Source: Candidatus Dojkabacteria bacterium UBA2022 (GTDB taxonomy: Bacteria > Patescibacteriota > Dojkabacteria > SC72). Taken from it: a stretch of DNA of 64,000 nt. Shown in pieces: positions 1 to 64,000 of the stretch. The notes below the pieces were generated by a model. It was not told where the DNA came from. It saw nothing but the letters and a program-made list of their open reading frames with translations, and did not search any database. A program made the position numbers and the translations under genes. The stretch spans positions 9,831 through 73,830 of the forward strand of contig DDBW01000014.1 in NCBI GenBank assembly GCA_002335495.1. Reading direction: 5' to 3'. Every line of letters starts with the position of its first letter. Position 1 is the stretch's first letter.

Positions 1-1
1 T

Positions 2-313
2 TCTATCCAAATAAACCCTTATTTACTCAAATATCCAATTTCATATTTGGCATCAGGGTTGGTGGGAGTACCTATGATTGGAATAGCAATTAATTCAATG
101 GGAAATAACTCTAATTCGGCTCTCGAATTTCTTTCTCAATTTATGATTGGTACTAGTGGATTCTTAGCAGGCAGTTTTTCCTTACATTTATTAAGTAAAA
201 TAATAAAACCTGTGAAAAATTCAATTAAGCATACAATATACCATGAACTTGCCCATTATATTTCTAACGATTTTAAAGTAAAACGTTTTGGCTTATTTCA
301 GCTTTCTCAATAA
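2..313 (+). CDS. 3' end of a gene that starts upstream of the window; C-terminal fragment with HExxH motif (possible membrane metalloprotease)
   Basis: The frame is open from base 2 to the stop at 311-313. The translated tail contains YHELAHY (HExxH) after a hydrophobic stretch. No start codon can be defined inside the window. Confidence 0.35.
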   Translation, partial: SIQINPYLLKYPISYLASGLVGVPMIGIAINSMGNNSNSALEFLSQFMIGTSGFLAGSFSLHLLSKIIKPVKNSIKHTIYHELAHYISNDFKVKRFGLFQLSQ

Positions 314-449
314 TTATATTTGATTAAAAATTTTCTGGGTAGATTGTGGGAAGAAATAAGAAAGTCTTTAATTACTTATTATTTAGCCGTACATTATCTT
401 TAGTTTACAGATTCACCTTTTATACTTTTTACAATATAATAAAAATATT

Positions 450-1256
450 ATGGATAAATACGTAATATTTTTAATAGTCCTTGTTTCGCTCATAGTACTC
501 ACTTTTTTGTTACTAGAAACACTTGTGTTTTTTATAGTTAACGATTTATCTATCCCTACAATAACTCTCTCAAAAGATATTAAGAGAGTACTAGTAATTT
601 ACCCACATCCTGATGACGAGATATTAATTACAGGAGGTTTTATGAAAAAACACTCAAAAGATAGAGAAATTACTTGGGTGGTACTATCAAAGGGTGAACG
701 AGGGACGCCTAATGCAGTTCTTAATGAGAACCTCAAAGAAATACGGGCAGACGAGGCAAAAAGGGTTTCAGAATTACTAAAAGTTAAAAGTTTTTCACAT
801 TACGATTTTAAGGATAATGAAATGGAAACACAGGAAGAGAAACTAGAGAAGAAAGTACAACAAATCGTTAAAGATTCTAATCCCGATTTAATAATTACTT
901 ACGACACCGCAGGGCTATATGGTCATCCAGATCATATTATTACTTCTGAAATAGTTACAAAGATTGCAGAAGAAAAGAATATAAAACTCTGGTATGCAAC
1001 AAACGCCAAAAGAGTACTTGATATGGCTTCATTACCTGAGCATATGGCAAAAGACCCTAACTTCAAGGATAAAAGAAAGTATCCAAATGTTAAAGTATTT
1101 GTAGGATTAGAGGGAAGTATAGCAAAGAGTAAGGGAATAAGCATATATGAAAGTCAATTGCAGTCATTCGTATCAGCTTATCCAATAAAGTGGATACCAT
1201 TGCCTATATACAACTTACCAATGGTTTACGAATATTTTTATCAAGTTAACGAATAG
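450..1256 (+). CDS. PIG-L/LmbE family N-acetylglucosaminyl deacetylase
   Basis: N-terminal TM helix. Motifs VIYPHPDDEILITGG and GHPDHI are typical of PIG-L (GlcNAc-PI de-N-acetylase/LmbE) zinc deacetylases. Confidence 0.8.
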   Translation: MDKYVIFLIVLVSLIVLTFLLLETLVFFIVNDLSIPTITLSKDIKRVLVIYPHPDDEILITGGFMKKHSKDREITWVVLSKGERGTPNAVLNENLKEIRADEAKRVSELLKVKSFSHYDFKDNEMETQEEKLEKKVQQIVKDSNPDLIITYDTAGLYGHPDHIITSEIVTKIAEEKNIKLWYATNAKRVLDMASLPEHMAKDPNFKDKRKYPNVKVFVGLEGSIAKSKGISIYESQLQSFVSAYPIKWIPLPIYNLPMVYEYFYQVNE

Positions 1257-1553
1257 CTTATTGTATAAACTTGAAAGTATTGCAAAACCCATTATGGGGG
1301 AATGTTAGAATTTTGGGGTCGCAAAACAGGACGTTTTCGACCTTTTGATTAAAAAGATTATACCACTGGCAAAAGAGCTTAAAAAGGTACAAAAAGACTA
1401 CTATGCATTTATGGAGATTGCGGATAAATTACCCAATAGCACAATAGATTACAAACTTTAGATATTAGATCCCAGAATTTCTATGACCTATTAGAGGGTA
1501 TTGCGGAGTGAGTACTACTTGTTGTTTAATAAACTAGACTAGTTTAAGAAACT

Positions 1554-1676
1554 TTATTTCTTCTTTTTGTCACTTCTTGTCTTTCTCCAAGCTCCAGATT
1601 TAGTTCTGGATCTTGGTTGTTTTCCTCCACCTTCATCTTTGACGTGCGGAATCCTACCAGCTCTTCTATCTGCCAT
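1554..1676 (-). CDS. small (40 aa) highly basic protein, unknown function
   Basis: Hand-translated minus-strand ORF MADRRAGRIPHVKDEGGGKQPRSRTKSGAWRKTRSDKKKK. A strong SD (GGAAAGGAGGT) lies 8 nt upstream of the ATG. It is absent from the ORF track because it is under 60 aa. Confidence 0.4.
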   Translation of the reverse strand: MADRRAGRIPHVKDEGGGKQPRSRTKSGAWRKTRSDKKKK

Positions 1677-1761
1677 ATATCTAACCTCCTTTCCAACGAC
1701 TCCTCACTCCGCATTTAATTATATCCAATTGTTACGAGAATATTAAATAACTATAGAGAAC

Positions 1762-1790
1762 TTCCAAATTTCATCTTCGAAAGATATAAT
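1762..1790 (+). promoter_or_regulatory. candidate sigma70-like promoter upstream of the res-ATPase-mod-AlbA_2 operon
   Basis: TTCCAA, then a 17 nt spacer, then TATAAT ending about 28 nt upstream of the res ATG. The -35 match is weak. Confidence 0.3.
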
Positions 1791-1817
1791 AGAGAAATAT
1801 TTACCTAATGCATAAAA

Positions 1818-4466
1818 ATGAAACTTAAGTTTGAAGCTAACCTACAGTACCAGAAAGATGCAATAAACTCAGTAGTGAAGTTATTTGAAGGTGCTCCATA
1901 CATAAGACCCGAAGATAGAATCTCTCAAGAAGTCTCCCCGAACATTTTAAAGATCACACAAGAAAAAATATTTGAGAATTACAACAAAATAGTTACCGAA
2001 AGTCTCATCGATGAAGGTAAACAAGCAAAGAATAGTGACCTATTGGATTTTTCAGTTGAAATGGAAACTGGAACTGGAAAAACTTACATATATTTGAGAA
2101 CTATCCTAGAGCTATATAAAAACTATGGTTTAACAAAATTCTTAATCGTTGTACCAAGTATTGCAGTAAAAGAAGGAGTTATCAAAACTTTAGATATGAC
2201 GAAAGACCATTTCAATGAGTTATTCAACGAAAAGATCCAATACTTCGAATATGACAGTAAGAAATCTACGAGAGTAAGGCATTTCGCCTACAGTAATACA
2301 CTTCAAGTAATGGTGATCAATGTTCAAGCATTTAATGCAGATGACAACATTATCAATCAAGAAAGAGATGTAAATAACGGAGCGAAACTAATTGATTTGA
2401 TCAAAGCCATAAGACCTGTTGTGATAATGGATGAACCTCAAGAAGGAATGGATAGTAAAAATATGGAGAAGAGATTCAATCAGTTAGATCCACTATTTAA
2501 GATTAGATACTCAGCCACACATAAAAAGCCAATAAACCTAGTCTACAGACTCACTCCTTATGAAGCATACAATCAGGGATTAGTTAAAAAGATTGAAGTG
2601 TACTCAATCCACGAAGAGAATACCCAAAGCAATGTTGAGATTGAGTTTAAAGAGATTAAATATACTTCAGCTAAACCAGAAGCAAAGTTACAAGTAAACT
2701 ATAAAGTTGGAACCGATTTCAAAACTAAAGACGGTTATTTCAAAGAATTAGACAACTTGGAAGAGAAAACTAAAAATCCCGCCTACAAAGGATGGATCAT
2801 TGAAAGAATATACAAGGATCTAATGGATAACACTGAGAAAGTGAAATTCAGTAACGGAATTGAATTAACAAGAGGCTCAAAACACGGATGGGATAAAGAA
2901 TCTATCTTTAGGGAACAGATACGCTGGACTATAAAAAGACATTTCCAAAAGAAAGAACAATACAAAGATCTAGGAATTAAAGTCCTATCTCTATTCTTCA
3001 TTGATCGAGTAGCAAACTATGTAAATGCAGAGGGGATTATCAAAAAGCTTTTCATTGAACTATATAAACAAGAATACAAAGATAAGTACGGGAAAGAACC
3101 TGAGAATGTTGATCAAGTACACAATGGATACTTTGCAAAAACCAAATCAGATGAATATACCGACAATGTTAACTCAATGCAGAAAAACAAAGAGATCTAC
3201 AACCTAATTATGAAAGATAAAGAGAGATTATTATCTTTTGAAGAACCATTAGAATTTATATTCTCTCACTCCGCACTAGGTGTTGGTTGGGATAATCCCA
3301 ATGTATTCCAAATATGTACCCTAAATGAATCACATAGTGAGGCTAAAAAGAGACAAGAGATAGGTAGAGGTTTAAGAATATGTGTTGATAAAACAGGTGA
3401 AAGATATAGAGATCCTGATACAGTCACAGAAGGACAAGAAATAAACCTTCTAACCGTAATCCCAAATGAAAGCTATCACGCATTTGTAACACAATATCAA
3501 GATGAAATTATCGAAGAGACTGGAGATACAAGAGCAACTAAAGTACGAAATGCGAAAAAGGGTGCAAACAAAATTGGAATTAACAAAGATATTTTAAACA
3601 GCGATGACTTCCAGAACTTATGGAAGAAGATACAGAAGAAAACAAAATTTATGGTCTCCTTTAGAGAACAAGAGTTGGTAGATAAATGTGTAGATGAACT
3701 TAGTTCAATAGTTGTAAGGGAGCAAATTATTCAGACCCAAGCAATACAAATTAAGAGTCTAAGTGAATCACAAGACATAAACCAGAATATCCTCACAAAA
3801 GGAGAAACTTCAACAAAAGCAAAGAGTTCTGTTGCCAATATTGATCTAATTGATCAACTATCTGAACAAACTTCTTTAAGTATTAAAACTGTAATTGAGA
3901 TACTAAGCAAGATTTCAAATCAAAGTATGCTTACTAAAAATCCAGTTGTATACCTTACAGAAGCAGTTAAAAGAATTAAACGAGTACTAAATACTGAAAT
4001 GGTAAGAGTTATTAGCTATCAACCTACTAATGAGGAATTCCCAATTGAAGATTTCGAGAAGTTCGATCCTCAGACATACAACGATGTAGTACCAGCACGT
4101 AAAGGGGTCTATGACGCCGTAGAATACGATTCAGCAATCGAAAAAGACTTTGTACTAGATATAGACCAAGAAAACAAAGTAAAGGCATTTGTGAAGCTAC
4201 CAAAATGGTACAAAATTGAAACACCTATTGGTACTTACAATCCAGACTTCGCTTTAGTAATGGAGAAAAAAGATCTTGAAAAAGGTGGAGAAACAAAATA
4301 CTACTTTGTAATTGAAACAAAAGGTACAGACGATATTAACGAGCTAAAAGATGAAGAGAAAATGAAGATTCAGTGTGCTATTAAACATTTTGAAGCAATT
4401 GGCTTTGAAAAATATATGGCACCTGTAAAGAATCTAAATAGCTTTAAGAGTAAGGCAAATATTTAA
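1818..4466 (+). CDS. res: Type III restriction enzyme Res subunit (SF2 helicase plus C-terminal PD-(D/E)xK nuclease)
   Basis: Helicase motif I METGTGKTY and DEAD-like VIMDEPQ. Type III Res-like length of 882 aa. C-terminal nuclease signature NPDFALV...YYFVIETKG. Confidence 0.8.
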   Translation: MKLKFEANLQYQKDAINSVVKLFEGAPYIRPEDRISQEVSPNILKITQEKIFENYNKIVTESLIDEGKQAKNSDLLDFSVEMETGTGKTYIYLRTILELYKNYGLTKFLIVVPSIAVKEGVIKTLDMTKDHFNELFNEKIQYFEYDSKKSTRVRHFAYSNTLQVMVINVQAFNADDNIINQERDVNNGAKLIDLIKAIRPVVIMDEPQEGMDSKNMEKRFNQLDPLFKIRYSATHKKPINLVYRLTPYEAYNQGLVKKIEVYSIHEENTQSNVEIEFKEIKYTSAKPEAKLQVNYKVGTDFKTKDGYFKELDNLEEKTKNPAYKGWIIERIYKDLMDNTEKVKFSNGIELTRGSKHGWDKESIFREQIRWTIKRHFQKKEQYKDLGIKVLSLFFIDRVANYVNAEGIIKKLFIELYKQEYKDKYGKEPENVDQVHNGYFAKTKSDEYTDNVNSMQKNKEIYNLIMKDKERLLSFEEPLEFIFSHSALGVGWDNPNVFQICTLNESHSEAKKRQEIGRGLRICVDKTGERYRDPDTVTEGQEINLLTVIPNESYHAFVTQYQDEIIEETGDTRATKVRNAKKGANKIGINKDILNSDDFQNLWKKIQKKTKFMVSFREQELVDKCVDELSSIVVREQIIQTQAIQIKSLSESQDINQNILTKGETSTKAKSSVANIDLIDQLSEQTSLSIKTVIEILSKISNQSMLTKNPVVYLTEAVKRIKRVLNTEMVRVISYQPTNEEFPIEDFEKFDPQTYNDVVPARKGVYDAVEYDSAIEKDFVLDIDQENKVKAFVKLPKWYKIETPIGTYNPDFALVMEKKDLEKGGETKYYFVIETKGTDDINELKDEEKMKIQCAIKHFEAIGFEKYMAPVKNLNSFKSKANI

Positions 4467-4471
4467 AAACT

Positions 4472-5929
4472 ATGTTTATAAAAAAGGCAACAATAAAAAA
4501 TTACAGAATATTTTCCTCAAGTGAGGATTTTATTATTGATAATATAAACGTACCAGATAATTCAAATGTTGGCAGTGGATTAACAATTCTTGTTGGAGAC
4601 AACGGTTGTGGAAAATCATCCATTCTTGAAGGAATATCTTTGCCAGTTCTATCATATAAATCTGAATCCTTTTGTTTAGAAGATCTAAACGACTTAGACT
4701 CTAAATGCGAGATAAAATTGTTTGCTAATTCGAATTTTGAAGTAAAAGGGAGTCTCCCTAATAAATCCAAACCAACTTTTCAAGCACAAGGTTTTGAATT
4801 TATAGGAAATATTAGAACTCGAGACAACAAATCATATTTAACACCATTAATTGTTTCAGATCAAAAGTTTATAAGAGCAGATGGTTTAGATAAGCCAGAA
4901 GATAGCAGTCCAGATTTAAGGGTAAACGTTAACAACCCCTTTAGCGGTAATCGTTTTACTGATAATGATTATCTATATCTAGACAAGAATAGGACATTCC
5001 AAACAAGGAATGGTACTTATAATACAACAAAATTTGACAGATTAATGGACAATTTTAATTTTCAATATCTAAAGTCGGTAGAAGAAGCCGAAAAAACGGA
5101 TATAAACGAATCCGTTAGACAAACAACTATCTCAAAAGTATCTAACACATTTTTGCAAAATTCATTTGAAAAGTTTAAAGAAATCTCTGGATACGACTTA
5201 TCCTTAAATATGATTTCATCTTTAGAGCCATTTAAACATGCAAGCATTGGTGATAACAGAGATAACTTACAACAAATAAAATTGTCTGCGTTAGGTTCTG
5301 GCTATGAGATGATCTTTACCCTTTTGTACAATTTTTATTTGTCACAACAAGCAGGAAAAGATTTAATTATACTTATTGACGAGCCCGAATTGCACCTTCA
5401 TCCAAAACTACAAGAAAAATTAGTAGAGGTTTTACTAGAATTTTCAAAAACTAGTCAAATAATTATTACTTCCCATTCACCAATCCTCGTAAAACAGCTA
5501 TGTGTAAATGACAAAGTCGAAACAAAGATAATCAAACTGGGTAACGGTGTTCCAGAATTGTCGTCAATAAATGAGAAGTTATTACCATACGATTCAGCAA
5601 ACGAAATAAACCACTTAGCTTTTGACTTCCCAACGCCAGAATATCACGATGAACTATATGGGAGATTGCAGGAGTTATTATTGTGCTTTGACGAAGCTAG
5701 CATAGAAACAGCTTTAGTTAGAGATCATAGTATTAGCAAGACAAAAAGATGGCAGCGGGAAAAAAATGGCGCGGTAAGTGGAGCGGAGTATGATATAACA
5801 CTTCAATCTTTTATCAGAAATAAACTTCACCATCCAGAAAATATTACTATGCAGAGTAAAAAGTTTACGACTAATGAGTTAGAGCAATCAATCAATGAGA
5901 TGCGAGTAATAATTAAATCGCTTATTTAA
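4472..5929 (+). CDS. ABC-type (AAA_21/AAA_15-like) ATPase with a distinct C-terminal domain carrying an R-x4-H (RNKLHH) HEPN-like motif; PrrC/RloC-like architecture
   Basis: Walker A GDNGCGKSS; degenerate signature LSALGSGYE; Walker B/H-loop LIILIDEPELHLHP; ITSHSP D-loop-like segment. The C-terminal roughly 130 aa have no Toprim motifs but contain IRNKLHHPEN. A 6-nt gap follows res and an 18-nt gap precedes mod. Confidence 0.6.
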   Translation: MFIKKATIKNYRIFSSSEDFIIDNINVPDNSNVGSGLTILVGDNGCGKSSILEGISLPVLSYKSESFCLEDLNDLDSKCEIKLFANSNFEVKGSLPNKSKPTFQAQGFEFIGNIRTRDNKSYLTPLIVSDQKFIRADGLDKPEDSSPDLRVNVNNPFSGNRFTDNDYLYLDKNRTFQTRNGTYNTTKFDRLMDNFNFQYLKSVEEAEKTDINESVRQTTISKVSNTFLQNSFEKFKEISGYDLSLNMISSLEPFKHASIGDNRDNLQQIKLSALGSGYEMIFTLLYNFYLSQQAGKDLIILIDEPELHLHPKLQEKLVEVLLEFSKTSQIIITSHSPILVKQLCVNDKVETKIIKLGNGVPELSSINEKLLPYDSANEINHLAFDFPTPEYHDELYGRLQELLLCFDEASIETALVRDHSISKTKRWQREKNGAVSGAEYDITLQSFIRNKLHHPENITMQSKKFTTNELEQSINEMRVIIKSLI

Positions 5930-5946
5930 GTTTATGAGTAGTAAGA

Positions 5947-7824
5947 ATGAATAAAACATATAAACAGTCAGAAGACCTATACAAAGAGAAGGTTGAGCAA
6001 TTAAAAGCCATTTATCCTGCACTCTTTAGCGATGAGGGTAATTTAAATGAAGATGAGCTAAGAAACTTTCTAAAGCAGTTCGCTTCTACCTCTGAAGGCA
6101 AATATGAGTTTAACTGGGCAGGGAAAATGACTGCGAAAAGAAATGCTTTTACTACTTCAAGAGCAATGTTAAAACCAGACAAAGATAGAAGTATTGATTT
6201 TGATAAAACAGAAAACTTAATTATCGAAGGAGATAACTTAGAAGTATTAAAACTACTTCAGAAATCGTACCAAGGAAAAATCAAATGCATTTATATTGAT
6301 CCTCCATACAATACAGGAAACGACTTTATCTATACGGATAACTTTTCAGAAGAGAAGAAGGCATACTGGGAAAAGTCAGGTACAACACAAGATGGAGTGA
6401 AGTTAGACACAAATACAGAATCACAAGGGAGATATCATAGCAACTGGTTGAATATGATATATCCAAGATTACTACTTGCTAGAAATCTGTTAAGGGAAGA
6501 TGGTGTGATTTTTATCAGTATTAATGACTTTGAAGTTCATAATCTAAAGAAAGCAATGGATGAAATATTTGGAGAAGAAAACTTTATCGCCCAATTAGTT
6601 TGGGAGAATAAAGAAGGTGGAGGTAGTTCAGATAGCAAACTTTTTAGGATTAAACACGAATATTTGCTTTCATACACAAATAATAAAAATATCGTCAATA
6701 TCAAGGGTGAAATCAAAGGTGAAGACAATAGTTATACATATGAAGACGAATATCTATCTAAACGTGGTAAATACAAACTAATAAAGCTTAATAGCTTCAG
6801 CGTACAGTACTCTCCGTCACTTGACTACGAAATATTACTCCCAAACGGGGAAAAGGTTATGCCTAGTGAAAATGGGAAAAGAGGATGTTGGCGTTGGTCT
6901 AAAGAAAAGCTAGATTGGGGAATAAGAAATGGTTTTATTGAATTTAAAGAAAATTCAGAAGGTAAGTTATGGGTCTATACAAAGCAGTATTCTAAGGTTG
7001 ATAACGAAGACAAACCAATAATTCGAGAGTTACCCTTTAGAGGAGTAATCAGTAAATATTCCAGTACCAAGGCAACAAAACAACTCGAACAATTAATGGG
7101 GTTAAAATTATTTGATTATTCGAAGCCTTTCGAGCTAATAAAGTTTATATGTACAATATCCTCAGACAAAGACTCAATCGTTTTGGACTTTTTTGCAGGT
7201 TCAGGCACTACGGCACAAGCTGTAATGGAATTAAATAAAGAAGATCGTGGTAACAGGAAATTTATACTTGTACAAATACCAGAAAAAACAGATGAAAACA
7301 GTGAAGCTTACAAAGCAGGATATAAAAAAATATCAGATATATGTATCGAAAGAGTAAAACGAGTATCTAAGAAATTATCAGAAGAAAAAGCTACAGGAGA
7401 TCTAGGGTTTAAAGTCTTTACATTATCTCCAAGTTATTTCCCTGAAAACCTCTTTACACCAGATCCAGAGAAGACAGAAGAAGAAAATAAAAAAGCATTG
7501 GCAAAATACATAGAAGAAGCATCCACACAATTGGAATTCAAATTTGACGAGTTTGATTTAATGTATGAGGTATTACTTAAAGACGGATTTACACTAAACT
7601 TTAAAGCTGGGAAGTTATCTGAATTTCCTAAGAACAATATCTATAAAGTTACGGACGGTGAAAAACACGCTCTAGTGACCCTTGATCCCGATTTAAAGGA
7701 CGAAACCCTACAAAAGCTACAAAGTTACACTGAAGAAAGATTCATTTGTTTAGAGAGGGCTGTAGACACTACGAAGAAGTGGAACTTACAGAATATGTTT
7801 GGGAGTAATCTTTGGGTAATTTAA
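5947..7824 (+). CDS. mod: Type III restriction-modification Mod subunit (beta-class N6-adenine DNA methyltransferase)
   Basis: Motif IV DPPYNTG precedes motif I FFAGSGTT, with a target-recognition region between them. At 625 aa it is adjacent to res. Confidence 0.85.
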   Translation: MNKTYKQSEDLYKEKVEQLKAIYPALFSDEGNLNEDELRNFLKQFASTSEGKYEFNWAGKMTAKRNAFTTSRAMLKPDKDRSIDFDKTENLIIEGDNLEVLKLLQKSYQGKIKCIYIDPPYNTGNDFIYTDNFSEEKKAYWEKSGTTQDGVKLDTNTESQGRYHSNWLNMIYPRLLLARNLLREDGVIFISINDFEVHNLKKAMDEIFGEENFIAQLVWENKEGGGSSDSKLFRIKHEYLLSYTNNKNIVNIKGEIKGEDNSYTYEDEYLSKRGKYKLIKLNSFSVQYSPSLDYEILLPNGEKVMPSENGKRGCWRWSKEKLDWGIRNGFIEFKENSEGKLWVYTKQYSKVDNEDKPIIRELPFRGVISKYSSTKATKQLEQLMGLKLFDYSKPFELIKFICTISSDKDSIVLDFFAGSGTTAQAVMELNKEDRGNRKFILVQIPEKTDENSEAYKAGYKKISDICIERVKRVSKKLSEEKATGDLGFKVFTLSPSYFPENLFTPDPEKTEEENKKALAKYIEEASTQLEFKFDEFDLMYEVLLKDGFTLNFKAGKLSEFPKNNIYKVTDGEKHALVTLDPDLKDETLQKLQSYTEERFICLERAVDTTKKWNLQNMFGSNLWVI

Positions 7825-7828
7825 TAGT

Positions 7829-9085
7829 ATGGAAATATTAAGAAGAGATATTAAAAATATATCTTTTGACGAAATAGTTGAATTTTGTAAACTAGGGTAT
7901 CCTGAGGGATCCCAATTAGACTATAAGAAGAAATTTAGTGAAAACTTCTGGAGTAATGAACTTCAAAAAGATGTTGCATCCTTTGCAAATATGCAGGGAG
8001 GGATAATAATAGTTGGAGTAAAAGAGGATAAAACAACGGGAAAACCAAAAGAATGGGAGGGGATAGAAATTAATGCAGAAGAAATTGATAGGATCGACAG
8101 AATAGTGGCAAATATGACCCCATTGCCACACGCGGAATCTCACTTAATTCCTAACGAAGAGAATACTAAATGTTTTTTAGTAATACGTATTCTTGAGGGT
8201 TCGAATAAGCCTTATTATGCTAATAATGATCCTATTGAATGGATAAGAACGGGAAAAGTAAAAACACCGATTGAACCTGCTTCGCCTCAATACAAAAAAT
8301 ATCTATTTGACGATAAGAATAAAGCTTCAGAACAAAGGAAATTTCTACTTGAATATGCAAACAAGATATTTAAAGGGCATACTTTTAATAGATTTGAAGA
8401 AATGCTTTTAAATGGGGAACTGGATCACTCAGTCATAGGCAGTGTACATCCAGATTTTGATAAAACCAAAGCGAGACTACAAATAGCAATCCTCCCTTAC
8501 AATCCAAATAAGACATTGATAACACCAAGCTCATTAAAAGATAAAATATACAATATTCGGATCTCAGAAGGGATTACAGATTTCCCAATAGTAAATTGGG
8601 CTTTCCAGACAACACCGAAAGGAATATCAACGTTTGTACATCTAGACAACGATCAAACAATTAATATGCAAATTTTTGGAGAAGGTTTAATATTTTTTTC
8701 GTATGACATATGTCAAGAAAAAGAGACTGAAAAGAATATCTGGCAAGGTTTTAGTCTTCCGGTAATATTGAAATACACTCATTTATCACTTAAATTGGCT
8801 GAAAGTTTGTACAGAAATCTAGGATATCAAGGAGAATTGTTAAGCAAAATAGAGATAGCGAATGTTATTGGACTTAATGCTTGTAGTGATTTACATAGCT
8901 CTCAATACAAGAAAGCCCTTCTCTATAGCTATAATTGGGATATATTGTTTAATACATACTCAATATCAAATGAAGATGAGTACTGGAAAACGTTTGCCGA
9001 ATTTGGTAAATCCGTTTATGAAAGCTTTGATTTTAGCTGGGTCACTCCGGATAAAATAAAAGAATATACTATGTCTAGTTGTTAG
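7829..9085 (+). CDS. AlbA_2 (Schlafen-core-like putative DNA/RNA-binding) domain protein with an uncharacterised C-terminal domain
   Basis: N-terminal roughly 130 aa match the AlbA_2 pattern (ISFDEIVEFCKLGYPEGSQLDYKKKF...ASFANMQGGIIIVGVKED...EEIDRIDRIV). It starts 5 nt after the mod stop, so it sits in the same operon. Confidence 0.65.
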   Translation: MEILRRDIKNISFDEIVEFCKLGYPEGSQLDYKKKFSENFWSNELQKDVASFANMQGGIIIVGVKEDKTTGKPKEWEGIEINAEEIDRIDRIVANMTPLPHAESHLIPNEENTKCFLVIRILEGSNKPYYANNDPIEWIRTGKVKTPIEPASPQYKKYLFDDKNKASEQRKFLLEYANKIFKGHTFNRFEEMLLNGELDHSVIGSVHPDFDKTKARLQIAILPYNPNKTLITPSSLKDKIYNIRISEGITDFPIVNWAFQTTPKGISTFVHLDNDQTINMQIFGEGLIFFSYDICQEKETEKNIWQGFSLPVILKYTHLSLKLAESLYRNLGYQGELLSKIEIANVIGLNACSDLHSSQYKKALLYSYNWDILFNTYSISNEDEYWKTFAEFGKSVYESFDFSWVTPDKIKEYTMSSC

Positions 9086-9121
9086 GCTTTATATTCTATT
9101 AAATAGTAATATAATTTAGCT

Positions 9122-9403
9122 ATGCATAAGACGGAGGAATCAGTAACAAAACAACAAAAGCCAAAACTTTCTGAAATAGCTAAAAAGAAGATGGAAGAAA
9201 TCTTCATAAAACAGAAAAAAGATCCCAAAGAGGATCCTGCTAAAATATATCTTCAGCTATTAAACCAGTACGAACCTCCTGTTGACGAAGACGATGAAGA
9301 TGACGAGAATACTGATAACTCATTAGAAGACTATACTTTCTTTAATAACGACGGAACTAAGTTCAAAGAGCTACCTAAAAATGAGAGGGTTAAGACAAAA
9401 TAA
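9122..9403 (+). CDS. small hypothetical protein with a strongly acidic C-terminal segment (DEDDEDDEN)
   Basis: ORF with a Lys-rich N-terminus and an Asp/Glu run. No recognisable motif. Confidence 0.35.
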   Translation: MHKTEESVTKQQKPKLSEIAKKKMEEIFIKQKKDPKEDPAKIYLQLLNQYEPPVDEDDEDDENTDNSLEDYTFFNNDGTKFKELPKNERVKTK

Positions 9404-9716
9404 AGATCAGATTGTCGAACTCCTCCACGATTACATCGTATTAGGTTACAGTATCAATAAATCTTGTCAGTACATAGGAATTCCGCACACAACAGTTCAT
9501 ACTTGGATAAACAACGATCCAGAGGTTCGTATGAAAATTAACTCTTGGAAAAACATTGTAAATCTTGAAGCAAGAAAAAGAATTGTCGAAAAAATAGTAA
9601 ACGGAGATATCAAAGCAAGTATGTGGTGGCTAGATAAGTTTGATTATATTGAAAACTCAAATGAAGAGAAAAGTAATCAATTAAGCATCGAAATAAATGG
9701 CAGAAAAGTATATTAA
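9381..9716 (+). CDS. small HTH DNA-binding protein, terminase-small-subunit-like (alternatively an excisionase/RDF-like protein)
   Basis: HTH-like segment YSINKSCQYIGIPHTTVHTWINNDPEV followed by the ASMWWLDKFDY motif, reminiscent of phage small terminase/HTH proteins. It overlaps both the upstream ORF and the recombinase start. Confidence 0.35.
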   Translation: MRGLRQNKDQIVELLHDYIVLGYSINKSCQYIGIPHTTVHTWINNDPEVRMKINSWKNIVNLEARKRIVEKIVNGDIKASMWWLDKFDYIENSNEEKSNQLSIEINGRKVY

Positions 9717-11385
9717 CGAAATCGCAGAAGAAGAGTTAAGAATCTATTGCGAAGAAGTTAGAAAGATCAATTTGCGAAGGCGTGGAATCTATATTCCCCC
9801 AGAGGAGAAACTGAGATATGTACTATATGCAAGAAGATCAACAAAATCTTCTCCCAAGGAAAGATTAGATAAAGCCACGTCAAGAGAAGAAAGAAAAAAA
9901 CTAGATAAACAAGAAAGGTCTATTCCAGATCAAATCAGTGAATGTTTGAAATTAGCACAAAAAGAAGAGCTACAAGTTGTTTTGATAGTGCAAGAAGAAG
10001 GATCAGCATATGCAAAGGATAATCGAAAGAAGTTTGATAAGATGATCAATGATATAAAAATTGGTAAATACGATGGGATAATTGCTTATGCACCAGATAG
10101 ATTAGCAAGAAATATGAAAGAAGCTGGTGAAATGCTTGATATGGTAGAAGAAGGAGTTATCAAAGATCTTAAATTTCCGACATTCCATTTTGAACGAGAA
10201 ACAAATTCAATGCTCTCGCTTGGACTAAACTTCTTACTCGCAGAAAACTATTCAACAAACCTTTCATATCACACAAAAAAGGCAAATGAAGGGATTATCA
10301 AAGAAGGAAAGGGAATAAGAAATTCAAAACTTGGATACATACTAAATAAAGATCGTTACTTTAGACCAGATCCAGATAATTTTGAAAAAGTAAAAACATT
10401 ATTCAATTTAGGATTAGAAGGGAGAACTTTAATTGATATTGTAGACATAAGTAAAAGACTTGCAATAACTTTCAATGGAAAACTACGAGTATTTACGACA
10501 CAAAATCTATCTAGTCTCTTACGGGATCCATTTTATGCAGGAAAACATCTTAATGGAACCCAAATAATTGACCTAAAAGCAATCGATAAAGACTTCACAC
10601 CTATGATTACTGCTCTAGATTTTACAACCATTAGAAGGCACTACGACAAATTAAGTAGTCGAAGAAAATCGAAAACCAAAGAGCCACTGTTCTTTACTGG
10701 ACGCGTAATTTGTAACAATTGTGCGAAGTTATGCTCAGCAGGAAAAAGTACAAGCGGAAGTGGACATAAATATCTGTGGGTTAATTGTACAAACAAGGAA
10801 TGCAAGCACAAAGTAAGAATTAGGGGAACAGATCTTCTTAAATATTCTGGAAAAATACTGACCAATCTTTCAAAGAGAATAACCAAGGAAGATTTCGATA
10901 AATTTGTATCACAAGTGAAGAAAGAACAGCCTGAAAGACTTGATCGTTTACAATACAAACATATTTCACTTAGTCAGGAAATCAATGAAAAGAAGGAAGA
11001 AATCAGTGCGAAGGAAAAGCAAAATATGCGAAAGGACTTAAGCCTAGAAACAAAAAAATTGATTAATATTGAAATTAGTAAGCTTTATTCTGAGTTGAAC
11101 AAATTAAACTCGGAAAGAGAGGAAATAAAGAATGACCTTCTTATATTGAAGGTAAACTTAGGAACAGAATTAGAGTCTTTAGAAAAGTTTTCGACCTTTT
11201 TAAAAGAGGCCGACAATACAATAAAAACCAGTCATAATAAGTACAAGGTAGACAAAATCATAAAAATGGCATTTTCGACCTATGTCGTAGAGGGCAAAGA
11301 TATTGTAGCATATAAACTTAAATCACCACTTGAGGGGTACAAAAATCTCGATAGTTTCTTGAATGGGGTGGAAGATGGGACTTGA
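9697..11385 (+). CDS. large serine recombinase (integrase-type)
   Basis: Catalytic-region motifs YARRST and DGIIAYAPDRLARN. A Cys-rich zinc-ribbon segment CNNCAKLC...CTNKECKHK. A long C-terminal coiled coil. The last 22 nt overlap the 3' end of tRNA-His. Confidence 0.7.
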   Translation: MAEKYINEIAEEELRIYCEEVRKINLRRRGIYIPPEEKLRYVLYARRSTKSSPKERLDKATSREERKKLDKQERSIPDQISECLKLAQKEELQVVLIVQEEGSAYAKDNRKKFDKMINDIKIGKYDGIIAYAPDRLARNMKEAGEMLDMVEEGVIKDLKFPTFHFERETNSMLSLGLNFLLAENYSTNLSYHTKKANEGIIKEGKGIRNSKLGYILNKDRYFRPDPDNFEKVKTLFNLGLEGRTLIDIVDISKRLAITFNGKLRVFTTQNLSSLLRDPFYAGKHLNGTQIIDLKAIDKDFTPMITALDFTTIRRHYDKLSSRRKSKTKEPLFFTGRVICNNCAKLCSAGKSTSGSGHKYLWVNCTNKECKHKVRIRGTDLLKYSGKILTNLSKRITKEDFDKFVSQVKKEQPERLDRLQYKHISLSQEINEKKEEISAKEKQNMRKDLSLETKKLINIEISKLYSELNKLNSEREEIKNDLLILKVNLGTELESLEKFSTFLKEADNTIKTSHNKYKVDKIIKMAFSTYVVEGKDIVAYKLKSPLEGYKNLDSFLNGVEDGT

Positions 11386-11441
11386 ACCCACAACCCTCGG
11401 TTCCACAAACCGATGCTCTAACCAATTGAGCTACTCCCACC
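11364..11441 (-). tRNA. tRNA-His (anticodon GTG), with encoded G-1 and 3' CCA
   Basis: Hand-folded cloverleaf: G-1 opposite C73, acceptor GTGGGAG/CTTCCAC, D-stem GCTC/GAGC, anticodon loop TTGTGGA, T-loop TTCAAGT, CCA encoded. Confidence 0.8.
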
Positions 11442-11502
11442 ATAATACCCAAAGATTATACATTATATACACCCAATAAAACAATTTCTCCCCCTAATAC
11501 CT

Positions 11503-11530
11503 TTGTAAATAGGAGTTTCTAAGGTATAAT
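11503..11530 (+). promoter_or_regulatory. candidate sigma70-like promoter for the lipoprotein-def-capA-like cluster
   Basis: TTGTAA, then a 16 nt spacer, then TATAAT about 30 nt upstream of the 11563 start. Confidence 0.4.
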
Positions 11531-11562
11531 GTAAGTCATACTATAAGATAAAAGAAGAATAT

Positions 11563-12069
11563 ATGGGTAAAACAGCAACAATCCTTTTTATAACAGGTGC
11601 AATGATAGCATCTGGATGCTCAGCAGCAGAAGCACCCGTTGTATACGAGACCCCAACCCGAGTACCAAACCTAGAGCCAGCAGAACTCCTAATCCCTAAA
11701 ACAATGGTAATAAATCATAATGACAAGGCACTTGAATTCTATTTACCAGGGATTGCATACAGATCATTCATACCAGAAGGAGGCATACTAGAAAAGCTAT
11801 TCACTTCCGCTGATGAAGGAGCAGTTAGCCTTGATCAAGCATTTGAAACTCACCCAACAGGATACACTCTTTCACCATACCACCTCCTCAGAGTACTAAG
11901 ACCAGATGGAATCGAAGAAGACTACACCACCACCGAAGGATCATTTGCCATAACCTTTGCAGATGAAAACCTAGACCCCGTGGTGTACATCATTGAAGTA
12001 GCCAGGGATAGAACCGCAGTTGAAGTAGGGCGGGTAGTAAACCCAGCTAACGACCTAGTCCTTCCTTAA
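11563..12069 (+). CDS. putative lipoprotein
   Basis: Signal peptide with lipobox IASGCS. No other recognisable domain. Confidence 0.5.
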   Translation: MGKTATILFITGAMIASGCSAAEAPVVYETPTRVPNLEPAELLIPKTMVINHNDKALEFYLPGIAYRSFIPEGGILEKLFTSADEGAVSLDQAFETHPTGYTLSPYHLLRVLRPDGIEEDYTTTEGSFAITFADENLDPVVYIIEVARDRTAVEVGRVVNPANDLVLP

Positions 12070-12122
12070 CCCAATATCAACAATCTCATTAAAAAACCAT
12101 CCTTAGATGGTATAATTACCAT

Positions 12123-12596
12123 ATGAAAATAATAACAGTAGAACAAGATGAAAAAACTCTAAGAAAGGTATCAAAAGATATCCCAATAGAAGAAATAAAC
12201 ACACCCCAATTCCATAAGTTCCTTGAAGACATGAAAGAAACCGCCTCCAACGCACCAATGCCCAAGGGATGGGAACCAGCAGGCCTTGCCGCCATACAAG
12301 TAGGGGAGGATAAGAAAGTATTCATAGCAATAGACATAGACACAGGAGAATTCAAAGAATACATTAACCCAAAGATTAAGGTAATAGGAGATAAAGAAAG
12401 CATAGACCTAGAAGGATGCCTCAGCATACCCAACACCACAGGATACGTAAAAAGACCAAAGAAAGTTAAAATAACATACCTCGACCGCTTCGGAGTATCC
12501 CACACTGAAAGACTCTCAGGCTTTAACGCCAAAATAGTACAACACGAAAACGACCACCTCCTTGGCATACTATTTACAGACAAACTAGAAAAGTAA
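12123..12596 (+). CDS. def: peptide deformylase
   Basis: Conserved PDF motifs GLAAIQVG, EGCLSIP and HENDHLLG. Confidence 0.85.
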   Translation: MKIITVEQDEKTLRKVSKDIPIEEINTPQFHKFLEDMKETASNAPMPKGWEPAGLAAIQVGEDKKVFIAIDIDTGEFKEYINPKIKVIGDKESIDLEGCLSIPNTTGYVKRPKKVKITYLDRFGVSHTERLSGFNAKIVQHENDHLLGILFTDKLEK

Positions 12597-14230
12597 TGGC
12601 AATAAACCATAACTTAACAGACAAAGAAACCCGCAAAGCCAAAATCGCCCAAATCACATACGCAACCATAGCCGTTGCCCTCACAATCTTCGCCATATAC
12701 TCCAACATAGAAAAACCAGAAGAGAAAAAGGATAACAAAACTCAACCTAAAACAACAATCTGCACCATAAACACCCTAGAACCAACATACACCCAAACCC
12801 TGGAAAAATACGCCACAGAGAATAACGCAGAAATTCTCGGCAACAACCCAACATGCGACATAACCATAGCCAGAAACGTAAAGGATATAAACACCTACAA
12901 CCGCCTCACCACCAAGACCTACGCCCTTGTAGCCCGCTATGACACAACCCTAGAGAGCATCACAACCCAGGAACTCATGGCCCTGCTAACAACCCAAAGT
13001 AATAATCAGAAAACAATAGTCTGGGATACTCAAACAGATCAATTCATAAGATCAACCTTTGAAAGTATCGGAGTAGGGCAGAGAGTAGTACAAAAAGACG
13101 AAATCAAGCAAGAAATCCTCAAATCCACAAACACCCTTGCCATAATCCCCTTTGAAGAGATAACCCTCGCATACAAAGTAATCTCCATAGATAACCTCAA
13201 CCCCATCTCCAAAGACTTCAACACCCTTAGATACCCCCTCATAGACAGATACTGGATCAAAGGAGATGAAAACACCACCAAGAAAGTATCAGAATACATA
13301 AAAACAACCATACCAGAAACCAACATCAACCCCTCACAAATAACAACCCTCACCCTAACAGGATCATCCGCCGTAGGAAGTGGCATCCAACAATCCCTAT
13401 ACACGACCAAAGGAATAGACTACATAAACCCAACCATACAAAACCTCATCAAAGAAAGTGACATAGCACAGATCAACAACGAAGCCTCCCTAGCCACCCC
13501 ATGCGTGCAAACCGAAAACACAACTAAATATTGCACCACCGAAAACAACCTCAAACTAATCAAAGACCTCGGTTTTGACGTAGTAGGGGTGAACGGAAAC
13601 CACATCATGGATATATCATACGAAAGATACCAAGAAACCCTCCAATGGTATGCCAAAAATAAACTCGAATACTACGCCGGAGGAACTAACTCAGAAGACG
13701 CATGGACCCCAAGGGTAGTAGAAGCCAATAAACTCAAATTCGCCTTCATCGGCTTTAACTACCTATACCCCTTCAGCTACTACGCCACCAAAAACACCGC
13801 AGGCAGTGCCAACGTAAACATGGAAATAATGAAAACAACCATAGAAAAAGCCAAGAAACTCGCTGACATAGTAGTTGTAGACATGAGCTGGGGATATGAG
13901 TACGACACCGACCTTCTATCGTACCAAACCGAATACGCTAATGCCGCAGTACAGTATGGTGCCAACATAGTAATCGGAACCAACAGCAGAATATATCAAC
14001 AAACCCAAATAACAGATAAATCAATGATCTTCTACGGCCTAGGATCTTTCCTCCCTCACACATACAAAGACTCCCAGTCCGCCATCTACACCCTCACATA
14101 CTATAAAGATAAACCCATTAACCTAAAAATAACCCCAATTAAACTCAATAACCAAACCGTTACAACTCTCGAAGGATCAGAACTAGATTCAACCCTCCAG
14201 AAAGTGTATAGTAATATAAAGATAAACTAA
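12596..14230 (+). CDS. CapA/PGA_cap family metallophosphatase-like protein (poly-gamma-glutamate capsule synthesis family) with an N-terminal membrane anchor
   Basis: N-terminal TM. C-terminal half carries a PGA_cap-like pattern (VGVNGNHIMD, FIGFNY, IVVVDMSWGYEY, ANIVIGTNSRIYQ, FYGLGSF). Confidence 0.65.
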   Translation: MAINHNLTDKETRKAKIAQITYATIAVALTIFAIYSNIEKPEEKKDNKTQPKTTICTINTLEPTYTQTLEKYATENNAEILGNNPTCDITIARNVKDINTYNRLTTKTYALVARYDTTLESITTQELMALLTTQSNNQKTIVWDTQTDQFIRSTFESIGVGQRVVQKDEIKQEILKSTNTLAIIPFEEITLAYKVISIDNLNPISKDFNTLRYPLIDRYWIKGDENTTKKVSEYIKTTIPETNINPSQITTLTLTGSSAVGSGIQQSLYTTKGIDYINPTIQNLIKESDIAQINNEASLATPCVQTENTTKYCTTENNLKLIKDLGFDVVGVNGNHIMDISYERYQETLQWYAKNKLEYYAGGTNSEDAWTPRVVEANKLKFAFIGFNYLYPFSYYATKNTAGSANVNMEIMKTTIEKAKKLADIVVVDMSWGYEYDTDLLSYQTEYANAAVQYGANIVIGTNSRIYQQTQITDKSMIFYGLGSFLPHTYKDSQSAIYTLTYYKDKPINLKITPIKLNNQTVTTLEGSELDSTLQKVYSNIKIN

Positions 14231-14235
14231 GCTAA

Positions 14236-15477
14236 TTGCCCACTGTGAAAAAATATATACTACTAACAATTACGATCTTAACAGTAATTCTCTCACCTAT
14301 ATCCCAAACCTTTGCAGCCACCCAGAACGAAATCAATACAACCCTAACCACCCTTGAAGATGAAAGAAGAGCCAAACTTGAGAAAGAACTAGGACTCACC
14401 ATCCCACAGATCTCAGACAACCCAAACCACATAATCACCTTTAGAGACCCTTCCAAAGAAGGAGTAGGGGTTAAACTGGAAATAGACGGACAAGGCTTTA
14501 AGAAAGTCTCAAGCCCATACACCCTCCCATCCCTTGGAATAGGAAAGCACATCCTCACCTTCAAGTTCACAGACTCAGAAGAGACCGAACAAACCCTTGA
14601 AGAAACTATCACCATTATCCCACGCCCTGCAATAATAGATGCCCCCGAAAAAATTACAACCACAGAACTATCCTTCAAAGGAACAGCCCTTGCCGCATCA
14701 ATCGTTGACCTATACCTCTCATCGGGTACTAAACACTATAAAGCAGCCCCAGATGTAAATAACGATGGAAGCTGGAGCTATACCTTCAAAGGAGAATTTG
14801 AATACGGCATATACAATATTGTTGCCGTTACAAGGAAGAACGGATATACCAGTAACTTCTCTGAAACAATTGTCTTCGAACTCACAAAAGAAGGAGCCGG
14901 ATCAAATAACAATAGCAATAGTGTAAAACCAATTTCCTTCAGCTTCGACAGCCTTCTTAAAAGCGACCCTATGACAACAATTAAGAATAACCTCGACCTG
15001 CTATACCTAACATTGGGATCCCTGCTCACCGGTATTATATTAACAGCCATATTTACCAAAATAGCAGATGGAAAACAGCATAAAAACCTCGAGGGAGTCT
15101 TCTTAAAGAAGTACGCTCAAAAAACGGAGAAGCCATCAAAAGAGGAGAAGAAAGAATCCAAGCCAATGACCCTCAGAGAAAAGTTTGAGCAAGCGGGACT
15201 TGCAAAAGAAGAGAAGAGTGTAGAGAAAAAAGACGAAGAAAAAAAGGAAGAAGAAAAGAAAGATGAGAAAAAGGAAAGTAAAAAAGAGGAGAAAGAGAAG
15301 AAGGATGAAAAGAAAACTCTTAGCAAAGAAGAATTTTTAGAGGAATTCAAAGAACAGGATCCCGACAATGAAAGAGGTAAGGAGCCTGCAAAAGAAGAAG
15401 AGAAGAAGAAAGAGAAACCATCTAGCCTAATGAACAGTATTAAAATATCTCTAACCTCCAAGCCAAGCAAGAAGTAG
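14236..15477 (+). CDS. secreted/membrane-anchored surface protein with a beta-rich (Ig-like) ectodomain, a C-terminal TM helix and a Lys/Glu-rich cytoplasmic tail
   Basis: Signal peptide, beta-strand-rich ectodomain, TM helix LLYLTLGSLLTGIILTAIF, then an EKKEEEKKDEKK low-complexity tail. The start is either TTG at 14236 or GTG at 14245. Confidence 0.5.
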   Translation: MPTVKKYILLTITILTVILSPISQTFAATQNEINTTLTTLEDERRAKLEKELGLTIPQISDNPNHIITFRDPSKEGVGVKLEIDGQGFKKVSSPYTLPSLGIGKHILTFKFTDSEETEQTLEETITIIPRPAIIDAPEKITTTELSFKGTALAASIVDLYLSSGTKHYKAAPDVNNDGSWSYTFKGEFEYGIYNIVAVTRKNGYTSNFSETIVFELTKEGAGSNNNSNSVKPISFSFDSLLKSDPMTTIKNNLDLLYLTLGSLLTGIILTAIFTKIADGKQHKNLEGVFLKKYAQKTEKPSKEEKKESKPMTLREKFEQAGLAKEEKSVEKKDEEKKEEEKKDEKKESKKEEKEKKDEKKTLSKEEFLEEFKEQDPDNERGKEPAKEEEKKKEKPSSLMNSIKISLTSKPSKK

Positions 15478-16230
15478 ATGAAAAAGGTAATAGTAACCGG
15501 AGATGACGGATATAAAGCAGTAGGACTTAAAGTTCTTGCACAAGCCCTTAAAAATGATTTTGAAGTTACAATCATTGCCACTAAAGAACAGAAAAGTGGA
15601 GCAGGTGGCAGTGTAAAAGCCTATGGAGAGAAAGAGTGGGGGATGGAGATAGTGGATGGCATCAAGTCATACTGGGTAGACGGAACCCCAGCAGACTCTA
15701 TGGAGTTTGCCCAAGGAGTATTCCCAAACGGCGTAGACTATTTGATCTCCGGAATTAACTGGGGAGAGAACATAGGCCTAAGTACTTTCACAGCATCAGG
15801 AACAGGAGGCGCCGCCCTTAGAGGATACTCCTTAGGAATTGCTCCAAAAGCCATTATAATGAGCTGGCTTAAACCTAACTCAGAGAACGATTGGTGGGAG
15901 GATAAAAGTTCTGAAGAAGTAGAACCATTCCTACAATACCCAGGTGGAAGCGCACTACACGTAGTAAAGGAAGCAATTAAAAACTCTTTTTGGAATAAAG
16001 ACATAGTAAATGTAAATTTCCCGCCAAACCCAACCCAGGATTATAAAGTAACCAAACTCCTAAAACACCTACCGGACTTCTATAAATACCCCGTAATAAT
16101 AAAAGAGAATACCTATGAGTACGACAAAGAAGTATTTGCATACACACAACAAACCAAAGAAAATACAACCCTTGATGTAGGAGCCATCCTATCAGGATAT
16201 ATCTCAATAACCCCTGTAACGATAGAATAA
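15478..16230 (+). CDS. surE: 5'/3'-nucleotidase SurE family
   Basis: SurE motifs VTGDDGY, GTPADS, SGINWGENIG...SGTGGAA, and C-terminal GYISITPV. Confidence 0.8.
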   Translation: MKKVIVTGDDGYKAVGLKVLAQALKNDFEVTIIATKEQKSGAGGSVKAYGEKEWGMEIVDGIKSYWVDGTPADSMEFAQGVFPNGVDYLISGINWGENIGLSTFTASGTGGAALRGYSLGIAPKAIIMSWLKPNSENDWWEDKSSEEVEPFLQYPGGSALHVVKEAIKNSFWNKDIVNVNFPPNPTQDYKVTKLLKHLPDFYKYPVIIKENTYEYDKEVFAYTQQTKENTTLDVGAILSGYISITPVTIE

Positions 16231-16282
16231 TCTGCAATTCCACCTTAACAAGTAACAAATAACGATCGCTTATTAGTAACAT

Positions 16283-17137
16283 TTACCATTTCTTACTCAT
16301 CAATGATAAGGAGTCATCTTTAGCTAGCAAAACTTTCATTTGCCTTATAGCTATATCATTTAATCTAATCAAACGTTCTGATTGTGTTAGACCAAGGTTA
16401 ATATATTCTGCATTAAGAGATTCCAAGTTAGTAAGACATACAAGCTGTTGAAGGGTGGCATGATCTCTTATATTCCCATTAAGACCAGGGTTTAGCTCTC
16501 GCCATTCTTTTGCAGTTATTCCAAATAACGCAACATTTAAAACGTCTGCTTCATTCGCATAAACAAAATTTTCTCTTAGTTTTCCAATTTTCTTCGGAAC
16601 AATATTATGTTTTATTGCGTCCGTATGGATGCGATAGTTAACCTTAGACAAAATACGTTTAACATTCCATTCCAAATTTTCAGTTTCATTTTGCTTCAAT
16701 AGCTGATATTCTCGAATCAAGAATAGCTTAAATTCTGCTGATACCCAACTTGCAAATTCAAAAGCAATATCCTTGTGAGCAAAAGTTCCAGATCCATACC
16801 TACCTCTACTGGTTTTTAAACCAATAGCATTTGTAATAGTCACCCACCTTTCAGGAGATAATGTAAAAGAATTTAATCCAGACTCTTTTCTAAAGGAGTC
16901 GAATTCGACCCCTTTAAAATTTATGTTATTTATTGATTCCCACAAGCCAAGGAATTCTATTGTATTCCTTGTTCTTAGCCAATTTTTAACAACGTCTTTT
17001 GGTTCATCTGGGTTTTTATATCTAGCGATATCAGTGAGGGAAATATATTCATCTTTAATATTTATATCAATATCCTTAACTATAATCTTGTTTTTCATCT
17101 TAGTATCCCCTTTACAATTTAGTTTATGAAATAACAT
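16283..17137 (-). CDS. KilA-N domain-containing protein (phage/virus-derived DNA-binding protein family)
   Basis: N-terminal roughly 110 aa fit a KilA-N/APSES-like pattern (ISLTDIARYKNPDEPKDVVKNWLRTRNTIEFLGLWE). It lies immediately beside tRNA-Leu(CAG). Confidence 0.6.
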   Translation of the reverse strand: MLFHKLNCKGDTKMKNKIIVKDIDINIKDEYISLTDIARYKNPDEPKDVVKNWLRTRNTIEFLGLWESINNINFKGVEFDSFRKESGLNSFTLSPERWVTITNAIGLKTSRGRYGSGTFAHKDIAFEFASWVSAEFKLFLIREYQLLKQNETENLEWNVKRILSKVNYRIHTDAIKHNIVPKKIGKLRENFVYANEADVLNVALFGITAKEWRELNPGLNGNIRDHATLQQLVCLTNLESLNAEYINLGLTQSERLIRLNDIAIRQMKVLLAKDDSLSLMSKKW

Positions 17138-17179
17138 ACATAAACTTTAGCAATACATTATGAAATCCCCAATATAATC

Positions 17180-17266
17180 TGCCAGGAGGGGGAGTTGAAC
17201 CCCCACCTCTTTTTAAAGGAGACTACGACCTGAACGTAGCGTGTCTGCCAATTTCACCATCCTGGC
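17180..17266 (-). tRNA. tRNA-Leu (anticodon CAG), class II with a long variable arm
   Basis: Hand fold: acceptor GCCAGGA/TCCTGGC with A73; anticodon stem CTACG/CGTAG; loop TTCAGGT; long variable arm; T-arm GGGGG-TTCAACT-CCCCC. CCA is not encoded. Confidence 0.75.
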
Positions 17267-18936
17267 TACTTGAACTCCCAATTCTGAATGTAATTATACC
17301 TCTCTTCAGGATAATTGATACTATCTACCTCAACATTCTCAATTCTATTTGAAACAACGACATTAAACTCAGGCTCGTAAAGGAAGATAGCAGGAGCATC
17401 CTCATTAATCAACCTCTGTACAATACTATACGACTGCTGCCTATCAGCCTTTTTAGTCTGGGTTCTCCCTCTTTCCAAAAAGATATCAACACGATCATAA
17501 GTATAACCAGAGAGGTTAAGATATGGATAATCCTTACGCAAAGAGTGCCACAAATCATACTGATCAGGATCGATACTAGTTTCAACCTCATACAAAAGAA
17601 TACCGTAATCCCTTGTAGCAAGCGTCTCACGCGTCAACCTCTCAAATGACTGCCCATCCAGCTCTACAATTACACCCTGCTCCTTCAAAAGATCCTTCAA
17701 AGAGGAAACAATCGCGGAATTAGCGTCGTTATCCAGATATGTAATTGTTACCGTCAAGACTTTACCATCAGAAGATTGATAGTATCCCGAAGCCTTATCC
17801 TTCTTATACCCAGCCCCACTTAGTTCCGCCTCTGCCTTTTTAGGATCAAATTTATAGTATCCAATTGTAGAATCGTAAACCCATGACTTTGCAGAATATG
17901 ATGAGAACGCCGGCCTTCCATCCACAGAAGCCATCTCAATCAACCTATCCCTATCTATCAAATAACTAAGCCCTCTTCGCACTGAAGCAGTACCGAAAGC
18001 ACTCACACGATTATTTAAAAACAACACCTTTTTACGCGTCCCTATAACAGTCTGCAAAATATCAAACTGCTTTGAATACTCAGACATATAACTCAGGTCC
18101 CTCAACGGCACTCCACTAACCATATCCAACTTCCTGTTTCTAAAAGCCACTTCTAACTCCTGGGCAGAAGCATACATATGGTAGTTAATTTTTCTAACAG
18201 ACAGGTTTCTCTCGTAAACAGAGGATTGTACAAGAGTAATTAACATATCGGAAGAACTTTCAATCTCGTAATACCCGTTACCAATAGGCTTTTTAGAAAA
18301 AGTACTCTCTGAGATCTGTGAAATAGATCTTCCCTCAAAAACATGATCGGGAACTATATATAATGAAATAGTTTCCCAGAAAGTAGAGCTATACTGATCT
18401 AGAACTACCTTAAATTTATACCTATCTATCTTTTCAACTCTCAAACCCTCAAATCCCTGACCCACAGTTTCCTGAGAAAGTTTCTGCGACAACTCCCGCG
18501 CAGTGTTAATCGTAAATACTACATCATCAGCAGTAACCGCCTCACCATCATGCCATTTTGCATCCGAAACCATTGTAAATTCATAGGTTAACAGATCCGA
18601 AGAAACACTCCAGCTCTTAACAAGATCCCCAACAGGTCTACCGTCACTCTGAATCCTAACCAACTTTCTAAAAACAAGAGCCTGAATATCACGATCAACC
18701 TGACTCTGAGGAATATATAGAGGATTGAGGTTGGAAACAAACCCAACAGTCCCTTCATTTACAACTCCGACCTCTCCCTTACCAACCACCTTGCTGAAGT
18801 CCAGAGAAGGGAAGTATTGATTGCCAACAAAAAGCAAAATACCCAAAGTTATGAGAATATAACTAATCGGGGCTAGCCCCCTAGTTACCTTCGCTAAAAT
18901 ATCCGGATAATTCCAAAGAATATCCCTGAAGCTCAT
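17266..18936 (-). CDS. ABC transporter substrate-binding protein, family 5 (peptide/nickel/oligopeptide-binding, OppA-like)
   Basis: N-terminal TM/signal. The 556-aa length and overall pattern fit SBP_bac_5. No permease or ATPase genes lie nearby. Confidence 0.6.
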   Translation of the reverse strand: MSFRDILWNYPDILAKVTRGLAPISYILITLGILLFVGNQYFPSLDFSKVVGKGEVGVVNEGTVGFVSNLNPLYIPQSQVDRDIQALVFRKLVRIQSDGRPVGDLVKSWSVSSDLLTYEFTMVSDAKWHDGEAVTADDVVFTINTARELSQKLSQETVGQGFEGLRVEKIDRYKFKVVLDQYSSTFWETISLYIVPDHVFEGRSISQISESTFSKKPIGNGYYEIESSSDMLITLVQSSVYERNLSVRKINYHMYASAQELEVAFRNRKLDMVSGVPLRDLSYMSEYSKQFDILQTVIGTRKKVLFLNNRVSAFGTASVRRGLSYLIDRDRLIEMASVDGRPAFSSYSAKSWVYDSTIGYYKFDPKKAEAELSGAGYKKDKASGYYQSSDGKVLTVTITYLDNDANSAIVSSLKDLLKEQGVIVELDGQSFERLTRETLATRDYGILLYEVETSIDPDQYDLWHSLRKDYPYLNLSGYTYDRVDIFLERGRTQTKKADRQQSYSIVQRLINEDAPAIFLYEPEFNVVVSNRIENVEVDSINYPEERYNYIQNWEFK

Positions 18937-18941
18937 ATCGC

Positions 18942-19163
18942 TTAGTTACTTAATTTGACTATAATCAAAGACAAGGAAGCAAATAGCACTGTTAGAACAA
19001 TTGTTGCATAGTATAGAAACTTCTCCAAACCTCTTTTAGTTCGGAAGATCTCTCCACCTCCACCAAAAATCCCTCCCATACCTTCAGCTCTATTTTGCAA
19101 TAAAACAGAAACAACGATAAGGATAGATAGAACAATCTGAACCACCAATAATGTATCTCGCAT
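18942..19163 (-). CDS. secG: preprotein translocase subunit SecG
   Basis: 73 aa with two TM helices and a Gly-rich loop (MGGIFGGGGEIF), typical of SecG. Confidence 0.7.
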   Translation of the reverse strand: MRDTLLVVQIVLSILIVVSVLLQNRAEGMGGIFGGGGEIFRTKRGLEKFLYYATIVLTVLFASLSLIIVKLSN

Positions 19164-19180
19164 ATTAATATAAAAATAAA

Positions 19181-19594
19181 TTATTCATCACCACCTTTTT
19201 TAAGACTTTCAAGCAACGCACTAATAAAAGAGCTCACAAGAGCAACTCCAATTAAAGTACCTATCTGAGAGACTTCAAAAGCATTAATAGTTATAACCTG
19301 CAGGTTTACAGCCTCAAAAGAGCTGGAGTTAATATACAGAGAAGGGACAAAAAGCTCAAGTCCGTACAAAGTACCACCAACTAACAGGAATACGGTTACC
19401 AAATAGGTAAGGAAGTTAATCTTCACCGTCAGGAATTTCAAAACTGGCCTATGTAACATGACCGCCAAGGACAAAGCAACTAAAGACATAACCAAGTACA
19501 TAAAGTCAGACGGAAGTTCAAAACCGACAAAGATACTCTCGACCGCAATGAAGATAACAATGTTTAGAAACAATGAAAAGAAAAACTTCTTCAT
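19181..19594 (-). CDS. small 4-TM membrane protein, phage-holin-4_2/DUF360-like family
   Basis: 137 aa and four hydrophobic helices. The pattern resembles the DUF360 holin-superfamily proteins common in small-genome bacteria. Confidence 0.4.
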   Translation of the reverse strand: MKKFFFSLFLNIVIFIAVESIFVGFELPSDFMYLVMSLVALSLAVMLHRPVLKFLTVKINFLTYLVTVFLLVGGTLYGLELFVPSLYINSSSFEAVNLQVITINAFEVSQIGTLIGVALVSSFISALLESLKKGGDE

Positions 19595-19664
19595 TCTATG
19601 TTGCTCCCTAAATACATATTAAGTATACTAACAATGATACTATTATATATAACTACTATCAATC

Positions 19665-21077
19665 ATGCAAAAACTAGCACGCACCAAGATTATCGCCACC
19701 ATAGGACCATCCACATGGAGTGACGAAGTACTTTTAGAAATGATCGAAAACGGATTGCAAATGGCCAGAATTAACGCTTCCTTTGCAGATTTCGCAGAGC
19801 TGGAAAGAGTCTCAACTCAGCTTAGAAGACTATCTCCAAAGGTAGCAGTAATGTTGGATACCATGGGTCATAAAATCAGAGTAACTGGATTTGAGGCAGA
19901 CAGAAAGCTTAATGAGGGAGACAAAATTATCCTAATCCCAGAAACTCAAACCGAATCCCCAGAGGGAACCATCCAGATTACATACCCTAACCTCCACAAG
20001 TTCGTAAACAAGAATAATAGGATCCTTATAGACGATGGAAACATTGTATTTGTAGTAAAAGATGTAAAAGCCAAAGAGGTGCACTGCGAGGTAAAAGTAG
20101 GGGGTACTCTCAAAAAAAGAAAGACTGTTAACGTTCCAAATGTACACCTGGATTTCCCAACTCTTCCAGAAAAAGACAAGCAAGACATCAGATATGCCGT
20201 AGATCATAACTTTGACTATATATCCGCATCATTCATTCGCAACGTTGAAGATGTAATGGCCGTTAGAGAAGAGATGGGGGAAACAGACACCAAGCTAATC
20301 GCAAAGATAGAGGATACTGAAGGAGTAGAGGAGTTTGACGAGATTCTAAAGGTTGTGGATGGAATAATGGTAGCAAGAGGGGATATGGGAGTAGAGCTAC
20401 CGCTTGAAGAGGTCCCAATAAAACAGAAACAGTTCATTCAAAAGTGCAGAATGGCAGGAAAATTAGTAATTGTTGCAACTCAGATGCTCGAATCAATGCG
20501 AGAAAATCCAAGACCTACAAGAGCAGAAGCAAGTGATGTAGCAAATGCAGTAATGGATGGAACAGATGCAATGATGCTCTCAGCAGAGACATCATCAGGC
20601 AAGTACCCAATTGAGTCTGTGATAACAATGAACACAATAGCAAAAAGAGCAGAGCAGGTTCTCAGGCCTCAACCTGTATGGGGTAGGACAGATGCATCAG
20701 AAGAAACAGATGTACTATGTAAATCATTAGTATCAATGGTAGACGAGCTTGATCTTAAAGGAGTAATTGTGATCTCCCAAACTGGGAAAACCGTAAGAAG
20801 TCTTGCAAGACACCGAATTAAAGTCCCTATATGGAATATAAGTAACAATCCGAAGTTAATAAGGCAGACTAACCTATTCAGAGGAGTTGAAGGCATATAT
20901 GTAAAACAGCTCAATCAGGATAGGGACTCTCTAGTAGCCAAAGTTGCTGAAATTGTATATACACAAGGGTTATTGGATATTAACGATAAAATAGCTATAA
21001 TATCGGGCAGTTCAATAAAGAAGAAGAGCTTGAACTCTATCCTAGAGATAGCACAAGTTAAAGATCTATTGGACTAA
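19665..21077 (+). CDS. pyk: pyruvate kinase
   Basis: N-terminal TKIIATIGP. Motifs MVARGDMGVELP and MLSAETSSGKYP. Confidence 0.9.
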   Translation: MQKLARTKIIATIGPSTWSDEVLLEMIENGLQMARINASFADFAELERVSTQLRRLSPKVAVMLDTMGHKIRVTGFEADRKLNEGDKIILIPETQTESPEGTIQITYPNLHKFVNKNNRILIDDGNIVFVVKDVKAKEVHCEVKVGGTLKKRKTVNVPNVHLDFPTLPEKDKQDIRYAVDHNFDYISASFIRNVEDVMAVREEMGETDTKLIAKIEDTEGVEEFDEILKVVDGIMVARGDMGVELPLEEVPIKQKQFIQKCRMAGKLVIVATQMLESMRENPRPTRAEASDVANAVMDGTDAMMLSAETSSGKYPIESVITMNTIAKRAEQVLRPQPVWGRTDASEETDVLCKSLVSMVDELDLKGVIVISQTGKTVRSLARHRIKVPIWNISNNPKLIRQTNLFRGVEGIYVKQLNQDRDSLVAKVAEIVYTQGLLDINDKIAIISGSSIKKKSLNSILEIAQVKDLLD

Positions 21078-21083
21078 AGGATT

Positions 21084-21159
21084 GGTGACGTAGCCAAGCT
21101 GGTAAGGCAGAAGTCTGCAAAACTTCGATGCGCGGGTTCGAACCCCGCCGTCACCTCCA
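21084..21159 (+). tRNA. tRNA-Cys (anticodon GCA), CCA encoded
   Basis: Hand fold: acceptor GGTGACG/CGTCACC, anticodon loop CTGCAAA, T-arm GCGGG-TTCGAAC-CCCGC, then TCCA. Confidence 0.8.
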
Positions 21160-21168
21160 CTATTATCT

Positions 21169-21675
21169 ATGAATAAGACTTCGATGAAAGGAATACCTCT
21201 TCACGAATTAGCGACAGTACGAGTCGGAGTAGAAGCCCTCATTACATTTCAAAGCCATATACTGCTTCAACAGCGAAGTTCTAAACTCGACTTTTTCCCG
21301 GGATACCTAGGAATGATTGGCGGACATGTCGATGTAGGCGAATCTTCCATTGAAGCAATCATAAGGGAAGTAAAGGAAGAATCAGGTCTTATAATCCCAC
21401 CAAGTGAATGCAAGTTTATGTTTAATAGGATAGTTTATAACCATGACTCAGGAATTATATGGTCAATACTAGGCTTTAAGATAGAATTAGTAGAAGAGCT
21501 AATGCCAATAGAATCCGAAGAAGGGATCTGCAAATGGTATACACTAGAAGAAGCTCTAAATTTGAAGGTACTACCTTCAAATTTGTATGATCTACAAAAA
21601 GCATTAAAGAATCCAAGCCAAATGATATACACCTATGGAGAGATTAAAGATAATAAATATTCTGTAAAAAGTTAA
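21169..21675 (+). CDS. NUDIX hydrolase
   Basis: NUDIX box GGHVDVGESSIEAIIREVKEESGL. Confidence 0.8.
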   Translation: MNKTSMKGIPLHELATVRVGVEALITFQSHILLQQRSSKLDFFPGYLGMIGGHVDVGESSIEAIIREVKEESGLIIPPSECKFMFNRIVYNHDSGIIWSILGFKIELVEELMPIESEEGICKWYTLEEALNLKVLPSNLYDLQKALKNPSQMIYTYGEIKDNKYSVKS

Positions 21676-21721
21676 TAACTATTATCACAACGGCCAAAAT
21701 GTAGTAGAATTGCGTACACAT

Positions 21722-21805
21722 GCCGGGGTGGCGGAACAGGCAGACGCGACGGACTTAAAATCCGTTTCCCGCAAGGGAGTGGGGGTTCGATTCCCCCCTT
21801 CGGCA
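21722..21805 (+). tRNA. tRNA-Leu (anticodon TAA), class II
   Basis: Hand fold: acceptor GCCGGGG/CTTCGGC; anticodon stem ACGGA/TCCGT; loop CTTAAAA; variable arm CCC-GCAA-GGG; T-arm GGGGG-TTCGATT-CCCCC. Confidence 0.75.
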
Positions 21806-21861
21806 TTCTTATACAAAGAATAATATTTCCAACTGCCTTAATAATTTTTATATTCAAAAAT

Positions 21862-22365
21862 ATGCCAACGCCAGATAGTATACCGACACTAGAATTTGTA
21901 ACAAAAGAACTGATGGAGTTGGGTCTGTACCCGGAAAATACCCAAGAAATACTAGACAGATTAGAGTGGTTTGATATAAGGCAAGAAAGTGACCAGCATG
22001 AAAGCATCCATACTTATTTTTATATTCTCCTAGCAGGAGTAAATCTTCCGGGAGAAGGGCCAGAATCAAATATTAAAACCACAGAAATACCTTTGCATGC
22101 TATTAATGTTGGAAATATGGAAATCGTTAAGAAATTACCAGATCCATCGATAGCATTGCGCAAAGTTCAAGATACAAGACTCGCCGGAACATCAGGAACA
22201 CATCTACTATTTGCAATAAAAACAGACGAGTTGGAGCAGCTGAATATTGGCCTGAAAAACGATTTAGATACGAAGATGTACCTATTTAATATTAAGAAGG
22301 CGATAGATCAGAGGAAGTTTGAAATTAAGACAAGTAGAGAGAAAAAAGCCAAAAACAAGAAATGA
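21862..22365 (+). CDS. hypothetical protein
   Basis: 167-aa ORF with no recognisable motifs. The overlapping minus-strand ORFs are shorter and less likely real. Confidence 0.4.
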   Translation: MPTPDSIPTLEFVTKELMELGLYPENTQEILDRLEWFDIRQESDQHESIHTYFYILLAGVNLPGEGPESNIKTTEIPLHAINVGNMEIVKKLPDPSIALRKVQDTRLAGTSGTHLLFAIKTDELEQLNIGLKNDLDTKMYLFNIKKAIDQRKFEIKTSREKKAKNKK

Positions 22366-22368
22366 TCT

Positions 22369-22629
22369 CTAACTCTCATCCCCAAACTTATCTGGATCCT
22401 CGTTACCACACCTTGGACACTTTTTAAGAGGCTTTGCCCCTTCATATGTGTAATTACAAACAAGACACTTCCATCTTGTCCACATCATATCTAAATCCTC
22501 AGGCTGATTAACTGTAGTAACCTCATATTGATTACCCGTATTAACAGGCGCAGTGGGAGTAAGAGGAGGAGTATTTGAAGCAGGAGGATTCTGAGTACCC
22601 TGATTATTGTTGTTTAAGATATCCGCCAT
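22369..22629 (-). CDS. small zinc-ribbon/rubredoxin-like protein with a Pro/Thr-rich N-terminus
   Basis: C-terminal CxxC...CPRCG pair (WKCLVCNYTYEG...KCPRCG). It overlaps the start of the cmk-like gene by 26 nt. Confidence 0.4.
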   Translation of the reverse strand: MADILNNNNQGTQNPPASNTPPLTPTAPVNTGNQYEVTTVNQPEDLDMMWTRWKCLVCNYTYEGAKPLKKCPRCGNEDPDKFGDES

Positions 22630-23236
22630 CTTCTAATAGCTTTAAAACTAAATTGAGCGTATTTGCTTCATTGAGCTTCGAAGTATCAATTACAATATCA
22701 TTGTACAACTTAGGATTAGTATAATCTATACCATAAGATTCCTTGAACCTTCTTGAATCCAAATCATACCTCTCTTTAAGCTTAGCCCTCTCATCCTTAT
22801 ACTCCTGGGAGTTTACATCAACATCTATACCTTTCTTCATAAAGGAACGCTTTGTCCGAGTATCCAAATCAGAATCAAGCCAAATACGCACCGTAGCAGG
22901 AATCTGAAACTTCGGACAAATAGCAGCAAAAACCTTAGCATCAATGATAACGTCCTTTTCAAAAGCATGTTTGAGTAACGAAGAATCAACTTTATGATCA
23001 AACTCTTTACCTCTTCCTGATTCCTCTAAATATTTTGTAAACTGATGAATATCCATACCCATATCCGCACCATACTGACGCATTAGTCCACCCGAATAGT
23101 ACCTTCTGAGATTAAACTTTGCAGCAAGCATCTTGGAAATAGTGGAAGAACCAGATGCCCCAGGCCCCCCAACTACTATAAGTAGCCCTAATTCCTTGGG
23201 ACGCTTAGGCACAGCTTTCACAATCATACCAAACAT
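22604..23236 (-). CDS. cmk: cytidylate kinase, archaeal-type (CMP kinase family)
   Basis: P-loop VVGGPGASGSST. Motifs RIWLDSDLDTRTKR, FKESYGIDYTN and YNDIVIDTS resemble archaeal-type Cmk. Confidence 0.65.
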   Translation of the reverse strand: MFGMIVKAVPKRPKELGLLIVVGGPGASGSSTISKMLAAKFNLRRYYSGGLMRQYGADMGMDIHQFTKYLEESGRGKEFDHKVDSSLLKHAFEKDVIIDAKVFAAICPKFQIPATVRIWLDSDLDTRTKRSFMKKGIDVDVNSQEYKDERAKLKERYDLDSRRFKESYGIDYTNPKLYNDIVIDTSKLNEANTLNLVLKLLEDGGYLKQQ

Positions 23237-23256
23237 AGTATATTAAAAAGAACTCT

Positions 23257-24453
23257 ATGACAAGAAAAAAGATTACAAAAAGAAACAGTACCCCCACAAT
23301 AAAAAGAGGACCAGACTCCTTCCTATTAATATTTGCCGTAGTAATGATTGCCTTCGGAGCCGTTATGATCTTTGACGCCAGCGTATACCAAGCCGACCGA
23401 GTATTCGGAGACCAGTTCTACTTCCTCCGTCAACACCTCATATGGCTTTTCCTAGGCGGGTTACTAGGATTCCTAGCATATATAATCCCATACCAGGTAA
23501 TCTTGAAAGTTTCTCCCATTCTCTTTCTTATAACTACAGTACTTCTTGTAGCCGTTCTAGTATTCGGAGAAGCTGTAAACGGATCGAAAAGATGGTTCTC
23601 AATAGGTTCACTCCCAATACAGCCAGCAGAATTTATGAAACCCATCCTCATAGTTTTTCTAGCTGGCCTTCTGGCCAAACCGGATGAAGAAGCTAAAAAG
23701 AAAAGAATGAGTGAATTTGAAACATTCAAAAGGAAAATCATAAGATTCGGAGCCCCTCTTGCCCTTACACTATTTCTAATAGTAATAGAACCCGACCTTG
23801 ATACGACCATCCTACTTGCAGGAACAGCTATCGCAATGTTTTTTGCATCCGACAACACCCCATTTCACTATAAAGGAACCCTCACCCTTGCAGGAATAGC
23901 AACCGCACTTGGAGGAGTAGTGGCAGTACTAGCAAGCTATCGAATGGAAAGAATTAAAACCTTCCTTAAACTCTTTTTTGAAGGAATCGTTGAAGATCCC
24001 AACGGAAGGGGATATCAAATTCAACAAATTCTCATAGGAATTGGTTCAGGAGGTTTCCTGGGCAAAGGCTTCGGACAATCAAGACAACGCTTTGGATACC
24101 TCGTAGAAAATACTGCATTCACTGATTCGATCTTTGCGGTAATCCTAGAAGAGCTAGGGTATATTGGAGGAGCTATCCTTGTAACCCTGTGGGGAATGTT
24201 CATATGGAGAATTACCAAACTTTCACAGATGTTAAACGATAAAGCAGCAAGCTTAATCATGATCGGAATAGGCGTATGGTTCACCCTACAAACCTTTATT
24301 AACATGGCTGCCAATGTAGGCCTAATTCCCCTCACAGGAATCGCCCTACCGTTCTTTACATACGGAGGATCAAATACTATTGTAACTATGGTAGGTTTAG
24401 GACTATTATTAAACATATCTAGATACGCACACACCAATGAAAAAGTTAAATAA
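23257..24453 (+). CDS. ftsW: SEDS family cell-division/elongation protein (FtsW/RodA)
   Basis: Ten predicted TM segments. C-terminal PLTGIALPFFTYGGSN motif. It precedes murG. Confidence 0.8.
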   Translation: MTRKKITKRNSTPTIKRGPDSFLLIFAVVMIAFGAVMIFDASVYQADRVFGDQFYFLRQHLIWLFLGGLLGFLAYIIPYQVILKVSPILFLITTVLLVAVLVFGEAVNGSKRWFSIGSLPIQPAEFMKPILIVFLAGLLAKPDEEAKKKRMSEFETFKRKIIRFGAPLALTLFLIVIEPDLDTTILLAGTAIAMFFASDNTPFHYKGTLTLAGIATALGGVVAVLASYRMERIKTFLKLFFEGIVEDPNGRGYQIQQILIGIGSGGFLGKGFGQSRQRFGYLVENTAFTDSIFAVILEELGYIGGAILVTLWGMFIWRITKLSQMLNDKAASLIMIGIGVWFTLQTFINMAANVGLIPLTGIALPFFTYGGSNTIVTMVGLGLLLNISRYAHTNEKVK

Positions 24454-25606
24454 AAAGATATTGATAACCGGAGGAGGATCAGGAGGGCACGTATCAGTTG
24501 CCACTGCATTTATAGATGCACTTAAAAATCATTTTGAGATATCCAAGGACGATATACTGTATGTTGGTAGCGACCTGGGAATGGTAGGGGAGAAGAATGG
24601 CGTAAGCGTGGAACAAAACAGAATGAAAGAGAAGGATATAAACTTCACAACCCTTCGTGCAGGCAAACTACAAAGAAGATTTGAACTTGCAACAATAAAA
24701 CTCCTACTGCGAGCAATACTTGGAGTAGTTGACGCTATCAAGATAGTAAAAGCATTCAAACCGGATTTGATATTCAGTACCGGTGGATATTTAAGCGTTC
24801 CAATTGCAATCGCTGGTCTCATAACTAAAACCCCAATATACCTCCATGAACAAACCGCAGCGGTGGGAATGTCTAACAACTTTGTCGCCAAAATTGCCAA
24901 AAGAATATATATATCCTTCAAATCATCACAGAAATATTTCCCTAAAGAGAAAGTGCTACTTACAGGAAATATCGTAAGACCAGATATATTTAGAGAGAAC
25001 AGCAGCTCAGAGCTATGCACAGCAGTAAGGCAGATGAAAGAGGAGAAACTCCCAATTGTATATATGTCAGGCGGAGGACAAGGGTCTCACATACTAAACC
25101 TTCTTGTGAACGACATGCTCTCATATGCTCTTATGGATTATCAGATAATCCTCCAAACAGGGGACAACCAAGTATTCAGAGATTATGATGTCCTAACAAC
25201 CGCATGGAGGAAACTCCCTACAAACCTACAAAGACGACTATACATTACAAAGTTTGTATCAGACTCAGAGATTGGATGTGTATTTAAGCATTCAGACCTT
25301 TATGTCGGAAGGGCTGGAGCCAATATCGTTTATGAAATGGGAATCCTAAAAAAACCATCAATCTTTATACCAATCCCATGGGTAACACACAACGAGCAGG
25401 AAAAGAACGCACGAATTCTTGAAGGATATGGCCTTTCCAAAGTAATCCTAGAGGGAGAAGTAACCAGCGCTAAATTACACGCCGAAATCAAAGGATTTAT
25501 ATCGGAAATACCTTCTCTAGAAATTAATCACGAAGGATTAGATACAGAGTTCGTAAAGGATGCCCAGGAAAGAATCATAGAAGATATTTTTGGTAATATA
25601 AGTTAA
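24437..25606 (+). CDS. murG: undecaprenyldiphospho-muramoylpentapeptide beta-N-acetylglucosaminyltransferase MurG
   Basis: N-terminal ITGGGSGGHVSVA (G-loop) and a GT-B fold pattern. Context ftsW-murG-mraY. Confidence 0.85.
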   Translation: MKKLNKKILITGGGSGGHVSVATAFIDALKNHFEISKDDILYVGSDLGMVGEKNGVSVEQNRMKEKDINFTTLRAGKLQRRFELATIKLLLRAILGVVDAIKIVKAFKPDLIFSTGGYLSVPIAIAGLITKTPIYLHEQTAAVGMSNNFVAKIAKRIYISFKSSQKYFPKEKVLLTGNIVRPDIFRENSSSELCTAVRQMKEEKLPIVYMSGGGQGSHILNLLVNDMLSYALMDYQIILQTGDNQVFRDYDVLTTAWRKLPTNLQRRLYITKFVSDSEIGCVFKHSDLYVGRAGANIVYEMGILKKPSIFIPIPWVTHNEQEKNARILEGYGLSKVILEGEVTSAKLHAEIKGFISEIPSLEINHEGLDTEFVKDAQERIIEDIFGNIS

Positions 25607-25653
25607 AAATAGTGATATACTATTTTCATAAAAATAATTTATTGTAATTAAAG

Positions 25654-26613
25654 ATGCAAAACCCTTTCTTAATACTAATAATATCAGCCTTTGTCTCAGC
25701 AATTGTTCTACCCTTAATTATTAACTTCCTATACCGACTAAATCTAAAAGATGTTAGCAACGTAAAAATGAAAGACGGAATACTAGACAATAGCGTGTAC
25801 GTAAAACTACAAGGAGGGAAAACAGGAACTCCTAAGGGAGGTGGAGCATTATGGGTAATCCTTTTCCCAATAATTTCGACTGTAATTTTTGGATTCACAC
25901 CACTTAACATGGTACTATCCGCCCTTGCAGTTGTGTACGGGATTATAGGTATAGTTGACGACTCAAAGGTTATTAAGCAGGGGTCATCAAGTTTCAAAAA
26001 GGACCATATGCTAAGGAGAATGAAATTCATACTGGAAACTGCAATAGGAGTAGTATTTAGCCATCTATTGATAACAACGCTTGGTCTATCCCAATCTCTT
26101 TTTAACTATGCCTTTATTACGTTCCTTTTCACAAGCTACACCAATGCTTTCAATATAAATGATGGTTTAGATGGACTCCTTACAGGACAGGCTGTATGGA
26201 TTTTCACTGGAATGCTTATATTAACAATCCTTCAGAATCAAACTACTGCTGGAATATACTATGCCATTTTGATAGGAATCTTAATCGTCTTCCTATACTT
26301 CAACATCAATCCAGCAAGAGTATTCATGGGGGACATAGGATCGATGAGCCTGGGGGTACTTGCTCTCGCTCTGGCAATCGTCTCTAACAATCTCTTGGCC
26401 TTTATAATAATGACAGTTCCATCTATAGTGACAATTGCGAGCTCCTTAATACAGATACTTTCTATCAAGTATCTAAATAGAAAGATCTTTAAGATAGCCC
26501 CTTTGCACCACCACCTTCAAGCAATGGGATGGTCAGAAACAAAAGTAGTCGAAAGATATTGGTTAGCACAGATCTTCTTTGTATTTCTTGCAATAGCAGT
26601 TAGTACGCTTTAA
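25654..26613 (+). CDS. mraY: phospho-N-acetylmuramoyl-pentapeptide transferase MraY
   Basis: Motifs NAFNINDGLDGL and MGDIGS, with multiple TM helices. Confidence 0.85.
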   Translation: MQNPFLILIISAFVSAIVLPLIINFLYRLNLKDVSNVKMKDGILDNSVYVKLQGGKTGTPKGGGALWVILFPIISTVIFGFTPLNMVLSALAVVYGIIGIVDDSKVIKQGSSSFKKDHMLRRMKFILETAIGVVFSHLLITTLGLSQSLFNYAFITFLFTSYTNAFNINDGLDGLLTGQAVWIFTGMLILTILQNQTTAGIYYAILIGILIVFLYFNINPARVFMGDIGSMSLGVLALALAIVSNNLLAFIIMTVPSIVTIASSLIQILSIKYLNRKIFKIAPLHHHLQAMGWSETKVVERYWLAQIFFVFLAIAVSTL

Positions 26614-28030
26614 GAATACCTAAAGATTTTGTAAAAGCAGGGGAGTGCCTTCCTTCAATCAAAATGGAAGCACCCTTGAAGTTATCTTCTATATAACTAA
26701 GAAGCTCCTCCTCATTCTGTACATGATGAACGATCTCACCACCAAGGGTTTTAAATAAGGGATCGGTGGTAACCAAGGGAATGCCTAGTTCGGTAAGTTT
26801 TGCAATCACCTTTTGATAAGACTCTTCTCTCTCATCTCCCAGTTCAAAAATTCCCAGCGAAGAAACCAGCTTCTTACTACCCTCAAAAGTATCCAGCAGC
26901 TCAATGGCGCTCAAAAACCCCTCTACGTTTGAGTTATAACTGTCGTTTAGAACGGTGTATTTTGGAAGGGAATGGAGCGAAAGTTTACCCAATATAGGCT
27001 GAAGAGATGCCACACAATCACGAGCGTTCTCATAATCAACTCCCAACTTCCTTGCGATGACAATCGCAGGGATGAGATTTAACAAAGTATGCCTACCCAT
27101 TAAAAAGGTAGTATAATTCTCATCCATAGAATCTATCTTAAGGCTAAAGTCGGTTTTCCCATTAGTAACAGAGACCTGCTTAGGAATATAAGTAGCACTT
27201 AGATCCTCCAAACTGTATTTATGTATTGGAACCTTTGTATCAAGCCTTTCAATCAAACCTTTAGCTCCATCCCAGTCCAAGGATGCCAAGCCCATCTCAG
27301 AAGAGTGGGTAAGCATTTCAAGCTTAGTCTTCGCAATATTTTCTCTTGATCCAAAAAGCGAAAGATGTTGATTACCAACAGCAGTTACCACTCCAATAGC
27401 CGGCTTAAATCTTCTGCAAAGCTTACCAATATCTCCCTTACGGTACGCACCCATTTCTGCAACAAAGTACTGAGTATATGGCTTTACCTGAAGAGCAATC
27501 TCCATCGCAATCCCAACCTCCGTATTTCTATTACCCCGAGTCTTTCCTGTTATAAATTGAGTAGAAAGAATCTGATGCAGATACTCTTTAACAGAACTCT
27601 TCCCATAAGAGCCGGTAATACCAATAATTTTAACCTTAGAAGCGTTAAGCTGCCTTTGAGCAAGATATATGTATCGATATCTAAAAAGCCATGCAAGAGG
27701 AGAGGTGAGGAGAGCTCCAAGTATAGATGCTAACCTTACAAGTACTGGAAATAACAACAGGCTCCAATATGCTTCAAAGGAGAAAATTGAAAGGTATGCA
27801 TAGAGGCTCAAAAAGAGAATATTGAATCCAAAAATAAGTAAATTTCGGGGGCTCTTGGCCGGAAGGGCAAACCTTGGAAGAACCAAAGCCTTAAAAATTC
27901 CTTTACTTGTAACAAAGTCTCTATACCTATATAAAAGATACTCAGAAATCTGAAGATGCAAGATTGAAGGGAGGGTAAGTAGGGCAAAACCACCTCCGAT
28001 TATGATTGAGAAAATAATTTCTAATATCAC
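26600..28030 (-). CDS. murF: Mur ligase family protein, MurF-like (UDP-MurNAc-tripeptide--D-Ala-D-Ala ligase), with an unusual N-terminal multi-TM domain
   Basis: ATP site GITGSYGKSS. MurF-like VLNDSYNSNVEGFLSAIE. The first roughly 120 aa are hydrophobic TM segments rather than the usual Mur N-terminal domain. Confidence 0.65.
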   Translation of the reverse strand: MILEIIFSIIIGGGFALLTLPSILHLQISEYLLYRYRDFVTSKGIFKALVLPRFALPAKSPRNLLIFGFNILFLSLYAYLSIFSFEAYWSLLLFPVLVRLASILGALLTSPLAWLFRYRYIYLAQRQLNASKVKIIGITGSYGKSSVKEYLHQILSTQFITGKTRGNRNTEVGIAMEIALQVKPYTQYFVAEMGAYRKGDIGKLCRRFKPAIGVVTAVGNQHLSLFGSRENIAKTKLEMLTHSSEMGLASLDWDGAKGLIERLDTKVPIHKYSLEDLSATYIPKQVSVTNGKTDFSLKIDSMDENYTTFLMGRHTLLNLIPAIVIARKLGVDYENARDCVASLQPILGKLSLHSLPKYTVLNDSYNSNVEGFLSAIELLDTFEGSKKLVSSLGIFELGDEREESYQKVIAKLTELGIPLVTTDPLFKTLGGEIVHHVQNEEELLSYIEDNFKGASILIEGRHSPAFTKSLGILKAY

Positions 28031-28767
28031 TTTCTTTTCAAAAACAACTTAACATCCTCTGCAAAAACATCAGGGTAATATGCGGCAAGCTCATGTCCAT
28101 ATCCGCTATAAACCTTAAGAATAGATCGAGAAATACCTCGGTTTAGAATATATGCCTGGTATAAAGGAGTATCGATATCATCAACGCCCCAGATTATCAG
28201 AGTATCTGCAGTTATATTCTTAAGCTTATCGCTCTGATCACTACTTGTAACTTTTACAAAATTGCTCTGCAAGTGCTCAAGCTTAAGATATTCAGAAGCG
28301 GGATGAAACACTCTGTAATACAATCTTCTTAGACTCTTAAACCTCTTTAAAAACTTCTTTAGACTCCTCTCACTTACAGGAGGTACATCTTGATAACTCT
28401 TACCCTCTCTTCTATATGAGGGAGCACTTAACACTAATTTCTTAATTAGTTTAGTTGTGGAAGCAAGATAGACGCCCAAAGTCCCACCAAAGGAGTGCCC
28501 GATATAGTTTGTAGGTTGTTTAATTACAGCTTTAATAAAACACACCAAATGGCTGGCATACTCATCAGTTCCCCAGTCTGGATCAGGATTCTCACTATCG
28601 CCACGACCTGGCATATCAATAAGGTAGCATTTAAAATCACCAGCTAGATGCGCGGCAAGTTTTCTAAGGCTATTTCTGGTACCACTCCACCCATGCACCA
28701 AAAGCAAAGGTTCACCATTTCCTATAACCTCGTAACTAACCTTTTTTCCGTTTACTTCTACAACCAT
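28027..28767 (-). CDS. alpha/beta hydrolase fold protein
   Basis: LLLVHGWSG oxyanion region and GHSFGG nucleophile elbow. Confidence 0.7.
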   Translation of the reverse strand: MVVEVNGKKVSYEVIGNGEPLLLVHGWSGTRNSLRKLAAHLAGDFKCYLIDMPGRGDSENPDPDWGTDEYASHLVCFIKAVIKQPTNYIGHSFGGTLGVYLASTTKLIKKLVLSAPSYRREGKSYQDVPPVSERSLKKFLKRFKSLRRLYYRVFHPASEYLKLEHLQSNFVKVTSSDQSDKLKNITADTLIIWGVDDIDTPLYQAYILNRGISRSILKVYSGYGHELAAYYPDVFAEDVKLFLKRK

Positions 28768-28821
28768 GCTAAATTATATCAAAATAACGGTGGATGAATT
28801 ATATTTAATGTATAATTAAGC

Positions 28822-29679
28822 ATGGTTGAATATTCGCAAAACTTTCTACTCGATAGAAATTTGGTAAGAAAATTAATTAATAAGTCAGATATCTCAGAAG
28901 GAGATCTCGTACTGGATATAGGAGCAGGAGAGGGGATAATCACTAGAGAAATTTTGAGGAAAGTAGGGGAGAATGGGAAAGTAATTGCCGTTGAGATAGA
29001 TCGCGATGCAGTATCAATACTAGAAGACCTCTTTAGTGACTACCCTCAAGTTGATATCACTAAAGAAGATATAAAAAATTATCAACTCCCTCAAGAAAAG
29101 TTTAAAGTTTTCTCAAATATTCCCTTCAACTTAACGTCAGAGATAATGAACAAACTTCTGTTTACCCAGAACGGTTTTACAACGGGAAATATTGTAATGC
29201 AGAAGGAGGCTGCCTTTATGTACGGAGGAGATCAGATAAGAGAACCAAACACCCTTAAATCGATACAAGCAAACCCATTCTATGAATTTTCACTTGCATA
29301 CCACTTCCACCCAGCAGATTTCATTCCACAGCCGAGGGTGGATATAGTACTCTTGAATATAAGAAAAAGATTACATCCTCTAATTCCAGAGAATCAAAAA
29401 GTTGATTACTTAAATTTCACTTCATTCCTAGCTCAAGATAGATATTCAGAAGGAAGGTGGAGAAAGCTGTTCACCAAAAAACAACTAGATTTCATGCGAA
29501 AGAGCTACGGCCTAATGGATAAAGGGATTTCATCACAACAGACAACATCTTTAATAAAAGCCTTTAATAGCTTTGTAAGTTACACTCCGTTACCCCAGAA
29601 AGAGCTTGTAACGGATGCCTATATGCGTCATAAACAACAAGCATCAAAACTCCAAAAGCAGACCATAACCAGCGTTTAG
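28822..29679 (+). CDS. rRNA adenine N6-dimethyltransferase family protein, Erm-like (KsgA/Erm superfamily)
   Basis: Motifs SQNFLLD, VLDIGAGEG and FSNIPFNLTSEI. The C-terminal domain (KLFTKKQLDFMRKSYGL...AFNSFVSY) resembles the Erm C-terminal domain more than KsgA. Confidence 0.6.
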   Translation: MVEYSQNFLLDRNLVRKLINKSDISEGDLVLDIGAGEGIITREILRKVGENGKVIAVEIDRDAVSILEDLFSDYPQVDITKEDIKNYQLPQEKFKVFSNIPFNLTSEIMNKLLFTQNGFTTGNIVMQKEAAFMYGGDQIREPNTLKSIQANPFYEFSLAYHFHPADFIPQPRVDIVLLNIRKRLHPLIPENQKVDYLNFTSFLAQDRYSEGRWRKLFTKKQLDFMRKSYGLMDKGISSQQTTSLIKAFNSFVSYTPLPQKELVTDAYMRHKQQASKLQKQTITSV

Positions 29680-29791
29680 CATAACAGCTCAACCCCATAA
29701 CATTATTTTCCTAATATATTCCACCCTGTAGCATTATTCACTTGACCCTTATTTCCTCCGATGATAGATTAATGGTGAATAGTGGTGACGC

Positions 29792-30262
29792 GTGGTGAAA
29801 GATGATAGAATTAAAAATATGATTATAGGAGAGTACAAAAGTAAAGTAGGAGAGAAGAAAAGAATCGCTATTCCAAAGAAATTTAGAAATGAGATTGGAA
29901 ACAAACTCATTCTAACCAGAGGATACGAAAACTGTCTGGTCCTAGTTAGCGAAGACCAATGGAAAGGAATCGCATCCGAGGTGCTAAATGGCTCTTTTAT
30001 AAACAGGGATATCAGAGATACCAGCAGATTCTTAGTAGGTAGTGCAACAGAGGTAGAGCCAGATGCACAGGGAAGAATAGTTATACCCCAACCTTTATAT
30101 GAGCATGCTCATCTAGAAGACGAAGTCACTTTTTTGGGACTTGGTAACTGGATCGAGATATGGTCATCACAAGAGTGGGAGAAAAGACTTTCATACCTAC
30201 AAGAGAACGGAGATCAGATTGCCCAGGAAATAACAAAGTTAAACAGCAAAAATAATGGATAA
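29792..30262 (+). CDS. mraZ: transcriptional regulator MraZ
   Basis: Duplicated MraZ/SpoVT-AbrB-like halves. It sits directly upstream of rsmH. Confidence 0.75.
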   Translation: MVKDDRIKNMIIGEYKSKVGEKKRIAIPKKFRNEIGNKLILTRGYENCLVLVSEDQWKGIASEVLNGSFINRDIRDTSRFLVGSATEVEPDAQGRIVIPQPLYEHAHLEDEVTFLGLGNWIEIWSSQEWEKRLSYLQENGDQIAQEITKLNSKNNG

Positions 30263-31139
30263 AGGATATCACATACCGGTACTTTTGAATGAATGTATTG
30301 AGAGCTTAAACCTAAAGCCAGAGGGGAAGTACATAGATTGTACCCTTGGGGAAGCAGGACACAGCAGCAAGATATACTCAAAATTAAGTAAGGAAGGCAT
30401 CCTTTTAAGTATTGATCAGGACATAAGTGCAATTAACTTTGTAAAAGAGAAGTTCGCAAAAGAGCTCTCAGAAGGCAATTGGATAATCAAGAAAGGTAAT
30501 TTTGAGAAGATAACTCAACTTACAAACGAAGCTGGTATTAAAAGTGTAGATGGAATTCTAATGGACCTTGGTCTCTCATCAAGACAACTTGAAGAGAAAG
30601 GCAGAGGCTTCAGTTATAAAAATGCTGAAGAATCCTTAGACATGAGAATGGATAATGAGATGGGAGTAACCGCATTGGATCTTGTAAAAGTTCTAAATGC
30701 AACCGAGCTTGAAAAATTATTCAGAATCTATGGAGAGGAAAGATTCGCCAAAAGAATAGCCATCGAAATTAAACGAAACGATATCCAAACAGTTGGAGAT
30801 CTCACAAGCCTTATCTACAGAGTTGTGCCGGCAACTTCCCGTAGGGAGGACAGTCATCATCCTGCACGCAGGGTCTTTCAGGCCCTGCGCATAGCAGTGA
30901 ATGACGAAATCAATGTCCTTAAACGAGGATTAGATAGCGCTTATGAGCTCTTAAACAAAGGGGGAAGACTTGTAATTATAACCTTCCACTCCTTAGAAGA
31001 TAGGGAAGTTAAAAGATTCTTTGACGATAAATCTGAAAAGAATAACTCCAAAATCTTTGAAGTGATACTGCCCAGTACTTCAGAGGTTGAGGAGAACAAT
31101 AGATCCCGAAGCGCAAAGTTAAGAGTATTAGAAAAATAA
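30255..31139 (+). CDS. rsmH: 16S rRNA (cytosine1402-N4)-methyltransferase RsmH (MraW)
   Basis: N-terminal HIPVLLNE, GEAGHS and SLEDR motifs. Context mraZ-rsmH-ftsL-ftsI. Confidence 0.85.
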   Translation: MDKGYHIPVLLNECIESLNLKPEGKYIDCTLGEAGHSSKIYSKLSKEGILLSIDQDISAINFVKEKFAKELSEGNWIIKKGNFEKITQLTNEAGIKSVDGILMDLGLSSRQLEEKGRGFSYKNAEESLDMRMDNEMGVTALDLVKVLNATELEKLFRIYGEERFAKRIAIEIKRNDIQTVGDLTSLIYRVVPATSRREDSHHPARRVFQALRIAVNDEINVLKRGLDSAYELLNKGGRLVIITFHSLEDREVKRFFDDKSEKNNSKIFEVILPSTSEVEENNRSRSAKLRVLEK

Positions 31140-31157
31140 AATAATGACACTGCCCGA

Positions 31158-31502
31158 ATGTCAGAAGCCACAAAAAGAAAACTTAGACAATCAATGCAAG
31201 GAAGTTCTGAGACAACTACCTCATCAATAATTATCAGACTCTTCCTCCTAACTCTATTTGTATTCTTAGGAGTTCAGATTGCAATCAATGCCATTTTAAG
31301 CCCTATGGGAATCCAGCTTGAGGCATACAATGTCGAAAAGACCAGACTTCTCGAAGAGAACAGAGCTCTCGAACAAACCCTTGCTAATATGGGATCTATA
31401 AAAGCCCTAAACCATCTTTCTGAAAAGAAGTTGTCGCTCAAGCAAGCCCAAACCAAGCAGATTGTTTACATAACAGATACGACTCTACGTGCTGAGAGAT
31501 GA
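31158..31502 (+). CDS. ftsL: FtsL-like cell division protein (single TM plus coiled coil)
   Basis: 114 aa with one TM helix followed by a coiled-coil segment. Its position between rsmH and ftsI supports the call. Confidence 0.5.
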   Translation: MSEATKRKLRQSMQGSSETTTSSIIIRLFLLTLFVFLGVQIAINAILSPMGIQLEAYNVEKTRLLEENRALEQTLANMGSIKALNHLSEKKLSLKQAQTKQIVYITDTTLRAER

Positions 31503-33289
31503 GAACATACTCTGCAAGATCAATAATTGGAAGTAATACTTCTAAACGGAAAGTTATCCAACCACAAATCATCATAGCCGCACTAATGACTATCCTTGGA
31601 GTTGGAATCCTTGCACAAGGCTTTAGATGGCAAATTCTTGAAGCAGACAGATTCAAAACCCTTGCCAGGTCTCAGTACATGGAAAACCAAAGACAGCCAA
31701 CCAGCCGTGGGATTATCTACGCAGCAGACTCAACTGTACTCGCAGTGGACCAGCCAGTTTGGGGGGTATACGCAAGCTTAAGCAACGACGGCAGAGAAAG
31801 AGATCTGTTTTTTAAACATAAAGACAAATATGTATCTACTATATCTGGCATACTAAATGTATCCACAGAAGACCTTTCAGAGAAAATAACAGAGAAATTT
31901 ATGTTCTTCAAAATTCTTAGCGGAGTATCAGCAGATAAAAAAGCTGCTCTTGAGCAGGCAAACATCTTCGGCGAAGGCACCGAGGGATTTGGATTATATT
32001 TCGAACGAGAAGAGAAAAGAATATACCCAAATATGAATCTTGCGTCACATCTTCTGGGATTCATAGGTAAAAATTCTGACGGAGAAGATGTTGGTCAGTA
32101 CGGTCTAGAAGGCTTCTACTTCGGAGACATTACAGGACAGGAGGGTTACACCTACGAAGAGAAAGACTCACAAGGGAATGTAATATTAACGGCAGAGTAT
32201 GAACCTATCCTTCCAAGACAAGGAAAAAGTTTCAAAATGACAATAGTTCCTTCAATTCAACAGAAAGTAGAAAAGATCCTTAAAGAAGGGGTCGCAAAAA
32301 ATCAAGCTAAAAGCGGAAGCGCAATTATTATGGATCCAAACACCGGAGCAATTATTGCCATGGCCAACTACCCAGACTACAACCCCAACGAATACTGGAA
32401 AGTAACTGACCCGTGGATATTCAAAAACAAAGCTATTTCAGACGTATATGAGTATGGCTCGGTACATAAGCCCCTAACCGTGGCCATCGGATTGGAATCA
32501 GGCAAAGTTAAAGACGACTACATATGCAACGATGCAACAGGAAGCTTTAAACTGTACGATAAAACAATATACACATGGAATAAGCAGGCAAACGGAAAAC
32601 TCAGTCTCGGAGGAATGTTAGAGAAATCAAACAACCCATGTATCGCACAGGTAGCTCTGGAAACAGGACACGAATACTACTATCCAAAGCTTAAGGAGTT
32701 CGGAATAGGATCCGTAATTGGAGTTGGACTCCAAGACGAAGCCACCGGATCACTAATGCCGTATGAAATGTGGACGAAGCTTGATCTAGCGGTTGCCTCA
32801 TTCGGACAATCAATTGCAGCAACCCCCCTACAAGTACTATCAGCAGTAAGTGCCATTGCAAATGAAGGAAATAGAATGCGACCATACATTATCTCAGAAG
32901 TTCAAGAGGCAGATGATACTATTAAATATAAACCACAGGTCGCATCAACTCCGATATCAGAAGAAACGGCTAAGAAAGTAGCGAAGATGATGGAGGGAGT
33001 TGTGAGAGTAGGAGAGTCACGCTTCTTTTTCAACCGCGATGTACCACAGTACAGTATAGGAGGAAAAACAGGTACGGCCCAGATACCAAGAAAAGATAAG
33101 GCAGGATACTACGATGATAGAACTAACACGACCTTTGTAGGTTTCTCTCCAGTAGAAAACGCACAAATGATAATGTTAGTAAGACTTGAGGAACCTAAGT
33201 TGAACACCTTCTCAGCTTCTACCGCAGTACCTGTGTGGATAGACATATTCAGAGCCGTAGCTGATGACCTGGAAATCCCTAAGAAATAA
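31499..33289 (+). CDS. ftsI: penicillin-binding protein 2/3 class transpeptidase (FtsI-like)
   Basis: N-terminal TM and dimerisation domain. Transpeptidase KTGTAQ motif near the C-terminus. Confidence 0.8.
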   Translation: MRTYSARSIIGSNTSKRKVIQPQIIIAALMTILGVGILAQGFRWQILEADRFKTLARSQYMENQRQPTSRGIIYAADSTVLAVDQPVWGVYASLSNDGRERDLFFKHKDKYVSTISGILNVSTEDLSEKITEKFMFFKILSGVSADKKAALEQANIFGEGTEGFGLYFEREEKRIYPNMNLASHLLGFIGKNSDGEDVGQYGLEGFYFGDITGQEGYTYEEKDSQGNVILTAEYEPILPRQGKSFKMTIVPSIQQKVEKILKEGVAKNQAKSGSAIIMDPNTGAIIAMANYPDYNPNEYWKVTDPWIFKNKAISDVYEYGSVHKPLTVAIGLESGKVKDDYICNDATGSFKLYDKTIYTWNKQANGKLSLGGMLEKSNNPCIAQVALETGHEYYYPKLKEFGIGSVIGVGLQDEATGSLMPYEMWTKLDLAVASFGQSIAATPLQVLSAVSAIANEGNRMRPYIISEVQEADDTIKYKPQVASTPISEETAKKVAKMMEGVVRVGESRFFFNRDVPQYSIGGKTGTAQIPRKDKAGYYDDRTNTTFVGFSPVENAQMIMLVRLEEPKLNTFSASTAVPVWIDIFRAVADDLEIPKK

Positions 33290-33290
33290 A

Positions 33291-34043
33291 CTACTTACAA
33301 ACTTTATCCGTTGAGCATCTAGAGACCCCCTCTACGCAACGGCATAGATTACACTTATCCGTACTAATGTAGTTATCTCCATCATTATATACTTTACTAT
33401 TGTACAAACAGATATCAGCAGCAGATTTATCACCATCTTCAGTCTGATATACAAGCTTAAAATCTTCAGCAGTAGATATGTCAAACTTAGATATTTTATA
33501 TGTTAAAGTCACAGTACAAGGCTGAGTGTAAAGACTCTCAATTGTGTTAACCACATTCAAAAGCGTAAGCACTCCATTTTGAAAGTTATAAAGACCGATT
33601 TGGGCAGGAACTTTCCCACCCTCAGTACACAACTGAGACTGTTGCAATTGAACATCAATCTTTTTATCCCCCGTCACTACAGACGCAAAAGAAGTCCCCA
33701 ATGGCTTACCCAAAAGTTCCGCGGAAACTCCAGACGCAAAGTATTTAGCCTCAAACGTAAGGTTAGATCTTACGAAATCGTTGATAGTTAATTCATCTCT
33801 AATATCCTCTCCCTTATTTTCATTACAAATCACTTTCCCCTTTGTACAGTAACAGGTTTGAGAGTCATTCTCGGAAACAACAGCTCCAGATTCATAAAAG
33901 CGAAAATCCTTAAAACATGAACCAGGAGCAAGCGCTCCTTTTGAAGCAGAAATTATTGTAAATAAACCAAGCACAGTAAACGCGATTGACAGTAGAATGA
34001 GCGAAACCCGCTGGCCTCCATTTTCCATACCCAAGTTTACCAT
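33291..34043 (-). CDS. secreted cysteine-rich hypothetical protein
   Basis: Signal peptide and multiple Cys pairs. No recognisable catalytic motif. Confidence 0.4.
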   Translation of the reverse strand: MVNLGMENGGQRVSLILLSIAFTVLGLFTIISASKGALAPGSCFKDFRFYESGAVVSENDSQTCYCTKGKVICNENKGEDIRDELTINDFVRSNLTFEAKYFASGVSAELLGKPLGTSFASVVTGDKKIDVQLQQSQLCTEGGKVPAQIGLYNFQNGVLTLLNVVNTIESLYTQPCTVTLTYKISKFDISTAEDFKLVYQTEDGDKSAADICLYNSKVYNDGDNYISTDKCNLCRCVEGVSRCSTDKVCK

Positions 34044-34069
34044 CCTTTAGAGTATGCTACAATTGACGC

Positions 34070-34951
34070 ATGACAGACTCACATGCACACCTATGCTTTC
34101 CAGAAGGAAAAGCGAACTTAACACAAATTATAGATGAATTCGAGCAGGGAGGAGGAGAGTACATTCTCAATGTTGGACACTCACCAGAAACCAACCTTGA
34201 GACATTGAATATTCATAACAGCCTGAAAAATAACAAGGTGAAAGTTTTGAGCGCACTAGGCATACATCCGGAATACGTTAAAGAGACAATATCGATTGAT
34301 ATAGACAGGTATAAGCAGATGCGTAAAACCGTTGATGCATATAGAGAGCTCGTAGAGAAAAATGCGAATGAAATTGCAGCCATTGGAGAGTGCGGCCTAG
34401 ACTACTACCATATTAAAAACGACCCCAGCATATCAGAAGAGGAGCTAGAAGAGATAAAAGAGCTTCAAAAAAACCTCTTCAAAGAGCATGTCGAGATCGC
34501 CCTAAAACACCAAAAACCTCTAACCATCCACGTACGAGATCTTCCTGGTGAGAACGATTGTATTGAGGATGCATTAAAAATTGTTTCGCAAATCGGAGAA
34601 GGGAAGGTACGAGGAAGCTTTCACAGCTATACCCAAGCTCCTTCATACATAACAGAAATCATAGGATTAGGATTCTACATTGGAGTAAACGGAATTGTTA
34701 CATACCCCAAAGCTGAAAATGTTAGGGAGATTGTAAAGTTAGTCCCCACAAACAGAATTCTGCTGGAAACAGATACCCCTTTGCTTCCCCCGCAACGAAT
34801 TAGAAGTAACAAGAAGTATTGGAGAAACTACGGTGCGCCATATGACATTAAAGAGATTGCCGAAACGGTGGCAAAAGTGAAGGAGGGCTCAGTAGAAGAG
34901 ATTATCAAAACAACTACAGAGAACTTTAAGCGACTATTCCTTGTCGACTAA
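34070..34951 (+). CDS. TatD family metal-dependent hydrolase (DNase)
   Basis: N-terminal DSHAHL. TIM-barrel hydrolase pattern with HxH and conserved Glu/His/Asp positions. Confidence 0.75.
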   Translation: MTDSHAHLCFPEGKANLTQIIDEFEQGGGEYILNVGHSPETNLETLNIHNSLKNNKVKVLSALGIHPEYVKETISIDIDRYKQMRKTVDAYRELVEKNANEIAAIGECGLDYYHIKNDPSISEEELEEIKELQKNLFKEHVEIALKHQKPLTIHVRDLPGENDCIEDALKIVSQIGEGKVRGSFHSYTQAPSYITEIIGLGFYIGVNGIVTYPKAENVREIVKLVPTNRILLETDTPLLPPQRIRSNKKYWRNYGAPYDIKEIAETVAKVKEGSVEEIIKTTTENFKRLFLVD

Positions 34952-35629
34952 AACAACAAATTCACCCTTCTGTTTAATCTTCCCGTCATTAACAAGCTCA
35001 AGAAGCTTCTCAGGGTAATCGGTATCAAAGGCCTCATGCATTTTTGTAATATCATTAGCCAAAGTAACTCTCCTAGAAGGAAGGGTATCAATAATTTCCT
35101 GCAATAGTTTGCCAATTCGCTGTGGAGACTCATACATAACAAGTGTACTGTTTAGACTCCCATACTCTTTCAAGAGATCTTTTCTATGCGCATCAGATTT
35201 AGGTAGAAAGCCTAGAAAAATGAACTTATCTGTTGCCACTCCACTTGCACTTAAAGCCGATACAACTGCACTTGGACCTGGAATAGGGGAGACCTTATAT
35301 CCCCTTGAAACAAGTTCCCTTACAAGCTTAAATCCTGGATCGGATATAACTGGAGTTCCGGAATCTGAAACAAGGGCGAGATTTAAACCTAAATCGAGCT
35401 TTTCCATAACCTTACCAATCATCCTATCGTGATTCTGATCTCGATAAGATACAAGCTGGGCTGAGATATTATAGTGATTGAGCAACTTTGAAGTTTGTCG
35501 CGTATCCTCAGCTAAAACGAAGGCGACTTCTTTCAGGATTCGCACAGCCCTAAATGTCATATCCTCAAGATTTCCAATAGGAGTTGCCACAATATATAAA
35601 ATGCCTTTCCCCTCAGATTTTGTTTCCAT
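34934..35629 (-). CDS. rsmI: 16S rRNA (cytidine1402-2'-O)-methyltransferase RsmI
   Basis: N-terminal LYIVATPIGNLEDMTFRAV tetrapyrrole-methylase-like fold signature. Confidence 0.8.
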   Translation of the reverse strand: METKSEGKGILYIVATPIGNLEDMTFRAVRILKEVAFVLAEDTRQTSKLLNHYNISAQLVSYRDQNHDRMIGKVMEKLDLGLNLALVSDSGTPVISDPGFKLVRELVSRGYKVSPIPGPSAVVSALSASGVATDKFIFLGFLPKSDAHRKDLLKEYGSLNSTLVMYESPQRIGKLLQEIIDTLPSRRVTLANDITKMHEAFDTDYPEKLLELVNDGKIKQKGEFVVLVDKE

Positions 35630-35690
35630 AGTTGATTATACTAAAAATATCCCTATCCTTTAACCAAATTTATTTATATAATGAAGTACT

Positions 35691-36224
35691 ATGCAAAATG
35701 GTTTAATACTATCAATCTTTTTCCTTCTAATCCTCGTATTTCTAGGAATTGTACTCACATCTATGACCTCAGTACTTTTTGTAGCCGTAATATTTACCCC
35801 AAAAGAGGTAGTAAAGGAGATTGTAAAAATAATGAATGCAAAAGCCGATGATAAAGTTGTAGATCTTGGATCAGGGGACGGCCGAGTGCTTATAGAAATG
35901 GTGAAAGGAGTAAAAGTTAAAGCCTTTGGTTATGACATATCTCCCATAATGGTGCTGTATTCCAAGTTAAATAGATTTCTAGCCCTAGGATTTAAATCTC
36001 CAATTACCTTCGATGTTGTAAGTCTATTTGATTTGAAATATAACGAATACGACATTATATACTGCAACCTGAATGCAAAAATAATGAGCAGACTTTCCTC
36101 CAAATTTACTAAACAATTATCAGGAACAAAAGTATTCTCATACATCTATCCAATAGAAGGAAAGAAACCATATAAAAAACACATACTTAGCAATAAACAG
36201 GCTCTTTTCGAGTATAGGTATTGA
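35691..36224 (+). CDS. small class I SAM-dependent methyltransferase with an N-terminal TM helix
   Basis: Motif I VVDLGSGDGRVLIEM. Confidence 0.55.
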   Translation: MQNGLILSIFFLLILVFLGIVLTSMTSVLFVAVIFTPKEVVKEIVKIMNAKADDKVVDLGSGDGRVLIEMVKGVKVKAFGYDISPIMVLYSKLNRFLALGFKSPITFDVVSLFDLKYNEYDIIYCNLNAKIMSRLSSKFTKQLSGTKVFSYIYPIEGKKPYKKHILSNKQALFEYRY

Positions 36225-36255
36225 CGGATATATATACTAGGTATACCATCAACTC

Positions 36256-37449
36256 ATGTCAGAACCTTTAGCCTCAAAATATAGACCTAAAACTCTCTCT
36301 GAATTTGTTGGACAAAGTCATTTAGTAGGAGATGGGGCTCCACTTCGAAAGTTCATCGATCAAAAGACCCTGCCATCAATGATCTTCTGGGGACCACCTG
36401 GCACAGGCAAAACCACACTCGCATACATAATCTCTCAAGATCTTTTCTACGATTTCCATAAACTCAACGCCATTTCAAGCGGAAAAGCAACTTTAATGAA
36501 GATAATTAAGATTGCAATGAATAACCGAATGTATGGCAAGGGCACAATCGTCTTTATAGATGAGATACACAGATGGAATAAAGCGCAGCAGGACACCCTT
36601 CTCCCATATATGGAAAAAGGTATAATCACGCTAATCGGAGCAACTACTGAAAACCCATCATTTAGAATCAACAGTGCTCTACTCTCAAGGGCAAAAGTTT
36701 TTGTTTTTAAACAACATGAGAACAAGGATATTGAGAAGTTTCTGAAAAGCATACAGGAACAAGAGTATCCGAATATAAAGTACGAAAAGGGGATATTTGA
36801 GAAGATAGCCCAACTTTCCAATGGAGACTTAAGATCAGGCTTGAACATCCTTGAGATAGCCTCAAACCTCGCCGTCAAATCGAAGCTAACGGTCAAAACA
36901 CTACTAACTGCTGTTCAGCAGCAGGTATACTACGACAGAGCAGGGGAGGAGCACTATAATCTAATATCAGCCCTTCATAAATCAATGAGATCTTCTAATC
37001 CTGATGCTGCCTGCTACTGGCTGGGAAGAATGCTTGAAGCAGGAGAAGACCCTCTGTATATAGCTAGAAGGATGGTTAGATTTGCATCTGAAGACATCGG
37101 GGTTGCTGATAATAATGCAGTTATTCTTGCAAATACCATTTACGAGGTATGCAGCAAACTAGGGATGCCTGAGTGCGGAGTGAATTTATATCACTTAGCA
37201 ATCTATCTATCTCAAGCCCCAAAGAACAACAATGCCTACACTGTTGAGGCGCAGGTCAAAGAGGATATAAAAATACATGGCAATCTTCCAGTTCCACTTC
37301 ATCTGCGTAACGCCTCAACAGACCTTATGAAAGAGGTTGGATATGGTAAGGGGTATGAGTATGATCACAATCTCACTTCAAAGAAATCCAATCAACAGTG
37401 CATGCCTGACAAATTGAAAAATAAAAAGTACATAAAGAATGTGGTATAA
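36256..37449 (+). CDS. rarA: replication-associated recombination protein A (AAA+ ATPase RarA/MgsA)
   Basis: Walker A GPPGTGKTTLA, Walker B IVFIDEIHR, and a MgsA-like C-terminal domain. Confidence 0.85.
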   Translation: MSEPLASKYRPKTLSEFVGQSHLVGDGAPLRKFIDQKTLPSMIFWGPPGTGKTTLAYIISQDLFYDFHKLNAISSGKATLMKIIKIAMNNRMYGKGTIVFIDEIHRWNKAQQDTLLPYMEKGIITLIGATTENPSFRINSALLSRAKVFVFKQHENKDIEKFLKSIQEQEYPNIKYEKGIFEKIAQLSNGDLRSGLNILEIASNLAVKSKLTVKTLLTAVQQQVYYDRAGEEHYNLISALHKSMRSSNPDAACYWLGRMLEAGEDPLYIARRMVRFASEDIGVADNNAVILANTIYEVCSKLGMPECGVNLYHLAIYLSQAPKNNNAYTVEAQVKEDIKIHGNLPVPLHLRNASTDLMKEVGYGKGYEYDHNLTSKKSNQQCMPDKLKNKKYIKNVV

Positions 37450-37454
37450 TTTCC

Positions 37455-37685
37455 ACAGCTCATTGTAAAACAGAAAGCGAAGAAGGAGACACAGTAGAAA
37501 GTGTATGGTTACATTATTGAGAGTGACTGGCTGGAGCAAAGTCACAGTACATATATTTTCGAATTACACTCTGGAGCTTACATATTAACAAGCCTGAAGC
37601 GATTCAGGGAAGTAAAGTGGTACCGCGTTATTACACGCCTTTACACATCTCTATTTTTTAGAAATGTGTAAGGGCGTTTTTTATT
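37455..37685 (+). promoter_or_regulatory. T-box riboswitch leader of tyrS (antiterminator/terminator)
   Basis: Conserved T-box sequence AAAGTGGTACCGCG at 37614-37627. A terminator hairpin (CGCC..ACACAT / ATGTGT..GGCG) is followed by TTTTTT at about 37634-37682. A UAC (Tyr) triplet in a candidate specifier loop lies near 37545. Confidence 0.5.
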
Positions 37686-37705
37686 TAACCTAAGAAATAA
37701 ATACT

Positions 37706-38896
37706 ATGGTAAGTAACGATAAAAAAATAATTGATAGAATTCTAAACAAAGCGGTAGAGGAAATACTACCATCAAAAGATGCACTCCAAGCTCTACTGAA
37801 TTCAGGTAAGCGATTACGAATCTACCAAGGATTTGACCCAACAGCCCCAACTCTTCACATCGGACACAGCGTAATGATGCGAAAGTTGGAAGATTTTAGA
37901 AAACTAGGACATCAGGTAATCTTTTTAATAGGTGACTTTACAGCAAGAATTGGAGACCCAACAGATAAAGGAGCAGCAAGAAAGAAACTAACTAAAGAAG
38001 AGATCTCTGAAAACCTCAAGCTGTATACAGAGCAGGCAAAAGCTTTGATTGACGTAGATAATAAAGAGAACCCCGTACAGGTAATGTTTAACAGCTCATG
38101 GCTAGAGCCCCTAAACTTTGGAGACATTATAGAACTTGCTTCATCCTTTACAGTTCAGCAGATGATCAAGAGAAGTATGTTCCAAAAGAGACTAGAAGAA
38201 GATAAGCCAATATACCTACACGAATTCCTATACCCCCTTATGCAAGGATATGACTCTCTCGCAATGGATGTAGATGTTGAGTTAGGAGGAAATGATCAGC
38301 TGTTTAATATGCTTGCGGGTAGAGATCTGATGATGGCATTAAAGAATAAAGAGAAATTTGTCATAGCAGGCAAACTCCTAACAACAGCCGATGGAAAGAA
38401 AATGGGTAAATCGGAAGGGAACATGATAACCCTAGCTGACAGTGCCCAAAACATCTATGGTAAAGTAATGGCATTTCCTGATGAGCACATAGTCCCAGGC
38501 TTTGAGCTGTTAACTTCAATGGAGATAGACGATGTAGAAGAGGTAAAGCAAAAGCTGAAACAAGGAGTGAATCCAATTGAGCTTAAGAAGGCTCTTGCAT
38601 TACAGTTAACTTCGGAGCTCAAGGGTAAAGACGAAGCAGAGAAAGCTCAGCAGTATTTTGAAGAGGTATTCCAAAAGAAGGGAGCAAGCGAAGAGGCTCC
38701 AAAACACGAAGGCTTAAATCAAAATATAGTAGAAATACTGTTAAGCACTAAAATAGCATCAAGTAAAAGTGAAGCCAGAAGACTTCTATTACAAAACGCA
38801 GTTAAACTAGAAGGAGAGGTAATTACAGATCCAAATAACATTGTTACAACCCCAGGAATATTAAAAGTAGGCAAAAAGGTATTTCATATTGTATAA
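37706..38896 (+). CDS. tyrS: tyrosine--tRNA ligase
   Basis: HIGH motif PTLHIGHSV, KMSKS motif KMGKSEGN and a C-terminal S4-like domain. Confidence 0.9.
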   Translation: MVSNDKKIIDRILNKAVEEILPSKDALQALLNSGKRLRIYQGFDPTAPTLHIGHSVMMRKLEDFRKLGHQVIFLIGDFTARIGDPTDKGAARKKLTKEEISENLKLYTEQAKALIDVDNKENPVQVMFNSSWLEPLNFGDIIELASSFTVQQMIKRSMFQKRLEEDKPIYLHEFLYPLMQGYDSLAMDVDVELGGNDQLFNMLAGRDLMMALKNKEKFVIAGKLLTTADGKKMGKSEGNMITLADSAQNIYGKVMAFPDEHIVPGFELLTSMEIDDVEEVKQKLKQGVNPIELKKALALQLTSELKGKDEAEKAQQYFEEVFQKKGASEEAPKHEGLNQNIVEILLSTKIASSKSEARRLLLQNAVKLEGEVITDPNNIVTTPGILKVGKKVFHIV

Positions 38897-38995
38897 TGAC
38901 CAAGGTATGAAAAATATAAGTATGCACATTGTAACTTTTAAGAGACTCCCAATTAACCGGGGGTGATGTTTGCATACATTAGTTAAGTAAACATA

Positions 38996-39018
38996 CCCCC
39001 TAGCAATAGGGGGTTTTT
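38996..39018 (+). terminator. rho-independent terminator downstream of tyrS
   Basis: Hairpin CCCCCTA-GCAA-TAGGGGG followed by TTTTT. Confidence 0.6.
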
Positions 39019-39025
39019 GATTATT

Positions 39026-40528
39026 ATGGAAAGAATAACTGATATCGAAAAGTTAAGAGAAAGTATTCTAGCAAATACTCCTGATGCGTTTGCGAATCAA
39101 GTATCTGAGGCTATTAACTTTGCTCAGCTGTATCACCAGGGAGAAACAAGATACTCCGGTGAAAATTTTGCTGTACACGCTCTAAACACGGGACTAATTG
39201 CAAGTGAAATAAGACTGGATACGGCATCTGTAATCGCAGCCATACTCCATCAGGTTGCATCACGAAGACATAAATCTGAAATTCAAATCTCGACAATAAA
39301 AGGAGAAATTCAGAGTATGTTCGGAGACGACGTTCTTGATCTAATTAACCAGGTTGAACATATAAATGATGCAACCAAAATAAACAAAGAGAGTAACCCA
39401 AAAGTACTAAGAAAATACCTATTAAGTAGTTCAGACGATATAAGACCCTTACTAATAAAAATATGTGATATCCAGGAAGAGATCCTAACCGTTGAATCGA
39501 TACCATTAGAAAAAGTTAAACCTTTTTGTAAAAAGGTGTTAGAAATCTACTCACCATTGTGTGAATATTTAAACCTAAACGAGATAAAAAAAGATCTTGA
39601 TGAAAGAGCTTTTAAAATTCTCAACCCTGACGGCTATGATCTAGTTACAAAACTACTAGAAGAAAACAGCATAAACGATGCTTTAAAAAAATCCTACCTT
39701 AAATACCTTAAACTTTTAGCCAATGTATTAGGATATAAAGTAGAAATAAAAGGAAGAATAAAAAGTAAGTACAGCACCTATCAAAAACTTTCAAAATACC
39801 TAAAAGAAGGAAAGGGGAGTAAACTAGCAGAGATTAGAGATATTCTTGCGTTTTCAGTTATTACAAACAATATAAACGAGTGCTACTCTTTCTGTGAAGC
39901 CCTCAAGACTTTTACAGTAGAAATTCCGGAACTATTTGACGACTATATCACGCATCCGAAACCAAATGGGTATAAAGCGATGCAGATGACCGCCCAGATA
40001 TCTGAAATTTCTAAAATGTTCGTTGAAATTCAGATCCTAACTGATGAAATGTACTACTTCAACACATACGGTCCTGCATCACACATAGCATACAAAGCTA
40101 GCAAAGCCCGTTTTGCTAAAAGCAGCAAAGATCTAGATTGGATTGAAAAAATTCACAAATCAATATCTGAGCATGTAAATCTTCGAGAGAAAAGGTTCTC
40201 AATCCCAATAACAGGTGAGATATTCAAAAATCAAATCTTTGTTTTCACTCCAAAAGGATTACTCATAGAACTAGAGAAGGGCGATACCGTAATAGACTTT
40301 GCATATAGGGTCCACACTGAGCTAGGCCACAAAACAGTATCAGCAAGAGTAAATGGAAAACCCGCCCCACTAAATCATAATCCTGATACAGGGGATGTAA
40401 TTGAGTTGATTATAGATAAGAAAAAAGTAACCCCAAACCCTGACTGGTTAAAATTTGCAAATTCTACATCGACAAAGCATAAAATTTCCGCTCAATTAAA
40501 AAGATCTTTAGAAGTTGCACGTAAGTAA
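39026..40528 (+). CDS. rel: bifunctional (p)ppGpp synthetase/hydrolase RelA/SpoT family
   Basis: HD hydrolase region, RelA/SpoT synthetase region and a TGS-like segment. An ATG at 39026 is preferred over the TTG at 39017 listed in the ORF track. Confidence 0.75.
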   Translation: MERITDIEKLRESILANTPDAFANQVSEAINFAQLYHQGETRYSGENFAVHALNTGLIASEIRLDTASVIAAILHQVASRRHKSEIQISTIKGEIQSMFGDDVLDLINQVEHINDATKINKESNPKVLRKYLLSSSDDIRPLLIKICDIQEEILTVESIPLEKVKPFCKKVLEIYSPLCEYLNLNEIKKDLDERAFKILNPDGYDLVTKLLEENSINDALKKSYLKYLKLLANVLGYKVEIKGRIKSKYSTYQKLSKYLKEGKGSKLAEIRDILAFSVITNNINECYSFCEALKTFTVEIPELFDDYITHPKPNGYKAMQMTAQISEISKMFVEIQILTDEMYYFNTYGPASHIAYKASKARFAKSSKDLDWIEKIHKSISEHVNLREKRFSIPITGEIFKNQIFVFTPKGLLIELEKGDTVIDFAYRVHTELGHKTVSARVNGKPAPLNHNPDTGDVIELIIDKKKVTPNPDWLKFANSTSTKHKISAQLKRSLEVARK

Positions 40529-40550
40529 AGGGTAGAGTAAAATCTTAGAT

Positions 40551-40661
40551 ATGAGTGAAAAAACACAAAAAGCCCTTCACAAAGCAATGAGTATATTTGT
40601 CGCTGTAATCCTGATTGGAAGTATTATACTCCCATTGATTATAACCCTAATGGGTCTATAA
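40551..40661 (+). CDS. possible 36-aa single-TM small protein
   Basis: Hand-translated ORF MSEKTQKALHKAMSIFVAVILIGSIILPLIITLMGL lying between rel and recG. The RBS is weak. Confidence 0.25.
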   Translation: MSEKTQKALHKAMSIFVAVILIGSIILPLIITLMGL

Positions 40662-40662
40662 G

Positions 40663-42678
40663 ATGCCACTGAGATTAGATGATCCAATAACCCAAGTGCC
40701 ACTAGTTGGCACCGCTAAAAGTATCCTCCTTGAAAACCTCGGAATTAATACTGTAAAAGATCTTCTATTTCACATCCCATCAAGATACAAGGACACCTCC
40801 AGTATAATAACAATTGACCAATTAAAAATCGAAAGAGAGGGCACAATTGTAGGAACCCTCGAGTCAATCAAAAATATTTACACCCGATCTAGAAAAGTTC
40901 TAACAAGAGCCACTATATCGGACGGTACTGGTAGAATAGAAGCCGTATGGTTTAATCAAAGGTATCTTGCTAAATCCCTAAACCCAAACGAACAGTACCT
41001 CTTCGAAGGCAAACTCAATCCCAAACAAACACGCCCACAACTAGTCAGCCCAACCTACGAAAAATACTATCAAGGAGTAGTAAATCAAAAGCACGTAGGA
41101 AGAATAACCCCCTTCTATCCAGAAACAGCAAACATATCTTCCAAATGGCTAAGGGCTAGATTAGATGATGTATTCAAGAACTTAGAAGATACTATCCTTG
41201 ACCCCATCCCGCAGGATATCCTCAAAGAAAAACAGCTGCCAACTATAAATGAAGCAATTAACCTCGTCCACAATCCACAAGAAGTTGAGGATGTTAACAT
41301 AGGCAGAGGCCGGCTTGAGTTTGACGAACTCCTGCGCGTAGCCTTACAAATAGAAAGCGAAGTCCACCAACAAACCGGAAAACAAGCAAATATAATCCCT
41401 GTGGATTTTGACACTGTTTATGAATTTATATCTCAGCTACCGTACAGTTTAACTGATGACCAAGTAATGGCAATAAGAGATATTATAAAGGATATAAACA
41501 GTACAAACCCAATGCGCAGACTCCTCAACGGAGATGTAGGAAGCGGTAAAACGGTAGTGGCGGCAGCAGTAATGTACGGAGTATTTAAAAGCGGACTAAC
41601 ATCATTATTAATGGCACCAACCTCAATTCTAGCCCGCCAGCATTTTAAAACCATAAGTAATATGCTTGAGCCTTTGGGAGTAAAGGTTCAACTACGAACA
41701 AGTTCTGAACAGATTGAAAACAGCAAAGATCCTCAGGTTATAATTGGAACCCATGCTCTATTATTTGAAAAAGAACTTCCAGATAATATCGCGCTCGTAG
41801 TAGTAGATGAGCAGCACAGATTCGGAGTGAATCAAAGGAAAGAGCTTTTAGAAAAGGACACCAACTCATTAATCCCACACTATCTTAGTATGACAGCAAC
41901 TCCAATTCCTCGAACCCTAACCAATATTCTATTTGGAGATATGTCTGTATCATTCATCAACCAACTTCCCCTCAATAGGCTACCGATCAAAACACACTAT
42001 GTTCCAAAAGCCAAACGAGACTCCTGCTACACCTGGGTAAAAGAGCGGATTATTGAGACCAACTACAAGGAACAAGCTTTCATTATATTTCCCCTCGTAG
42101 ACGAATCTGAAAAGTTAGAAGCAAAGTCTGCAAAGAAAGAGTTTGAAACCCTCACATCAACTGTGTTCAAAGAAATCAAGGCAGCACTACTACACGGACA
42201 GATGAAGGAGAAAGAGAAGGACGAAATTCTAAAAGATTTTAAAGAAGGTAAATACTCTATATTAATTGCCACCCCAGTAGTAGAAGTGGGAATAGATATT
42301 CCAAACGCAACAATGATGATAATTGAAAACGCTGAAAGGTTTGGATTAGCCCAATTACACCAATTTAGAGGAAGAGTTGGAAGAAACTCCCTGCAGTCAT
42401 ACTGCTACCTTTTGGCTGGTGACAGCGTTGATGAAGAGAATGGAGTGGAAAGACTTATGTACTTCAGCCAACATAATTCGGGATTTGATGTTGCCGAATA
42501 CGACCTTCAAACCAGAGGGCCAGGAGAAGTATTCGGAGTTAAACAATCCGGTATTCCAAAATTTAAGGTTGCCACTATAACAAACATAAAACTCCTGTTA
42601 CAATGCAGAGAAGTAGCAAAAGAGCTAATTAAACAAGGATACAATGTAGATAAAATACTCGACAACCTATTTAGATGA
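40663..42678 (+). CDS. recG: ATP-dependent DNA helicase RecG
   Basis: Wedge/OB N-terminal domain, helicase motifs GDVGSGKT and VVDEQHRFG, and a 671-aa length. Confidence 0.85.
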   Translation: MPLRLDDPITQVPLVGTAKSILLENLGINTVKDLLFHIPSRYKDTSSIITIDQLKIEREGTIVGTLESIKNIYTRSRKVLTRATISDGTGRIEAVWFNQRYLAKSLNPNEQYLFEGKLNPKQTRPQLVSPTYEKYYQGVVNQKHVGRITPFYPETANISSKWLRARLDDVFKNLEDTILDPIPQDILKEKQLPTINEAINLVHNPQEVEDVNIGRGRLEFDELLRVALQIESEVHQQTGKQANIIPVDFDTVYEFISQLPYSLTDDQVMAIRDIIKDINSTNPMRRLLNGDVGSGKTVVAAAVMYGVFKSGLTSLLMAPTSILARQHFKTISNMLEPLGVKVQLRTSSEQIENSKDPQVIIGTHALLFEKELPDNIALVVVDEQHRFGVNQRKELLEKDTNSLIPHYLSMTATPIPRTLTNILFGDMSVSFINQLPLNRLPIKTHYVPKAKRDSCYTWVKERIIETNYKEQAFIIFPLVDESEKLEAKSAKKEFETLTSTVFKEIKAALLHGQMKEKEKDEILKDFKEGKYSILIATPVVEVGIDIPNATMMIIENAERFGLAQLHQFRGRVGRNSLQSYCYLLAGDSVDEENGVERLMYFSQHNSGFDVAEYDLQTRGPGEVFGVKQSGIPKFKVATITNIKLLLQCREVAKELIKQGYNVDKILDNLFR

Positions 42679-43133
42679 AAATATATGTAATTCTAGACAA
42701 TATACGCTCAGCATATAATGTGGGAAGTATATTTAGGACTTCAGATGGAGCAGGGGATTGCGAGATATTAATATGCGGCATATCCCCAACTCCTGAACAT
42801 AACAAGGTAGCAAAAACCTCTTTAGGTTCTACTGATTCCGTCCCTTGGAAATACTTTAAAACAACGGAGGAAGCTATTGAACACGTTAAGAGCATGAATA
42901 TACCTATATACAGCATAGAAATCACTCCAGAGGCACAGGAATATACTCAAGTTAAATATCCCCAAGATATTGCAATTGTACTAGGGCACGAAACAGAAGG
43001 AGTAGGTAGAAGAATCCTAGAAATAAGTGATAAGCATATCTATGTACCAATGCGGGGAAAAAAGGAATCCTTGAATGTTGCAACCGTTGCAGGTATTGTT
43101 ATATATGAAATAATTAAATGTAAAAACGTATGA
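42675..43133 (+). CDS. SpoU/TrmH-family RNA 2'-O-methyltransferase (TrmL-like)
   Basis: SPOUT pattern: RSAYNVGSIFRT, IVLGHETEG, and ESLNVATVAGIVIYE. Confidence 0.7.
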   Translation: MKIYVILDNIRSAYNVGSIFRTSDGAGDCEILICGISPTPEHNKVAKTSLGSTDSVPWKYFKTTEEAIEHVKSMNIPIYSIEITPEAQEYTQVKYPQDIAIVLGHETEGVGRRILEISDKHIYVPMRGKKESLNVATVAGIVIYEIIKCKNV

Positions 43134-44185
43134 TAAAGATTGAATTAGTTGAGGATAAAAAGGCGTGGGATAACATAGCATCCTCTTCATCCCCGTCTAC
43201 AGTTCTTCAATCTTGGGATTGGGGGGACTTTCAAGTTAGCTTGGGAAGAAAAATATGGAGAATTGGAGTGTATGATGATGATGTATTAGTAGGAGTTGCC
43301 CTGGCTCAGCTAATCCCAACAAAACTGAGAACCCACATATATGTTTCCAATGGTCCTGTCATTAGAAGAGAGAAAGTCAAAGAGTATATGCCCAAACTAA
43401 TAGGATATCTGAAAGCATTAGCAATTCAAGAGAAAGTTCACTTTGTAAGAATAGACCCCCTCTATAAAGACGATGAATTAATAAATAAAGAGCTATCGGA
43501 TATGGGAATGAAGCGATCGCAAACCTTCACTCAATCTGAAAACAAATGGCTATTAGATGTAACAGAAGAGGAAGAATCTTTACTTAGAAATATGCGAAAA
43601 AGCACTCGATATGAGATTAAGAAAGCTGAAAGAGAAGGTGTAACAGTGTATTCGTCAGACAAAATTGAAGACTACAAGCAGTTCGAAAAACTATTTCTGA
43701 TTACAGCTAAAAGACAGAACTTCATTCCCCATCCAATCACATACTATGAGAAACAGTTCACAACTCTAACCAAAGGAGGGATATACAAGGCATATTGTGC
43801 AGTCAGAAACGGAGAAGTGCTAGCAACCGCACTCATTTCCTTTTACGGGGATACTGCCTCGTATCTACACGCATCAAGCCTAAGCAATCCTGAAGTGAAT
43901 AAATATATGGCACCACCTGCCTTAGTATGGCAAGCTATCAAAGATACGAAAGCGAAGGGGATGAAGTATTTTGACTTCTGGGGGATTGCCCTAACTGATG
44001 ATCCTAAACACCCTTGGGCTGGATTCACACGTTTTAAAAAAGGGTTTGGAGGTTTTCTTTTCAAAGTAGTACGCTCATACGACATTCCAACTTCACCAAG
44101 ATACCCTTTGATAGCTCTTATGGATGCAACGCGAGAGAGCTGGGGAATCTGGTACTACAAACTTCTCAAACTCTTAAAAAGATAG
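43130..44185 (+). CDS. FemAB family peptidoglycan interpeptide-bridge aminoacyltransferase
   Basis: FemABX/GNAT-like duplicated fold pattern (ISFYGDTASYLHASS, KYFDFWGI). The 351-aa length fits. Confidence 0.65.
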   Translation: MIKIELVEDKKAWDNIASSSSPSTVLQSWDWGDFQVSLGRKIWRIGVYDDDVLVGVALAQLIPTKLRTHIYVSNGPVIRREKVKEYMPKLIGYLKALAIQEKVHFVRIDPLYKDDELINKELSDMGMKRSQTFTQSENKWLLDVTEEEESLLRNMRKSTRYEIKKAEREGVTVYSSDKIEDYKQFEKLFLITAKRQNFIPHPITYYEKQFTTLTKGGIYKAYCAVRNGEVLATALISFYGDTASYLHASSLSNPEVNKYMAPPALVWQAIKDTKAKGMKYFDFWGIALTDDPKHPWAGFTRFKKGFGGFLFKVVRSYDIPTSPRYPLIALMDATRESWGIWYYKLLKLLKR

Positions 44186-44237
44186 CTTGTAGCAATATAT
44201 TTTTGACATCCACGGATGCGCCATATATTATGGTAAT

Positions 44238-47200
44238 ATGGCGTTTTCTGAAAGAGTACTAAAGCGAAAATTCAAGAAAAATATCCTCGTAATATCCTTC
44301 ATTCTGGTAGCAATACTGCCTGTAATTGCCTTCAACATTATCAAGATTATCAATAACCCAGTACCCAGATTTGTAGAAACTCCTGAAAGCTCCAAATATA
44401 TTCTTGAAGTATCCAACCAAAACTATAAAGCAAAGATAGGAGGGAAAGATGGCAATACAGCGTCGGTTCAATTCATAAACCCTGATAAGAAAGATATAAC
44501 CTTCTCCTACATTTCTCAAGACAAGAAAAAACCAACGGTAGAAAGTGACAGTAGAAAAGTAACTTTCAAAAATGTTGATAAAAATATTGATATTGAATAT
44601 ATACCTTTAGCTAACGGTTTAAAGGAAAACATCATCCTCACAGATAAGCCTAAGTCAAACTACTACTACTTTGCAACAGATATAAAGGAGGCCATTGTAA
44701 AGAAGCACTACAAAGGAGAAGGAGTTCCTGCTTTTTACACAGAGAAAGGTGAATACCTTTTCAATATAGAGCCTGGATATGCAATAGATGCAAGAGGGAA
44801 ACGAACGGACGATGTGAAAATAGATGTAATCAAATCCGAGGGGAAACACTACATAAGAGTTAATGTAGATGAAAAATGGTTAAAGTCAGAAAACAGAGCC
44901 TTCCCAATTAAAGTTGACCCAACAATCGTATACGATACAACATCTGAATTTGCCAACGGAGTATTTAACAGAGCAAGAGATACAGGATCCGGAGCCAATC
45001 CAGTAATAGAGACCTCATATCAAGAACTCAATACTGACACACATACAGCAGGATTATGGCATATGAATGAAAGTTCAGGAAACATTCAAGACGCATCCGG
45101 CAACGGTAATATTGGTACCCCAACCGGAACAACAGTAGTAACCGGAATCGTTTCAAACGCAAGAGACTTCAACGGAACCTCCGACTTCATAAACCTGGGT
45201 AATGCTTCGATACTAAATATCACTGGTGACATAAGCATTGAGGCATGGGTAAAGGTAGATTCGTATGCATCAGGATTAGCAGTACTAACATGGGCAAACG
45301 GTGCATATACACTATTCCCATACCATATAGTAATAAATACCACGGGTACTCTTCGATTTAACTCATCAACAACCGGATCTTTTGATAGCACAGGGATAGT
45401 ACCACTAGGGGTATGGACTCATATAGCAGTAACAACAGAAGGTAAACTTCTTAGCTTCTATATAAACGGACAATTAGACACTACTCACCAACTTCCATCA
45501 GCGACAAGAAGCGCCGGAGATGGCTATCTTTCCTTAAGCAGAGCCTCAACACAGTACTTTGATGGAAGTATTGATGAAGTAAGAATCTCTGACAGAGCAA
45601 GAACTAAAGAAGAAATCCTCCAATCATATAACAAATCGGCGTACTCCGTGTACACAAGTGAGGTAATTGATATCGGAAGCGCAGTAGTAACATGGAACAA
45701 CCTCACATGGACAGAGCAAGGGGTACTAACGGGAGGAGCAGAGACCCTTTCAAATACAGCAAATTTGGTTGCACAATGGAATCTCAATGAAACAAGTGGA
45801 ACAACAGCAGCTAACAATGCGGGTTCCTGCGGAGCAAGCTGTAACGGTACACTAGTTAACTTTACAAATACTTCGGGACAAGACACGACGCCAATCAGCG
45901 GCTGGAGTAATAAGGAAGCAAGATGGGGAAATGGAGGAATTATGCTTGACGGGGCAGATGATTACATCAACATACCCGACCCTACAAATGGTAGCTTAGA
46001 TTTTGGGACATCAAGCCTCACATTGTCGACATGGATAAAGGCTACGAGTGATAATACAATTGGAAGATGGATTTTATCTAAAACACTAACAACATCTACA
46101 ACGATGTATTTCATTGGTCATCATACCGATGGTACTATTAGATGGAGAGCTAACGATGGAACTAACGCCTTTGACTTATACTCAAATGTAAGAATTTTGG
46201 ATAGTAAGTGGCACAACATTGTGGCAGTCATTGATAAAAGCAATAATACCGCAAGACTTTATATCGATGGAATACTGACAGGATCAACAAGTATATCTGG
46301 AAGTATGAATCTAGCATCTACCTTTGACTTCACTGTAGGAGCGTTCAAAGATACAACAGGAGCAACTAGCAACCACTTCGGAGGAGTGATTGATTCAATA
46401 AGCATATACTCTAGAGCATTAGAGACTAATGAAATACTCTCAAACTACCAAAGCAGTAACTTAGAGATACAAACAAGAGTAGGAAGTGATACCACCCCAA
46501 ATGATGGGAGCTGGGAAACATGGAGACCGAACACAGTGGAGAATTCATTAACAGCCATGGACAATCAGTTTTTATACCCAACAAATGATTCAGGCCAAAC
46601 CCTATACTGGCCATTAGACGAAACTGCTAACAATACATGTACAGGAGGAGTAAACGATGTATGTGATAAAACAGGCTCTAACGATGCAGAAATACTCGGA
46701 ACAACAATTAGAAGCGGAGTATATGGAAGATCAAGAGGATTCCCTGGCAACACGATTGTTGACTTTATCTATGAACCCAGCTACACAGCAATACCAACAA
46801 CAAGTATCTCTGTAGAGTTTTGGATAAAAACACGAGGAAATCTAGATGGAATTTTTTCATACGCCTCAACAGCAGGTGATAACGATTTCCTTATATACGA
46901 CAGTTCTAATCTACAGATATTCCGAAATACCACACCATTAGTTTCGGGGGTTTCAGTTAACGATAATCAATGGCACCATGTGGTAGCCACTTGGAGAAGT
47001 TCCGACGGTCAGACCCAAATATATAAGGATGGAAAACTTGCCTATACAGGAACAACTCAGACAGGTACAAGCATAACAACAGGAGGAGTACTTATGATTG
47101 GACAAGAACAGGATTCGATAGGAGGAGGACTCTCTGCAGCTCAAGCCTTTAAAGGAACTATAGACGAGATCAAAGTATTCAACACTGTACTCTCGGCATC

Positions 47201-50200
47201 GACCGTATACACAAACTATTTACTTGGTTCAAGAGATATAGCATACACTAATCGCAAATCAGATAGCATCATTAAAACAGAAGGAAGCTATAGCCAGGAA
47301 ATAAAAAACACTTCTATACAAAACGACTCAAACACAATATCTGCATGGAGCTTTGAAGAAACCAGCGGAACCGGAGCGTTCATAAAAGATATCACCGGAA
47401 ACAATTCAATTACACCTACAGGATCTTCTTTAACAAGAGGAGTAATAGGGAATGCCCGATTATTCAGTACTTCAGATAACTTTGCGACAACACTGAACGG
47501 GTTTGATACTACTCAGAATAATATAACGGTTTCATTCTGGGCGAGGCCAACGATGACTGGCCCCATCAACACGACCTTTTTAGCGGCAACCCCAAATGAT
47601 ACAGCCAATAGGTTCTTAATACACTTCCCATGGAGTGATGGAAATATGTACTGGGATTATGGAGACATTAATACTGTAGGAAGACTATCGGCAGCATTTA
47701 ATTCATCATGGTACGGAGAGTGGGCCCACTGGGCGTTTGTATCCGAACAAGGAGTAGGGCAAAAAATATTTAGAAACGGGACCCTAATTGCAAGCGACGC
47801 GACAGCTGGGACGTTTACAAAGCAGGCAAAAACACTCTCCTTTCCAAGCAGTTGGCAGGGAGTGTTGGATGAGGTTGAAATCAGTGGAATAGCTAGAACT
47901 CAAAAAGAGATTAACGATGCCTACAGACAAGGAAGTGATAACTACATAAACCTTCCAGTTTCTAGTACCAATATTACCTCGGATAGAAACCTTAAATTTG
48001 ATATAGCTGCAGATACAGCAGGGCAATATTTAGAGGCAATTATAGGAGAATCTGCATTCGCAAACTACCAAACAGATAGCAATACTGTAGGGTTATGGCA
48101 CTTTGACGAGACAATAACCGACCCAGCATACTTTCAGGACACAAGCGGTAACAACAACAAGATAAATTACACTCCATTCACAGCAACCGGAGGTACAATA
48201 ACAACGTCTGGCATATATACAATACATACATTCACCACCAGTGGAACTTTTACCCCTAACAAGCCAGGTGTAGTAGATGCATTGGTAGTTGGCGGCGGAG
48301 GAGGAGGTGGTGGTGGTACATTAAGCGCATGGGGAGGAGGAGGTGGTGGTGGTGGCGTAGTTAAGACTACTACAAACTTAGTAATATCAGCAAATACTTC
48401 CGTTACAGTGGGAAATGGAGGAACTGCTGGAGCTCAAGACAATCCTGGAGGAAACGGAGGTAGTTCAGTATTTAGCACACTAACCTCCCTCGGAGGAGGA
48501 GGTGGTGGTGGTGGTGGTGGTGCTAACGCTACAGGTAGAAGCAATGGAACAGGAGGTGGGGCAGCCGCAGGAGGTACTGGAGTATCTGGTGGAACAAGTA
48601 TAGATGGGAGCGGATTCGCTGGAGGATCAGGTTCAACATGTAACACACCTTGTAGATCAGGAGGAGGTGGTGGTGCAGGCGCAGCTGGTACAAGTGGAGC
48701 AGTTGGGCCAGGTAACGGAGGAATTGGAATTCTAAATTCATTAACAGGTACTTCAACATATTATGGAGGAGGAGGTGGTGGTTCAGGAGGAACTCAGGGA
48801 GGAGTGGCTGGAACCGGAGGACAAGGGGGAGGCGCAAACGGAATAAACTTTGGAACAGCTGGAGCAGGGACGGCCAACACAGGAGGAGGAGGAGGAGGTG
48901 GTGGATACCAAGGATCGGGAGGAGCAGGTGGAAGCGGAATAGTAATTGTTAGATACGAGAATGGACAATCGACAACAGTAGGAGAAGGTCGCCTTGGAAA
49001 AGGAAGATACTTCAACGGACTAAGCGAATACTTACAAACTACGAATAATTATAACTTCACATCCGAAAGCTTCACTATTTCAATGTGGGTAAAACCATCT
49101 GATATCTCCAATAGCCCAGTTATGGTAAGTAACGGATCATGGCAGGTAGATGGATATTACATGCATATCCTAAGCAACGGTGGAGTCCAGTTTATAACAA
49201 GCCAAGCTGGAGTGATACAAGTTTCAAGCAGTAAAGCTGGATCAGTAAAAGTTAATCAGTGGAATCACATTGCGGTTGTAAGAAGTGGAAGTAGCGTAAG
49301 AACATATGTAAATGGGATGGATAAAACTACAGTGGTAGGGACGCATGTAAATCCCACATCCACAACGACACCGTTTAGAATAGGAAACTATAGTTCAGGG
49401 ACTTTGTATATGTATAAAGGATATCTAGACGAACTCCGAGTTGATCGTGTAGCGAGAACTGCAGAGGAGATAAGACAGGCATTCAACTTTGATAGTAGAA
49501 CATACGATATTGAGATTGATTTTGCAGCAAAGTTAGATAACTCAAATGTAATCAATAGCATTGCCGATACATCATTTATTGTAGATGCTACATACCATGG
49601 AGCACACCAGAAAGGAGACAACTTATACGTAGGTGACAAGATTATTGTTAGAGAGAATGTTAACGGTATAAGGTATATGGCAACCGGAACGGTAACCTCT
49701 GTAACAACATCAACAGGACTGACCTCGGTGGCCTCATGGGATGTGGGATCAACATTTCCACCGTCGGGCTATACCCAAAATGCAGGACTTTTTAAATGGC
49801 AAACTGAATATTGGAAAATCCAAGAAACAAATCTATCATCTCACTTAGATGCTGTAAGCCTAATCACAATAAGAGTAACAGATGGCAAGATTGGACGAGA
49901 ATTATGGATAGACAACATCGGCAGTACAGGTTCATACCTAACAAATCCTTCCGGATCAACAATTACATCATCCACCGGGAACCGGTACTTACAATATAGA
50001 GTAATACAAAATTCTAATAGCAGAGACCTAAGCAGTAAGCTAAGTCTTCTTAGCGTTGATTACACATCAAATGTGGCCCCCAATACCCCAACCTTAGATT
50101 CTCCATCCAATGTAACAGCCAGCCAGCCCCTTCGCCCAGTTCTAAGAACAACAGCAACAGATGTCGACCTTGACTACATCAGATACCGCATTCAATTGTG

Positions 50201-52694
50201 TGAAGATATTTTCATGACAAGAAACTGCCAAACCTTCGATCAGACTTCGTCTCAAACTGGGTGGAGTGGACAGAACACCCAAACAAATACAGCGTACACA
50301 AACGGCTCACAAGCCACATACACTCTACAATCCGATTTAGAAGAAGGTAAAACATACTATTGGAGATCATACGCAATCGATCCAGGTGGAATGAACCAAT
50401 GGAGTACCACTCAATCAGAACCATTTGCATTTGCGGTAAATGCCAGACCTCGACCAAATCAAAACGTATACAAACAACACTTTATAGCAAGGCGCGAGAG
50501 CTCATACCCTTCATCAACCACAGGATGGGCGAGCATAAACGGAGCAGCAGAGTCAGGTACTACAGGTTCGCCTAACGGATGGATTGCAGGATCAAACTTC
50601 ACGGTAGGAGATAGATATTTGATAATGGTATGGGGAAGCCATCAAGCAGATAATATTAGTGCAAAGAGCGGACTAAGAGTTAAATATGGACCAACTCCAT
50701 TCACGGAATCCCAAGCAATAGAGACAAGTAATCAAAGTGCCACCTCTTATAAAACTCCATACTTCTGGTTTACAGTATGGACCGCTCAAAATGCTAACCT
50801 TGAAGTCGAGACATACTGGAGCGGAAATGCTGGGACAGAATCTAGAGTTGAGGACATAACCTTAGTAGCAATAAATGCAGAAGATCTAATTGCAAATGGA
50901 GATCTACACTACAATATTTCAACAACGGGAGGAACATTAGACACCACCTACTCACCAAAAGCATCAGCAGCCTTTACGACAACAGAAGCCGCTCCATGGT
51001 GGATAATGGGATATAGCCAGGCCGACATTGTAGATTTAGATTCTGATAAATATCAGACAAGATTAAATCTAATTAGTACAGTTACATTCCCTGTTTATAA
51101 TCAGACTGAAACTCCATTTGGAGTTACCTCTATCTCAGGTAAAGATGCAGTCGATACCCCTGTCTACGGAACAGGATATGTACAGGAGATAGCAACTGGG
51201 ATAGATGTCGATGCCAACATTGAAATTAAAGAATCAGCCGCCAACCAACAGTGGGCAGCAGCAGGGGTTCTAGCATTGAACCTAAAAGCTTTCGACAGCT
51301 ATAGTTATGCGACAACAACAAATAACACAACTCTAAGTACGCCATCGGCATGGATAGAGCAAGCACAAATTAACCCATTAAACAGATATGCTTCCAATTA
51401 TCTAATTGCTTCAGGTGCAGTAATCGATGATGCAGGGACAAAAACAATTTCTAGAATACAAAACTCTGAAATAAACGTAACCGACGATGTCGGAGGATGG
51501 CGACATAATACAGGAGATATAATGCCAGTCACACTTGCAGATGCGTTCCCCAACCTAACAGGGGGCATTAAGAATATTGAGATGGACTCGCAAAGTACCT
51601 TGGCAGGAACAGCAACAGTGGACGATAGATGGATCGTTGCACTGTCGCTTGAGGAGCCTGCTATCGGACCAACTTTAAATACCCCAGCAGCAGGAGCAAC
51701 GAATCAAAGTGTTCGAACCCAGTTCAAAGTAGTGGCACACGACCCTGATAGCGACTCCCTTATGTATAAAATTGATCTGTGCTCTAACTTAGCAATGACA
51801 ACTGATTGTCAAACCTTTAACCAACAATCCTCACAAACAGGATGGACAGGGCAAAATGCATTCTCAAACCAAAGATACGCATCTGGAACGGAAGGTACCT
51901 ACACCCTGCAATCCGACCTCAACCCAAACACCACCTACTACTGGAGAGCCTATGTGATTGATCCAAGCGGGACAAACGTCTTCACCGCAGCTAGCGCAGT
52001 AAGATCTTTCACAACCTCGCAAAGCCCATTCCAACCATCAGCGATAGAAATTGAAGCAAGTACCAATCCAACCGGAGTGACAGACTTGACCCCAGAAATA
52101 AGCGCGCTACATACGGATCCGGAAAGTGACAGTGCAAACTATATTAGAATACAGGTAAGTACCGTCAGTAATTTTGCTTCAACAGTATGGGATACAGGTA
52201 AGCTAATCATGACAACAACGGCTCACGGCGTTCGCACTCCAACCCTCAGTTATAGTGGTTCAACACTATACTTAAACGGGCAGCTATACTACGTTCGAAT
52301 CAAACTGTGGGATGTAAAAGGAGCAGAAAGTGCATGGTCCAATACTGCTACATTCCAAATGCACAAATTAGAGCCAGCTAACGGATGCCATATAACAGAT
52401 ACTGACCCAACGGACACAACCATAATCATAAAATGGAACGATAACAGCGCTCTCGAAGATGGGTATAGGGTACAAAGAAGCGTTAACGGAGGTGCCTTCG
52501 CCAACTTGATAACTAAGCCAGCCAACTCAACCTTCCACACCGATACAATTTCAGCAGGTAATACATACAGATATAGAATTGCTACAACCCACTCTTCATA
52601 CTTCGCAGCAGACTGTACAACCTCTACTGCAGACGTGAAAGTTGGAGAAATTAGGATAGGGGGAATTAAGATAGGAGGGATAAAGATAGATTAA
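44238..52694 (+). CDS. giant (2818 aa) cell-surface protein: N-terminal signal-anchor, at least five LamG/concanavalin-A-like lectin domains, a Gly-rich low-complexity domain, and duplicated FN3-like modules
   Basis: Single N-terminal TM. LamG-like modules repeatedly end in an xDExRISxRARTxEEI-type strand (IDEVRISDRARTKEEI, LDEVEISGIARTQKEI, LDELRVDRVARTAEEI). A GGGGGGGG-rich region lies at about 48.29-48.95 kb. Paired TYYWRxYxIDP modules at about 50.1 and 51.7 kb. A C-terminal FN3-like segment (YRVQRSVNGGAF...YRYRIAT). Confidence 0.8.
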   Translation: MAFSERVLKRKFKKNILVISFILVAILPVIAFNIIKIINNPVPRFVETPESSKYILEVSNQNYKAKIGGKDGNTASVQFINPDKKDITFSYISQDKKKPTVESDSRKVTFKNVDKNIDIEYIPLANGLKENIILTDKPKSNYYYFATDIKEAIVKKHYKGEGVPAFYTEKGEYLFNIEPGYAIDARGKRTDDVKIDVIKSEGKHYIRVNVDEKWLKSENRAFPIKVDPTIVYDTTSEFANGVFNRARDTGSGANPVIETSYQELNTDTHTAGLWHMNESSGNIQDASGNGNIGTPTGTTVVTGIVSNARDFNGTSDFINLGNASILNITGDISIEAWVKVDSYASGLAVLTWANGAYTLFPYHIVINTTGTLRFNSSTTGSFDSTGIVPLGVWTHIAVTTEGKLLSFYINGQLDTTHQLPSATRSAGDGYLSLSRASTQYFDGSIDEVRISDRARTKEEILQSYNKSAYSVYTSEVIDIGSAVVTWNNLTWTEQGVLTGGAETLSNTANLVAQWNLNETSGTTAANNAGSCGASCNGTLVNFTNTSGQDTTPISGWSNKEARWGNGGIMLDGADDYINIPDPTNGSLDFGTSSLTLSTWIKATSDNTIGRWILSKTLTTSTTMYFIGHHTDGTIRWRANDGTNAFDLYSNVRILDSKWHNIVAVIDKSNNTARLYIDGILTGSTSISGSMNLASTFDFTVGAFKDTTGATSNHFGGVIDSISIYSRALETNEILSNYQSSNLEIQTRVGSDTTPNDGSWETWRPNTVENSLTAMDNQFLYPTNDSGQTLYWPLDETANNTCTGGVNDVCDKTGSNDAEILGTTIRSGVYGRSRGFPGNTIVDFIYEPSYTAIPTTSISVEFWIKTRGNLDGIFSYASTAGDNDFLIYDSSNLQIFRNTTPLVSGVSVNDNQWHHVVATWRSSDGQTQIYKDGKLAYTGTTQTGTSITTGGVLMIGQEQDSIGGGLSAAQAFKGTIDEIKVFNTVLSASTVYTNYLLGSRDIAYTNRKSDSIIKTEGSYSQEIKNTSIQNDSNTISAWSFEETSGTGAFIKDITGNNSITPTGSSLTRGVIGNARLFSTSDNFATTLNGFDTTQNNITVSFWARPTMTGPINTTFLAATPNDTANRFLIHFPWSDGNMYWDYGDINTVGRLSAAFNSSWYGEWAHWAFVSEQGVGQKIFRNGTLIASDATAGTFTKQAKTLSFPSSWQGVLDEVEISGIARTQKEINDAYRQGSDNYINLPVSSTNITSDRNLKFDIAADTAGQYLEAIIGESAFANYQTDSNTVGLWHFDETITDPAYFQDTSGNNNKINYTPFTATGGTITTSGIYTIHTFTTSGTFTPNKPGVVDALVVGGGGGGGGGTLSAWGGGGGGGGVVKTTTNLVISANTSVTVGNGGTAGAQDNPGGNGGSSVFSTLTSLGGGGGGGGGGANATGRSNGTGGGAAAGGTGVSGGTSIDGSGFAGGSGSTCNTPCRSGGGGGAGAAGTSGAVGPGNGGIGILNSLTGTSTYYGGGGGGSGGTQGGVAGTGGQGGGANGINFGTAGAGTANTGGGGGGGGYQGSGGAGGSGIVIVRYENGQSTTVGEGRLGKGRYFNGLSEYLQTTNNYNFTSESFTISMWVKPSDISNSPVMVSNGSWQVDGYYMHILSNGGVQFITSQAGVIQVSSSKAGSVKVNQWNHIAVVRSGSSVRTYVNGMDKTTVVGTHVNPTSTTTPFRIGNYSSGTLYMYKGYLDELRVDRVARTAEEIRQAFNFDSRTYDIEIDFAAKLDNSNVINSIADTSFIVDATYHGAHQKGDNLYVGDKIIVRENVNGIRYMATGTVTSVTTSTGLTSVASWDVGSTFPPSGYTQNAGLFKWQTEYWKIQETNLSSHLDAVSLITIRVTDGKIGRELWIDNIGSTGSYLTNPSGSTITSSTGNRYLQYRVIQNSNSRDLSSKLSLLSVDYTSNVAPNTPTLDSPSNVTASQPLRPVLRTTATDVDLDYIRYRIQLCEDIFMTRNCQTFDQTSSQTGWSGQNTQTNTAYTNGSQATYTLQSDLEEGKTYYWRSYAIDPGGMNQWSTTQSEPFAFAVNARPRPNQNVYKQHFIARRESSYPSSTTGWASINGAAESGTTGSPNGWIAGSNFTVGDRYLIMVWGSHQADNISAKSGLRVKYGPTPFTESQAIETSNQSATSYKTPYFWFTVWTAQNANLEVETYWSGNAGTESRVEDITLVAINAEDLIANGDLHYNISTTGGTLDTTYSPKASAAFTTTEAAPWWIMGYSQADIVDLDSDKYQTRLNLISTVTFPVYNQTETPFGVTSISGKDAVDTPVYGTGYVQEIATGIDVDANIEIKESAANQQWAAAGVLALNLKAFDSYSYATTTNNTTLSTPSAWIEQAQINPLNRYASNYLIASGAVIDDAGTKTISRIQNSEINVTDDVGGWRHNTGDIMPVTLADAFPNLTGGIKNIEMDSQSTLAGTATVDDRWIVALSLEEPAIGPTLNTPAAGATNQSVRTQFKVVAHDPDSDSLMYKIDLCSNLAMTTDCQTFNQQSSQTGWTGQNAFSNQRYASGTEGTYTLQSDLNPNTTYYWRAYVIDPSGTNVFTAASAVRSFTTSQSPFQPSAIEIEASTNPTGVTDLTPEISALHTDPESDSANYIRIQVSTVSNFASTVWDTGKLIMTTTAHGVRTPTLSYSGSTLYLNGQLYYVRIKLWDVKGAESAWSNTATFQMHKLEPANGCHITDTDPTDTTIIIKWNDNSALEDGYRVQRSVNGGAFANLITKPANSTFHTDTISAGNTYRYRIATTHSSYFAADCTTSTADVKVGEIRIGGIKIGGIKID
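48291..48950 (+). repeat. Gly-codon (GGN) low-complexity DNA repeat region inside the giant surface-protein gene
   Basis: Runs of ggaggaggtggtggtggt. These explain the Pro-rich antisense ORFs in the track. Confidence 0.7.
52648..52691 (+). repeat. three imperfect 15-bp tandem repeats encoding (IR/K)IGG at the extreme C-terminus of the giant protein
   Basis: attaggataggggga / attaagataggaggg / ataaagatagat, then the stop codon. Confidence 0.6.
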
Positions 52695-52722
52695 TTTATC
52701 ATATTAATGTAAAATCTATACT

Positions 52723-53454
52723 ATGAGCTTAAAAATTGACTCGTTCAAAAAACTTAGAAAAGAGAAAAATAAGTGGAAAACCGAAACATGGGAGGAGTAT
52801 GAAGATCGAGAGAAAGCCTTCCTAAAAGAGCGACTACTCAGCAAAGAGCCCACTATTAAAGGGCAGGTGCGAATAACTGCAGGAAGTGCAAAAAATGTAC
52901 AAATAGATATTCCTCGAACCACAAGACCTCTTACCGATAGAATGAAAGTCAGAGTTTTTGACATATTAAACACAGATATTGTTAATAAAGAAGTCCTTGA
53001 CCTATACGCCGGTTCAGGAAGCTTTGGACTAGAGGCGCTCTCAAGAGGAGCAAAAAACGCAACCTTTGTGGATGCTGCCAAACAGGCTTTCGGAGTACTC
53101 GAAAATAATGCTAAAGCAACAGGTTTTTCATCATCATCAGAAGTAATTAAGATGAAGGTAGAAGAGTACCTATTCAAAAAAACTACCGAGGGCAATGTCG
53201 TATTTGACATCATCTTCATGGATCCTCCCTACAAACTTTTCAATAAGAAGAAAATGTTTAATATTGAAAAAGTACTCAACGATGCAAGCAAACTTCTTCC
53301 GGCTGTACAAAAGATAAAAGGGAGATTCAAGGGAGCAATAATCGTTAAACACCCCAGGCGCTACCCAATCGAGAAGTTAAAGCTCGATAATATAAAAGCC
53401 TATGAGACTTTTGAATTCGGACTAAACTGCATAACAATATACATTGTAAAATAG
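52723..53454 (+). CDS. rsmD: 16S rRNA (guanine966-N2)-methyltransferase RsmD-like
   Basis: Motifs RITAGSAKN...RPLTDRMKVRVFDIL, LDLYAGSGSFGLEALSRGA and DPPY. Confidence 0.75.
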   Translation: MSLKIDSFKKLRKEKNKWKTETWEEYEDREKAFLKERLLSKEPTIKGQVRITAGSAKNVQIDIPRTTRPLTDRMKVRVFDILNTDIVNKEVLDLYAGSGSFGLEALSRGAKNATFVDAAKQAFGVLENNAKATGFSSSSEVIKMKVEEYLFKKTTEGNVVFDIIFMDPPYKLFNKKKMFNIEKVLNDASKLLPAVQKIKGRFKGAIIVKHPRRYPIEKLKLDNIKAYETFEFGLNCITIYIVK

Positions 53455-53459
53455 TAACA

Positions 53460-53864
53460 GTGAGTACTAAGTCGAACTACCTTACATCAATTCGAATAAG
53501 TTTCTTCATTGTGTATGCATGGTTTGGGCTTTTAAAAGTATTTGATGTCAGCGGGGCCACAAACCTAGTACAAGACCTCCTCAATTTTATGCTTCCAGGA
53601 TTTCCAGAAGACCTCTTTGTATTTCTTTTTGGACTCTTCGAAGTACTTATAGGGATTATATTTCTATACAAACCCTTCACTAAACTTGCGATATTTTTTG
53701 CAACCGTACACTTAATGATGTGTGCCTTCCCACTATTTGTTCTCCCATACTACACATGGAACGGATCAATGATTCTAACTCAGGTAGGACAGTACATAGT
53801 AAAAAACATATTTATCGTGAGTGCCCTTATAGGATTATGGGAAACGGAGGTTATGGGTAAATAG
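53460..53864 (+). CDS. small 4-TM membrane protein (DoxX-like?)
   Basis: Hydrophobic 134-aa ORF. Confidence 0.4.
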   Translation: MSTKSNYLTSIRISFFIVYAWFGLLKVFDVSGATNLVQDLLNFMLPGFPEDLFVFLFGLFEVLIGIIFLYKPFTKLAIFFATVHLMMCAFPLFVLPYYTWNGSMILTQVGQYIVKNIFIVSALIGLWETEVMGK

Positions 53865-54015
53865 CCATTGCAAATTAATTATATTCGCTATAAAATCAAG
53901 TACATGTACAAAATATTCGGTAAAACCAAAGAAAACGTGCTTAAGATTGTCTTCCCAACATCCCTGTGATGTTATTATTTTCAATTTTCCATATTAAATT
54001 ATATTTAAACCTTTA

Positions 54016-55791
54016 ATGGCTAGTTCAAATAATAATCAGGATCATATCTCAGAGTTAGAACGAATGAGACATACTGCATCACATATATTGGCACAGGCAG
54101 TACTTAAATTCTATCCTGACACCAAGCTCGGGATAGGACCTGCAATTGACGACGGCTTCTACTACGATTTTGAATTTGCGGAACCGATATCCGAGGAAGA
54201 TCTTGAGAGATTCGAAAAGGAGATGAAGAGAATTATTGATGAGAATCTCCCAATGAAGCAAAGCTTCATGAAGAGAAAAGATGCTGAAAAATACCTCAAA
54301 GAGAAAGATCAGAAATTCAAGCTTGAATTACTCAAAGATATACCTGATAAAGAGATTAGTTTCTACATAACAGGAGACAATCAATTTGTAGATATGTGTA
54401 GAGGACCACACGTTGAATCTACAGGAAAAGTTGGAGCTGTAAAATTGAAAAGCATTGCAGGAGCATACTGGAGAGGAGATGAAAAGCGTCCAATGTTAAC
54501 AAGAATCTATGGATTTGCCTTTGATACAAAAAAGGAATTAAATAACTATATTGAACTTCTTGCTGAAGCAGAGAAGAGAGATCACAGAGTTCTAGGTAAA
54601 GAGCTTGGATTATTCATATACTCTGATTTGGTAGGAAAGGGACTGCCACTATGGACTGCTAAAGGCGCCACAATTAGACGAATCCTTGAAAGATTCATCG
54701 TAGATGAGGAGATTAAAAGAGGATATCAGCATGTATACACCCCAGATATCGCCAAAATAGAACTGTATAAAACATCCGGTCACTACCCATACTACAAAGA
54801 TTCAATGTATGCTCCAATCAAAGTAGACGATGAAGAGTTTATGCTCAGACCAATGACCTGTCCACATCACTTTGAGCTATATTCCGCTCAGAAGCGAAGC
54901 TACCGTGAACTTCCGATGAGAATTGCCGAATTAGCGAAACTTTATAGATACGAAAAGAGCGGTGAACTTAGTGGATTAATAAGAGTACGAAGCTTCTGCC
55001 TTGCAGATGCGCACATAATTGCAATGCCATCACAAGCCCACGATGAAATAAACAGAGCCCTAGACCTCATTGAGTATGCGGCAGGTGTGTTTGGACTAGA
55101 ACCAAATAAAGATTACAGATACAGACTATCTCTTGGTGATAGAAGCAACTCTGAGAAGTACTTTAAAGATGATGAGTCTTGGGATTTTGCAGAGAACGTA
55201 CTCAGAGAGGTATTAGCAAAGCGAGATGTAGAGAGCTATGAAGCCCCAGGAGAGGCTGCTTTCTACGGTCCTAAGATTGATATTCAAATGAAAAATATTC
55301 TTGGCAAAGAAGATACTGCCTTCACAGTACAGTATGACTTTGTAATGCCAAAGCGATTTGATCTTAAATACTCAGACGATAAAGGTGAAGAGCAGGAGCC
55401 AGTAGTAATCCATAGATCATCTATAGGTGCGATTGAAAGAATAATTGCCTTCCTTATTGAAAAATATGGAGGAGTCTTCCCATTATGGATGGCTCCAGTA
55501 CAGGTTAAGGTACTACCAATTTCTGATGCCCAGGCCGATTACGCTAGGCAGGTAACCGAGAGATTACAGAGCGAAGATATCAGAGTTATTCTGGACGACA
55601 GAAACGAAACCCTACAGTATAGAATCAGAGACGGCGAGGTAAATAAAATTCCGTATATGGTAATAGTTGGAAACAAAGAGATCGAAACAAATACCGTATC
55701 AGTAAGGTCACACGGAAGCAAAGAGATTGGACTTATGAAAATTGATGAGTTCGTGCAGGCATTAAATAAAGAGATTGAATCCAAATCTTAA
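54016..55791 (+). CDS. thrS: threonine--tRNA ligase
   Basis: Class II aaRS motifs and a C-terminal anticodon-binding domain. It heads the conserved thrS-infC-rpmI-rplT-pheST arrangement. Confidence 0.85.
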   Translation: MASSNNNQDHISELERMRHTASHILAQAVLKFYPDTKLGIGPAIDDGFYYDFEFAEPISEEDLERFEKEMKRIIDENLPMKQSFMKRKDAEKYLKEKDQKFKLELLKDIPDKEISFYITGDNQFVDMCRGPHVESTGKVGAVKLKSIAGAYWRGDEKRPMLTRIYGFAFDTKKELNNYIELLAEAEKRDHRVLGKELGLFIYSDLVGKGLPLWTAKGATIRRILERFIVDEEIKRGYQHVYTPDIAKIELYKTSGHYPYYKDSMYAPIKVDDEEFMLRPMTCPHHFELYSAQKRSYRELPMRIAELAKLYRYEKSGELSGLIRVRSFCLADAHIIAMPSQAHDEINRALDLIEYAAGVFGLEPNKDYRYRLSLGDRSNSEKYFKDDESWDFAENVLREVLAKRDVESYEAPGEAAFYGPKIDIQMKNILGKEDTAFTVQYDFVMPKRFDLKYSDDKGEEQEPVVIHRSSIGAIERIIAFLIEKYGGVFPLWMAPVQVKVLPISDAQADYARQVTERLQSEDIRVILDDRNETLQYRIRDGEVNKIPYMVIVGNKEIETNTVSVRSHGSKEIGLMKIDEFVQALNKEIESKS

Positions 55792-55823
55792 TTAAACTAA
55801 TTTTATATTTATATACTTAATAA

Positions 55824-56426
55824 ATGGAATTTAAGAAAACTTTCAAAAGACCATATAACAATAACAACGGATATAACCGAAACAACGGTAGTTATAACCG
55901 AGGGAATGCCGATAAAAAACAGTACGGACCAAGAAGAAACGAATTTATAAGAGTCCCACAAGTAATGGTAATCGGAGACCAAGGAGAGAATCTTGGAGTT
56001 ATGAAAACAGACGAAGCTATTAAACTAGCGCAATCTAAGGGATTAGACCTTGTTGAGGTAGGTGCGACCGTAAATCCACCAGTATGCAAAATCATCGACT
56101 ATGCTAAGTATGTGTACGAGTTAAACAAGAAGCAGAGAAAGAATAAAAATAAAGCTAAGGATATGAAGGAGTTTAAATTCAGTCCTGTTATTGACATCGG
56201 AGATATAGAACTGAGAGTAAGAAGATCGAAGGAATTTATAGATAAAGGACATAATGTTCGACTCACAATGGTAAGAAAGGGGAGGCAGACTCACGAATTG
56301 GCAATACAAGTTTTCAATGATATATTGACTAATTTCGAAGGCTATAGTACTATTGAGCCCGAGAAAAAAGTAGAAGGTAAAACTATATTTATAACTTTCA
56401 AAGCAAATGGCAAGGCAAAGAACTAG
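55824..56426 (+). CDS. infC: translation initiation factor IF-3, with an Asn/Arg-rich N-terminal extension
   Basis: IF3 N-domain IRVPQVMVIGDQGENLGVM...GLDLVEV plus a C-domain. The N-terminus is an unusual NNNNGYNRNNGSYNRGN low-complexity stretch. Confidence 0.8.
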   Translation: MEFKKTFKRPYNNNNGYNRNNGSYNRGNADKKQYGPRRNEFIRVPQVMVIGDQGENLGVMKTDEAIKLAQSKGLDLVEVGATVNPPVCKIIDYAKYVYELNKKQRKNKNKAKDMKEFKFSPVIDIGDIELRVRRSKEFIDKGHNVRLTMVRKGRQTHELAIQVFNDILTNFEGYSTIEPEKKVEGKTIFITFKANGKAKN

Positions 56427-56619
56427 AAAAACAGCAATAAAGAGGTTCAGAAAGAGCAATCCTAAAGGAAATAGAAGGTCAAAGATTCTATACTCAAAGA
56501 CAGCTCAGCACCACCTTATGACGAAGAGATCCAAGAGAGTAAAGCGAAGAAAGCCTAATAAAGCTGTTGCAACAAAGAGCAACACAAAAAGAATTAGACA
56601 AATAATTAAGAACATATAA
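56407..56619 (+). CDS. rpmI: 50S ribosomal protein L35
   Basis: 70-aa basic protein MARQRTRKTAIKRFRK sitting between infC and rplT. Confidence 0.7.
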   Translation: MARQRTRKTAIKRFRKSNPKGNRRSKILYSKTAQHHLMTKRSKRVKRRKPNKAVATKSNTKRIRQIIKNI

Positions 56620-56623
56620 AACC

Positions 56624-56962
56624 ATGAGAGTAGCAACCGGAAACGTAAGAAGAAGAAGACATAAAAAAGTGTTAGCCGCAACAAAGGGCTACAGAATGAC
56701 AAAGAATAGATTGTATAAGGTTGCACATGAGGCTTTCATGCACGCAGGTCAATACTCATACAACGACAGACAGAAAAGAACATCTCAGATGAGAGAGCTT
56801 TGGATTAAAAGAATTAATGCAGCAGCCCAGCTAAACGGAATGACATACTCTGTGTTCATGGACAAGGTAAAGAAATCAAACATTGCATTAAACAAGAAGA
56901 TGCTTGCAGATATTGCATTTGATTCTCCAGAGGTATTTTCACAGATTGTAAAATCATTTTAG
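56624..56962 (+). CDS. rplT: 50S ribosomal protein L20
   Basis: N-terminal basic segment ending KGYRM, then AGQYSYNDRQKRTSQMRELWIKRINAAA, typical of bL20. Confidence 0.85.
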   Translation: MRVATGNVRRRRHKKVLAATKGYRMTKNRLYKVAHEAFMHAGQYSYNDRQKRTSQMRELWIKRINAAAQLNGMTYSVFMDKVKKSNIALNKKMLADIAFDSPEVFSQIVKSF

Positions 56963-57010
56963 GTTATACAAATAAGCCCTAAATGATGTATACTGATTAC
57001 ATCTAAGGGT

Positions 57011-58066
57011 GTGTTAAAGCTATATATGGAATTTAAAAACCAAGCCATACAAGAGGCGTATAAACAGTTCGAAACTGATTCACTCAAACTTTCATTGGAA
57101 GATTTAAAACACGCATATAAGAAGGGAAGTACATTCTTCAAAGATATCTATGCCCAGATTAAGAATATCACTGGTGATCAAAAAAAAGAATACGGATACG
57201 AGGCTAACACCCTTGCCAATTACATTGAAGAGAAGATTAACCAGCTTCAGCTATTATCCGAAGTATCCAATAAAGGAAAGGAGTATCTAGACCCAACAGC
57301 TCCATTTGATTTAAACGAAAACAGTTCAGCGAGATTAGTTCCAACAGATTTAGAAGGTACTAAAAACCCTCTAACACAAGAGATGGAAAAGGTATTGAGC
57401 ATTTTCAAAAGGATGGGCTTTGACATTATAGAATCAAGACAGCTTGATGACGATTATCATATGTTCGAAACTTTAAATATACCCAAAGGGCATCCGGCGA
57501 GAGATATCTGGGATACCTTCTGGACCCAGGAAGGATTAATTCCTCCAGCACACACATCTACGATGCAAAACAGGGCGATGAGACTCAAGGGTAAGCCACC
57601 AATCAGATATGTCATACCAGGTAGATGCTACCGGAACGAGGCTACCGATGCATCCCACGAACATACTTTCTACCAAATAGAAGGTGTTTATGTTGATAAA
57701 AACATATCACTGGGAGATATGCTAGGAACAATTAAAACATATCTTGAAGCTTTCTTCGAAATGGATCTGGATATTAAAGTACAACCAGCATACTTCCCAT
57801 TCACAGAGCCCGATATGGAATTCATGATTTCATGCCCATTCTGCCGAAAAACAGGATGTAAAGTATGTAAGTACTCAGGTTGGATGGAAATAATGGGATG
57901 CGGAGTAATCAATCCTTTTGTGTTACAAGAGGCTGGAATCGATCCGAAAGAGTACTCAGGTTTTGCTTGGGGATTCGGCTTGGACCGTCTTGTTATGATC
58001 AAAAATGGAGTTCAAGATATCAGGAGATTCCATAGCGGAGACCTTAATTTCTTAAAGCAGTTCTAA
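57011..58066 (+). CDS. pheS: phenylalanine--tRNA ligase alpha subunit
   Basis: Class II motifs including FPFTEP and the GFAWGFGLDR C-terminal motif. Confidence 0.9.
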   Translation: MLKLYMEFKNQAIQEAYKQFETDSLKLSLEDLKHAYKKGSTFFKDIYAQIKNITGDQKKEYGYEANTLANYIEEKINQLQLLSEVSNKGKEYLDPTAPFDLNENSSARLVPTDLEGTKNPLTQEMEKVLSIFKRMGFDIIESRQLDDDYHMFETLNIPKGHPARDIWDTFWTQEGLIPPAHTSTMQNRAMRLKGKPPIRYVIPGRCYRNEATDASHEHTFYQIEGVYVDKNISLGDMLGTIKTYLEAFFEMDLDIKVQPAYFPFTEPDMEFMISCPFCRKTGCKVCKYSGWMEIMGCGVINPFVLQEAGIDPKEYSGFAWGFGLDRLVMIKNGVQDIRRFHSGDLNFLKQF

Positions 58067-60532
58067 ATGTACATACCACTAAACTGGATAAAAGAATATA
58101 CAGATGTAAACCTAACCAATGAGGAACTCGTAGAAGAGGTTTCCACGAAAATTGGAGCTGTAGAGGAAGTTAAAGACCTTTCAGAAAAATACAAAGACAT
58201 ATTAACGGCCGAGATTATAGAAGTAAATGACCACCCAAATGCAGATAAACTAGGAGTTTATAAAATTTCAATTGGAAAAGATAAAACTGTTCAGGTTGTA
58301 GCTGGAGACAAAACTTTGAAGGTCGGGGAGAAAGTCGCATACTTTGCCCCTGGAGTTAAAGTTCCATATAACTCTCATCCTGAAAAATACGATGGTATTG
58401 TTACAAAAGTCTCTCTTAGAGGAGTAGATTCAGAGGGAATGCTCGCATCAGAAAGGGAACTTGATCTTGGAGCAGATCATAATAAAGTAATGAGACTAGA
58501 TGCAAATATAGAACCTGGCCAGTTGCTTGCCGAGGTATTCGGCTTAAATGATGTAGTATTGGATATCGAAAATAAAGCATTGGCAAACCGAGGAGACCTC
58601 TTCGGCATTCTTGGGATTGCGAGAGAGCTTTCTGGAATTCAGGGGAAGAAATTTCAATCACCTGACTGGTACTCAACTAAGACAGATAAATATAACGGGG
58701 ATATAAAAGTAACCATAAAGAATGAGATAGATGCATACTGCAAGAGATATATGGCAGTTGTAATGGACGGCGTTCAAGTGATGGAATCACCGGTTTGGAT
58801 GAAAGTAGCCCTCTCAAAAGTTGGGATTAGACCGATTAACAATGTTGTAGACATAACAAACTATGCCATGTATCTGACCTCACAACCCCTTCATGCATTT
58901 GACCTTGATAAGGTATTAAAAGTATCAGGTAAAGATGAAGCTGAAATTCTGGTAAGGCTGGCTAAAGAAGGAGAAACCATTACTACTCTTGATGGTAAAA
59001 CGGTTGAATTAGATACAAATACAATGGTAATTACGGATGGAAGAAACCCAATCGCAATTGCCGGTGTAATGGGAGGACAGAGCACTGAGGTAGATAGTAA
59101 CACGAAGAGAATTCTAATCGAATGCGCAAGTTTTGATAGATACAACATAAGAAAGACTTCGATGAGACTTGGATTATTCACAGAAGCGGTAACCAGATTT
59201 ACTAAAGCTCTAGATCCAAATCATTGCGAAGGAGTGCTGGTAAAAACAATAGATATGATTAATGACCTTGCGAAAGGAAAGGTGGCGAGCAAGGTATTTG
59301 ACGAGTATGCCCAACCTGTATCAGCAAAAACTATCAACTTTACTACCAATCGATTAAATACCATTCTTGGAATATCATTATCCCCAGAACAAGTTAAACA
59401 ATACCTTGAAAATATTGAATACCAAATTCAGGTAAACGGAGATGAAATTATTGCAACAGTACCAACCTTTAGGCAGGATATTGGAGTAGAGGAGGATATC
59501 TATGAAGACGTTGGCAGACACTATGGTTACAATAATATAACCCCAACCCTTCCTTCAAAACCAATACTACCAAATTCTATAAATCCAATGCTTGAGTTTA
59601 AAACCAAGCTAAGGGAGATAATGACACGTTTAGGAGGTAATGAGTTGCTCACCTACAACTTCACAGATGCCAAGGTGTTTGAGAAATACAACATATCCTT
59701 GGACACTTCGTATAAGATTATCAACCCTCTCTCACCAGAGCTAGAGTATATGCGTTATGATCTATTACCATCTCTACTTGAAAAAGTGGTAGTAAATGTA
59801 GAGCAGGGATACAACAAGTTCATGCTCTATGAACTAAACAAGGGACACAGTAAAGCTCAGGAGGATTTTGACCCTACAGAGAGCCTTCCAAAGGAGCGCG
59901 AGTATCTTGGGGCTACCATTGTTAACCCAGATTACAAAGGAAGACCATACTACACGGCAAAAGCAGTACTTGAAAAACTTCTCTCAAAGTTAAATGTAAA
60001 AACCTACGATCTTGTACTACTAAAGGATTTACCAACCCCAACAAAGGCATGGATTGATAGGATGAGTGACTTCTTGGACATAGACAGAACAGCAGCTCTA
60101 ATAATAAATCAGGAGTACGTGGGGGTAGTAGGGGAGGTACATGCCCACATTCTCAGTAAAGCCAAGCTTCCTGCATACACTTCTATATTAGAACTAGACC
60201 TTGGAGTTCTAATCAACTACACCAAAGACAGCTACGGATATATCGAGCCTTCTAGGTACCCTAGAACGATCCAGGACTTCTGTTTTGAACTCCCTCTTGA
60301 AGTTAGGTATAAAGATCTTGAGAAACTAGTGAGTAAGATAGTCACAGATGTAGATTATGTATTTACAATCTCCCCAATTGATATCTTCCATAAAGAGGAA
60401 AGCGATAAAAAGCGTATTACATTGAGACTATCGTTACAGCATAGAGATAGAACATTAACACAGTACGATATAACTCAGCTTAGAAACACCCTTTCTAAAG
60501 AATCAGAATTACTCGGCGGAAAGATAGTTTAA
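58067..60532 (+). CDS. pheT: phenylalanine--tRNA ligase beta subunit
   Basis: 821 aa, with B3/4, B5 and FDX-ACB-like C-terminal domains. It immediately follows pheS. Confidence 0.85.
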   Translation: MYIPLNWIKEYTDVNLTNEELVEEVSTKIGAVEEVKDLSEKYKDILTAEIIEVNDHPNADKLGVYKISIGKDKTVQVVAGDKTLKVGEKVAYFAPGVKVPYNSHPEKYDGIVTKVSLRGVDSEGMLASERELDLGADHNKVMRLDANIEPGQLLAEVFGLNDVVLDIENKALANRGDLFGILGIARELSGIQGKKFQSPDWYSTKTDKYNGDIKVTIKNEIDAYCKRYMAVVMDGVQVMESPVWMKVALSKVGIRPINNVVDITNYAMYLTSQPLHAFDLDKVLKVSGKDEAEILVRLAKEGETITTLDGKTVELDTNTMVITDGRNPIAIAGVMGGQSTEVDSNTKRILIECASFDRYNIRKTSMRLGLFTEAVTRFTKALDPNHCEGVLVKTIDMINDLAKGKVASKVFDEYAQPVSAKTINFTTNRLNTILGISLSPEQVKQYLENIEYQIQVNGDEIIATVPTFRQDIGVEEDIYEDVGRHYGYNNITPTLPSKPILPNSINPMLEFKTKLREIMTRLGGNELLTYNFTDAKVFEKYNISLDTSYKIINPLSPELEYMRYDLLPSLLEKVVVNVEQGYNKFMLYELNKGHSKAQEDFDPTESLPKEREYLGATIVNPDYKGRPYYTAKAVLEKLLSKLNVKTYDLVLLKDLPTPTKAWIDRMSDFLDIDRTAALIINQEYVGVVGEVHAHILSKAKLPAYTSILELDLGVLINYTKDSYGYIEPSRYPRTIQDFCFELPLEVRYKDLEKLVSKIVTDVDYVFTISPIDIFHKEESDKKRITLRLSLQHRDRTLTQYDITQLRNTLSKESELLGGKIV

Positions 60533-61074
60533 ACGTCCCCACAATTCTCCATAATCATTAATGAGTGGCAGTAATCTGCGTAGCTTTCATCGACAACTCC
60601 TTGTTCAATAATAAAAGCGACTCCTTGAGCAATATACTGAGCAGCCTCATCTGCTCCTTCAGAATTTTGAGATAATATGTATATAGCGATGAATGGAGCG
60701 GGTATTTTAAAACCCTGGTATGAGTTCATTATTTTGGGGCTAGGGGTGGGAAACAGGTTCCAGTTAAACACCGCAGGGAGTCCAAAATCATTACCTTGTG
60801 TTAAAACGTATCGAACAATTAAAGAAGGAACCGCTACAGATAGTATACTTTCTGATTGAGATATCGTATGGCTTTCTATATAGCGCAAAAGAGCATTAAT
60901 ATCTCTAAGCAAAATCATACTATCAATACAATCATTAACTTCTCTAGGAGAAAAGAAATCCCATATTCGTAAAACATCATAAATACTTGCACTCGGAAGT
61001 GTTTCCAAACCTGTGGGGCCTGTGGGTTTTAAGCTGGATCTAATACTTATTAATCCCTTAAAAATCTTTAGCAA
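60529..61074 (-). CDS. hypothetical protein
   Basis: 181-aa ORF convergent with pheT. No recognisable motifs. Confidence 0.35.
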   Translation of the reverse strand: MLKIFKGLISIRSSLKPTGPTGLETLPSASIYDVLRIWDFFSPREVNDCIDSMILLRDINALLRYIESHTISQSESILSVAVPSLIVRYVLTQGNDFGLPAVFNWNLFPTPSPKIMNSYQGFKIPAPFIAIYILSQNSEGADEAAQYIAQGVAFIIEQGVVDESYADYCHSLMIMENCGDV

Positions 61075-61099
61075 TTATACAGCTAAAAAGCCTACTGTT

Positions 61100-64000
61100 C
61101 TAGTACTTTATTGTTATAGTACTACTCTCGTAAGTATTAGCGCCATCAACTGCAACAGCCTTTACATTATAGAAGCTATTACTTGGTAAAGTACCATCTG
61201 CCCATGCAATAGACCAACTTCCACCATAAGAATTATCTTCAAAGGTATTGGAGTATCCACCACCTTGCTTGGTAATTATAAACTGGACTTTATCTATAGA
61301 ATTGTCAGATACAGAAGCTTCAAACACAATAGGTTGTAAAAGGTGAGTACTACCATTACTTGGTGAAGTAATATTAATTGAAATTACTGTTCCAGTAACG
61401 TTGATTGTAATCTGTGACTCCCCAGTTTTACCTTCGGTATCAGTTACCTTTGCTCTGAGAGTATGACTACCTACTGAGGTAGCATTTGGGACTACATAGT
61501 TAAATTCATAAGGAGCAGAAGCAATAGTTGATATCAACGCGCCGTCAAAATACAACTCAACTTGTGTAACTGAACCCTTGGCTCTAGGGTCGACCTTAAT
61601 ATTCAAGTTCCCTCCTTTAGCAACCGATGTACCATTAGCAGGAGTTATGAAGTCAACAACAGGAGCATCCCCAGGCCCAAGGGGAAGAGGACAGTCAGCT
61701 TTCTCGGGCTCCTTAAAGTATATTTTTGGATCTTTGATTGCAGATAGATACTTCTCATAACCAGTTTGCTGGAACTTATTCTCTAATTCCTTCTCTACAA
61801 CATATGCATCAACTACAAGGTTGTACTTCTTAGCCGCATCTAAGTTTGATGGGACTTTATTGTTTGCCTTACAAATACTAATCTTGGTCCTCTTATCTGG
61901 CTTAGGAGCCTTACCAGTTATGTATATAGAAGCTACCTTTTTACATGCACTATCTTTCGTGGCCATATTTCCTGTATCAGCACAAACCTGTGTAGCAACT
62001 ATTCCAGAAGGTCGAGAGAAGGTTTCAGGCTTATACTTTGTAGCCATTCTAGTCATAAAAGAACCTGCAATTGGTAGGGGAACTGTAGTACTCCATGCCC
62101 CAGGTGTTTCTACATTATTGTTATTACCAGACCAAACCGCAGTGACTAAACTTTTAGAATACATTACAGAGACAAGGTCTCTTGGACCATTAGTTGTACC
62201 AGTCTTTCCACAGAAAGTTCTCCTACCATTGTAATTATAGTGTTGCTTCTGTGGTTGATCTCCAAAGCCACCCATATCACAAAGCACCCAGTTTAGCGCA
62301 TAGATCTCTTTCTCGTCCCAAACTCTCTTCCCTTTATTTTCTTTCTTTTCTAACAAAATCTTCCCCTTGGAATCTTCAACCTTCAAAATAGACCTAATCT
62401 CTTTCTTAATTCCACCGTTTGCAAAGACAGTGTAAGCACCAGCATGCTCAAGCAAAGACATCTCAGCAGTACCAAGGGTTAAACTTAATCCATATTTATC
62501 CCTTTGAGTTAAGGTTGTAATTCCAAGCGTTTCAGCGGTTTTTATAAAGTTATCAATCCCCACCAATTGCATAGTGTAAACCGCAGGGATGTTTCTAGAT
62601 TCGAGCAACGCCTGTCTCGCAGTCATAGGACCATAATATCTGTTATCCCAGTTAGCGAGCTTATAATTACCGAAACTGAACTCTTTGATATCAGGCGTTA
62701 TCAACCATGGACCGTAACCTTGATTGAAAGCAGTGAGATAAGTATAAGGCTTGACTGACGAGCCCATCTGTCTAGGACTTATTGTAACGTTTACATTTCC
62801 ATCAATTTTGGGATCATCTATCTTGTTGTAATCAATAGATCCAACCATTGCTATAACATCACCAGACTTAGGATCAATTGAAACCATAGCTCCGTTATTA
62901 ACATTCCATTTTTTACCGTATGTAGCAATACCTTTTTTAATCTCTTCTTCAGCAATCTTTTGTACGGAAAGGTCTAGTGTAGTAGTTACCTTAAGACCTC
63001 CCTGTTCAACTCTTTCAGGGCCGTAAAGATCTACCAACTGCTGCTTTACATAGAAGACAAAGTGAGGAGCATTAATATCGATATTCTTTGATTTATAAAC
63101 AAGTTCCTCAGCTTTTGCTTTTTGAATCTCTTCCTCTGTCACGCCAGTAACATCCTTATGCTTAAGCATTTGATCTAGTACAAACTCCTGCCTTCCTTTT
63201 GAAAGATCAGGGCGAGTTCCGTAGAGTGGCGAGTATATTCCAGGACCTGTGATAATACCCGCAAGCATTGCGCTTTCAGCGAGAGTCAAGTCCTTAGCGT
63301 CTTTGCCAAAGTATGCATTTGCTGCCGACTGAAAACCGTAGTTGACACCTCCCAGAGGGATTTCGTTCATATACAGCTGAAGAATTTCATCCTTTGAGAA
63401 AGTCTGCTCCATCTGCATCGTAATAAGAATCTCTTTGATCTTTCTAGAGTATGTTTTCTCGTAAACCTCGTTTCCAATAATATCGTAAAGCAGGGTATTT
63501 TTGACTAACTGCTGGGATATTGTACTTGCCCCTCTAACAGTATCCTGCAAAACTATGTTGGTATAAGCTGACTTTGCAATAGCAGCCAAGTCTATTCCTT
63601 TGTGCTCGTAAAACTGAATATCTTCAGCAGAAAGCAATGCCCACTTTGTATGTTCAGGAATATCTTCAAGCTTAACAAACTCTCTATTTTGATCACCATA
63701 TATAGTGTAAAGAAGCTTTCCGTTTCTATCAAAAATCTGAGTACTTAGGGCAGAACTTCTATCAATTAGCTTATTTGGATCAGGTAGAGAGGCCTCCAAC
63801 TGTTTCAAGTATATTGCCCCAGCGATAATTCCAAAGAGGCCAATAAAAAAACAAACCCCAATAAATATATAGGTAGCCTTAATAAGCTTCTTTTTGAATG
63901 GAGAGGATACTGTCGACTTTCGTTTGGCCGTAGTTTGAGATCGAGGAGAAGTTGATCCAAATCGCTTTAAGTTTCTAACCCCGGAAACTACCGGCTTCCT
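61100..64000 (-). CDS. class A penicillin-binding protein (PBP1A-type glycosyltransferase plus transpeptidase) with C-terminal Ig-like/beta-sandwich extensions; its N-terminus lies beyond the window end
   Basis: GT51 motifs (EDIQFYEHKGID, RGASTISQQLVKN), a transpeptidase SxxK/KTG region (KTGTTN) and a roughly 250-aa beta-rich C-terminal tail. The frame stays open upstream of the TTG at 63808, running through a TM helix (YIFIGVCFFIGLFGIIAGAIY) to the window edge. Confidence 0.8.
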   Translation of the reverse strand, partial: RKPVVSGVRNLKRFGSTSPRSQTTAKRKSTVSSPFKKKLIKATYIFIGVCFFIGLFGIIAGAIYLKQLEASLPDPNKLIDRSSALSTQIFDRNGKLLYTIYGDQNREFVKLEDIPEHTKWALLSAEDIQFYEHKGIDLAAIAKSAYTNIVLQDTVRGASTISQQLVKNTLLYDIIGNEVYEKTYSRKIKEILITMQMEQTFSKDEILQLYMNEIPLGGVNYGFQSAANAYFGKDAKDLTLAESAMLAGIITGPGIYSPLYGTRPDLSKGRQEFVLDQMLKHKDVTGVTEEEIQKAKAEELVYKSKNIDINAPHFVFYVKQQLVDLYGPERVEQGGLKVTTTLDLSVQKIAEEEIKKGIATYGKKWNVNNGAMVSIDPKSGDVIAMVGSIDYNKIDDPKIDGNVNVTISPRQMGSSVKPYTYLTAFNQGYGPWLITPDIKEFSFGNYKLANWDNRYYGPMTARQALLESRNIPAVYTMQLVGIDNFIKTAETLGITTLTQRDKYGLSLTLGTAEMSLLEHAGAYTVFANGGIKKEIRSILKVEDSKGKILLEKKENKGKRVWDEKEIYALNWVLCDMGGFGDQPQKQHYNYNGRRTFCGKTGTTNGPRDLVSVMYSKSLVTAVWSGNNNNVETPGAWSTTVPLPIAGSFMTRMATKYKPETFSRPSGIVATQVCADTGNMATKDSACKKVASIYITGKAPKPDKRTKISICKANNKVPSNLDAAKKYNLVVDAYVVEKELENKFQQTGYEKYLSAIKDPKIYFKEPEKADCPLPLGPGDAPVVDFITPANGTSVAKGGNLNIKVDPRAKGSVTQVELYFDGALISTIASAPYEFNYVVPNATSVGSHTLRAKVTDTEGKTGESQITINVTGTVISINITSPSNGSTHLLQPIVFEASVSDNSIDKVQFIITKQGGGYSNTFEDNSYGGSWSIAWADGTLPSNSFYNVKAVAVDGANTYESSTITIKY

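Follow-up and report, generated by a model that had tools for sequence, protein, structure and literature searches.

A probable integrative defence island at tRNA-His in Dojkabacteria, and the displaced 3' end of its serine recombinase gene

Integrative islands and serine integrases are well known, and the island described here belongs to that kind. Targeting of tRNA 3' ends is regarded as typical of tyrosine integrases, and no serine integrases systematically targeting tRNA 3' ends were found in the literature searched. In tyrosine-integrase islands (P4-like, Islander/TIGER-type), the integrase abuts the 3' end of a tRNA gene, a direct repeat lies at the distal end and the tRNA remains intact (PMC12884075). 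The SSV-type "suicidal" tyrosine integrases, described as exclusive to archaea, also target tRNA genes but carry the att site inside the integrase gene, which is partitioned (PMC8371274). In mycobacteriophage BPs and its relatives, which also integrate at a tRNA, attP falls within the 3' portion of a gene, and the prophage product is C-terminally shortened with altered properties (PMC4557955).

The window, the whole stretch of 64,000 nucleotides of Dojkabacteria DNA that was analysed, most probably contains at 1314-11369 an integrative defence island of about 10.05 kb, placed at the very 3' terminus of tRNA-His by the large serine recombinase (LSR) that it encodes. The LSR shares its domain architecture with the serine integrases phiC31, Bxb1, TP901-1, Listeria A118/LI, SCCmec CcrAB and XisF, and like their elements the island has a short junction repeat and the enzyme at one end. 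In contrast to known serine integrase elements, the family to which it belongs is very distant in sequence, targets tRNA 3' ends, has attP in an ORF and consists of small, non-phage islands of 3-10 kb in Patescibacteria. The site follows the general pattern of P4/Islander/TIGER-type islands, with tRNA-His as a hotspot having alternative occupants. Here, however, the enzyme is a serine recombinase, the repeat (6-18 nt) is confined to the acceptor/CCA end, and the ORF reads into the tRNA.

Two further parallels were considered. The partition of a gene by its att site is also found in the window, yet the enzyme is a serine recombinase and the host a bacterium, so that the likeness to the SSV type is one of functional analogy only; moreover, SSV-type genes are split into probably inactive fragments, whereas the window LSR exchanges only its last 46 codons. 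In BPs the split gene is a repressor and the integrase is of the tyrosine type. The split gene of the window is a serine integrase with no degradation tag or immunity function evident, and Pfam, PADLOC and NCBIfam detected no repressor or phage genes in the island, which does not fit integration-dependent immunity of the BPs type.

Boundaries of the island

The initial annotation had proposed an island of about 10 kb at tRNA-His with defence cargo. Both ends can now be mapped, the left one inside the 1257-1817 gap, and the same-strand block of res, ATPase, mod, AlbA_2, two small ORFs and recombinase is upheld by ORF calls, Pfam and PADLOC, every ORF of it being on the plus strand (Table 1). 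ORF coordinates, ARAGORN and Rfam likewise confirm that the recombinase ends 22 nt inside the antisense tRNA-His. In ARAGORN this tRNA (GTG) spans 11364-11440 of the minus strand; its Rfam score is 68 bits and G-1 is encoded at 11441. Since the LSR stop codon TGA lies at 11383-11385, the overlap is 22 nt. The final six codons and the stop of the integrated LSR gene are host tRNA-His sequence (antisense T-loop).

Table 1. Features of the island and its immediate flanks (window coordinates)
Feature	Position	Strand	Basis or remark
PIG-L deacetylase gene	450-1256	+	ORF and Pfam PIG-L; left flank
Left junction (attL) core TGGGGT	1314-1319	+	Homology with L044/L045 begins here; same as 11364-11369
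Displaced 3' end of LSR gene, start-less, ...GV-AKQDVFDLLIKKIIPLAKELKKVQKDYYAFMEIADKLPNSTIDYKL*	1315-1461	+	48 codons and stop
Small basic ORF	1544-1714	-	Gene call in every assembly and in L044/L045
Type III restriction endonuclease subunit (Res)	1818-4466	+	Pfam ResIII and RE_endonuc; PADLOC REase_III 8e-211
ABC-type ATPase, between res and mod	4472-5929	+	Pfam AAA_21/AAA_15; PADLOC NsnB/AriA/PtuA/GajA-like
Type III DNA methyltransferase (Mod)	5947-7824	+	Pfam N6_N4_Mtase; PADLOC MTase_III 4e-177
AlbA_2 (Schlafen-type) domain protein, variable cargo slot	7829-9085	+	Pfam SLFN_AlbA_2 1.4e-14
Acidic 93-aa ORF, conserved recombination module	9122-9403	+	82% identical in L009-L012
111-aa ORF	9381-9716	+	86% identical in L009-L012; overlaps LSR start by 20 nt
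LSR, integrated form, 562 aa	9697-11385	+	Pfam Resolvase and Recombinase
Right junction (attR) core TGGGGT	11364-11369	+	Complement of tRNA-His A71-A76
tRNA-His (GTG), intact, with encoded G-1 and CCA; attB target, host sequence	11364-11441	-	ARAGORN, Rfam

The left end is fixed by a sister element from another host (L044/L045), which is 91% identical to the window from position 1314 rightward and unrelated to the left of it; this breakpoint lies 58 nt past the PIG-L gene. A direct repeat of 6 bp, TGGGGT, occupies both element ends. Because it corresponds to A71-A76 of the tRNA, tRNA-His stays intact. The crossover falls in these last six nucleotides of tRNA-His, CCA included, and the crossover dinucleotide should lie within TGGGGT. 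A blind repeat search gave no att-like repeat, and no convincing dyad symmetry was seen in the reconstructed attP or attB. On the right, an LSR 84% identical to that of the window, preceded by the same two ORFs, shows the same 22-nt overlap with tRNA-His in another host (L009); there, the right-flank genes are unrelated to those of the window and the host-side (5') part of the tRNA-His differs at about eight positions. Thus, the same element occurs in different genomic contexts with sharp breakpoints at its left (L044/L045) and right (L009) ends.

More generally, other Dojkabacteria hosts also have the recombinase module and the res/mod cargo, set between unrelated flanks, and copies in different hosts are 80-99% identical at the nucleotide level. 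The conserved pieces are the left-terminal 600 nt and the right-hand recombination module (acidic ORF, 111-aa ORF and LSR), with swappable cargo between them. When L016 is compared with L017/L030, all of one other Dojkabacteria species, a sister LSR is present or absent at the same tRNA-His, and homology begins exactly at the tRNA 3' end.

Composition separates the island from its right flank only. The genes to the right are indeed richer in GC and GC3, as initially proposed (GC3 of 0.33-0.50, against 0.26-0.34 for the island genes and an average of 0.357 for the rest of the window). On the other side, PIG-L and the sequence beyond it, over no less than 10 kb of the contig, are as AT-rich as the island (GC3 of 0.21-0.35), so that composition does not delimit the island there, and neither GC nor codon usage supports the earlier view that PIG-L looks chromosomal. 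This low GC and GC3 would agree with the 10 kb being only the part nearest the tRNA of a larger low-GC variable region, at least 21 kb long, with PIG-L, APH, GNAT, NUDIX and other genes, a reading that we consider rather unlikely. The 3' side of tRNA-His is a hotspot in other Dojkabacteria, where several left sides are found for one right flank, and tandem LSR islands exist (L052, L114). In more distant Dojkabacteria (L031, L023/L039), a PIG-L gene abuts tRNA-His, the gene being 87% identical at the nucleotide level in L031 and L023, two loci with otherwise dissimilar flanks. However, the empty site expected in the initial annotation, with PIG-L beside tRNA-His, was not found for this species: no tRNA-His lies close to the nearest PIG-L relatives (74% and 57% identity), which stand in housekeeping-gene surroundings in other Dojkabacteria. 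In addition, a search of the 10 kb left of the island turned up neither a tRNA fragment nor a tail-like fragment nor a second recombinase, and left of 1314 the sister element has nothing in common with the window. A larger variable region is compatible with the main explanation, that of an LSR-borne island; the mobile unit would still be 1314-11369.

The recombinase and the displaced end of its gene

Judged from its sequence, the 562-aa protein is a large serine recombinase with recombinase, zinc-ribbon and coiled-coil domains. Pfam recognizes Resolvase (PF00239, 1.4e-13) and Recombinase (PF07508, 22.5 bits for a cutoff of 21.1), PF13408 matches many of the homologues, and the XisF and Ccr matches in NCBIfam are weak. 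The catalytic S48, R46 and other residues of the catalytic domain do not vary in family alignments of 28 and 68 sequences, nor do the four cysteines of the zinc ribbon (C339, C342, C364 and C369) in the family alignment. Among known serine integrase sequences, the only match is to the TP901-1 catalytic domain (E = 4e-4); in the AF2 model of a homologue, P0009, residues 385-474 form a long helical hairpin, and the model matches structures of full-length serine integrases with E values of 9e-16 to 1e-9. The HTH label given earlier to the ORF at 9381-9716 was not sustained: no Pfam, NCBIfam or PDB match was obtained, and a faint HTH_23 appears solely on an 86%-identical homologue. This 111-aa ORF, of which a homologue 30% identical lies upstream of the LSR in L030, may be a regulator or a directionality factor. 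Family searches with the acidic 93-aa ORF gave no match.

A start-less ORF at 1309-1461 had been read as a gene remnant at the insertion boundary. The ORF is present and its peptide was correctly given, but it is not the remnant of a host gene; it is rather the displaced 3' end of the LSR gene. Indeed, 1315-1461 is in frame with 9697-11364 across the junction, the joined ORF has 604 aa, and the last 46 codons of 1315-1461 are the displaced LSR tail, which has no internal stop or frameshift. The reconstruction places attP inside the LSR reading frame, so that integration would change the LSR C-terminus, parting the last 46 codons of the gene and leaving them start-less at the far left. Since the integrated ORF is closed by six codons and the TGA of the antisense tRNA, the integrated state encodes the 562-aa enzyme; with the tail in frame across the junction, the excised circle would encode an LSR of 604 aa. 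On the pattern of the P0009 model, the product of the circle, or of a tandem junction, would carry a linker and one long C-terminal helix. All recognized LSR domains remain in the integrated copy, the exchanged part being limited to the last 46 codons.

Compared with L044, no part of the element is better conserved than the tail region: this is 99.3% identical, with one synonymous change and a protein 100% identical, whereas res ranges from 80 to 93%. In P0009 (590 aa, no tRNA within 10 kb), an uninterrupted stretch of 55 residues follows the last conserved C-terminal motif; it equals in length that of the window's joined ORF, and both end in DYKL. A tRNA-His-like sequence, TGGGGTGGA, sits inside the P0009 ORF. 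Because a second LSR lies 8.8 kb downstream, P0009 may be the junction of tandem elements and not a free circle. An independent 5.1-kb island (L075), bounded by the 10-nt repeat TGGGGTGGAG, has a homologous in-frame tail.

That the frame continuity between the LSR and 1315-1461 is a coincidence, or a constraint on attP DNA, with the tail no functional protein segment, appears very improbable. The tails of the window and P0009 are only weakly similar in sequence, the tail helix of the P0009 AF2 model is of low confidence (pLDDT 35-65), and the first 25 bp or so of the tail would be constrained anyway as an attP arm. Nevertheless, we estimate the chance of 48 open codons in DNA of 33% GC at about 2%, to be multiplied by 1/3 for the frame. 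At the family level, 48 of 204 repeat sites have an in-frame tail of 36-56 aa, compared with 20 and 16 sites in two frame-shifted controls, and similar tail pairs across loci number 19 in the correct frame and 0 in each control. At least 13 islands have a homologous in-frame tail at their distal end. Alignment shows tail length and C-terminal motif to be common to elements with different tRNA specificities, and the tails of P0009, L075, L028, L033 and L038 are 38-46% identical to each other.

Taking the tail as a genuine protein segment, a mechanism may be proposed. The 562-aa form, possibly with the 111-aa ORF product as cofactor, would catalyse excision between attL and attR. Circularization would then rebuild the full-length LSR gene, and the tail would act solely in the excised state, where it might favour integration, block re-excision or alter protein stability. 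A state-dependent switch between isoforms would be the outcome. Conservation of the tails across relatives about 30% identical suggests that the elements still cycle through the excised form. The position of attP in the LSR gene thus raises a testable idea, control of directionality without, or on top of, a separate directionality factor. If the two-isoform reading is true, the LSR would be a bacterial serine counterpart of the archaeal "suicidal" integrases and of integration-dependent immunity.

The integrase family in Patescibacteria

LSR relatives are found in 557 species genomes, mostly of Patescibacteria. The design with attP in the integrase gene, confined to archaeal tyrosine integrases in the review (PMC8371274), would here extend to a bacterial serine recombinase family. 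The LSR runs into an antisense tRNA in 45 of the 75 complete ORFs, the targets being tRNA-Pro (21), Leu (6), Gly (6), His (5) and others (7), and the C-termini of database homologues are antisense-tRNA peptides. Direct repeats of sister islands measure 7-18 nt. Family members carry many unrelated cargos, at tRNA 3' ends. It is possible, if doubtful, that this mainly patescibacterial clade as a whole keeps the attP core in its own frame, targets tRNA CCA ends, makes two isoforms according to state with a switch of about 46 residues for directionality or stability, and provides, with its 3-10-kb elements, a main vehicle for defence systems among CPR genomes. Mobile elements and defence-gene traffic are poorly known in CPR. 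Moreover, since both ends and att sites can be predicted from sequence and attB is a conserved tRNA end, these compact elements are candidate DNA-delivery tools for CPR that lack genetics.

Besides the tandem islands, some loci are degenerate: L046/L047 have a Mod-LSR fusion without the catalytic N-terminus, and L028, L033 and L038 retain only LSR or tail remnants. Such clear fossils lend some plausibility to the idea that the window island is itself a former island, now a fixed chromosomal restriction-modification (RM) locus whose recombinase no longer moves the block. All assemblies of the single sample show the integrated state, with no empty attB for this species, and the attP junction had no match in a viral-contig scan; integrated copies are thus the sole state seen. 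We nonetheless hold this idea to be unlikely, because the window LSR is of full length and has lost none of the invariant catalytic and zinc-binding residues, the two junction cores are intact, and the start-less tail remains free of stops and frameshifts with a protein identical to that of L044. The identity between copies in different hosts argues for recent transfer.

Defence cargo

The cargo is mostly of defence type, in the window island as in sister islands. Pfam and PADLOC find Res (SF2 helicase and endonuclease) and Mod (N6/N4 methyltransferase) in one operon, as in a Type III RM system. The Res scores 315.7 bits with the NCBIfam Type III model, below the equivalog cutoff of 564, and is therefore a divergent Type III Res. 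Its homologues in other Dojkabacteria/WS6 contigs are 97%, 91%, 87% and 83% identical, the first of these being in L044/L045, with a different left flank. The components are those of EcoP15I-like systems; unlike in these, res precedes mod, an ABC-ATPase stands between them, and the whole system is LSR cargo. Gene content varies between sister elements: the ABC-ATPase is missing from L045, where res is directly followed by mod, and the AlbA_2 gene, present in L045 (87% nucleotide identity), is replaced in L009 by an 842-aa PDC-S06 ATPase, mod being retained.

The target-recognition regions of Mod differ strongly between sister elements, the protein being 64% identical overall while its C-terminal 214 aa are 94% identical in L009. 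This divergence could bring to mind an invertase or resolvase serving the RM system, for instance in phase variation of mod, instead of an integrase. Such a role is hardly credible for a 562-aa LSR with recombinase, zinc-ribbon and coiled-coil domains, whose family is linked to so many different cargos at tRNA 3' ends; furthermore, no inverted repeats bracket mod or any other segment.

Finally, family searches with the small basic ORF (1544-1714), in the left-terminal 600 nt, gave no match. The region of this ORF is 96-99% identical to L044. A promoter-like site lies ahead of it at 1746-1718 on the minus strand, and the probable start is an internal ATG at 1680 behind AAGGAGG, which gives a product of about 45 aa.

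Gene content and ends of the island

The window is part of an 87-kb contig of a Candidatus Dojkabacteria MAG, which was assembled from the metagenome of bioreactor sludge. ORF calls, Pfam, ARAGORN and Rfam returned the ORFs, domains and tRNA of the initial annotation (see table), apart from the "HTH" label of the ORF at 9381-9716, which is without support in the window copy. The recombinase stop codon, TGA at 11383-11385, lies inside the T-loop of tRNA-His, hence a 22-nt overlap between the two genes.

Features of the island and its borders
Feature	Position	Strand	Support
PIG-L	450-1256	+	Pfam
Res	1818-4466	+	Pfam; PADLOC Type III, 8e-211
AAA_21/AAA_15 ATPase	4472-5929	+	Pfam; PADLOC: NsnB/AriA/PtuA/GajA-like
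Mod	5947-7824	+	Pfam; PADLOC Type III, 4e-177
AlbA_2 protein	7829-9085	+	Pfam
Small ORF	9122-9403	+	
Small ORF	9381-9716	+	
Large serine recombinase, 562 aa	9697-11385	+	Pfam Resolvase and Recombinase domains
tRNA-His (GTG)	11364-11440; G-1 encoded at 11441	-	ARAGORN, Rfam

The left end was located by comparison with L044/L045, contigs carrying a sister element in another host, whose Res (P0241) is 97% identical to that of the window. Nucleotide identity covers 1314-4462 (91% overall) and sets in abruptly at 1314; left of this breakpoint are a DUF2085 gene in L044 and PIG-L in the window, with no mutual similarity. The shared sequence opens with TGGGGT (1314-1319), and the same six bases form the + strand of the tRNA 3' terminus (11364-11369), as the complement of A71-C72-C73-C74-C75-A76 of tRNA-His. 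The breakpoint was found independently of the tRNA, and we estimate the chance of a 6-mer match there at about 1 in 4096. The breakpoint and the occurrence of TGGGGT at both ends therefore place the element at about 1314-11369 (about 10.05 kb), with the crossover among the six 3'-terminal nucleotides of the tRNA, whose sequence is unaltered by the insertion. The predicted junctions are GATAGTTTCTTGAATGGGGTCGCAAAACAGGACG for attP and GGGGGAATGTTAGAATTTTGGGGTGGAAGATGGGACTTG for attB.

The shortness of this repeat explains why blind searches had missed it, whether aimed at a tRNA fragment or at an att-like repeat. In the window and the 10 kb to its left, no tRNA-His 3' fragment longer than 10 nt that could mark a left boundary was found (up to 3 mismatches, blastn-short), and the right junction (11335-11430) had no direct or inverted match above noise level (about 60% identity) in the 21 kb leftward. 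Dyad symmetry in the reconstructed attP and attB reached at best 13-14 of 24 positions, which is not convincing. The Res homologue P0246 (72%) is uninformative on the island ends, its genome having an RM system without recombinase.

A hybrid tRNA, with a 3' half supplied by the element and a crossover in the T-loop, was also considered, on account of two 1.4-kb contigs starting exactly at 11383 and of a G5-U68 wobble. It was rejected, since a 48-nt core from 11383 is common to 27 contigs of other Dojkabacteria and the comparison with L044 puts the junction at the CCA end. The two contigs (L006/L007, the same as L037) come from other samples and are 100% identical to the right flank; their start in the T-loop most likely reflects an assembly break at a tRNA core common to several species, not an att site.

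Among recombinase homologues, P0002 (84% identity) is the closest; it is found on contigs from other samples (L009-L012), with the same 22-nt overlap with tRNA-His and with the two upstream ORFs (82% and 86% identity). Its host differs: the right flank holds unrelated genes (GlmS and others) and the tRNA-His diverges at about 8 positions, in the anticodon stem, the D-arm and the 5' acceptor strand. As to cargo, a Mod homologue is kept, 94% identical in its C-terminal 214 aa (for L011, 64% over 516 aa), and an 842-aa PDC-S06-type ATPase stands in place of AlbA_2. With a shared module, an unrelated flank and swapped cargo, the recombination module thus moves between hosts and exchanges its cargo. 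A comparison of flanks for host divergence found no genes shared with the window in those of L009, L044 and L046. The proposal of an integrative island at tRNA-His is therefore supported and sharpened, both ends being mapped and the module being present in another host.

A recombinase gene divided by integration

GGG at 1315-1317 is a codon of the start-less ORF at the left end, and GGG at 11365-11367 a codon of the recombinase. When the ends are joined at the repeat, one continuous ORF of 604 aa results, with the terminus ...LNGV-AKQDVFDLLIKKIIPLAKELKKVQKDYYAFMEIADKLPNSTIDYKL-stop; the integrated gene terminates in ...LNGVEDGT-stop, where VEDGT and the stop come from antisense tRNA. The start-less ORF noticed at the boundary is indeed present, but what was taken for a gene remnant is the recombinase gene's own end, in frame on joining, hereafter the tail.

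Between the window and L044, the tail is the best-conserved stretch, with one synonymous difference in 150 nt vs. 80-93% identity in res. Since it is conserved though not translatable from the integrated copy, selection presumably acts on it during the excised state. Excision would be carried out by the tail-less enzyme, and the full-length, tail-bearing enzyme would act in the circle; candidate roles of the tail are to promote integration, to block re-excision or to affect stability. No significant terminator or structure was found 3' of the tail, and viral contigs gave 0 matches to the attP junction of an excised circle. Further right, a small basic ORF (1544-1714, - strand) is flanked by a 20-nt imperfect inverted repeat (1502-1521 / 1694-1713, GCGGAGTGAG...CTCACTCCGC), and positions 1498-1716 are 96-99% conserved in L044.

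The alignment of the homologue P0009 (590 aa, 33% identity, locus L052) with the window protein stops at the last conserved motif, after which P0009 has another 55 residues, exactly the length of the window's joined form, with the same DYKL end. Its DNA contains within the ORF TCTGGGGTGGAGAAT, a tRNA-His 3'-end-like core, with no tRNA within 10 kb. A second recombinase gene begins 8.8 kb downstream, and L052 may be a tandem array in which the tail is supplied by the next element's left end. Tandem or not, P0009 shows the frame restored at a P-P' type junction. The region 2070-21773 of L052 (Logan SRR16951077) has the appearance of a tandem array of defence islands, in the order Type ISP RM, Dcm, HATPase_c_3 protein, recombinase 1 with intact tail, HTH protein, MmeI-type RM, HEPN protein, recombinase 2. 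Another locus, L114, has two tail fragments upstream of a single recombinase.

A tblastn search with the tail of P0009 gave independent confirmation: start-less homologues (38-46% identity) lie on the upstream side of tRNA-His in L075, L028, L033 and L038. The L075 recombinase (9441-10967) runs into tRNA-His (10946-11022); some 5.1 kb upstream, after CTAA, TGGGGTGGAGAATTTC begins the in-frame tail GVE-NFKSSEHNTLYQLSSLLSIKKVLDKYNKLISENLINTNVEIINYRF-stop. At the right junction TTACA is followed by TGGGGTGGAAGAAGGG, and the repeat is 10 nt.

The window protein is an intact large serine recombinase, as indicated by family-invariant residues (S48, R46 and four cysteines) and by the fold of P0009. 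Sequence searches of the PDB retrieved only the TP901-1 catalytic domain (E = 4e-4). The AF2 model of P0009 (mean pLDDT 84) comprises, in the order expected, a catalytic domain, a long helix E, a helical recombinase domain, a zinc ribbon, a long helical hairpin (385-474) and a closing beta-hairpin. Beyond these are a disordered linker (540-552), for which the attP core is the coding sequence, and a single helix (553-589) of low confidence. Foldseek aligned this model with full-length serine integrase complexes (9y66, 9dxd, 9dxh, Bxb1 9iu2, PhiC31 9rah and 4kis; E 9e-16 to 4e-9).

A fossilised sister island lies between ProRS and tRNA-His in L046/L047 (5332-8448; ENA ERZ27249270/ERZ27249274). 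There, Mod (residues 1-605) and a recombinase that has lost its first 110-125 residues, the catalytic serine among them, are fused in frame into one ORF of 1038 aa, which still ends 22 nt inside tRNA-His. No tail fragment was found at its left end.

The recombinase family and its tails

Relatives were found in 557 genomes by a degenerate-pattern scan that covered one genome per species. The top 80 are nearly all Patescibacteria (Saccharibacteria, Dojka-, Woese-, Gottesman-, Pace-, Peregrini- and Gracilibacteria among others). Of the 75 loci whose ORF is complete, 45 have an ORF end that overlaps an antisense tRNA (Pro 21, Leu 6, Gly 6, His 5, Val 2, Lys 2, Asp 1, Ala 1, Glu 1); many of the remaining loci end in tRNA-like peptides beside undetected fragments. 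Among 120 database homologues, the sequence beyond the final conserved motif is in nearly every case translated from antisense tRNA: about 65 have 12-13 such residues, ending in SRGAGN, GRGERT or GVEDGT before the stop, and about 20 continue as ...TRTxDLxxPxxA-stop.

Tails were sought upstream of each tRNA-overlapping recombinase, as an open frame preceded by a repeat (7 nt or longer) of the tRNA end. Tails of 36-56 aa were obtained at 48 of 204 repeat sites in the correct frame (28 loci), vs. 20 in frame +1 and 16 in frame +2. Cross-locus pairs similar by blastp numbered 19 in the correct frame (13 tails) and 0 in each of the other two. The layout is common across tRNA specificities: a few residues, an LELF-like helix start and about 45 residues in total, with ends such as IDYKL, IDYVL, MDYIL, IIY or ITL. 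The implied island sizes are 2.9-9.6 kb, with an upper limit imposed by the 10-kb flanks.

As an object, the island is of an ordinary type. It works like serine-integrase islands but, in the manner of tyrosine-integrase islands, targets tRNA ends. An att site inside the integrase gene is known from archaeal SSV-type tyrosine integrases, and was described in a review as exclusive to archaea (PMC8371274); in mycobacteriophage BPs, the repressor changes at its C-terminus upon integration at a tRNA (PMC4557955). The window element is a member of neither system. In the literature covered, which has few subscription journals, no account was found of serine integrases that target tRNAs in CPR bacteria, nor of an attP located within the gene of a serine integrase; a prior description is possible. 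What sets the element apart is the split-integrase design and its spread across Patescibacteria.

Cargo, flanks and the tRNA-His hotspot

The cargo had rightly been called a defence operon (Type III Res/Mod), and this generalises to the islands of the wider family. In L045, mod directly follows res, so that the ATPase at 4472-5929 is an insertion; L046 and L050 have an ORF of 121-122 aa at its position. With its middle gene varying in this way, such a Type III RM operon may constitute a composite defence system. Cargo in the wider family includes an SNase nuclease, Dam and Dcm methylases, Mrr, and MmeI-type enzymes, as well as SMC_N/AAA_23, AAA_13 and AAA_21 ATPases, a radical SAM protein, HATPase_c, DUF4238 and a cyclase; much of it is RM or defence-associated.

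Up to about position 11400 the GC content of the window is about 0.33; rightward it is 0.39-0.42. As initially annotated, right-flank genes are richer in GC and GC3 than those of the island (GC3 0.33-0.50 vs. 0.26-0.34; rest of the window, 0.357 +/- 0.024). No such difference is seen on the left, where PIG-L and the next 10 kb of the contig (L002) equal the island in AT-richness (GC 0.28-0.39, GC3 0.21-0.35). The composition check thus separates the island from its right flank but not from its left, it cannot place the left end, and it does not show PIG-L to be chromosomal, as had been suggested. This island-like GC3 extends over at least 11 kb (window 1-1256 and L002 1-10000), a stretch with accessory-looking genes (APH, GNAT, NUDIX, aldo-keto reductase, NYN, FHA, PIG-L). 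Neither an integrase nor a fragment of a tRNA or of a tail was found in it, and an HMM scan found no tail-like fragments in the left flank.

Related genomes lacking the insert had been expected to have PIG-L next to tRNA-His. This arrangement occurs in more distant Dojkabacteria (L031, L023/L039), but no empty site was found for the species itself: exact look-up of right-flank proteins returned only the same contig and short contigs, the 168-aa right-flank protein had no relative among genome contigs, and the contexts of the closest PIG-L homologues (74% and 57% identity) are not syntenic and have no tRNA. For a sister recombinase in another species, there is a recombinase-free allele at the same tRNA (L016 vs. 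L017/L030), with homology starting exactly at the CCA end. The 3' side of tRNA-His is a hotspot, one right flank having up to three alternative left sides. Right flanks are 97.6% identical between L016 and L017/L030 and 89-92% identical at L019/L032, L025/L029 and L020; left of the tRNA-His 3' end, these loci have two or three wholly different sequences. L020 also has a more distant recombinase (26% identity) reading into tRNA-His.

The PIG-L genes beside tRNA-His are 87% identical in nucleotide sequence between L031 (2459-3264) and L023 (6058-6862) / L039 (1582-2386), where the other flanks are about 65-70% alike or unrelated. In L036, otherwise 93-98% identical, PIG-L is missing and a different 4.2-kb segment is found there. 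PIG-L may itself be exchangeable cargo at the hotspot.

Elsewhere in the window, GC is at its maximum at 48000-52000 (0.44-0.45). At about 16283-17266, a KilA-N domain gene (- strand) adjoins tRNA-Leu (CAG; 17180-17266) in a local GC dip (0.34 vs. about 0.40), and is possibly what remains of another small mobile element at a tRNA.

Follow-up and report, generated by a model that had tools for sequence, protein, structure and literature searches.

A Type III restriction-modification locus of Dojkabacteria accompanied by two predicted RNases

Several nucleases that act on RNA are tied to restriction-modification (R-M) systems. PrrC lies in the Type Ic hsd locus, where it is silenced by the hsd complex, and cleaves tRNA-Lys, and PARIS likewise guards R-M and cleaves tRNA. 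Type III enzymes hemimethylate an asymmetric site, while their ATP-dependent cleavage needs two inversely oriented sites. The usual Type III operon consists of mod followed by an adjacent res, an order that is typical rather than strictly defining.

PrrC and PARIS are thus available as precedents for R-M guardians (PMC12707154, PMC3710099). ABC-ATPase-HEPN fusions in R-M operons have been presented as multi-pronged defence (Anantharaman et al. 2013, PMC3710099), defence genes embedded within other defence systems were surveyed in 2024 under the term 'guilt by embedding' (bioRxiv 10.1101/2024.01.29.577857), and R-M-linked prokaryotic Schlafen tRNases were described in 2026 (PMC13056530, PMC13462974). 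In the last two papers, more than 50 % of the defence-linked Schlafen homologues were reported to be linked to R-M or other nucleases.

The locus described here was found in a stretch of 64,000 nt (the window) from Candidatus Dojkabacteria bacterium UBA2022 (GCA_002335495.1, contig DDBW01000014.1, positions 9,831-73,830 of the forward strand). It is real and unusual in detail, and illustrates the published idea of an R-M system with backup abortive-infection modules. The first-pass annotation had called the architecture undescribed, which overstates its novelty since the concept is contained in the four publications of 2013, 2024 and 2026 cited above. What the locus does is extend the paradigm of R-M with an embedded abortive-infection RNase (PrrC, Type Ic) to Type III and to a CPR (Dojkabacteria) genome; current concepts are left unchanged.

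Gene layout and a candidate integrative island

Four genes follow each other on the plus strand between 1818 and 9085 of the window in the order res, ATPase-HEPN, mod and Schlafen (AlbA_2) (Table 1). The compact one-strand arrangement that had been proposed was confirmed, the ATPase gene lying 5 nt from res and 17 nt from mod, and the annotations hold for all four proteins, down to the probable HEPN tail and the AlbA_2 core as a predicted nuclease. The -10 box in front of res is accompanied by a weak -35 (TTCCAA) and is considered a candidate only, because the site scores under the cut-off used in the consensus scan. The same scan returned a promoter-like site at 9088-9115, 3' of the Schlafen gene.

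Table 1. Features of the locus, in window coordinates
Feature	Position	Strand	Remarks
Candidate -10 box TATAAT	1785..1790	+	28 nt 5' of res start codon; read from sequence
Type III restriction subunit Res, 882 aa	1818..4466	+	SF2 helicase and C-terminal PD-ExK endonuclease
ABC-type ATPase module (AAA_21/AAA_15)	4472..5524	+	OLD/PtuA/AriA/GajA-like
Probable HEPN RNase domain, C-terminal, aa 352-485	5525..5929	+	motif IRNKLHHPEN
Type III modification subunit Mod, 625 aa	5947..7824	+	predicted beta-class N6-adenine methyltransferase
Schlafen/AlbA_2 nuclease domain	7829..8278	+	catalytic motif E26-x4-D31-Y-K33
Schlafen C-terminal domain, aa 151-418	8279..9085	+	AdoMetDC-like/TBP-like fold; putative sensor
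Overlapping pair of small ORFs, 93 and 111 aa	9122..9716	+	between Schlafen gene and recombinase
Large serine recombinase/integrase of the island	9697..11385	+	Pfam Resolvase 1.4e-13 and Recombinase; PHROGs integrase 3.4e-39
tRNA-His (GTG)	11364..11440	-	ARAGORN; overlaps recombinase 3' end

Judged by their sequences, Res and Mod are both intact. Res matches Pfam ResIII (1.7e-15) and RE_endonuc (5e-36) as well as PADLOC REase_III (8e-211), and carries motif I (TGTGKT) at 84, DEPQ at 205 and PD...ExK at 809-835. Mod matches Pfam N6_N4_Mtase (8.4e-37) and PADLOC MTase_III (3.8e-177); its DPPY motif (IYIDPPYN) precedes FxGxG (FFAGSGTT), which is the beta-class order, and a search of mod for simple-sequence or phase-variation repeats found none. 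The pair thus resembles the canonical Type III enzymes EcoP15I and EcoP1I in having an SF2 helicase/PD-ExK Res and a beta-class N6A Mod. It differs from them in belonging to a clade with res before mod, a variable slot between the two genes and a serine recombinase after mod.

The inverted gene order had rightly been noted before, but it characterises the whole Res clade rather than this locus: the window has res-X-mod, and all relatives of its Res (64-91 % identity) keep res before mod, with or without an intervening gene. What lies in the res-mod gap and after mod varies between these genomes, from no gene at all to a small membrane protein or to PDC-M59A together with Fic. In locus L109, whose Res is 91 % identical to that of the window, the gap holds no insert; BLAST assigned a 389-aa candidate insert there to the N-terminal half of Mod, which is split in this locus. 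The exact four-gene order is confined to the present Dojkabacteria lineage.

Downstream of the Schlafen gene, the longer of the two small ORFs shows weak similarity to small HTH DNA-binding (terminase-small-like) proteins (PHROGs phrog_4102, 3e-07) and the shorter one has no PHROGs match; both are conserved in locus L108. The large serine recombinase that follows abuts a tRNA-His gene, likely the integration site of the island. In two related loci (L110 and L112) a recombinase homologue or remnant also lies 3' of mod, with an equal juxtaposition to tRNA-His. When att-like direct repeats were sought on either side of the island, the one match was marginal (14 nt, at 1333 and 11187). This result is uninformative, since no more than a minimal core remains after the action of a serine integrase; no recombinase remnant was found upstream. 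The region from about 1.8 to 11.4 kb would thus represent an integrative island whose cargo is an intact Type III system of the res-then-mod clade. In this clade the cargo appears to vary at two slots, of which the first separates res from mod and the second lies between mod and the recombinase. In the window, the first would be filled by the ABC ATPase (OLD/PtuA/AriA-like) with its probable HEPN RNase domain, and the second by a prokaryotic Schlafen nuclease fused to a putative AdoMetDC/TBP-like sensor domain.

Domain structure of the two predicted RNases

The ATPase module matches Pfam AAA_21 (2.8e-23) and AAA_15 (6.2e-23) and shows the Walker A (GDNGCGKS, position 42), Walker B (IILIDE, position 299) and signature motifs expected of an ABC ATPase. 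Its best PADLOC matches are NsnB, AriA, PtuA and GajA, and a profile search gave OLD (6p74), PtuA, AriA and GajA as the nearest solved relatives. The closest ATPase modules are therefore those of PARIS (AriA/AriB), OLD, Gabija GajA and Septu/retron PtuA, with which the protein shares a sensor-effector logic. However, the effectors of these systems are of the TOPRIM or HNH kind and in many cases reside on a separate protein, whereas here a HEPN-like domain is fused to the ATPase and TOPRIM is absent from the protein and from adjacent genes.

The assignment of the C-terminal domain as a probable HEPN RNase is suggested by its Rx4-6H motif (R449-NKLH-H454), in which R449, H453 and H454 are invariant in 38 of 38 sequences and which also occurs in subfamily B and in enterobacterial relatives. 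[quoted passage not shown] The PrrC-type NTPase domain (Pfam AAA_13, PF13166) was also not matched at E<=0.01, AAA_21/AAA_15 being found instead. By sequence, the protein appears to fall outside the PrrC and RloC families. The likeness to PrrC that had been drawn holds for the general layout, namely an ABC-type NTPase with a C-terminal HEPN-type RNase encoded among core R-M genes as in E. coli EcoprrI, but not for membership in the family. Further differences from PrrC are the OLD/PtuA/AriA-like ATPase, the Type III host system and the frequent stand-alone occurrence of the family.

In the Schlafen protein, the N-terminal part is a Slfn/AlbA_2 domain with the Ex4(E/D)xK catalytic motif defined in PMC13056530, here E26-GSQL-D31-Y-K33 and conserved in 36 relatives. 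Like the prokaryotic Schlafens RorSlfn5, EcoSlfn7 and Cash (PMC13056530, PMC13462974), it combines this nuclease with a variable sensor domain and has an R-M neighbour; unlike them, it carries the AdoMetDC/TBP-like C-terminal domain, for which no Pfam model was found, and the whole protein is without HTH. The family is small and divergent, three close and about 60 distant matches having been found, and the closest non-trivial homologue of the window protein (L103, 46 % identity) adjoins no R-M system.

Distribution of the ATPase-HEPN family

Labelling of neighbouring genes by seed-only phmmer left many ORFs unlabelled and was replaced by a bulk Pfam scan and an expanded seed set. A contig profile search with the full-length ATPase alignment picked up generic Walker motifs and returned two close relatives. 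The ATPase-HEPN family is widespread: in roughly half of the dereplicated contexts it lies within Type I, Type III, McrBC-like or II/IIG loci, and in the remaining half it stands alone with no R-M. Around the family as a whole R-M genes are strongly enriched, and in five loci (L017, L020, L023, L026 and L067) a member holds the position of prrC, between hsdS and hsdR in hsdM-hsdS-X-hsdR. The family, uncharacterised and without a dedicated Pfam or PADLOC model, strongly marks the neighbourhood of R-M genes. Relatives were also met with on one plasmid and within one prophage, and a related gene is carried by 10 E. coli genomes. APEC O1 is not among these and lacks the gene at the DNA level. Other ABC-HEPN groups with which the family may be compared are RloC, APECO1_4465 and ERFG_01251 (Anantharaman et al. 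2013, PMC3710099).

Two embedded modules had been claimed for the window. This applies to the ATPase-HEPN gene, which lies between core genes on the same strand in the sense of guilt by embedding, but not to the AlbA_2 gene, which comes after mod and before the recombinase. As in the survey of embedded genes (bioRxiv 10.1101/2024.01.29.577857), defence or candidate genes are nested in multi-gene immune systems, and the slot occupant of L112, PDC-M59A, is itself a candidate from that survey. The survey spanned Hma, BREX, DISARM and Type I R-M; the Type III res-mod gap lay outside it.

Possible relations between the RNases and the R-M system

The most reasonable reading is a layered defence that combines DNA restriction with RNA-targeting abortive modules, and to this extent the proposed composite immunity locus stands, while its novelty was overstated, only one of the two genes is embedded, and a PrrC-style dependence finds no support in the distribution. 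With moderate confidence we favour self-contained RNases whose link to R-M is mainly genetic. Res/Mod would cut unmodified incoming DNA, and both RNases would be sensor-effector proteins in their own right, each kept inactive by an ATPase or sensor domain of its own. Infection cues would then lead to cleavage of tRNA or other RNA and to translational arrest. The link to R-M would lie in predicted co-transcription and co-mobilisation, and physical masking by Res/Mod would not be obligatory.

Rather less likely is a guard of the PrrC type, in which Res/Mod binds and silences the ATPase-HEPN protein, and possibly the Schlafen, until a phage anti-restriction factor unleashes it. The narrow gaps around the ATPase gene between res and mod, the five loci with an hsdM-hsdS-X-hsdR order, the strong R-M enrichment and the precedents of PrrC and PARIS (PMC12707154, PMC3710099) all point in this direction. 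However, a single specific protein-protein mask is hard to reconcile with one family that accompanies R-M systems of four types, each with another mechanism, and has none beside it in about half of its contexts; the physical dependence on R-M assumed in the first-pass annotation is thus unsupported by the distribution. The closely related L109 also lacks an insert, other relatives carry unrelated ones, and the protein shows no sequence relation to PrrC. The natural series of near-isogenic Type III islands, differing only in the contents of the two cargo slots, suits the question of whether an embedded module responds to the condition of the R-M enzyme around it or merely hitch-hikes.

At least three independent pairings of ATPase-HEPN proteins with unrelated Schlafens (the window, L032/L049 and L039), two of them with start/stop overlaps of 4-8 nt, lead to a more speculative proposal. 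The two proteins could be a co-selected two-RNase guard of R-M, of Type III especially, with the slot between res and mod as a docking site; we regard this as decidedly unlikely. One of the pair may, for example, sense failed restriction while the two hit different tRNAs and so block rescue of translation by phage tRNA repair or supply.

That toxin-like RNases serve mainly to keep the island by post-segregational killing, with no role against phages, is improbable. In its favour, the genes sit on an integrative island beside a recombinase, HEPN domains are common as toxins of toxin-antitoxin pairs (PMC3710099), and a plasmid and a prophage carry relatives. Against it, no gene for a matching antitoxin is evident, each protein brings a sensor or regulatory domain of its own, as defence effectors typically do, and anti-phage activity has been measured for bacterial Schlafens (PMC13056530). 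Finally, older database names ('ATP-binding protein', 'RecG-related', 'transcriptional regulator') and the HTH domains of many AlbA_2 relatives would fit non-toxic accessories, an ATPase aiding DNA handling and a DNA-binding operon regulator, but this is very improbable given that catalytic residues are conserved in both nuclease domains, the window Schlafen is without HTH, Res has its own motor and nuclease, and the R-M clade functions without either gene in L109.

The four-gene locus and its ATPase

All four plus-strand open reading frames stand at the coordinates of the first-pass annotation, separated by 5, 17 and 4 nt, and profile searches (Pfam, PADLOC) bear out the domain calls for each protein. 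The catalytic motifs of Res (TGTGKT, DEPQ and PD...ExK) and Mod (DPPY, then FxGxG) are intact, as are Walker A and Walker B of the ATPase. The single promoter proposed for the set amounts to a TATAAT box with a weak -35 element; a consensus scan carries no weight, since shuffles of the sequence yielded more promoter-like sites than the real sequence did. Divergent from res lies a small Lys/Arg-rich ORF (about 56 aa, MADRRAGRIPHVKDEGGGKQPRSRTKSG...), which is annotated as a gene in the contig matching the window (L104) and has no recorded Pfam family.

Features of the window and of related loci
Locus	Feature	Position	Strand	Remarks
Window	14-nt repeat, copy 1	1333-1346		upstream of res
Window	small ORF	1544-1714	-	
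Window	TATAAT	1785-1790		
Window	res	1818-4466	+	ResIII and RE_endonuc domain; PADLOC REase_III 8e-211
Window	ATPase gene	4472-5929	+	AAA_21/AAA_15
Window	mod	5947-7824	+	N6_N4_Mtase; PADLOC MTase_III 3.8e-177
Window	AlbA_2/Schlafen gene	7829-9085	+	SLFN_AlbA_2, 55 bits (cut-off 25)
Window	14-nt repeat, copy 2	11187-11200		3' part of recombinase gene
Window	tRNA-His	11364-11440	-	
L109	slot 1			empty
L110	slot 1	4961-5329		conserved ~121-aa protein
L110	Mod-recombinase ORF	5332-8448		1038 aa
L110	tRNA-His	8427-8503		at junction
L111	slot 1	11668-12033		conserved ~121-aa protein
L112	slot 1	11672-13149		346-aa PADLOC candidate PDC-M59A (4e-85), then 146-aa Fic protein
L112	tRNA-His	15370-15445		at junction
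L108	second small ORF and recombinase match	1821-2149		
L032	SIR2_2-domain protein	11863-13086		3' of Schlafen gene
L113	HEPN on divergent ATPase	7001-8464		Klebsiella plasmid NZ_MN310379.1; flanked by two ISNCY transposases
L114	HEPN on divergent ATPase	4998-6446		E. coli SCU-316 prophage; directly after integrase

The tail of the ATPase protein (residues 345-485) matches no Pfam or PADLOC model. Across an alignment of 38 homologues, about 50% identical and drawn from many phyla, R449, H453 and H454 are invariant inside the motif phi-R-N-x-I-H-H, as is an upstream block, S-A-N-E-x-N ... E-Y-H-x-E-L-Y; this tail is probably a HEPN domain. The protein had been likened to PrrC, the anticodon nuclease encoded inside a Type Ic hsd locus of E. 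coli. PrrC is indeed the published archetype of embedded defence genes, but its family model, Pfam AAA_13, finds no match on the window ATPase, whose family is neither PrrC nor RloC by sequence and whose ATPase module is instead nearest to OLD, PtuA, AriA and GajA.

Neighbourhoods of the ATPase-HEPN family

Exact-protein look-ups placed homologues in the hsdS-hsdR interval of Type I loci (L017, L020), 3' of a Type III mod-res pair (L022) and alone on an island (L019). Scanning metagenomes with tail-specific patterns proved highly specific, since relatives made up 521 of 600 candidates, and yielded 80 loci which, with six earlier family loci, make 86 loci in 56 groups at 85% identity. In a bulk Pfam scan, the 89 same-strand neighbours are dominated by R-M components (ResIII 11, HSDR_N 9, Methylase_S 8, N6_Mtase 4, N6_N4_Mtase 4, C5 methylase 2 and the McrBC-like DUF2357/PDDEXK_7 2) and include classic restriction-linked passengers (RhuM 6, Bro-N 3, Fic 2, AlbA_2 with HATPase_c_4 3). 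With an expanded seed set, 17 of the 37 dereplicated loci flanked by 3 kb or more have an R-M gene in the same operon; the rest of the family, about half, stands alone. Including shorter contigs brings the loci with same-operon R-M to 21, namely 11 of Type I, 4 Type III-like and the remainder McrBC-like, II/IIG-like or mixed. As an internal control, the density of R-M-labelled ORFs is 22% up to 1.5 kb from the ATPase gene, then 13%, 4%, 3% and 0% farther out.

Enterobacteria provide two cases (L113, L114) in which the same HEPN module (TLQSFIRNHIHHPEN...; FIRNHIHHPEN...ELxxSIxxM) is joined to a divergent ABC ATPase; the E. coli one, beside a prophage integrase, occurs in just 10 of 5,426 complete genomes. 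RefSeq names this gene "ATP-dependent nuclease".

Cargo slots in a tRNA-His island

An 87-kb contig from bioreactor sludge, with proteins that NCBI places in Candidatus Dojkabacteria, matches the window. The order of the four genes was found in this lineage and on short fragments of an 81% relative only. The res-then-mod order is kept in all relatives of Res at 91, 83, 72 and 64% identity (L109-L112, of which L112 is the one at 64%), while what lies between and after res and mod varies. The ~121-aa proteins of L110 and L111 are 58% identical; each has a hydrophobic helix at the N-terminus and a charged tail that probably forms a coiled coil, and neither has a Pfam match or a significant PADLOC match.

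Downstream of the window's four genes come two small ORFs and a large serine recombinase, the gene of which overlaps tRNA-His by about 22 nt at its 3' end. A recombinase directly after mod and overlapping tRNA-His recurs in the two divergent relatives L110 and L112, in the latter as a 74-aa remnant. Shared order, variable contents and the tRNA-His junction therefore define an island family, res / slot 1 / mod / slot 2 / recombinase, in which the window's slots hold ATPase-HEPN and Schlafen respectively; this suggests islands that target tRNA-His with Type III R-M as cargo.

Several minor observations concern the island. In L110 a single ORF encodes a complete Type III Mod (residues 1-605) together with a serine recombinase that shares 31% identity with residues 125-562 of the window's recombinase; it could be a true fusion, or else an artefact of assembly or reading frame. 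In L108, where the Schlafen gene has its 81% relative, a match to recombinase residues 517-546 comes straight after the second small ORF, implying a variant with the recombinase mostly deleted. An exact 14-nt repeat (GTTTTCGACCTTTT) is statistically marginal (E 0.002, the search space being small) and at most a candidate island-end signal. G+C is about 0.33 over window positions 1-11400, including a PIG-L gene upstream of the island, and 0.41-0.43 in the housekeeping genes from about 11400 (peptide deformylase, PGA_cap).

Proposed coupling of the predicted RNases to restriction

The best-supported reading is a layered defence with two predicted RNases on a mobile island. Unmodified DNA would be restricted by Res and Mod, and the RNases, as self-contained sensor-effector proteins, would halt translation once triggered. 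Their coupling to R-M is, we favour, mainly genetic, because the ATPase-HEPN family occurs with R-M systems of four mechanistically distinct types, and often apart from any, and because within this one R-M clade the slot is empty or holds unrelated occupants. Both observations speak against a PrrC-style guard, in which the R-M enzyme would physically mask the RNase; it is a serious rival, although a less probable one. Addiction modules or non-toxic accessory factors are less likely still.

The principle is already in print, for embedded defence genes (bioRxiv 10.1101/2024.01.29.577857; review PMC12707154) and for bacterial Schlafens, which are phage-triggered tRNases frequently linked to R-M (PMC13056530, PMC13462974). 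What appears specific here is a widespread putative ATPase-HEPN family distinct from PrrC/RloC and without a dedicated model, its embedding between res and mod in an inverted-order Type III clade with two cargo slots in a tRNA-His island, and its recurrent pairing with Schlafen.

Close homologues of the window Schlafen are few, and a 46% relative (L103) sits in a mobile-element setting without any R-M. At three loci an ATPase-HEPN gene is followed immediately by an AlbA_2+HATPase_c_4 gene: L032 (ModIII-ResIII-ATPase-Schlafen-SIR2), L039 (ModIII-ResIII-ATPase-Schlafen/HTH, gaps 1, 12 and -8 nt) and L049 (at the edge of its contig, with ATPase-Schlafen only). L032 and L049 form a single lineage; between L039 and L032 the ATPases are 57% identical but the Schlafens only about 20%. 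The window ATPase belongs to a different subfamily (about 30-37% identity), and its Schlafen differs in architecture, so that at least three independent associations are represented. Because ATPase-HEPN and Schlafen genes each often travel with R-M systems, the pairing could nevertheless be coincidental; a link to R-M or another nuclease system is reported for more than 50% of defence-linked Schlafens (PMC13462974). The SIR2_2 protein of L032 would add a third putative abortive effector to a single operon.

Follow-up and report, generated by a model that had tools for sequence, protein, structure and literature searches.

A Schlafen nuclease fused to a family-specific C-terminal domain on a low-GC island of a Dojkabacteria genome: a candidate single-polypeptide anti-phage system

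Introduction

Directly downstream of a Type III methyltransferase gene (mod) in a Candidatus Dojkabacteria (CPR) genome from bioreactor sludge lies a gene whose product begins like a Schlafen nuclease and continues, for some two-thirds of its length, into unfamiliar sequence. Is this protein a part of the neighbouring R-M system, a servant of the element on which it travels, or a defence protein in its own right, and what might its long C-terminal part do? We addressed these questions in the window (the whole stretch of 64,000 nucleotides that was analysed) and across the protein family to which the gene belongs.

Prokaryotic Schlafens (pSlfns) are widespread anti-phage tRNases, and the domain compositions of their fusions number at least 55 (Perez Taboada et al., Nat Microbiol 2026, PMC13056530). 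In that survey 97% of them are fused to other domains, with 17% of the fusions (558 clusters) unannotated and 1.5% TBP-like, and approximately 70% lie within 10 kb of a known defence gene (PMC13056530). A Schlafen of Enterococcus lactis with an unannotated C-terminus is likewise an abortive-infection defence protein (PLoS Biol 2026, PMC13552941).

Results

The gene and its island

The protein, here called pSlfn, has the NCBI accession HRI06013.1 (Candidatus Dojkabacteria, 418 aa). Its start codon is backed by a conserved N-terminus, with M1 present in 45 of 66 homologues. The TAA stop of mod (7822-7824) is followed by 'tagt' and then by the ATG at 7829, leaving a 4-nt spacer, in agreement with the sequence-only reading, which had the gene begin 5 nt past the mod stop (the ATG lies 5 nt after the last base of that stop). 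No terminator-like site was found between mod and the pSlfn gene in a promoter and terminator scan, which makes co-transcription of the two genes likely; the promoter part of the scan yielded fewer promoter-like sites than shuffles did and was uninformative. The translational coupling to mod that had also been proposed cannot be shown; none of the 10 gene starts inspected in the window carries an obvious Shine-Dalgarno.

Table 1. Features of the pSlfn locus, with positions counted from the first base of the window.
Feature	Coordinates	Strand	Basis and remarks
res, Type III restriction subunit, first of the co-directional cluster	1818..4466	+	Pfam ResIII, RE_endonuc; PADLOC REase_III 8.4e-211
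ABC-type ATPase (AAA_21/AAA_15), between res and mod	4472..5929	+	Pfam, PADLOC; resembles AriA, PtuA, GajA, NsnB
mod, Type III methyltransferase, directly upstream of pSlfn	5947..7824	+	Pfam N6_N4_Mtase; PADLOC MTase_III 3.8e-177
pSlfn gene	7829..9085	+	ATG start, 418 aa, ORF list; identical protein in public data
Schlafen/AlbA_2 nuclease domain, aa 1-152	7829..8284	+	PF04326, Foldseek, AF2 pLDDT >90
Catalytic motif E26-x4-D31-x-K33 (EGSQLDYK)	7904..7927	+	Alignment to SLFN14 ESTHVEFK
Long single alpha-helix, aa 153-194 (42 residues)	8285..8410	+	DSSP on AF2 model; basic, pI 9.4
Alpha/beta C-domain, aa 215-418, family-specific	8471..9082	+	AF2 model; proposed sensor/regulatory module
Two small overlapping ORFs (93 aa, 111 aa), between pSlfn and recombinase	9122..9716	+	ORF list
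Large serine recombinase, right edge of low-GC island	9697..11385	+	Pfam Resolvase, Recombinase

The res, ABC ATPase, mod and pSlfn genes form a tight co-directional string of which pSlfn is the last member, followed by the two small ORFs and the recombinase (Table 1). Across this island GC is approximately 33%, against 39-42% in the rest of the window, and it rises to 0.40-0.42 just after the recombinase; the stretch from res to the recombinase is a horizontally acquired island. The defence setting that the sequence-only reading had linked to AlbA_2 domains is borne out in the window, where a Type III R-M system and an ABC-type, AriA/PtuA-like ATPase stand in the same low-GC string as pSlfn, and it recurs in part across the family. 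The ATPase has more than 1000 homologues, which sit in unrelated contexts, and none lies near other members of the pSlfn family, so that a two-gene system of an AriA-like ATPase and a Schlafen was rejected. As to the small ORFs, the 93-aa product has no match and the 111-aa product resembles an HTH protein or small terminase subunit (a small-terminase-like PHROG match, 3e-7), and both are kept with pSlfn in its 81%-identical relative, L002 (phmmer).

The N-terminal nuclease domain

The assignment of the N-terminal part to AlbA_2/Schlafen, first made from the sequence pattern, is solid, as it passes both profile and fold searches. PF04326 (SLFN_AlbA_2) covers aa 26-148 at E=1.4e-14, and its score of 55.1 bits exceeds the Pfam gathering score of 25.3. 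The full-length AF2 model, built from a 66-sequence alignment, has a pLDDT of 92.5 and a pTM of 0.89, and a Foldseek comparison of its N-terminal part with the PDB recovers SLFN13, SLFN5, SLFN11, SLFN14, the tRNase domain of SAMD9, and the bacterial AlbA_2 structures DIP2311 (3lmm) and 2kyy, with matches that span E=1.5e-5 (the SLFN13 N-domain) to 2e-3 and include SAMD9 at 1.6e-4.

The active site looks intact. The motif Ex4(E/D)xK defines active Schlafen nucleases in humans and prokaryotes alike (PMC13056530), and in a profile-to-PDB alignment EGSQLDYK of pSlfn lies over ESTHVEFK of human SLFN14, and E66, which shares the motif's conservation in 57-62 of the 66 members, is aligned with the second Asp in the 'GVDD' segment of SLFN14. 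Among the 66 aligned sequences E26 is present in 61, position 31 is acidic in 62 (D in 57, E in 5) and K33 is present in 62. The prokaryotic Schlafen CbCash, in whose cryo-EM structure E17/D22/K24 form the Mg2+-binding catalytic triad (PMC13462974), gives a match at E=0.86 that is confined to Schlafen residues 26-76 of the query (residues 17-71 of chain 9ylu_A) and sets E26 opposite residue 17. In a further prokaryotic Schlafen, RorSlfn5, the double replacement E15A/D20A renders the protein nuclease-dead (PMC13056530).

The C-terminal two-thirds

The remaining two-thirds had been described as a 270-aa C-terminal domain lacking recognisable motifs, and this description survives in part. The region is indeed unmatched, with no Pfam, NCBIfam, PADLOC or PDB match for approximately 266 residues, but it is no single domain; it resolves into a 42-residue helix, a short linker at approximately aa 195-214 that is modelled with lower confidence, and an alpha/beta domain of some 205 aa. 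No HATPase, helicase or HTH module was found in the pSlfn protein with Pfam, PADLOC, NCBIfam or PDB sequences, the only return of the NCBIfam scan being a noise match (E=0.01), and neither pSlfn nor the 66 members have a GHKL/HATPase or HTH Pfam match, which sets them apart from the 'ATP-binding proteins' that combine AlbA_2 with HATPase_c_4 or HTH. The NCBI name 'ATP-binding protein' for HRI06013.1 is unsupported and misleading, and the present analysis corrects it.

The C-domain is confidently modelled by AF2 even when taken alone (pLDDT 91), and runs from a strand and a helix through approximately six strands, a 22-residue helix and four more strands to a short helix and two helices of 17 and 11 residues. 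No structural match was found for it in the PDB or BFVD at E<=1e-3, the weak BFVD resemblances being to TATA-box-binding-protein-like proteins; searches of PDB sequences with the C-domain profile yielded only scattered single-member noise, as did 35 C-domains scanned against Pfam at relaxed settings, and hhalign detected no internal duplication.

The three parts of the protein differ in their rates of change, with mean pairwise identities of 45% in the nuclease domain, 27% in the helix and 25% in the C-domain. A similar pattern, in which divergence is concentrated in the C-terminal domain and the nuclease is conserved, is seen in pSlfn5, whose Ig-like sensor is proven experimentally (PMC13056530). 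The positions of the C-domain that are conserved are mostly Pro, Gly, aromatic or hydrophobic (QPxxP, FP, IPxG, GYQG, YxW, DT, IYWSxGY), and among them we found no catalytic-looking constellation or conserved polar motif. The domain is also acidic (median pI 5.5), and together the lack of a catalytic motif and the acidic pI argue that it is neither a further enzymatic effector nor a protein that binds DNA or RNA. Of the two roles that the sequence-only reading had offered, novel effector or sensor, the second has gained and the first has lost ground, in view of the acidity, the faster divergence and the want of conserved polar or catalytic residues; we propose that the C-domain fits a sensor or regulator better. 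The basic helix that precedes it is a connector and may also play a part in dimerisation or act as a lever.

A rare family, mainly from CPR genomes

A word-indexed search with the full protein recovered only the protein itself and two relatives (81% and 46% identity). When the C-terminal region (aa 160-418) was used for an exhaustive HMM search of 1.84 billion cluster representatives, 95 proteins scored E<=1e-3 or better, and 40 of these reached E<=1e-10. The family is rare, with 95 clusters among 1.84 billion proteins. Most of these matches are 400-445 aa long and carry the match in their C-terminal half; approximately 30 are shorter, many of which look like fragments and a few of which might be stand-alone copies. 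PF04326 is the sole Pfam match in all 66 full-length members, and a second search with the C-domain profile again found PF04326 proteins only. By these searches the C-domain is real and conserved and, among full-length members, was found solely as a fusion to the Schlafen nuclease.

Thirteen of 20 full-length loci in species-representative genomes belong to CPR/Patescibacteria, in a scan that used a single peptide pattern from a 16-sequence subgroup and thus gives an incomplete taxonomic census. These CPR loci come from Saccharibacteria, Levybacteria, Woesebacteria, WWE3, Daviesbacteria, Moranbacteria, Gracilibacteria, Paceibacterota, Parcubacteria, Berkelbacteria and unclassified lineages, and the other seven from MAGs labelled Gammaproteobacteria, Ignavibacteriales, Limisphaerales or unclassified. 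No Firmicutes members occur among the 20 full-length loci or in the plasmid collection, where matches cover the Schlafen domain only; a protein search of the phage collection gave no match to the family, and a scan of viral contigs gave a single match of only 46 residues. MAGs from two distinct CPR lineages, L008 and L012, carry an identical element.

Variable, recombinase-rich neighbourhoods

The surroundings of the family were compared at 25 loci by all-against-all BLAST of 311 neighbours. No conserved partner gene emerged across the 25 loci, the largest clusters being serine recombinases (11) and LexA-like proteins (6). Recombinases homologous to that of the window lie within 6 kb of the pSlfn gene at 11 of the 25 loci, and LexA-like S24 repressors are found at six, in five of which they are divergent from the pSlfn gene. 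The R-M neighbours are of several kinds. Type IIG systems were seen at three loci, while a D12 methylase, a C5 methylase accompanied by a MutH-type nuclease, and a Type III Mod each turned up once. R-M genes of any type were found at approximately eight of the 27 loci seen overall, and most family members have no R-M neighbour. DUF2726 proteins occur at four loci, the SMEK/CTD12 components of ABC-3C systems at two and XRE-type HTH proteins at several, while certain loci have hypothetical or housekeeping neighbours only. Had the C-domain belonged chiefly with housekeeping genes, a defence role would have been in doubt; the neighbours of its homologues instead vary from locus to locus, with recombinases, R-M systems and repressors well represented among them.

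The pairing of mod and pSlfn does not hold as a feature of the family. Homologues of the Type III Mod lie near a pSlfn gene at three of the 25 loci only, namely the window, its 81%-identical relative L002 and L015, where mod is located approximately 1.5 kb upstream. Linkage to mod is thus a trait of the window element and its near-identical relative and not of the family, which speaks against a functional pairing.

Discussion

A probable stand-alone pSlfn on mobile islands

We consider it probable that this protein is a single-polypeptide prokaryotic Schlafen anti-phage system, in which a helical connector joins a tRNase to a sensor or regulatory domain peculiar to the family. Its genomic setting is best read as that of a stand-alone mobile gene of defence islands, one that recombinase-mobilised islands carry as cargo and that here sits beside, not within, the Type III R-M system. 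The mechanism that we propose rests on analogy with RorSlfn5, whose sensor binds a phage tail assembly chaperone and which cuts the anticodon arms of tRNAs (PMC13056530), and with CbCash, which cuts tRNA loops once a ligand has driven its re-oligomerisation and so uncovered the active site (PMC13462974). Residues 1-152 would act as a metal-dependent endoribonuclease through E26/D31/K33, with tRNA, by homology, as the presumed substrate, and the helix of aa 153-194 would join this nuclease to the alpha/beta domain of aa 215-418. The C-domain would hold the nuclease inactive until it met an infection cue, most probably a phage protein, and activation, probably accompanied by a change in oligomeric state, would lead to tRNA cleavage and translation arrest, and so to abortive infection or a reduced burst. 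In such a scheme pSlfn would form a second layer of defence alongside the Type III R-M system, not one of its subunits.

Likeness to known Schlafen systems

With the described pSlfn classes, such as RorSlfn5 (Slfn with an Ig-like sensor) and EcoSlfn7 (DUF262-Slfn), the protein shares an N-terminal PF04326 domain with the Ex4(E/D)xK motif, a single-polypeptide architecture, a faster-diverging, non-nuclease C-terminal domain and a defence-island or mobile context (PMC13056530). It differs from them in that its C-domain is not an Ig-like beta-sandwich, DUF262, HisKinase, HTH or DUF5929 but an alpha/beta domain outside any Pfam family that follows a 42-residue helix. Membership of pSlfn5 was considered and rejected, as the C-domain was modelled as an alpha/beta structure, whose helices measure 22, 23 and 11 residues, and has no immunoglobulin or integrin match. 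The hosts differ as well, being mainly CPR/Patescibacteria MAGs here and Enterobacterales for the pSlfns of that study (PMC13056530).

Compared by its description, the E. lactis Schlafen resembles ours in having a Schlafen domain and a C-terminus that lacks a known domain. It was a candidate of a recombinase-bait search, acts by abortive infection and was found with small serine recombinases as bait (PMC13552941), whereas the recombinases neighbouring the present family are large (approximately 430-560 aa where complete). Cash, the CRISPR-associated Schlafen (CbCash, PDB 9ylu), has the same E-D-K triad, and its logic of a tRNase effector with a fused sensor that controls oligomerisation and active-site exposure (PMC13462974) may, by analogy, apply here. 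The protein is nevertheless no Cash member: it lacks a Csx15/Rossmann-like cA4 sensor, the C-domain profile finds nothing in PDB sequences, and the annotated neighbours are R-M, ATPase and recombinase genes, with no CRISPR-Cas gene among them. The eukaryotic proteins SLFN11, SLFN13, SLFN14 and SAMD9 share the nuclease-lobe fold and the catalytic motif; relative to the eukaryotic Schlafens, however, pSlfn has a single lobe and not a two-lobe pseudo-dimer, has no SWADL linker or helicase, and carries an unrelated C-terminal module.

Other readings of the locus

Given the frequency with which recombinases accompany the family, pSlfn could be a toxin, addiction or exclusion module of the serine-recombinase element, stabilising or protecting that element by post-segregational killing or by exclusion of competing elements, and not a source of phage immunity for the host. 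The recombinase within 6 kb at 11 of the 25 loci would suit such a role, as would a Rep protein at locus L001, the placement of the window copy on a low-GC island with the recombinase at its end, and the identical element in MAGs of two CPR lineages. Defence genes often ride such elements, however, and the association accordingly fails to separate the two readings; moreover, no antitoxin-like partner gene is conserved alongside pSlfn, searches of phage and viral collections did not recover the family, and the recombinase-linked Schlafen genes tested so far act as phage defence (PMC13552941). We therefore regard a module that serves only its element as unlikely. The names given to AlbA_2 proteins suggest another role, as these have traditionally been annotated as 'putative DNA-binding' or 'ATP-binding protein' or as transcriptional regulators, and many bacterial PF04326 proteins do carry HTH or HATPase modules; with the NCBI name of pSlfn itself and the weak TATA-box-binding-protein-like resemblances of its C-domain in BFVD, one might think of a non-catalytic nucleic-acid-binding or regulatory protein that controls, for example, how strongly the R-M operon or the element is expressed. 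Against this, the E/D/K triad is almost invariant in the family, and pSlfn has no HTH, HATPase or other ATP-binding motif, an acidic C-domain (pI approximately 5.5) unlike that of a DNA binder, and no conserved linkage to any operon that it might regulate, all of which make a regulatory role improbable.

The neighbourhood of the window in turn suggests an accessory subunit of the Type III R-M system, translationally coupled to Mod, which might sense inhibition of Mod or Res or add an RNase arm to the complex. There is a precedent in PARIS, in which tRNA cleavage is set off by an anti-restriction protein. The short spacer after mod with no terminator between the genes, the same mod-pSlfn junction in L002 and the presence of some R-M gene near pSlfn at approximately eight of the 27 loci are what one would expect of such a subunit. 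Yet the Type III Mod accompanies the gene at only three of the 25 loci, the remaining R-M neighbours belong to unrelated types (IIG, II-C5/MutH, D12) and in many cases lie on the other strand, the majority of the family lacks an R-M neighbour, and the ABC ATPase of the same string is likewise an independent insertion that is found in other contexts. On this evidence we hold a subunit of the R-M system to be improbable, and the stand-alone anti-phage pSlfn remains the reading that we prefer.

Novelty and implications

The claim of novelty made for the protein can be kept in part: its C-domain has no known match, but fusions of a Schlafen to diverse and often unannotated sensors were already described in 2026 as anti-phage tRNases (PMC13056530, PMC13462974, PMC13552941). 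The possible novelty lies in this specific C-terminal module, which has no Pfam family and no significant structural match, together with its concentration in CPR. Because the effector logic is already known and numerous unannotated pSlfn fusions are on record, the gain is incremental and not conceptual.

Schlafen tRNases are an immune effector common to bacteria and humans, and it is the sensor that distinguishes each system. To this picture the family adds a sensor-like module found mainly in CPR, where immunity and phages are almost unexplored, and it could help to identify the triggers presented by CPR phages. More speculatively, and with rather low expectation, we suggest that the C-domain might represent a class of infection sensor not described before, one that occurs largely in CPR/Patescibacteria and controls the tRNase through the long helix; in elements such as this one it might back up R-M, for instance through recognition of an anti-restriction factor or a structural protein of a phage. 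If true, this would provide a first handle on phage sensing by ultra-small episymbiotic bacteria.

Low-GC island and the genes around pSlfn

The left part of the window, including the pSlfn gene, is a low-GC island (GC ~0.33, vs 0.39–0.42 elsewhere in the window) that ends directly 3′ of the large serine recombinase gene. Its left edge lies outside the window, before its start, because at locus L003 the upstream 2 kb is lower still in GC (0.28–0.31). A second, small low-GC patch (GC ~0.34) encloses the gene for a KilA-N-domain protein; it may be a further insertion, mobile or derived from a phage.

Features of the low-GC regions of the window
Feature	Position	Strand	Remarks
Low-GC island	1-11500		
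Type III restriction–modification (R-M) system	1818-7824		order res, ATPase, mod
ABC-type ATPase (AAA_21/AAA_15)	4472-5929	+	485 aa; PADLOC matches NsnB, AriA, PtuA, GajA
pSlfn	7829-9085	+	HRI06013.1
Promoter-like site	9088-9115		TTTATA-16-TATAAT
Two small overlapping ORFs, ahead of recombinase	9122-9716		93 aa and 111 aa
Large serine recombinase	9697-11385		
Second low-GC patch	16000-17500		
KilA-N-domain protein	16283-17137	-	284 aa

Type III systems usually carry mod followed by res; here res comes first, and the two are separated by the gene for an ABC-type ATPase. This ATPase belongs to a large, well-conserved family (>1000 matches at E<=1e-20, ~50% identity), members of which stand alone beside an integrase or resolvase or, in an Uhrbacteria genome, lie between hsdS and hsdR of a Type I R-M operon. 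The ATPase gene seems to be a defence gene in its own right, one that has been inserted into R-M operons repeatedly.

On the other side of pSlfn, the promoter-like site lies directly past the pSlfn stop, and is followed by the two small ORFs, both of which are kept downstream of pSlfn in L002, the locus with the 81%-identical homologue. The shorter ORF is rich in Lys, Glu and Asp and had no match in our searches; the longer one, whose last 20 nt overlap the start of the recombinase gene, bears a weak likeness to HTH proteins or to small subunits of terminases (PHROG 3e-7).

Annotation and variant members of the pSlfn family

HRI06013.1 is publicly annotated as an ‘ATP-binding protein’, a name that derives from AAA_4, the old name of PF04326. 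The name is unsupported: the protein has neither a P-loop nor a HATPase, nor any other module for binding nucleotides.

Among the matches to the C-domain profile, P0040, P0059, P0067 and others are shorter (~250–260 aa) and lack the Schlafen domain, their initial Met falling within the helix region; either the helix and C-domain exist here as a protein of their own, or the gene calls may be truncated. In the complete Berkelbacteria genome CP011213.1, the member at L026 10001-11207 is split into two ORFs that overlap (10001-10276 and 10230-11207), probably because the sequence contains an error or because the gene is a pseudogene with a frameshift. A single MAG labelled Gammaproteobacteria (CAYUZE01; loci L013 and L015) has two family members, diverged paralogues that lie on separate contigs. 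One of them has a serine recombinase nearby; close to the other are a Mod-like methylase and a LexA-like gene.

LexA-like neighbours of pSlfn

At six loci from different phyla (L007, L008, L012, L015, L016/L090 and L025), pSlfn adjoins a gene for a LexA-like repressor (LexA_DNA_bind plus Peptidase_S24), with divergent transcription in five of the six. Two of these loci, L008 and L012, from a Levybacteria MAG and a Daviesbacteria MAG, have an identical 75-bp region between the LexA-like gene and pSlfn (L008 5502-5576 and L012 6647-6721), identical pSlfn match statistics and a common gene order of Type IIG R-M, LexA-like gene and pSlfn. This identity suggests recent transfer or a common element, and the pair should be counted as one independent observation. 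Their intergenic region contains the palindrome AAGTAAC-N5-GTTACTT. At the loci with a LexA-like gene, expression may be linked to SOS or induction.

Follow-up and report, generated by a model that had tools for sequence, protein, structure and literature searches.

The window analysed here is a 64-kb stretch of DNA from Candidatus Dojkabacteria, a group of uncultivated CPR (Patescibacteria) bacteria. A single open reading frame on its forward strand encodes a giant protein and takes up 13.2% of the window (Table 1). This agrees with the initial annotation, which had described one 8.5-kb frame of 2818 codons covering 13% of the window and had attributed it to a small-genome bacterium. An identical 2818-aa protein is recorded on five contigs, and its NCBI entry (HRI06126.1) is likewise assigned to Candidatus Dojkabacteria. 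We have compared the DNA of the window with two fetched contigs, from ENA and NCBI assemblies, and found it to be 100% identical. In addition, an intact allele of 2840 aa occupies the same locus in a syntenic strain from an independent sample. The initial annotation had named an interruption of the frame on re-sequencing as the sign of an assembly artefact. Since identical DNA is found in separate assemblies and the second strain carries an intact allele, the long frame is genuine and such an artefact is excluded. The GC content of the gene resembles that of its surroundings.

The best sigma-70 match between 42500 and 54000 lies directly ahead of the gene and agrees with the consensus at 11 of 12 positions. 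Its -10 element stops 6 nt upstream of the ATG, and no Shine-Dalgarno sequence precedes this ATG. In both the 91% and the 54% relatives, the -35 element, the spacing, the -10 element and the position of the ATG are kept, and the remaining spacer diverges. This conservation suggests that the gene probably has a promoter of its own. Since the -10 element ends so close to the ATG and no Shine-Dalgarno sequence is found, the mRNA is probably leaderless.

As the initial annotation had noticed, a FemAB gene lies immediately upstream. This adjacency is retained in the 54% relative and is missing at the locus of a more distant relative, for which reason we reject a functional link; the adjacency is lineage synteny. 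Actually, the whole backbone of the locus (TyrRS, RelA, RecG, SpoU and FemAB on one side of the giant gene; RsmD, ThrRS and IF3 on the other) is conserved in three genomes, and in relatives tandem paralogs are found at the syntenic locus. The window also encodes genes of peptidoglycan synthesis, namely FtsW, MurG, MraY, PBPs and FemAB. No TR/VR-like direct or inverted repeat is present in the whole 64 kb, and a scan of the large ORFs reveals no reverse transcriptase (those outside the scan are mostly shorter than 250 aa). With no TR/VR pair in the window and no reverse transcriptase in the ORFs covered by the scan, targeting of the gene by a DGR is rejected for this 64-kb stretch, in line with the initial annotation; a DGR lying at another place in the genome could in principle act in trans, but the gene shows no VR-like feature.

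Table 1 Features of the giant gene and its upstream region (positions in the 64-kb window)
Feature	Position	Strand	Remarks
FemAB gene	43130..44185		immediately upstream of the giant gene
Promoter-like element TTGACA-17 nt-TATTAT	44203..44231	+	sigma-70 consensus match
Whole gene	44238..52694	+	2818 codons + stop, ATG start; giant LamG-domain surface protein (NCBI HRI06126.1)
Sole hydrophobic segment (aa 14-38), Lys/Arg-rich N-terminus ahead	44277..44351	+	Kyte-Doolittle maximum 2.86
Conserved N-terminal domain (aa 41-235, ends DPTIVYDT)	44358..44942	+	no Pfam family
LamG1 (Laminin_G_3, aa 312-460)	45171..45617	+	Pfam E 2e-28
LamG2 (aa 571-733), strain-variable cassette	45948..46436	+	Pfam E 1e-25
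LamG3, pentraxin-like (aa 848-994), double-Ca2+ site retained	46779..47219	+	Pentaxin PF00354, E 6e-25
LamG4 (aa 1086-1226)	47493..47915	+	Pfam E 8e-13
Glycine-rich module (aa 1318-1575)	48189..48962	+	Gly_rich_2 PF21722, E 4e-22 to 3e-24, match aa 1333-1574
LamG5 (aa 1596-1745)	49023..49472	+	Pfam E 2e-28
Conserved stalk domain (aa 1756-1944)	49503..50069	+	no Pfam family, no PDB relative; family hallmark
FN3/Ig-like module A (aa 1945-2067), Cys pair 1988/1997	50070..50438	+	50% identical to module B
Triple jelly-roll module (aa 2068-2471)	50439..51650	+	AF2 pLDDT 90.8, pTM 0.92; no Pfam/PHROG family
FN3/Ig-like module B (aa 2472-2593), Cys pair 2515/2524	51651..52016	+	50% identical to module A
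Ig_Rha78A_N-like beta-sandwich (aa 2594-2708)	52017..52361	+	Pfam match aa 2601-2711, E 3e-11 to 1e-12
Putative C-terminal FN3-like module (aa 2709-2800), Cys pair 2717/2793	52362..52637	+	sequence pattern
C-terminal tail ...GEIRIGGIKIGGIKID, alternating hydrophobic motif	52638..52691	+	15-nt tandem repeat

Modules of the encoded protein

Behind a hydrophobic segment at its N-terminus, the chain comprises about 17 beta-rich modules. By Kyte-Doolittle analysis this segment is the only strongly hydrophobic one, with nothing comparable elsewhere in the protein, and it may serve as a signal-anchor or, alternatively, as a Sec signal peptide. The N-terminal anchor of the initial annotation thus stands as far as the single hydrophobic segment is concerned, and a role as membrane anchor is one of two readings. 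If the segment is instead cleaved as a signal peptide, another tether would be needed, or the protein would be secreted. The 12 Cys residues form six pairs, five of them with partners 4–9 residues apart. We have found zero matches in the protein to LPxTG, RTX (GGxGxD nonapeptide repeats) and PEP-CTERM patterns. That is, the hallmark motifs of classical adhesins (sortase-anchored MSCRAMM, RTX/T1SS giant adhesins and PEP-CTERM proteins) are absent; sortase anchoring is rejected since LPxTG is lacking, and an RTX-like reading of the glycine-rich region is rejected since GGxGxD is lacking. Taken with the folds of lectin, FN3 and Ig type, these observations support the predicted extracellular, beta-rich nature of the protein. 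The N-terminal domain (ending in DPTIVxDT) is present in 91 of the 120 homologs listed by BLAST, at full length in 61.

The five LamG modules claimed before are recovered by Pfam as five Laminin_G_3 stretches with a combined E of 1e-104; the initial annotation had tied its case to lectin-like folds being found in domain searches, and they are found. LamG1 resembles the S-layer-domain protein 4qvs of the PDB (E 1e-6), and the LamG modules match phrog_8510, a PHROG family of virion structural proteins (E 4e-41). The Pfam matches to clostridial toxin, sialidase and 3-keto-disaccharide hydrolase overlap those to LamG and are not separate domains. A TafC family fimbrial protein (NCBIfam NF052521) is also rejected, since the cut-off is 410 bits and the match reaches 112.6 bits when summed over the LamG stretches; it reflects the LamG fold only.

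LamG3 deserves separate attention, as it scores 88.4 bits against the Pfam Pentaxin family (cut-off 25), matches neuronal pentraxins including neuronal pentraxin-2 at E 1e-18, and is 30% identical to CRP over the 142 columns of a BLASTP alignment. Six of the seven residues that we take to form the double-calcium site of CRP (D60, N61, E138, Q139, D140, E147 and Q150) are kept, only E147 being changed, to Ser. The likeness to pentraxins (CRP, SAP, neuronal pentraxins and the C-terminal domain of PTX3) lies in this sequence and in these residues. On the other hand, the pentraxin signature HxCx[ST]WxS is not matched, the aligned residues being H-V-V-A-T-W-R-S with no Cys, and the disulfide found in pentraxins (CRP Cys36-Cys97) is missing. 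Unlike the pentraxins, LamG3 is one domain within a giant bacterial protein, and ring oligomerisation is implausible in such a context.

The glycine-rich module, proposed before as a poly-Gly domain, has a Gly content of 43% over aa 1340-1560, with eight runs of at least three Gly, six of them of at least four. The initial annotation had suggested modelling the individual modules; the AF2 models of this module (pLDDT 92.6, pTM 0.91) and of the triple jelly roll (Table 1) are both confident. The glycine-rich model is a beta-sandwich with an array of Gly runs. By Foldseek it is similar to the Bxb1 tail tip (9d93) and the Pam3 fibre (7ypx/7yfw), with probability 1.0, E 2e-5 to 8e-4 and TM 0.43–0.50. 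Profile-to-sequence comparison with phage tips gives E 0.006, the match to phrog_2295 reaches E 2e-44, and viral contigs carry relatives of the module within their virion structural clusters. We consider the module, as modelled, to be of the phage receptor-binding-tip type. To about 150 residues, modelled with pLDDT above 90, DSSP assigns neither a helix nor a strand. Based on the composition, this lack of helix and strand, and the fold matches (with TM values of just 0.43–0.50), the Gly array may form a polyglycine-II bundle.

The phage tips (gp24 of cyanophage Pam3, gp38 of Salmonella phage S16 and the gp33/gp29 subdomains of mycobacteriophage Bxb1) share with this module an array of GGGGxGG-type motifs that emerges from a beta-sandwich, and subdomains of Bxb1 gp33 and gp29 as well as S16 gp38 are PPII bundles (PMC13243192). 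In phage polyglycine tips the Gly scaffold is conserved and the inter-motif loops are variable (PMC9608196). A conserved Gly stem with hypervariable loops is likewise observed here, the loop columns being 31% identical between strains and the scaffold columns 85%. The placement is different: in phages the tip, whose gene lies with the tail genes, caps a trimeric virion fibre distally, whereas the present module is internal, between LamG4 and LamG5, in a monomeric, presumably membrane-tethered cellular protein with a housekeeping gene context and no adjoining chaperone gene. Being internal rather than distal, it may work differently from a phage tip. The ligand-binding TG (TNF-like + glycine-rich) domain of ALK/LTK follows the same idea, a TNF-like sandwich with polyglycine-II helices, and it appears in the Foldseek list, but this match is weak (E 0.16–4, TM ~0.2) and the phage tips are clearly closer. 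Relatives carry the glycine-rich module at other places or in several copies.

Beyond LamG5, the stalk domain is found by BLAST in 94 of the 120 listed homologs, near full length in 91, and a profile search with its alignment A4 detects no relative in the PDB. The initial annotation had noticed duplicated FN3-like modules. The duplication is clear for modules A and B (E 2e-38), and the FN3/Ig identity of the two is weakly to moderately supported: their profile matches FN3 domains of neogenin, gp130 and titin at E 0.001–0.03, and family members match Ig_Rha78A_N, Pur_ac_phosph_N and fn3. The region aa 2709-2800 is only putatively FN3-like, because it has no Pfam match of its own. The tail GEIRIGGIKIGGIKID is encoded by 3.1 copies of the 15-nt repeat (52644-52689). 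A strict regular expression finds its motif in 33 of the 120 listed homologs, more matches of a looser kind are visible, and related tails terminate many homologs.

The 404-aa insert between modules A and B is predicted to fold into three TNF/C1q-like jelly rolls, which are arranged as a pseudo-trimer within a single chain. Its internal repeats are detected by hhalign at E 7e-7 and 1e-9. In Foldseek, the model matches a single-chain C1q head (5hzf) and a single-chain APRIL-BAFF-BAFF (4zch) with TM 0.61–0.63, a viral 'C1q domain-containing protein' with TM 0.68, and the standalone Caudovirales protein A0A6J5RA88 with TM 0.77/0.78 (E 4e-21). The three jelly rolls are in pseudo-threefold packing as in TNF/C1q trimers. 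However, natural TNF/C1q heads are made of three separate chains, whereas the insert is one chain with three diverged repeats and has no Pfam C1q/TNF sequence match. The so-called triple jelly roll of STIV A223 is a low match (TM 0.19).

We have found 172 relatives of this insert, many of them standalone at ~400 aa; among the 120 listed relatives of the giant protein, only the three closest (P0001-P0003) share it. Neither the module nor its standalone relatives belong to a Pfam or PHROG family, apart from one marginal PHROG match for the standalone relative P0156, and P0156 has no tblastn match in 50,697 phage records. The alignment of the module (A2) is too divergent for a pattern scan of viral contigs to be usable, and a word search with its profile returns only 16 proteins, all unannotated. 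The gene contexts of two standalone relatives are ordinary chromosomal ones. This insert and the glycine-rich module as a folded, phage-type unit are the two most informative modules of the protein, and both had been missed in the initial annotation.

Family membership and recombination between strains

At E <= 1e-10 we have found 319 relatives, the named ones coming from Dojkabacteria/WS6, Amesbacteria, Gottesmanbacteria and Patescibacteria. A scan of genome contigs mainly returns distant LamG proteins from many phyla, including loci of Woesearchaeota and Nanoarchaeota. The protein belongs, as an ordinary member, to the giant multi-LamG surface proteins already known from CPR bacteria and from DPANN archaea, which NCBI annotates as 'LamG domain-containing protein'. 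It shares with them the small-genome uncultivated host, the length above 2000 aa, the N-terminal membrane segment, the Laminin_G_3 arrays and the FN3/Ig spacers. The features by which we recognise the family are several Laminin_G_3 modules in a chain longer than 1500 aa (five here), a hydrophobic segment ahead of the conserved N-terminal domain, and a stalk that leads to Cys-pair FN3/Ig-like modules near the C-terminus; all are present. The lineage of the protein adds the triple jelly roll and has the glycine-rich module between LamG4 and LamG5, and neither sets it categorically apart from the class. The giant membrane proteins of Vampirococcus lugosii offer a further comparison. In the literature, a role in attachment is stated for CPR LamG and giant proteins as a hypothesis only, and CPR phages have been reported to encode LamG proteins.

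A comparison of length and domains among strains, which the initial annotation had called for, shows 2818 against 2840 aa and the replacement of LamG2 and the glycine-rich loops. The pS value varies per block from 0.00 to 0.9 along the alleles. For LamG2, pN against strain L001 is 0.4–0.6; the DNA at 45858-46427 cannot be aligned by blastn, and its flanks are 90–100% identical. The glycine-rich module shows a pN of 0.2–0.4 between strains, and the flanking genes 0.003–0.012. Replacement of a single module is also seen in the allele pairs P0002/P0003 and P0006/P0008. The alleles of the giant gene are thus recombination mosaics, in which LamG2 and the glycine-rich loops have been replaced between otherwise near-identical strains. 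That is, the binding modules change and the scaffold does not. As the pS of the flanking genes varies too (0.06–0.43), recombination is genome-wide and not confined to this gene. No silent donor cassettes are found in the window or in L001.

Possible function and competing explanations

Based on the above analyses, the product of the gene should be a giant adhesin on the surface of the Dojkabacteria cell, or a fibre by which a host is recognised, a reading to which we give a probability of roughly two in three; adhesion and host interaction are inferred. The N-terminus would keep the protein in the cytoplasmic membrane, with the chain projecting through the wall. On the envelope of a partner (host) cell, glycans or other components may be bound by the modules of lectin, phage and C1q-like type, and in the case of the pentraxin-like one this binding would presumably depend on calcium. 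Exchange of cassettes, probably with paralogous giant genes or other strains, would then retune the binding specificity, in a manner that may be compared with the mosaicism of phage tail fibres.

The giant size and the beta-rich, repetitive architecture would also suit a structural envelope protein (S-layer-like, or part of a sheath or fibre matrix) that builds the surface rather than recognising a partner. The similarity of LamG1 to 4qvs, the N-terminal and stalk domains common across the family, and the strong dedicated promoter-like site amid housekeeping and cell-wall genes point the same way. We consider this unlikely, since the domain searches reveal neither an SLH domain nor any other domain known to anchor or self-assemble an S-layer, and since modules of ligand-binding type are swapped between near-identical strains, as expected of specificity determinants and not of lattice proteins. 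The retained pentraxin calcium/ligand site and the modules of phage receptor-binding type also argue against it. Less probable still is capture of nutrients or processing of polysaccharides, with the concanavalin-A-like modules as carbohydrate-binding modules or cryptic glycosidases feeding a metabolically poor cell. Laminin_G_3 does belong to the lectin/glucanase superfamily, there are weak matches to 3-keto-disaccharide hydrolase (E 2e-6) and to a sialidase N-terminal domain (E 5e-4), and some relatives show faint Glyco_hydro_130 matches. However, no catalytic-domain family is significant, the weak matches concern non-catalytic jelly-roll parts that overlap LamG, and the folds of the phage-tip-like and C1q-like modules are those of recognition and not of catalysis.

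The affinities to phages raise two further possibilities: the gene may stem from the tail fibre of a prophage, either domesticated or as a remnant, or its product may interact at the surface with phages, as a decoy or receptor, and not with host cells. The PHROG matches of the glycine-rich and LamG modules, the similarity of the triple jelly roll to Caudovirales proteins (TM 0.78) and the LamG proteins reported from CPR phages are in favour. Yet its flanks contain no integrase or lysis gene and no further structural gene of a phage, a housekeeping backbone surrounds it in three genomes, its GC content is that of its surroundings, and the membrane segment with the N-terminal and stalk domains is common to at least 61–91 cellular homologs, so that a phage-related origin or role is very improbable. 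For an artefactual frame or a DGR-diversified gene the chance is negligible, given the identical ENA and NCBI assemblies, the intact allele of the other sample, and the lack of a TR/VR-like repeat in the 64-kb window and of a reverse transcriptase among the large ORFs scanned.

Within the preferred reading of an adhesin or recognition fibre, we propose tentatively, and with less confidence than doubt, a more specific picture. An episymbiotic CPR cell may select the cells to which it can attach by a chromosomal, tail-fibre-like array of phage-type modules, with cassettes recombined with paralogs or other strains, so that its host range would evolve as in phages. In this picture, the 404-aa triple jelly roll would represent a natural single-chain version of the TNF/C1q trimer that has not been described before, and it would constitute a separate domain family with members in tailed phages and giant viruses.

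Apart from the type IV pili of Saccharibacteria, little is known of how ultra-small CPR bacteria recognise their partner cells and stay attached to them. The giant gene is a concrete candidate with clear parts, namely the pentraxin-like calcium site, the strain-variable glycine-rich module of phage type, and the compact single-chain C1q/TNF-like module without a family name. It also provides a population-genomic handle that is free of culture, as cassette alleles can be compared with co-occurring host taxa. At the level of annotation, the label 'LamG domain-containing protein' conceals at least two more module types that are shared with phage virion proteins.

Architecture and family of the giant protein

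We have found that the giant gene is an uninterrupted ORF with an ATG start, which encodes 2818 aa and takes up 13.2% of the 64 kb window, as the initial annotation (~13 percent) had it. Domain parsing with Pfam recovers the five claimed LamG modules as Laminin_G_3 stretches and the claimed poly-Gly domain as a match to the curated PF21722, and the proposed single N-terminal anchor corresponds to one strongly hydrophobic segment. As for the FN3-like modules said to be duplicated, the duplication is evident (50% identity, E 2e-38), while the profile evidence for an FN3/Ig fold is weak to moderate. The 12 Cys make six pairs, five of them spaced 4–9 residues, and a pattern scan of the protein found no LPxTG, RTX or PEP-CTERM motif.

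Features of the giant gene and of the remaining window (+ or − strand where recorded)
Feature	Residues (aa)	Window (nt)	Remarks
TTGACA-17-TA(T/A)TAT, 6 nt before start codon, without Shine-Dalgarno		44203-44240	9966-10003 in L001 (ERR3281024 strain); about 5770-5807 in L088 (54% relative)
Giant ORF	1-2818	44238-52694	+
Hydrophobic segment	14-38
N-terminal domain	41-235		no Pfam family
LamG1	312-460		Pfam Laminin_G_3
Inter-LamG segment	467-540	45636-45857
LamG2	571-733		Pfam Laminin_G_3
Inter-LamG segment	742-800	46461-46640
LamG3	848-994		Pfam Laminin_G_3
LamG4	1086-1226		Pfam Laminin_G_3
Inter-LamG segment	1234-1300	47937-48140
Glycine-rich domain	1333-1574		Pfam PF21722
LamG5	1596-1745		Pfam Laminin_G_3
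Stalk	1756-1944		no Pfam family
FN3-like modules	1945-2067, 2472-2593
Insert (triple jelly roll)	2068-2471		404 aa
Ig_Rha78A_N sandwich	2601-2711		Pfam
C-terminal repeats		52638-52691	from 15-nt tandem repeat 52644-52689
Type III-like restriction helicase-endonuclease		1818-4466	low-GC block
AbiEii-like AAA ATPase		4472-5929	low-GC block
DNA methylase		5947-7824	low-GC block
Schlafen/AlbA_2 protein		7829-9085	low-GC block
Serine recombinase		9697-11385	3' end overlaps tRNA gene
tRNA gene		11367-11440	−
PGA_cap (CapA-like capsule synthesis) protein		12596-14230	12000-16300 stretch
413-aa protein		14236-15477	12000-16300 stretch; no Pfam family
SurE			12000-16300 stretch
KilA-N protein		16283-17137	−; after that stretch

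Between the LamG modules there are short segments conserved family-wide but with no domain assignment (motifs ...YTSEVID..W..L.W.E.GV.TG.GET, LE.QTRVG....DG.W..W.P and ..YIN...SST.L......IAAD..G.YL...IGES), which could either form small modules of their own or supply strands to a discontinuous domain. The extreme C-terminus carries a (G-G-I-K-I)-like unit three times; many homologs finish in a similar tail with alternating hydrophobic residues, G-x-F-x-[FL]-x-G-[LIV]-x-[LM]-x-G-[LI]-x-[LI]-[ND], and another subgroup ends in ...QLMRHG.W......FWWV.... Such tails may be uncharacterised sorting or docking signals in Patescibacteria.

At E <= 1e-10 we have collected 319 relatives, mostly of 1700–3900 aa, from Patescibacteria (Dojkabacteria/WS6, Amesbacteria, Gottesmanbacteria); DPANN archaea and further phyla have multi-LamG relatives too. 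The N-terminal domain (present in 91 of the 120 listed relatives) and the stalk (94 of 120) are hallmarks of the family, and a PDB search returned no relative of the stalk. Since proteins of the actinomycetes Streptomyces, Kribbella and Kutzneria (L019, L021, L024, L039, L048 and other loci) are matched from query residue about 70–107 into the LamG region, i.e., from inside the N-terminal domain, this domain is not restricted to CPR bacteria. In addition, Gly-rich modules vary in position and number among the relatives, which indicates domain shuffling within the family.

Phage-like and pentraxin-like modules

The AlphaFold2 model of the Gly-rich module (pLDDT 92.6, pTM 0.91) shows a beta-sandwich together with some 150 residues outside any helix or strand. 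In Foldseek searches of the PDB, the tail tip of mycobacteriophage Bxb1 (9d93_Qb) and the fibre gp24 of cyanophage Pam3 (7ypx, 7yfw) take the top ranks with probability 1.0, and the glycine-rich domains of ALK and LTK rank far lower. The Bxb1 and S16 domains have been described as polyproline-II-type bundles (PMC13243192). We have also aligned 30 Gly-rich copies from relatives, and the Gly-rich profile finds Pam3 gp24 by sequence too (E 0.006). The window's module matches phrog_2295 (E 2e-44), its relatives on IMG/VR viral contigs adjoin portal, tail-spike and virion structural genes, and the LamG part matches a PHROG 'virion structural protein' family (E 4e-41).

No Pfam or PHROG family covers the 404-aa insert. 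An exhaustive HMMER search found 172 relatives, some being modules of other giant proteins and many standalone proteins of about 400–430 aa, of which some have signal peptides and one a PEP-CTERM-like tail. The standalone P0131, P0133, P0149, P0153 and P0156 match no Pfam family, and their sole PHROG match is a marginal one of P0156; those among them without signal peptide share the conserved ending ...MHHRKQ.GMS. The AlphaFold2 model of the insert is all-beta (pLDDT 90.8, pTM 0.92), and its best whole-length PDB matches (TM 0.61–0.63) are the single-chain C1q globular head 5hzf and the single-chain APRIL-BAFF-BAFF 4zch; taken singly, the repeats match receptor-binding domains of cyanophage tail fibres. 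That the insert is internally triplicated is supported by profile-profile comparison (E 7e-7 and 1e-9). The best match in the viral structure library is a 401-aa uncultured tailed-phage protein (TM 0.77/0.78, rmsd 3.5 Å, E 4e-21), after which come proteins of giant viruses and a 'C1q domain-containing protein' from a phage. Taken together, these matches and the triplication argue that in the modelled insert, which also occurs in viruses, three TNF/C1q-like jelly rolls form a pseudo-trimer within one natural chain, whereas the single chains of 5hzf and 4zch are engineered.

LamG3 is pentraxin-like, scoring 88 bits against Pfam Pentaxin (cut-off 25) and E 1e-18 against neuronal pentraxins. By BLASTP against human CRP, D60, N61, E138, Q139, D140 and Q150 are identical and E147 is replaced by Ser; LamG3 lacks the conserved cysteines of pentraxins. 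The conservation of these residues, known as calcium ligands from CRP structures, points specifically to a putative calcium-dependent ligand binding by LamG3.

Strain variation and the role of the protein

We have compared the giant gene, codon-aligned, with the syntenic L001 allele. Gene-wide, pS is 0.45 and pN 0.09, versus pS of 0.06–0.43 and pN of 0.003–0.012 in the flanking genes, and per-block pS ranges from 0.00 (aa 61-120, 1068-1127 and about 2069-2188) up to 0.7–0.9. LamG2 shows 20–58% amino-acid identity between the strains (pN 0.4–0.6), and DNA 45858-46427 is not alignable by blastn. The Gly-rich module has pN of 0.2–0.4, its scaffold and Gly-run columns being 85% identical and its inter-run loops 31%, with indels. 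That is, the alleles are mosaic, with LamG2 and the Gly-rich module effectively replaced. As pS is also saturated in the replaced blocks, they result from recombination that replaced alleles or modules, and not from hypervariation by point mutation. Since the pattern recurs in the independent allele pairs P0002/P0003 (one LamG 28–55% identical, flanks about 90–100%) and P0006/P0008 (two cassettes 26–46% and 32–64% identical, background 82–100%), cassette replacement is family-wide; two other close allele pairs have no replaced cassette. Neither the window nor L001 contains silent cassette copies. Tandem arrays of two or three giant paralogs in relatives are plausible cassette donors: at the syntenic locus of L088 (5805-21911), a second giant LamG gene (P0010, 2547 aa) lies directly downstream and has a different insert, with beta-propeller-like repeats by eye, in place of the triple jelly roll, and in a more distant genome the array numbers three (L089, 1283-23897).

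Overall, with a probability of about two in three, we read the giant protein as an adhesin or host-recognition fibre that is very long, tethered to the membrane and equipped with several lectin modules, its binding modules being exchanged as tail-fibre cassettes are in phages; it would be exposed on the surface, bind ligands and serve in host attachment. Less supported are a structural protein of the envelope, a role in nutrient capture or as an enzyme, and a phage remnant or decoy. The same holds for an assembly artefact, which is ruled out by the DNA of other contigs: five recorded contigs encode exactly this protein, of which the two compared as DNA (one from an ENA assembly of bioreactor sludge, one from an NCBI MAG, perhaps from the same reads) are 100% identical to the window, and independently of them a Logan assembly of another sample, ERR3281024, has a syntenic intact allele of 2840 aa (91% identical). 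A DGR target, already rejected in the initial annotation, is likewise ruled out, with no TR/VR-like repeat in the 64 kb window and no reverse transcriptase among the large ORFs scanned there.

'Concanavalin and LamG protein' is listed among the surface features hypothesised to mediate CPR/DPANN host attachment, LamG proteins have been noted in CPR phages, and the giant membrane proteins of Vampirococcus have been described, also as a hypothesis, as likely attachment factors. The protein itself is deposited under a generic annotation, and its class and presumed role are already in the literature; in the literature searched, we found no description for CPR surface proteins of a Gly-rich module of phage-tip type, a C1q/TNF-like module made of a single chain, a pentraxin calcium site that is retained, or the recurrent replacement of single modules.

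Gene neighbourhood and putative promoter

The exact sequence match is HRI06126.1, 'LamG domain-containing protein [Candidatus Dojkabacteria bacterium]', whose MAG also supplies the annotation of the neighbours. The housekeeping backbone comprises TyrRS, RelA/SpoT, RecG, SpoU, FemAB (directly upstream of the giant gene, as had been noted), the giant gene, an RsmD-like methyltransferase, ThrRS, IF3 and PheS, and a peptidoglycan and division cluster is also encoded in the window. TTGACA-17-TATTAT is the best sigma-70-like site in 11.5 kb around the giant gene, ending 6 nt 5' of its ATG, which no Shine-Dalgarno precedes. The −35, spacing, −10 and ATG position are kept in the 54%-identical relative, where the rest of the spacer has diverged. 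This conserved element suggests that the giant gene has its own promoter and is transcribed without a leader.

Elsewhere, positions 1-11440 have a low GC (0.32–0.34 vs about 0.39 in the rest) and resemble a mobile defence island that has inserted at a tRNA. The stretch 12000-16300 is also of odd composition, with GC of 0.41–0.42, AT skew up to 0.42 and GC skew of −0.26.
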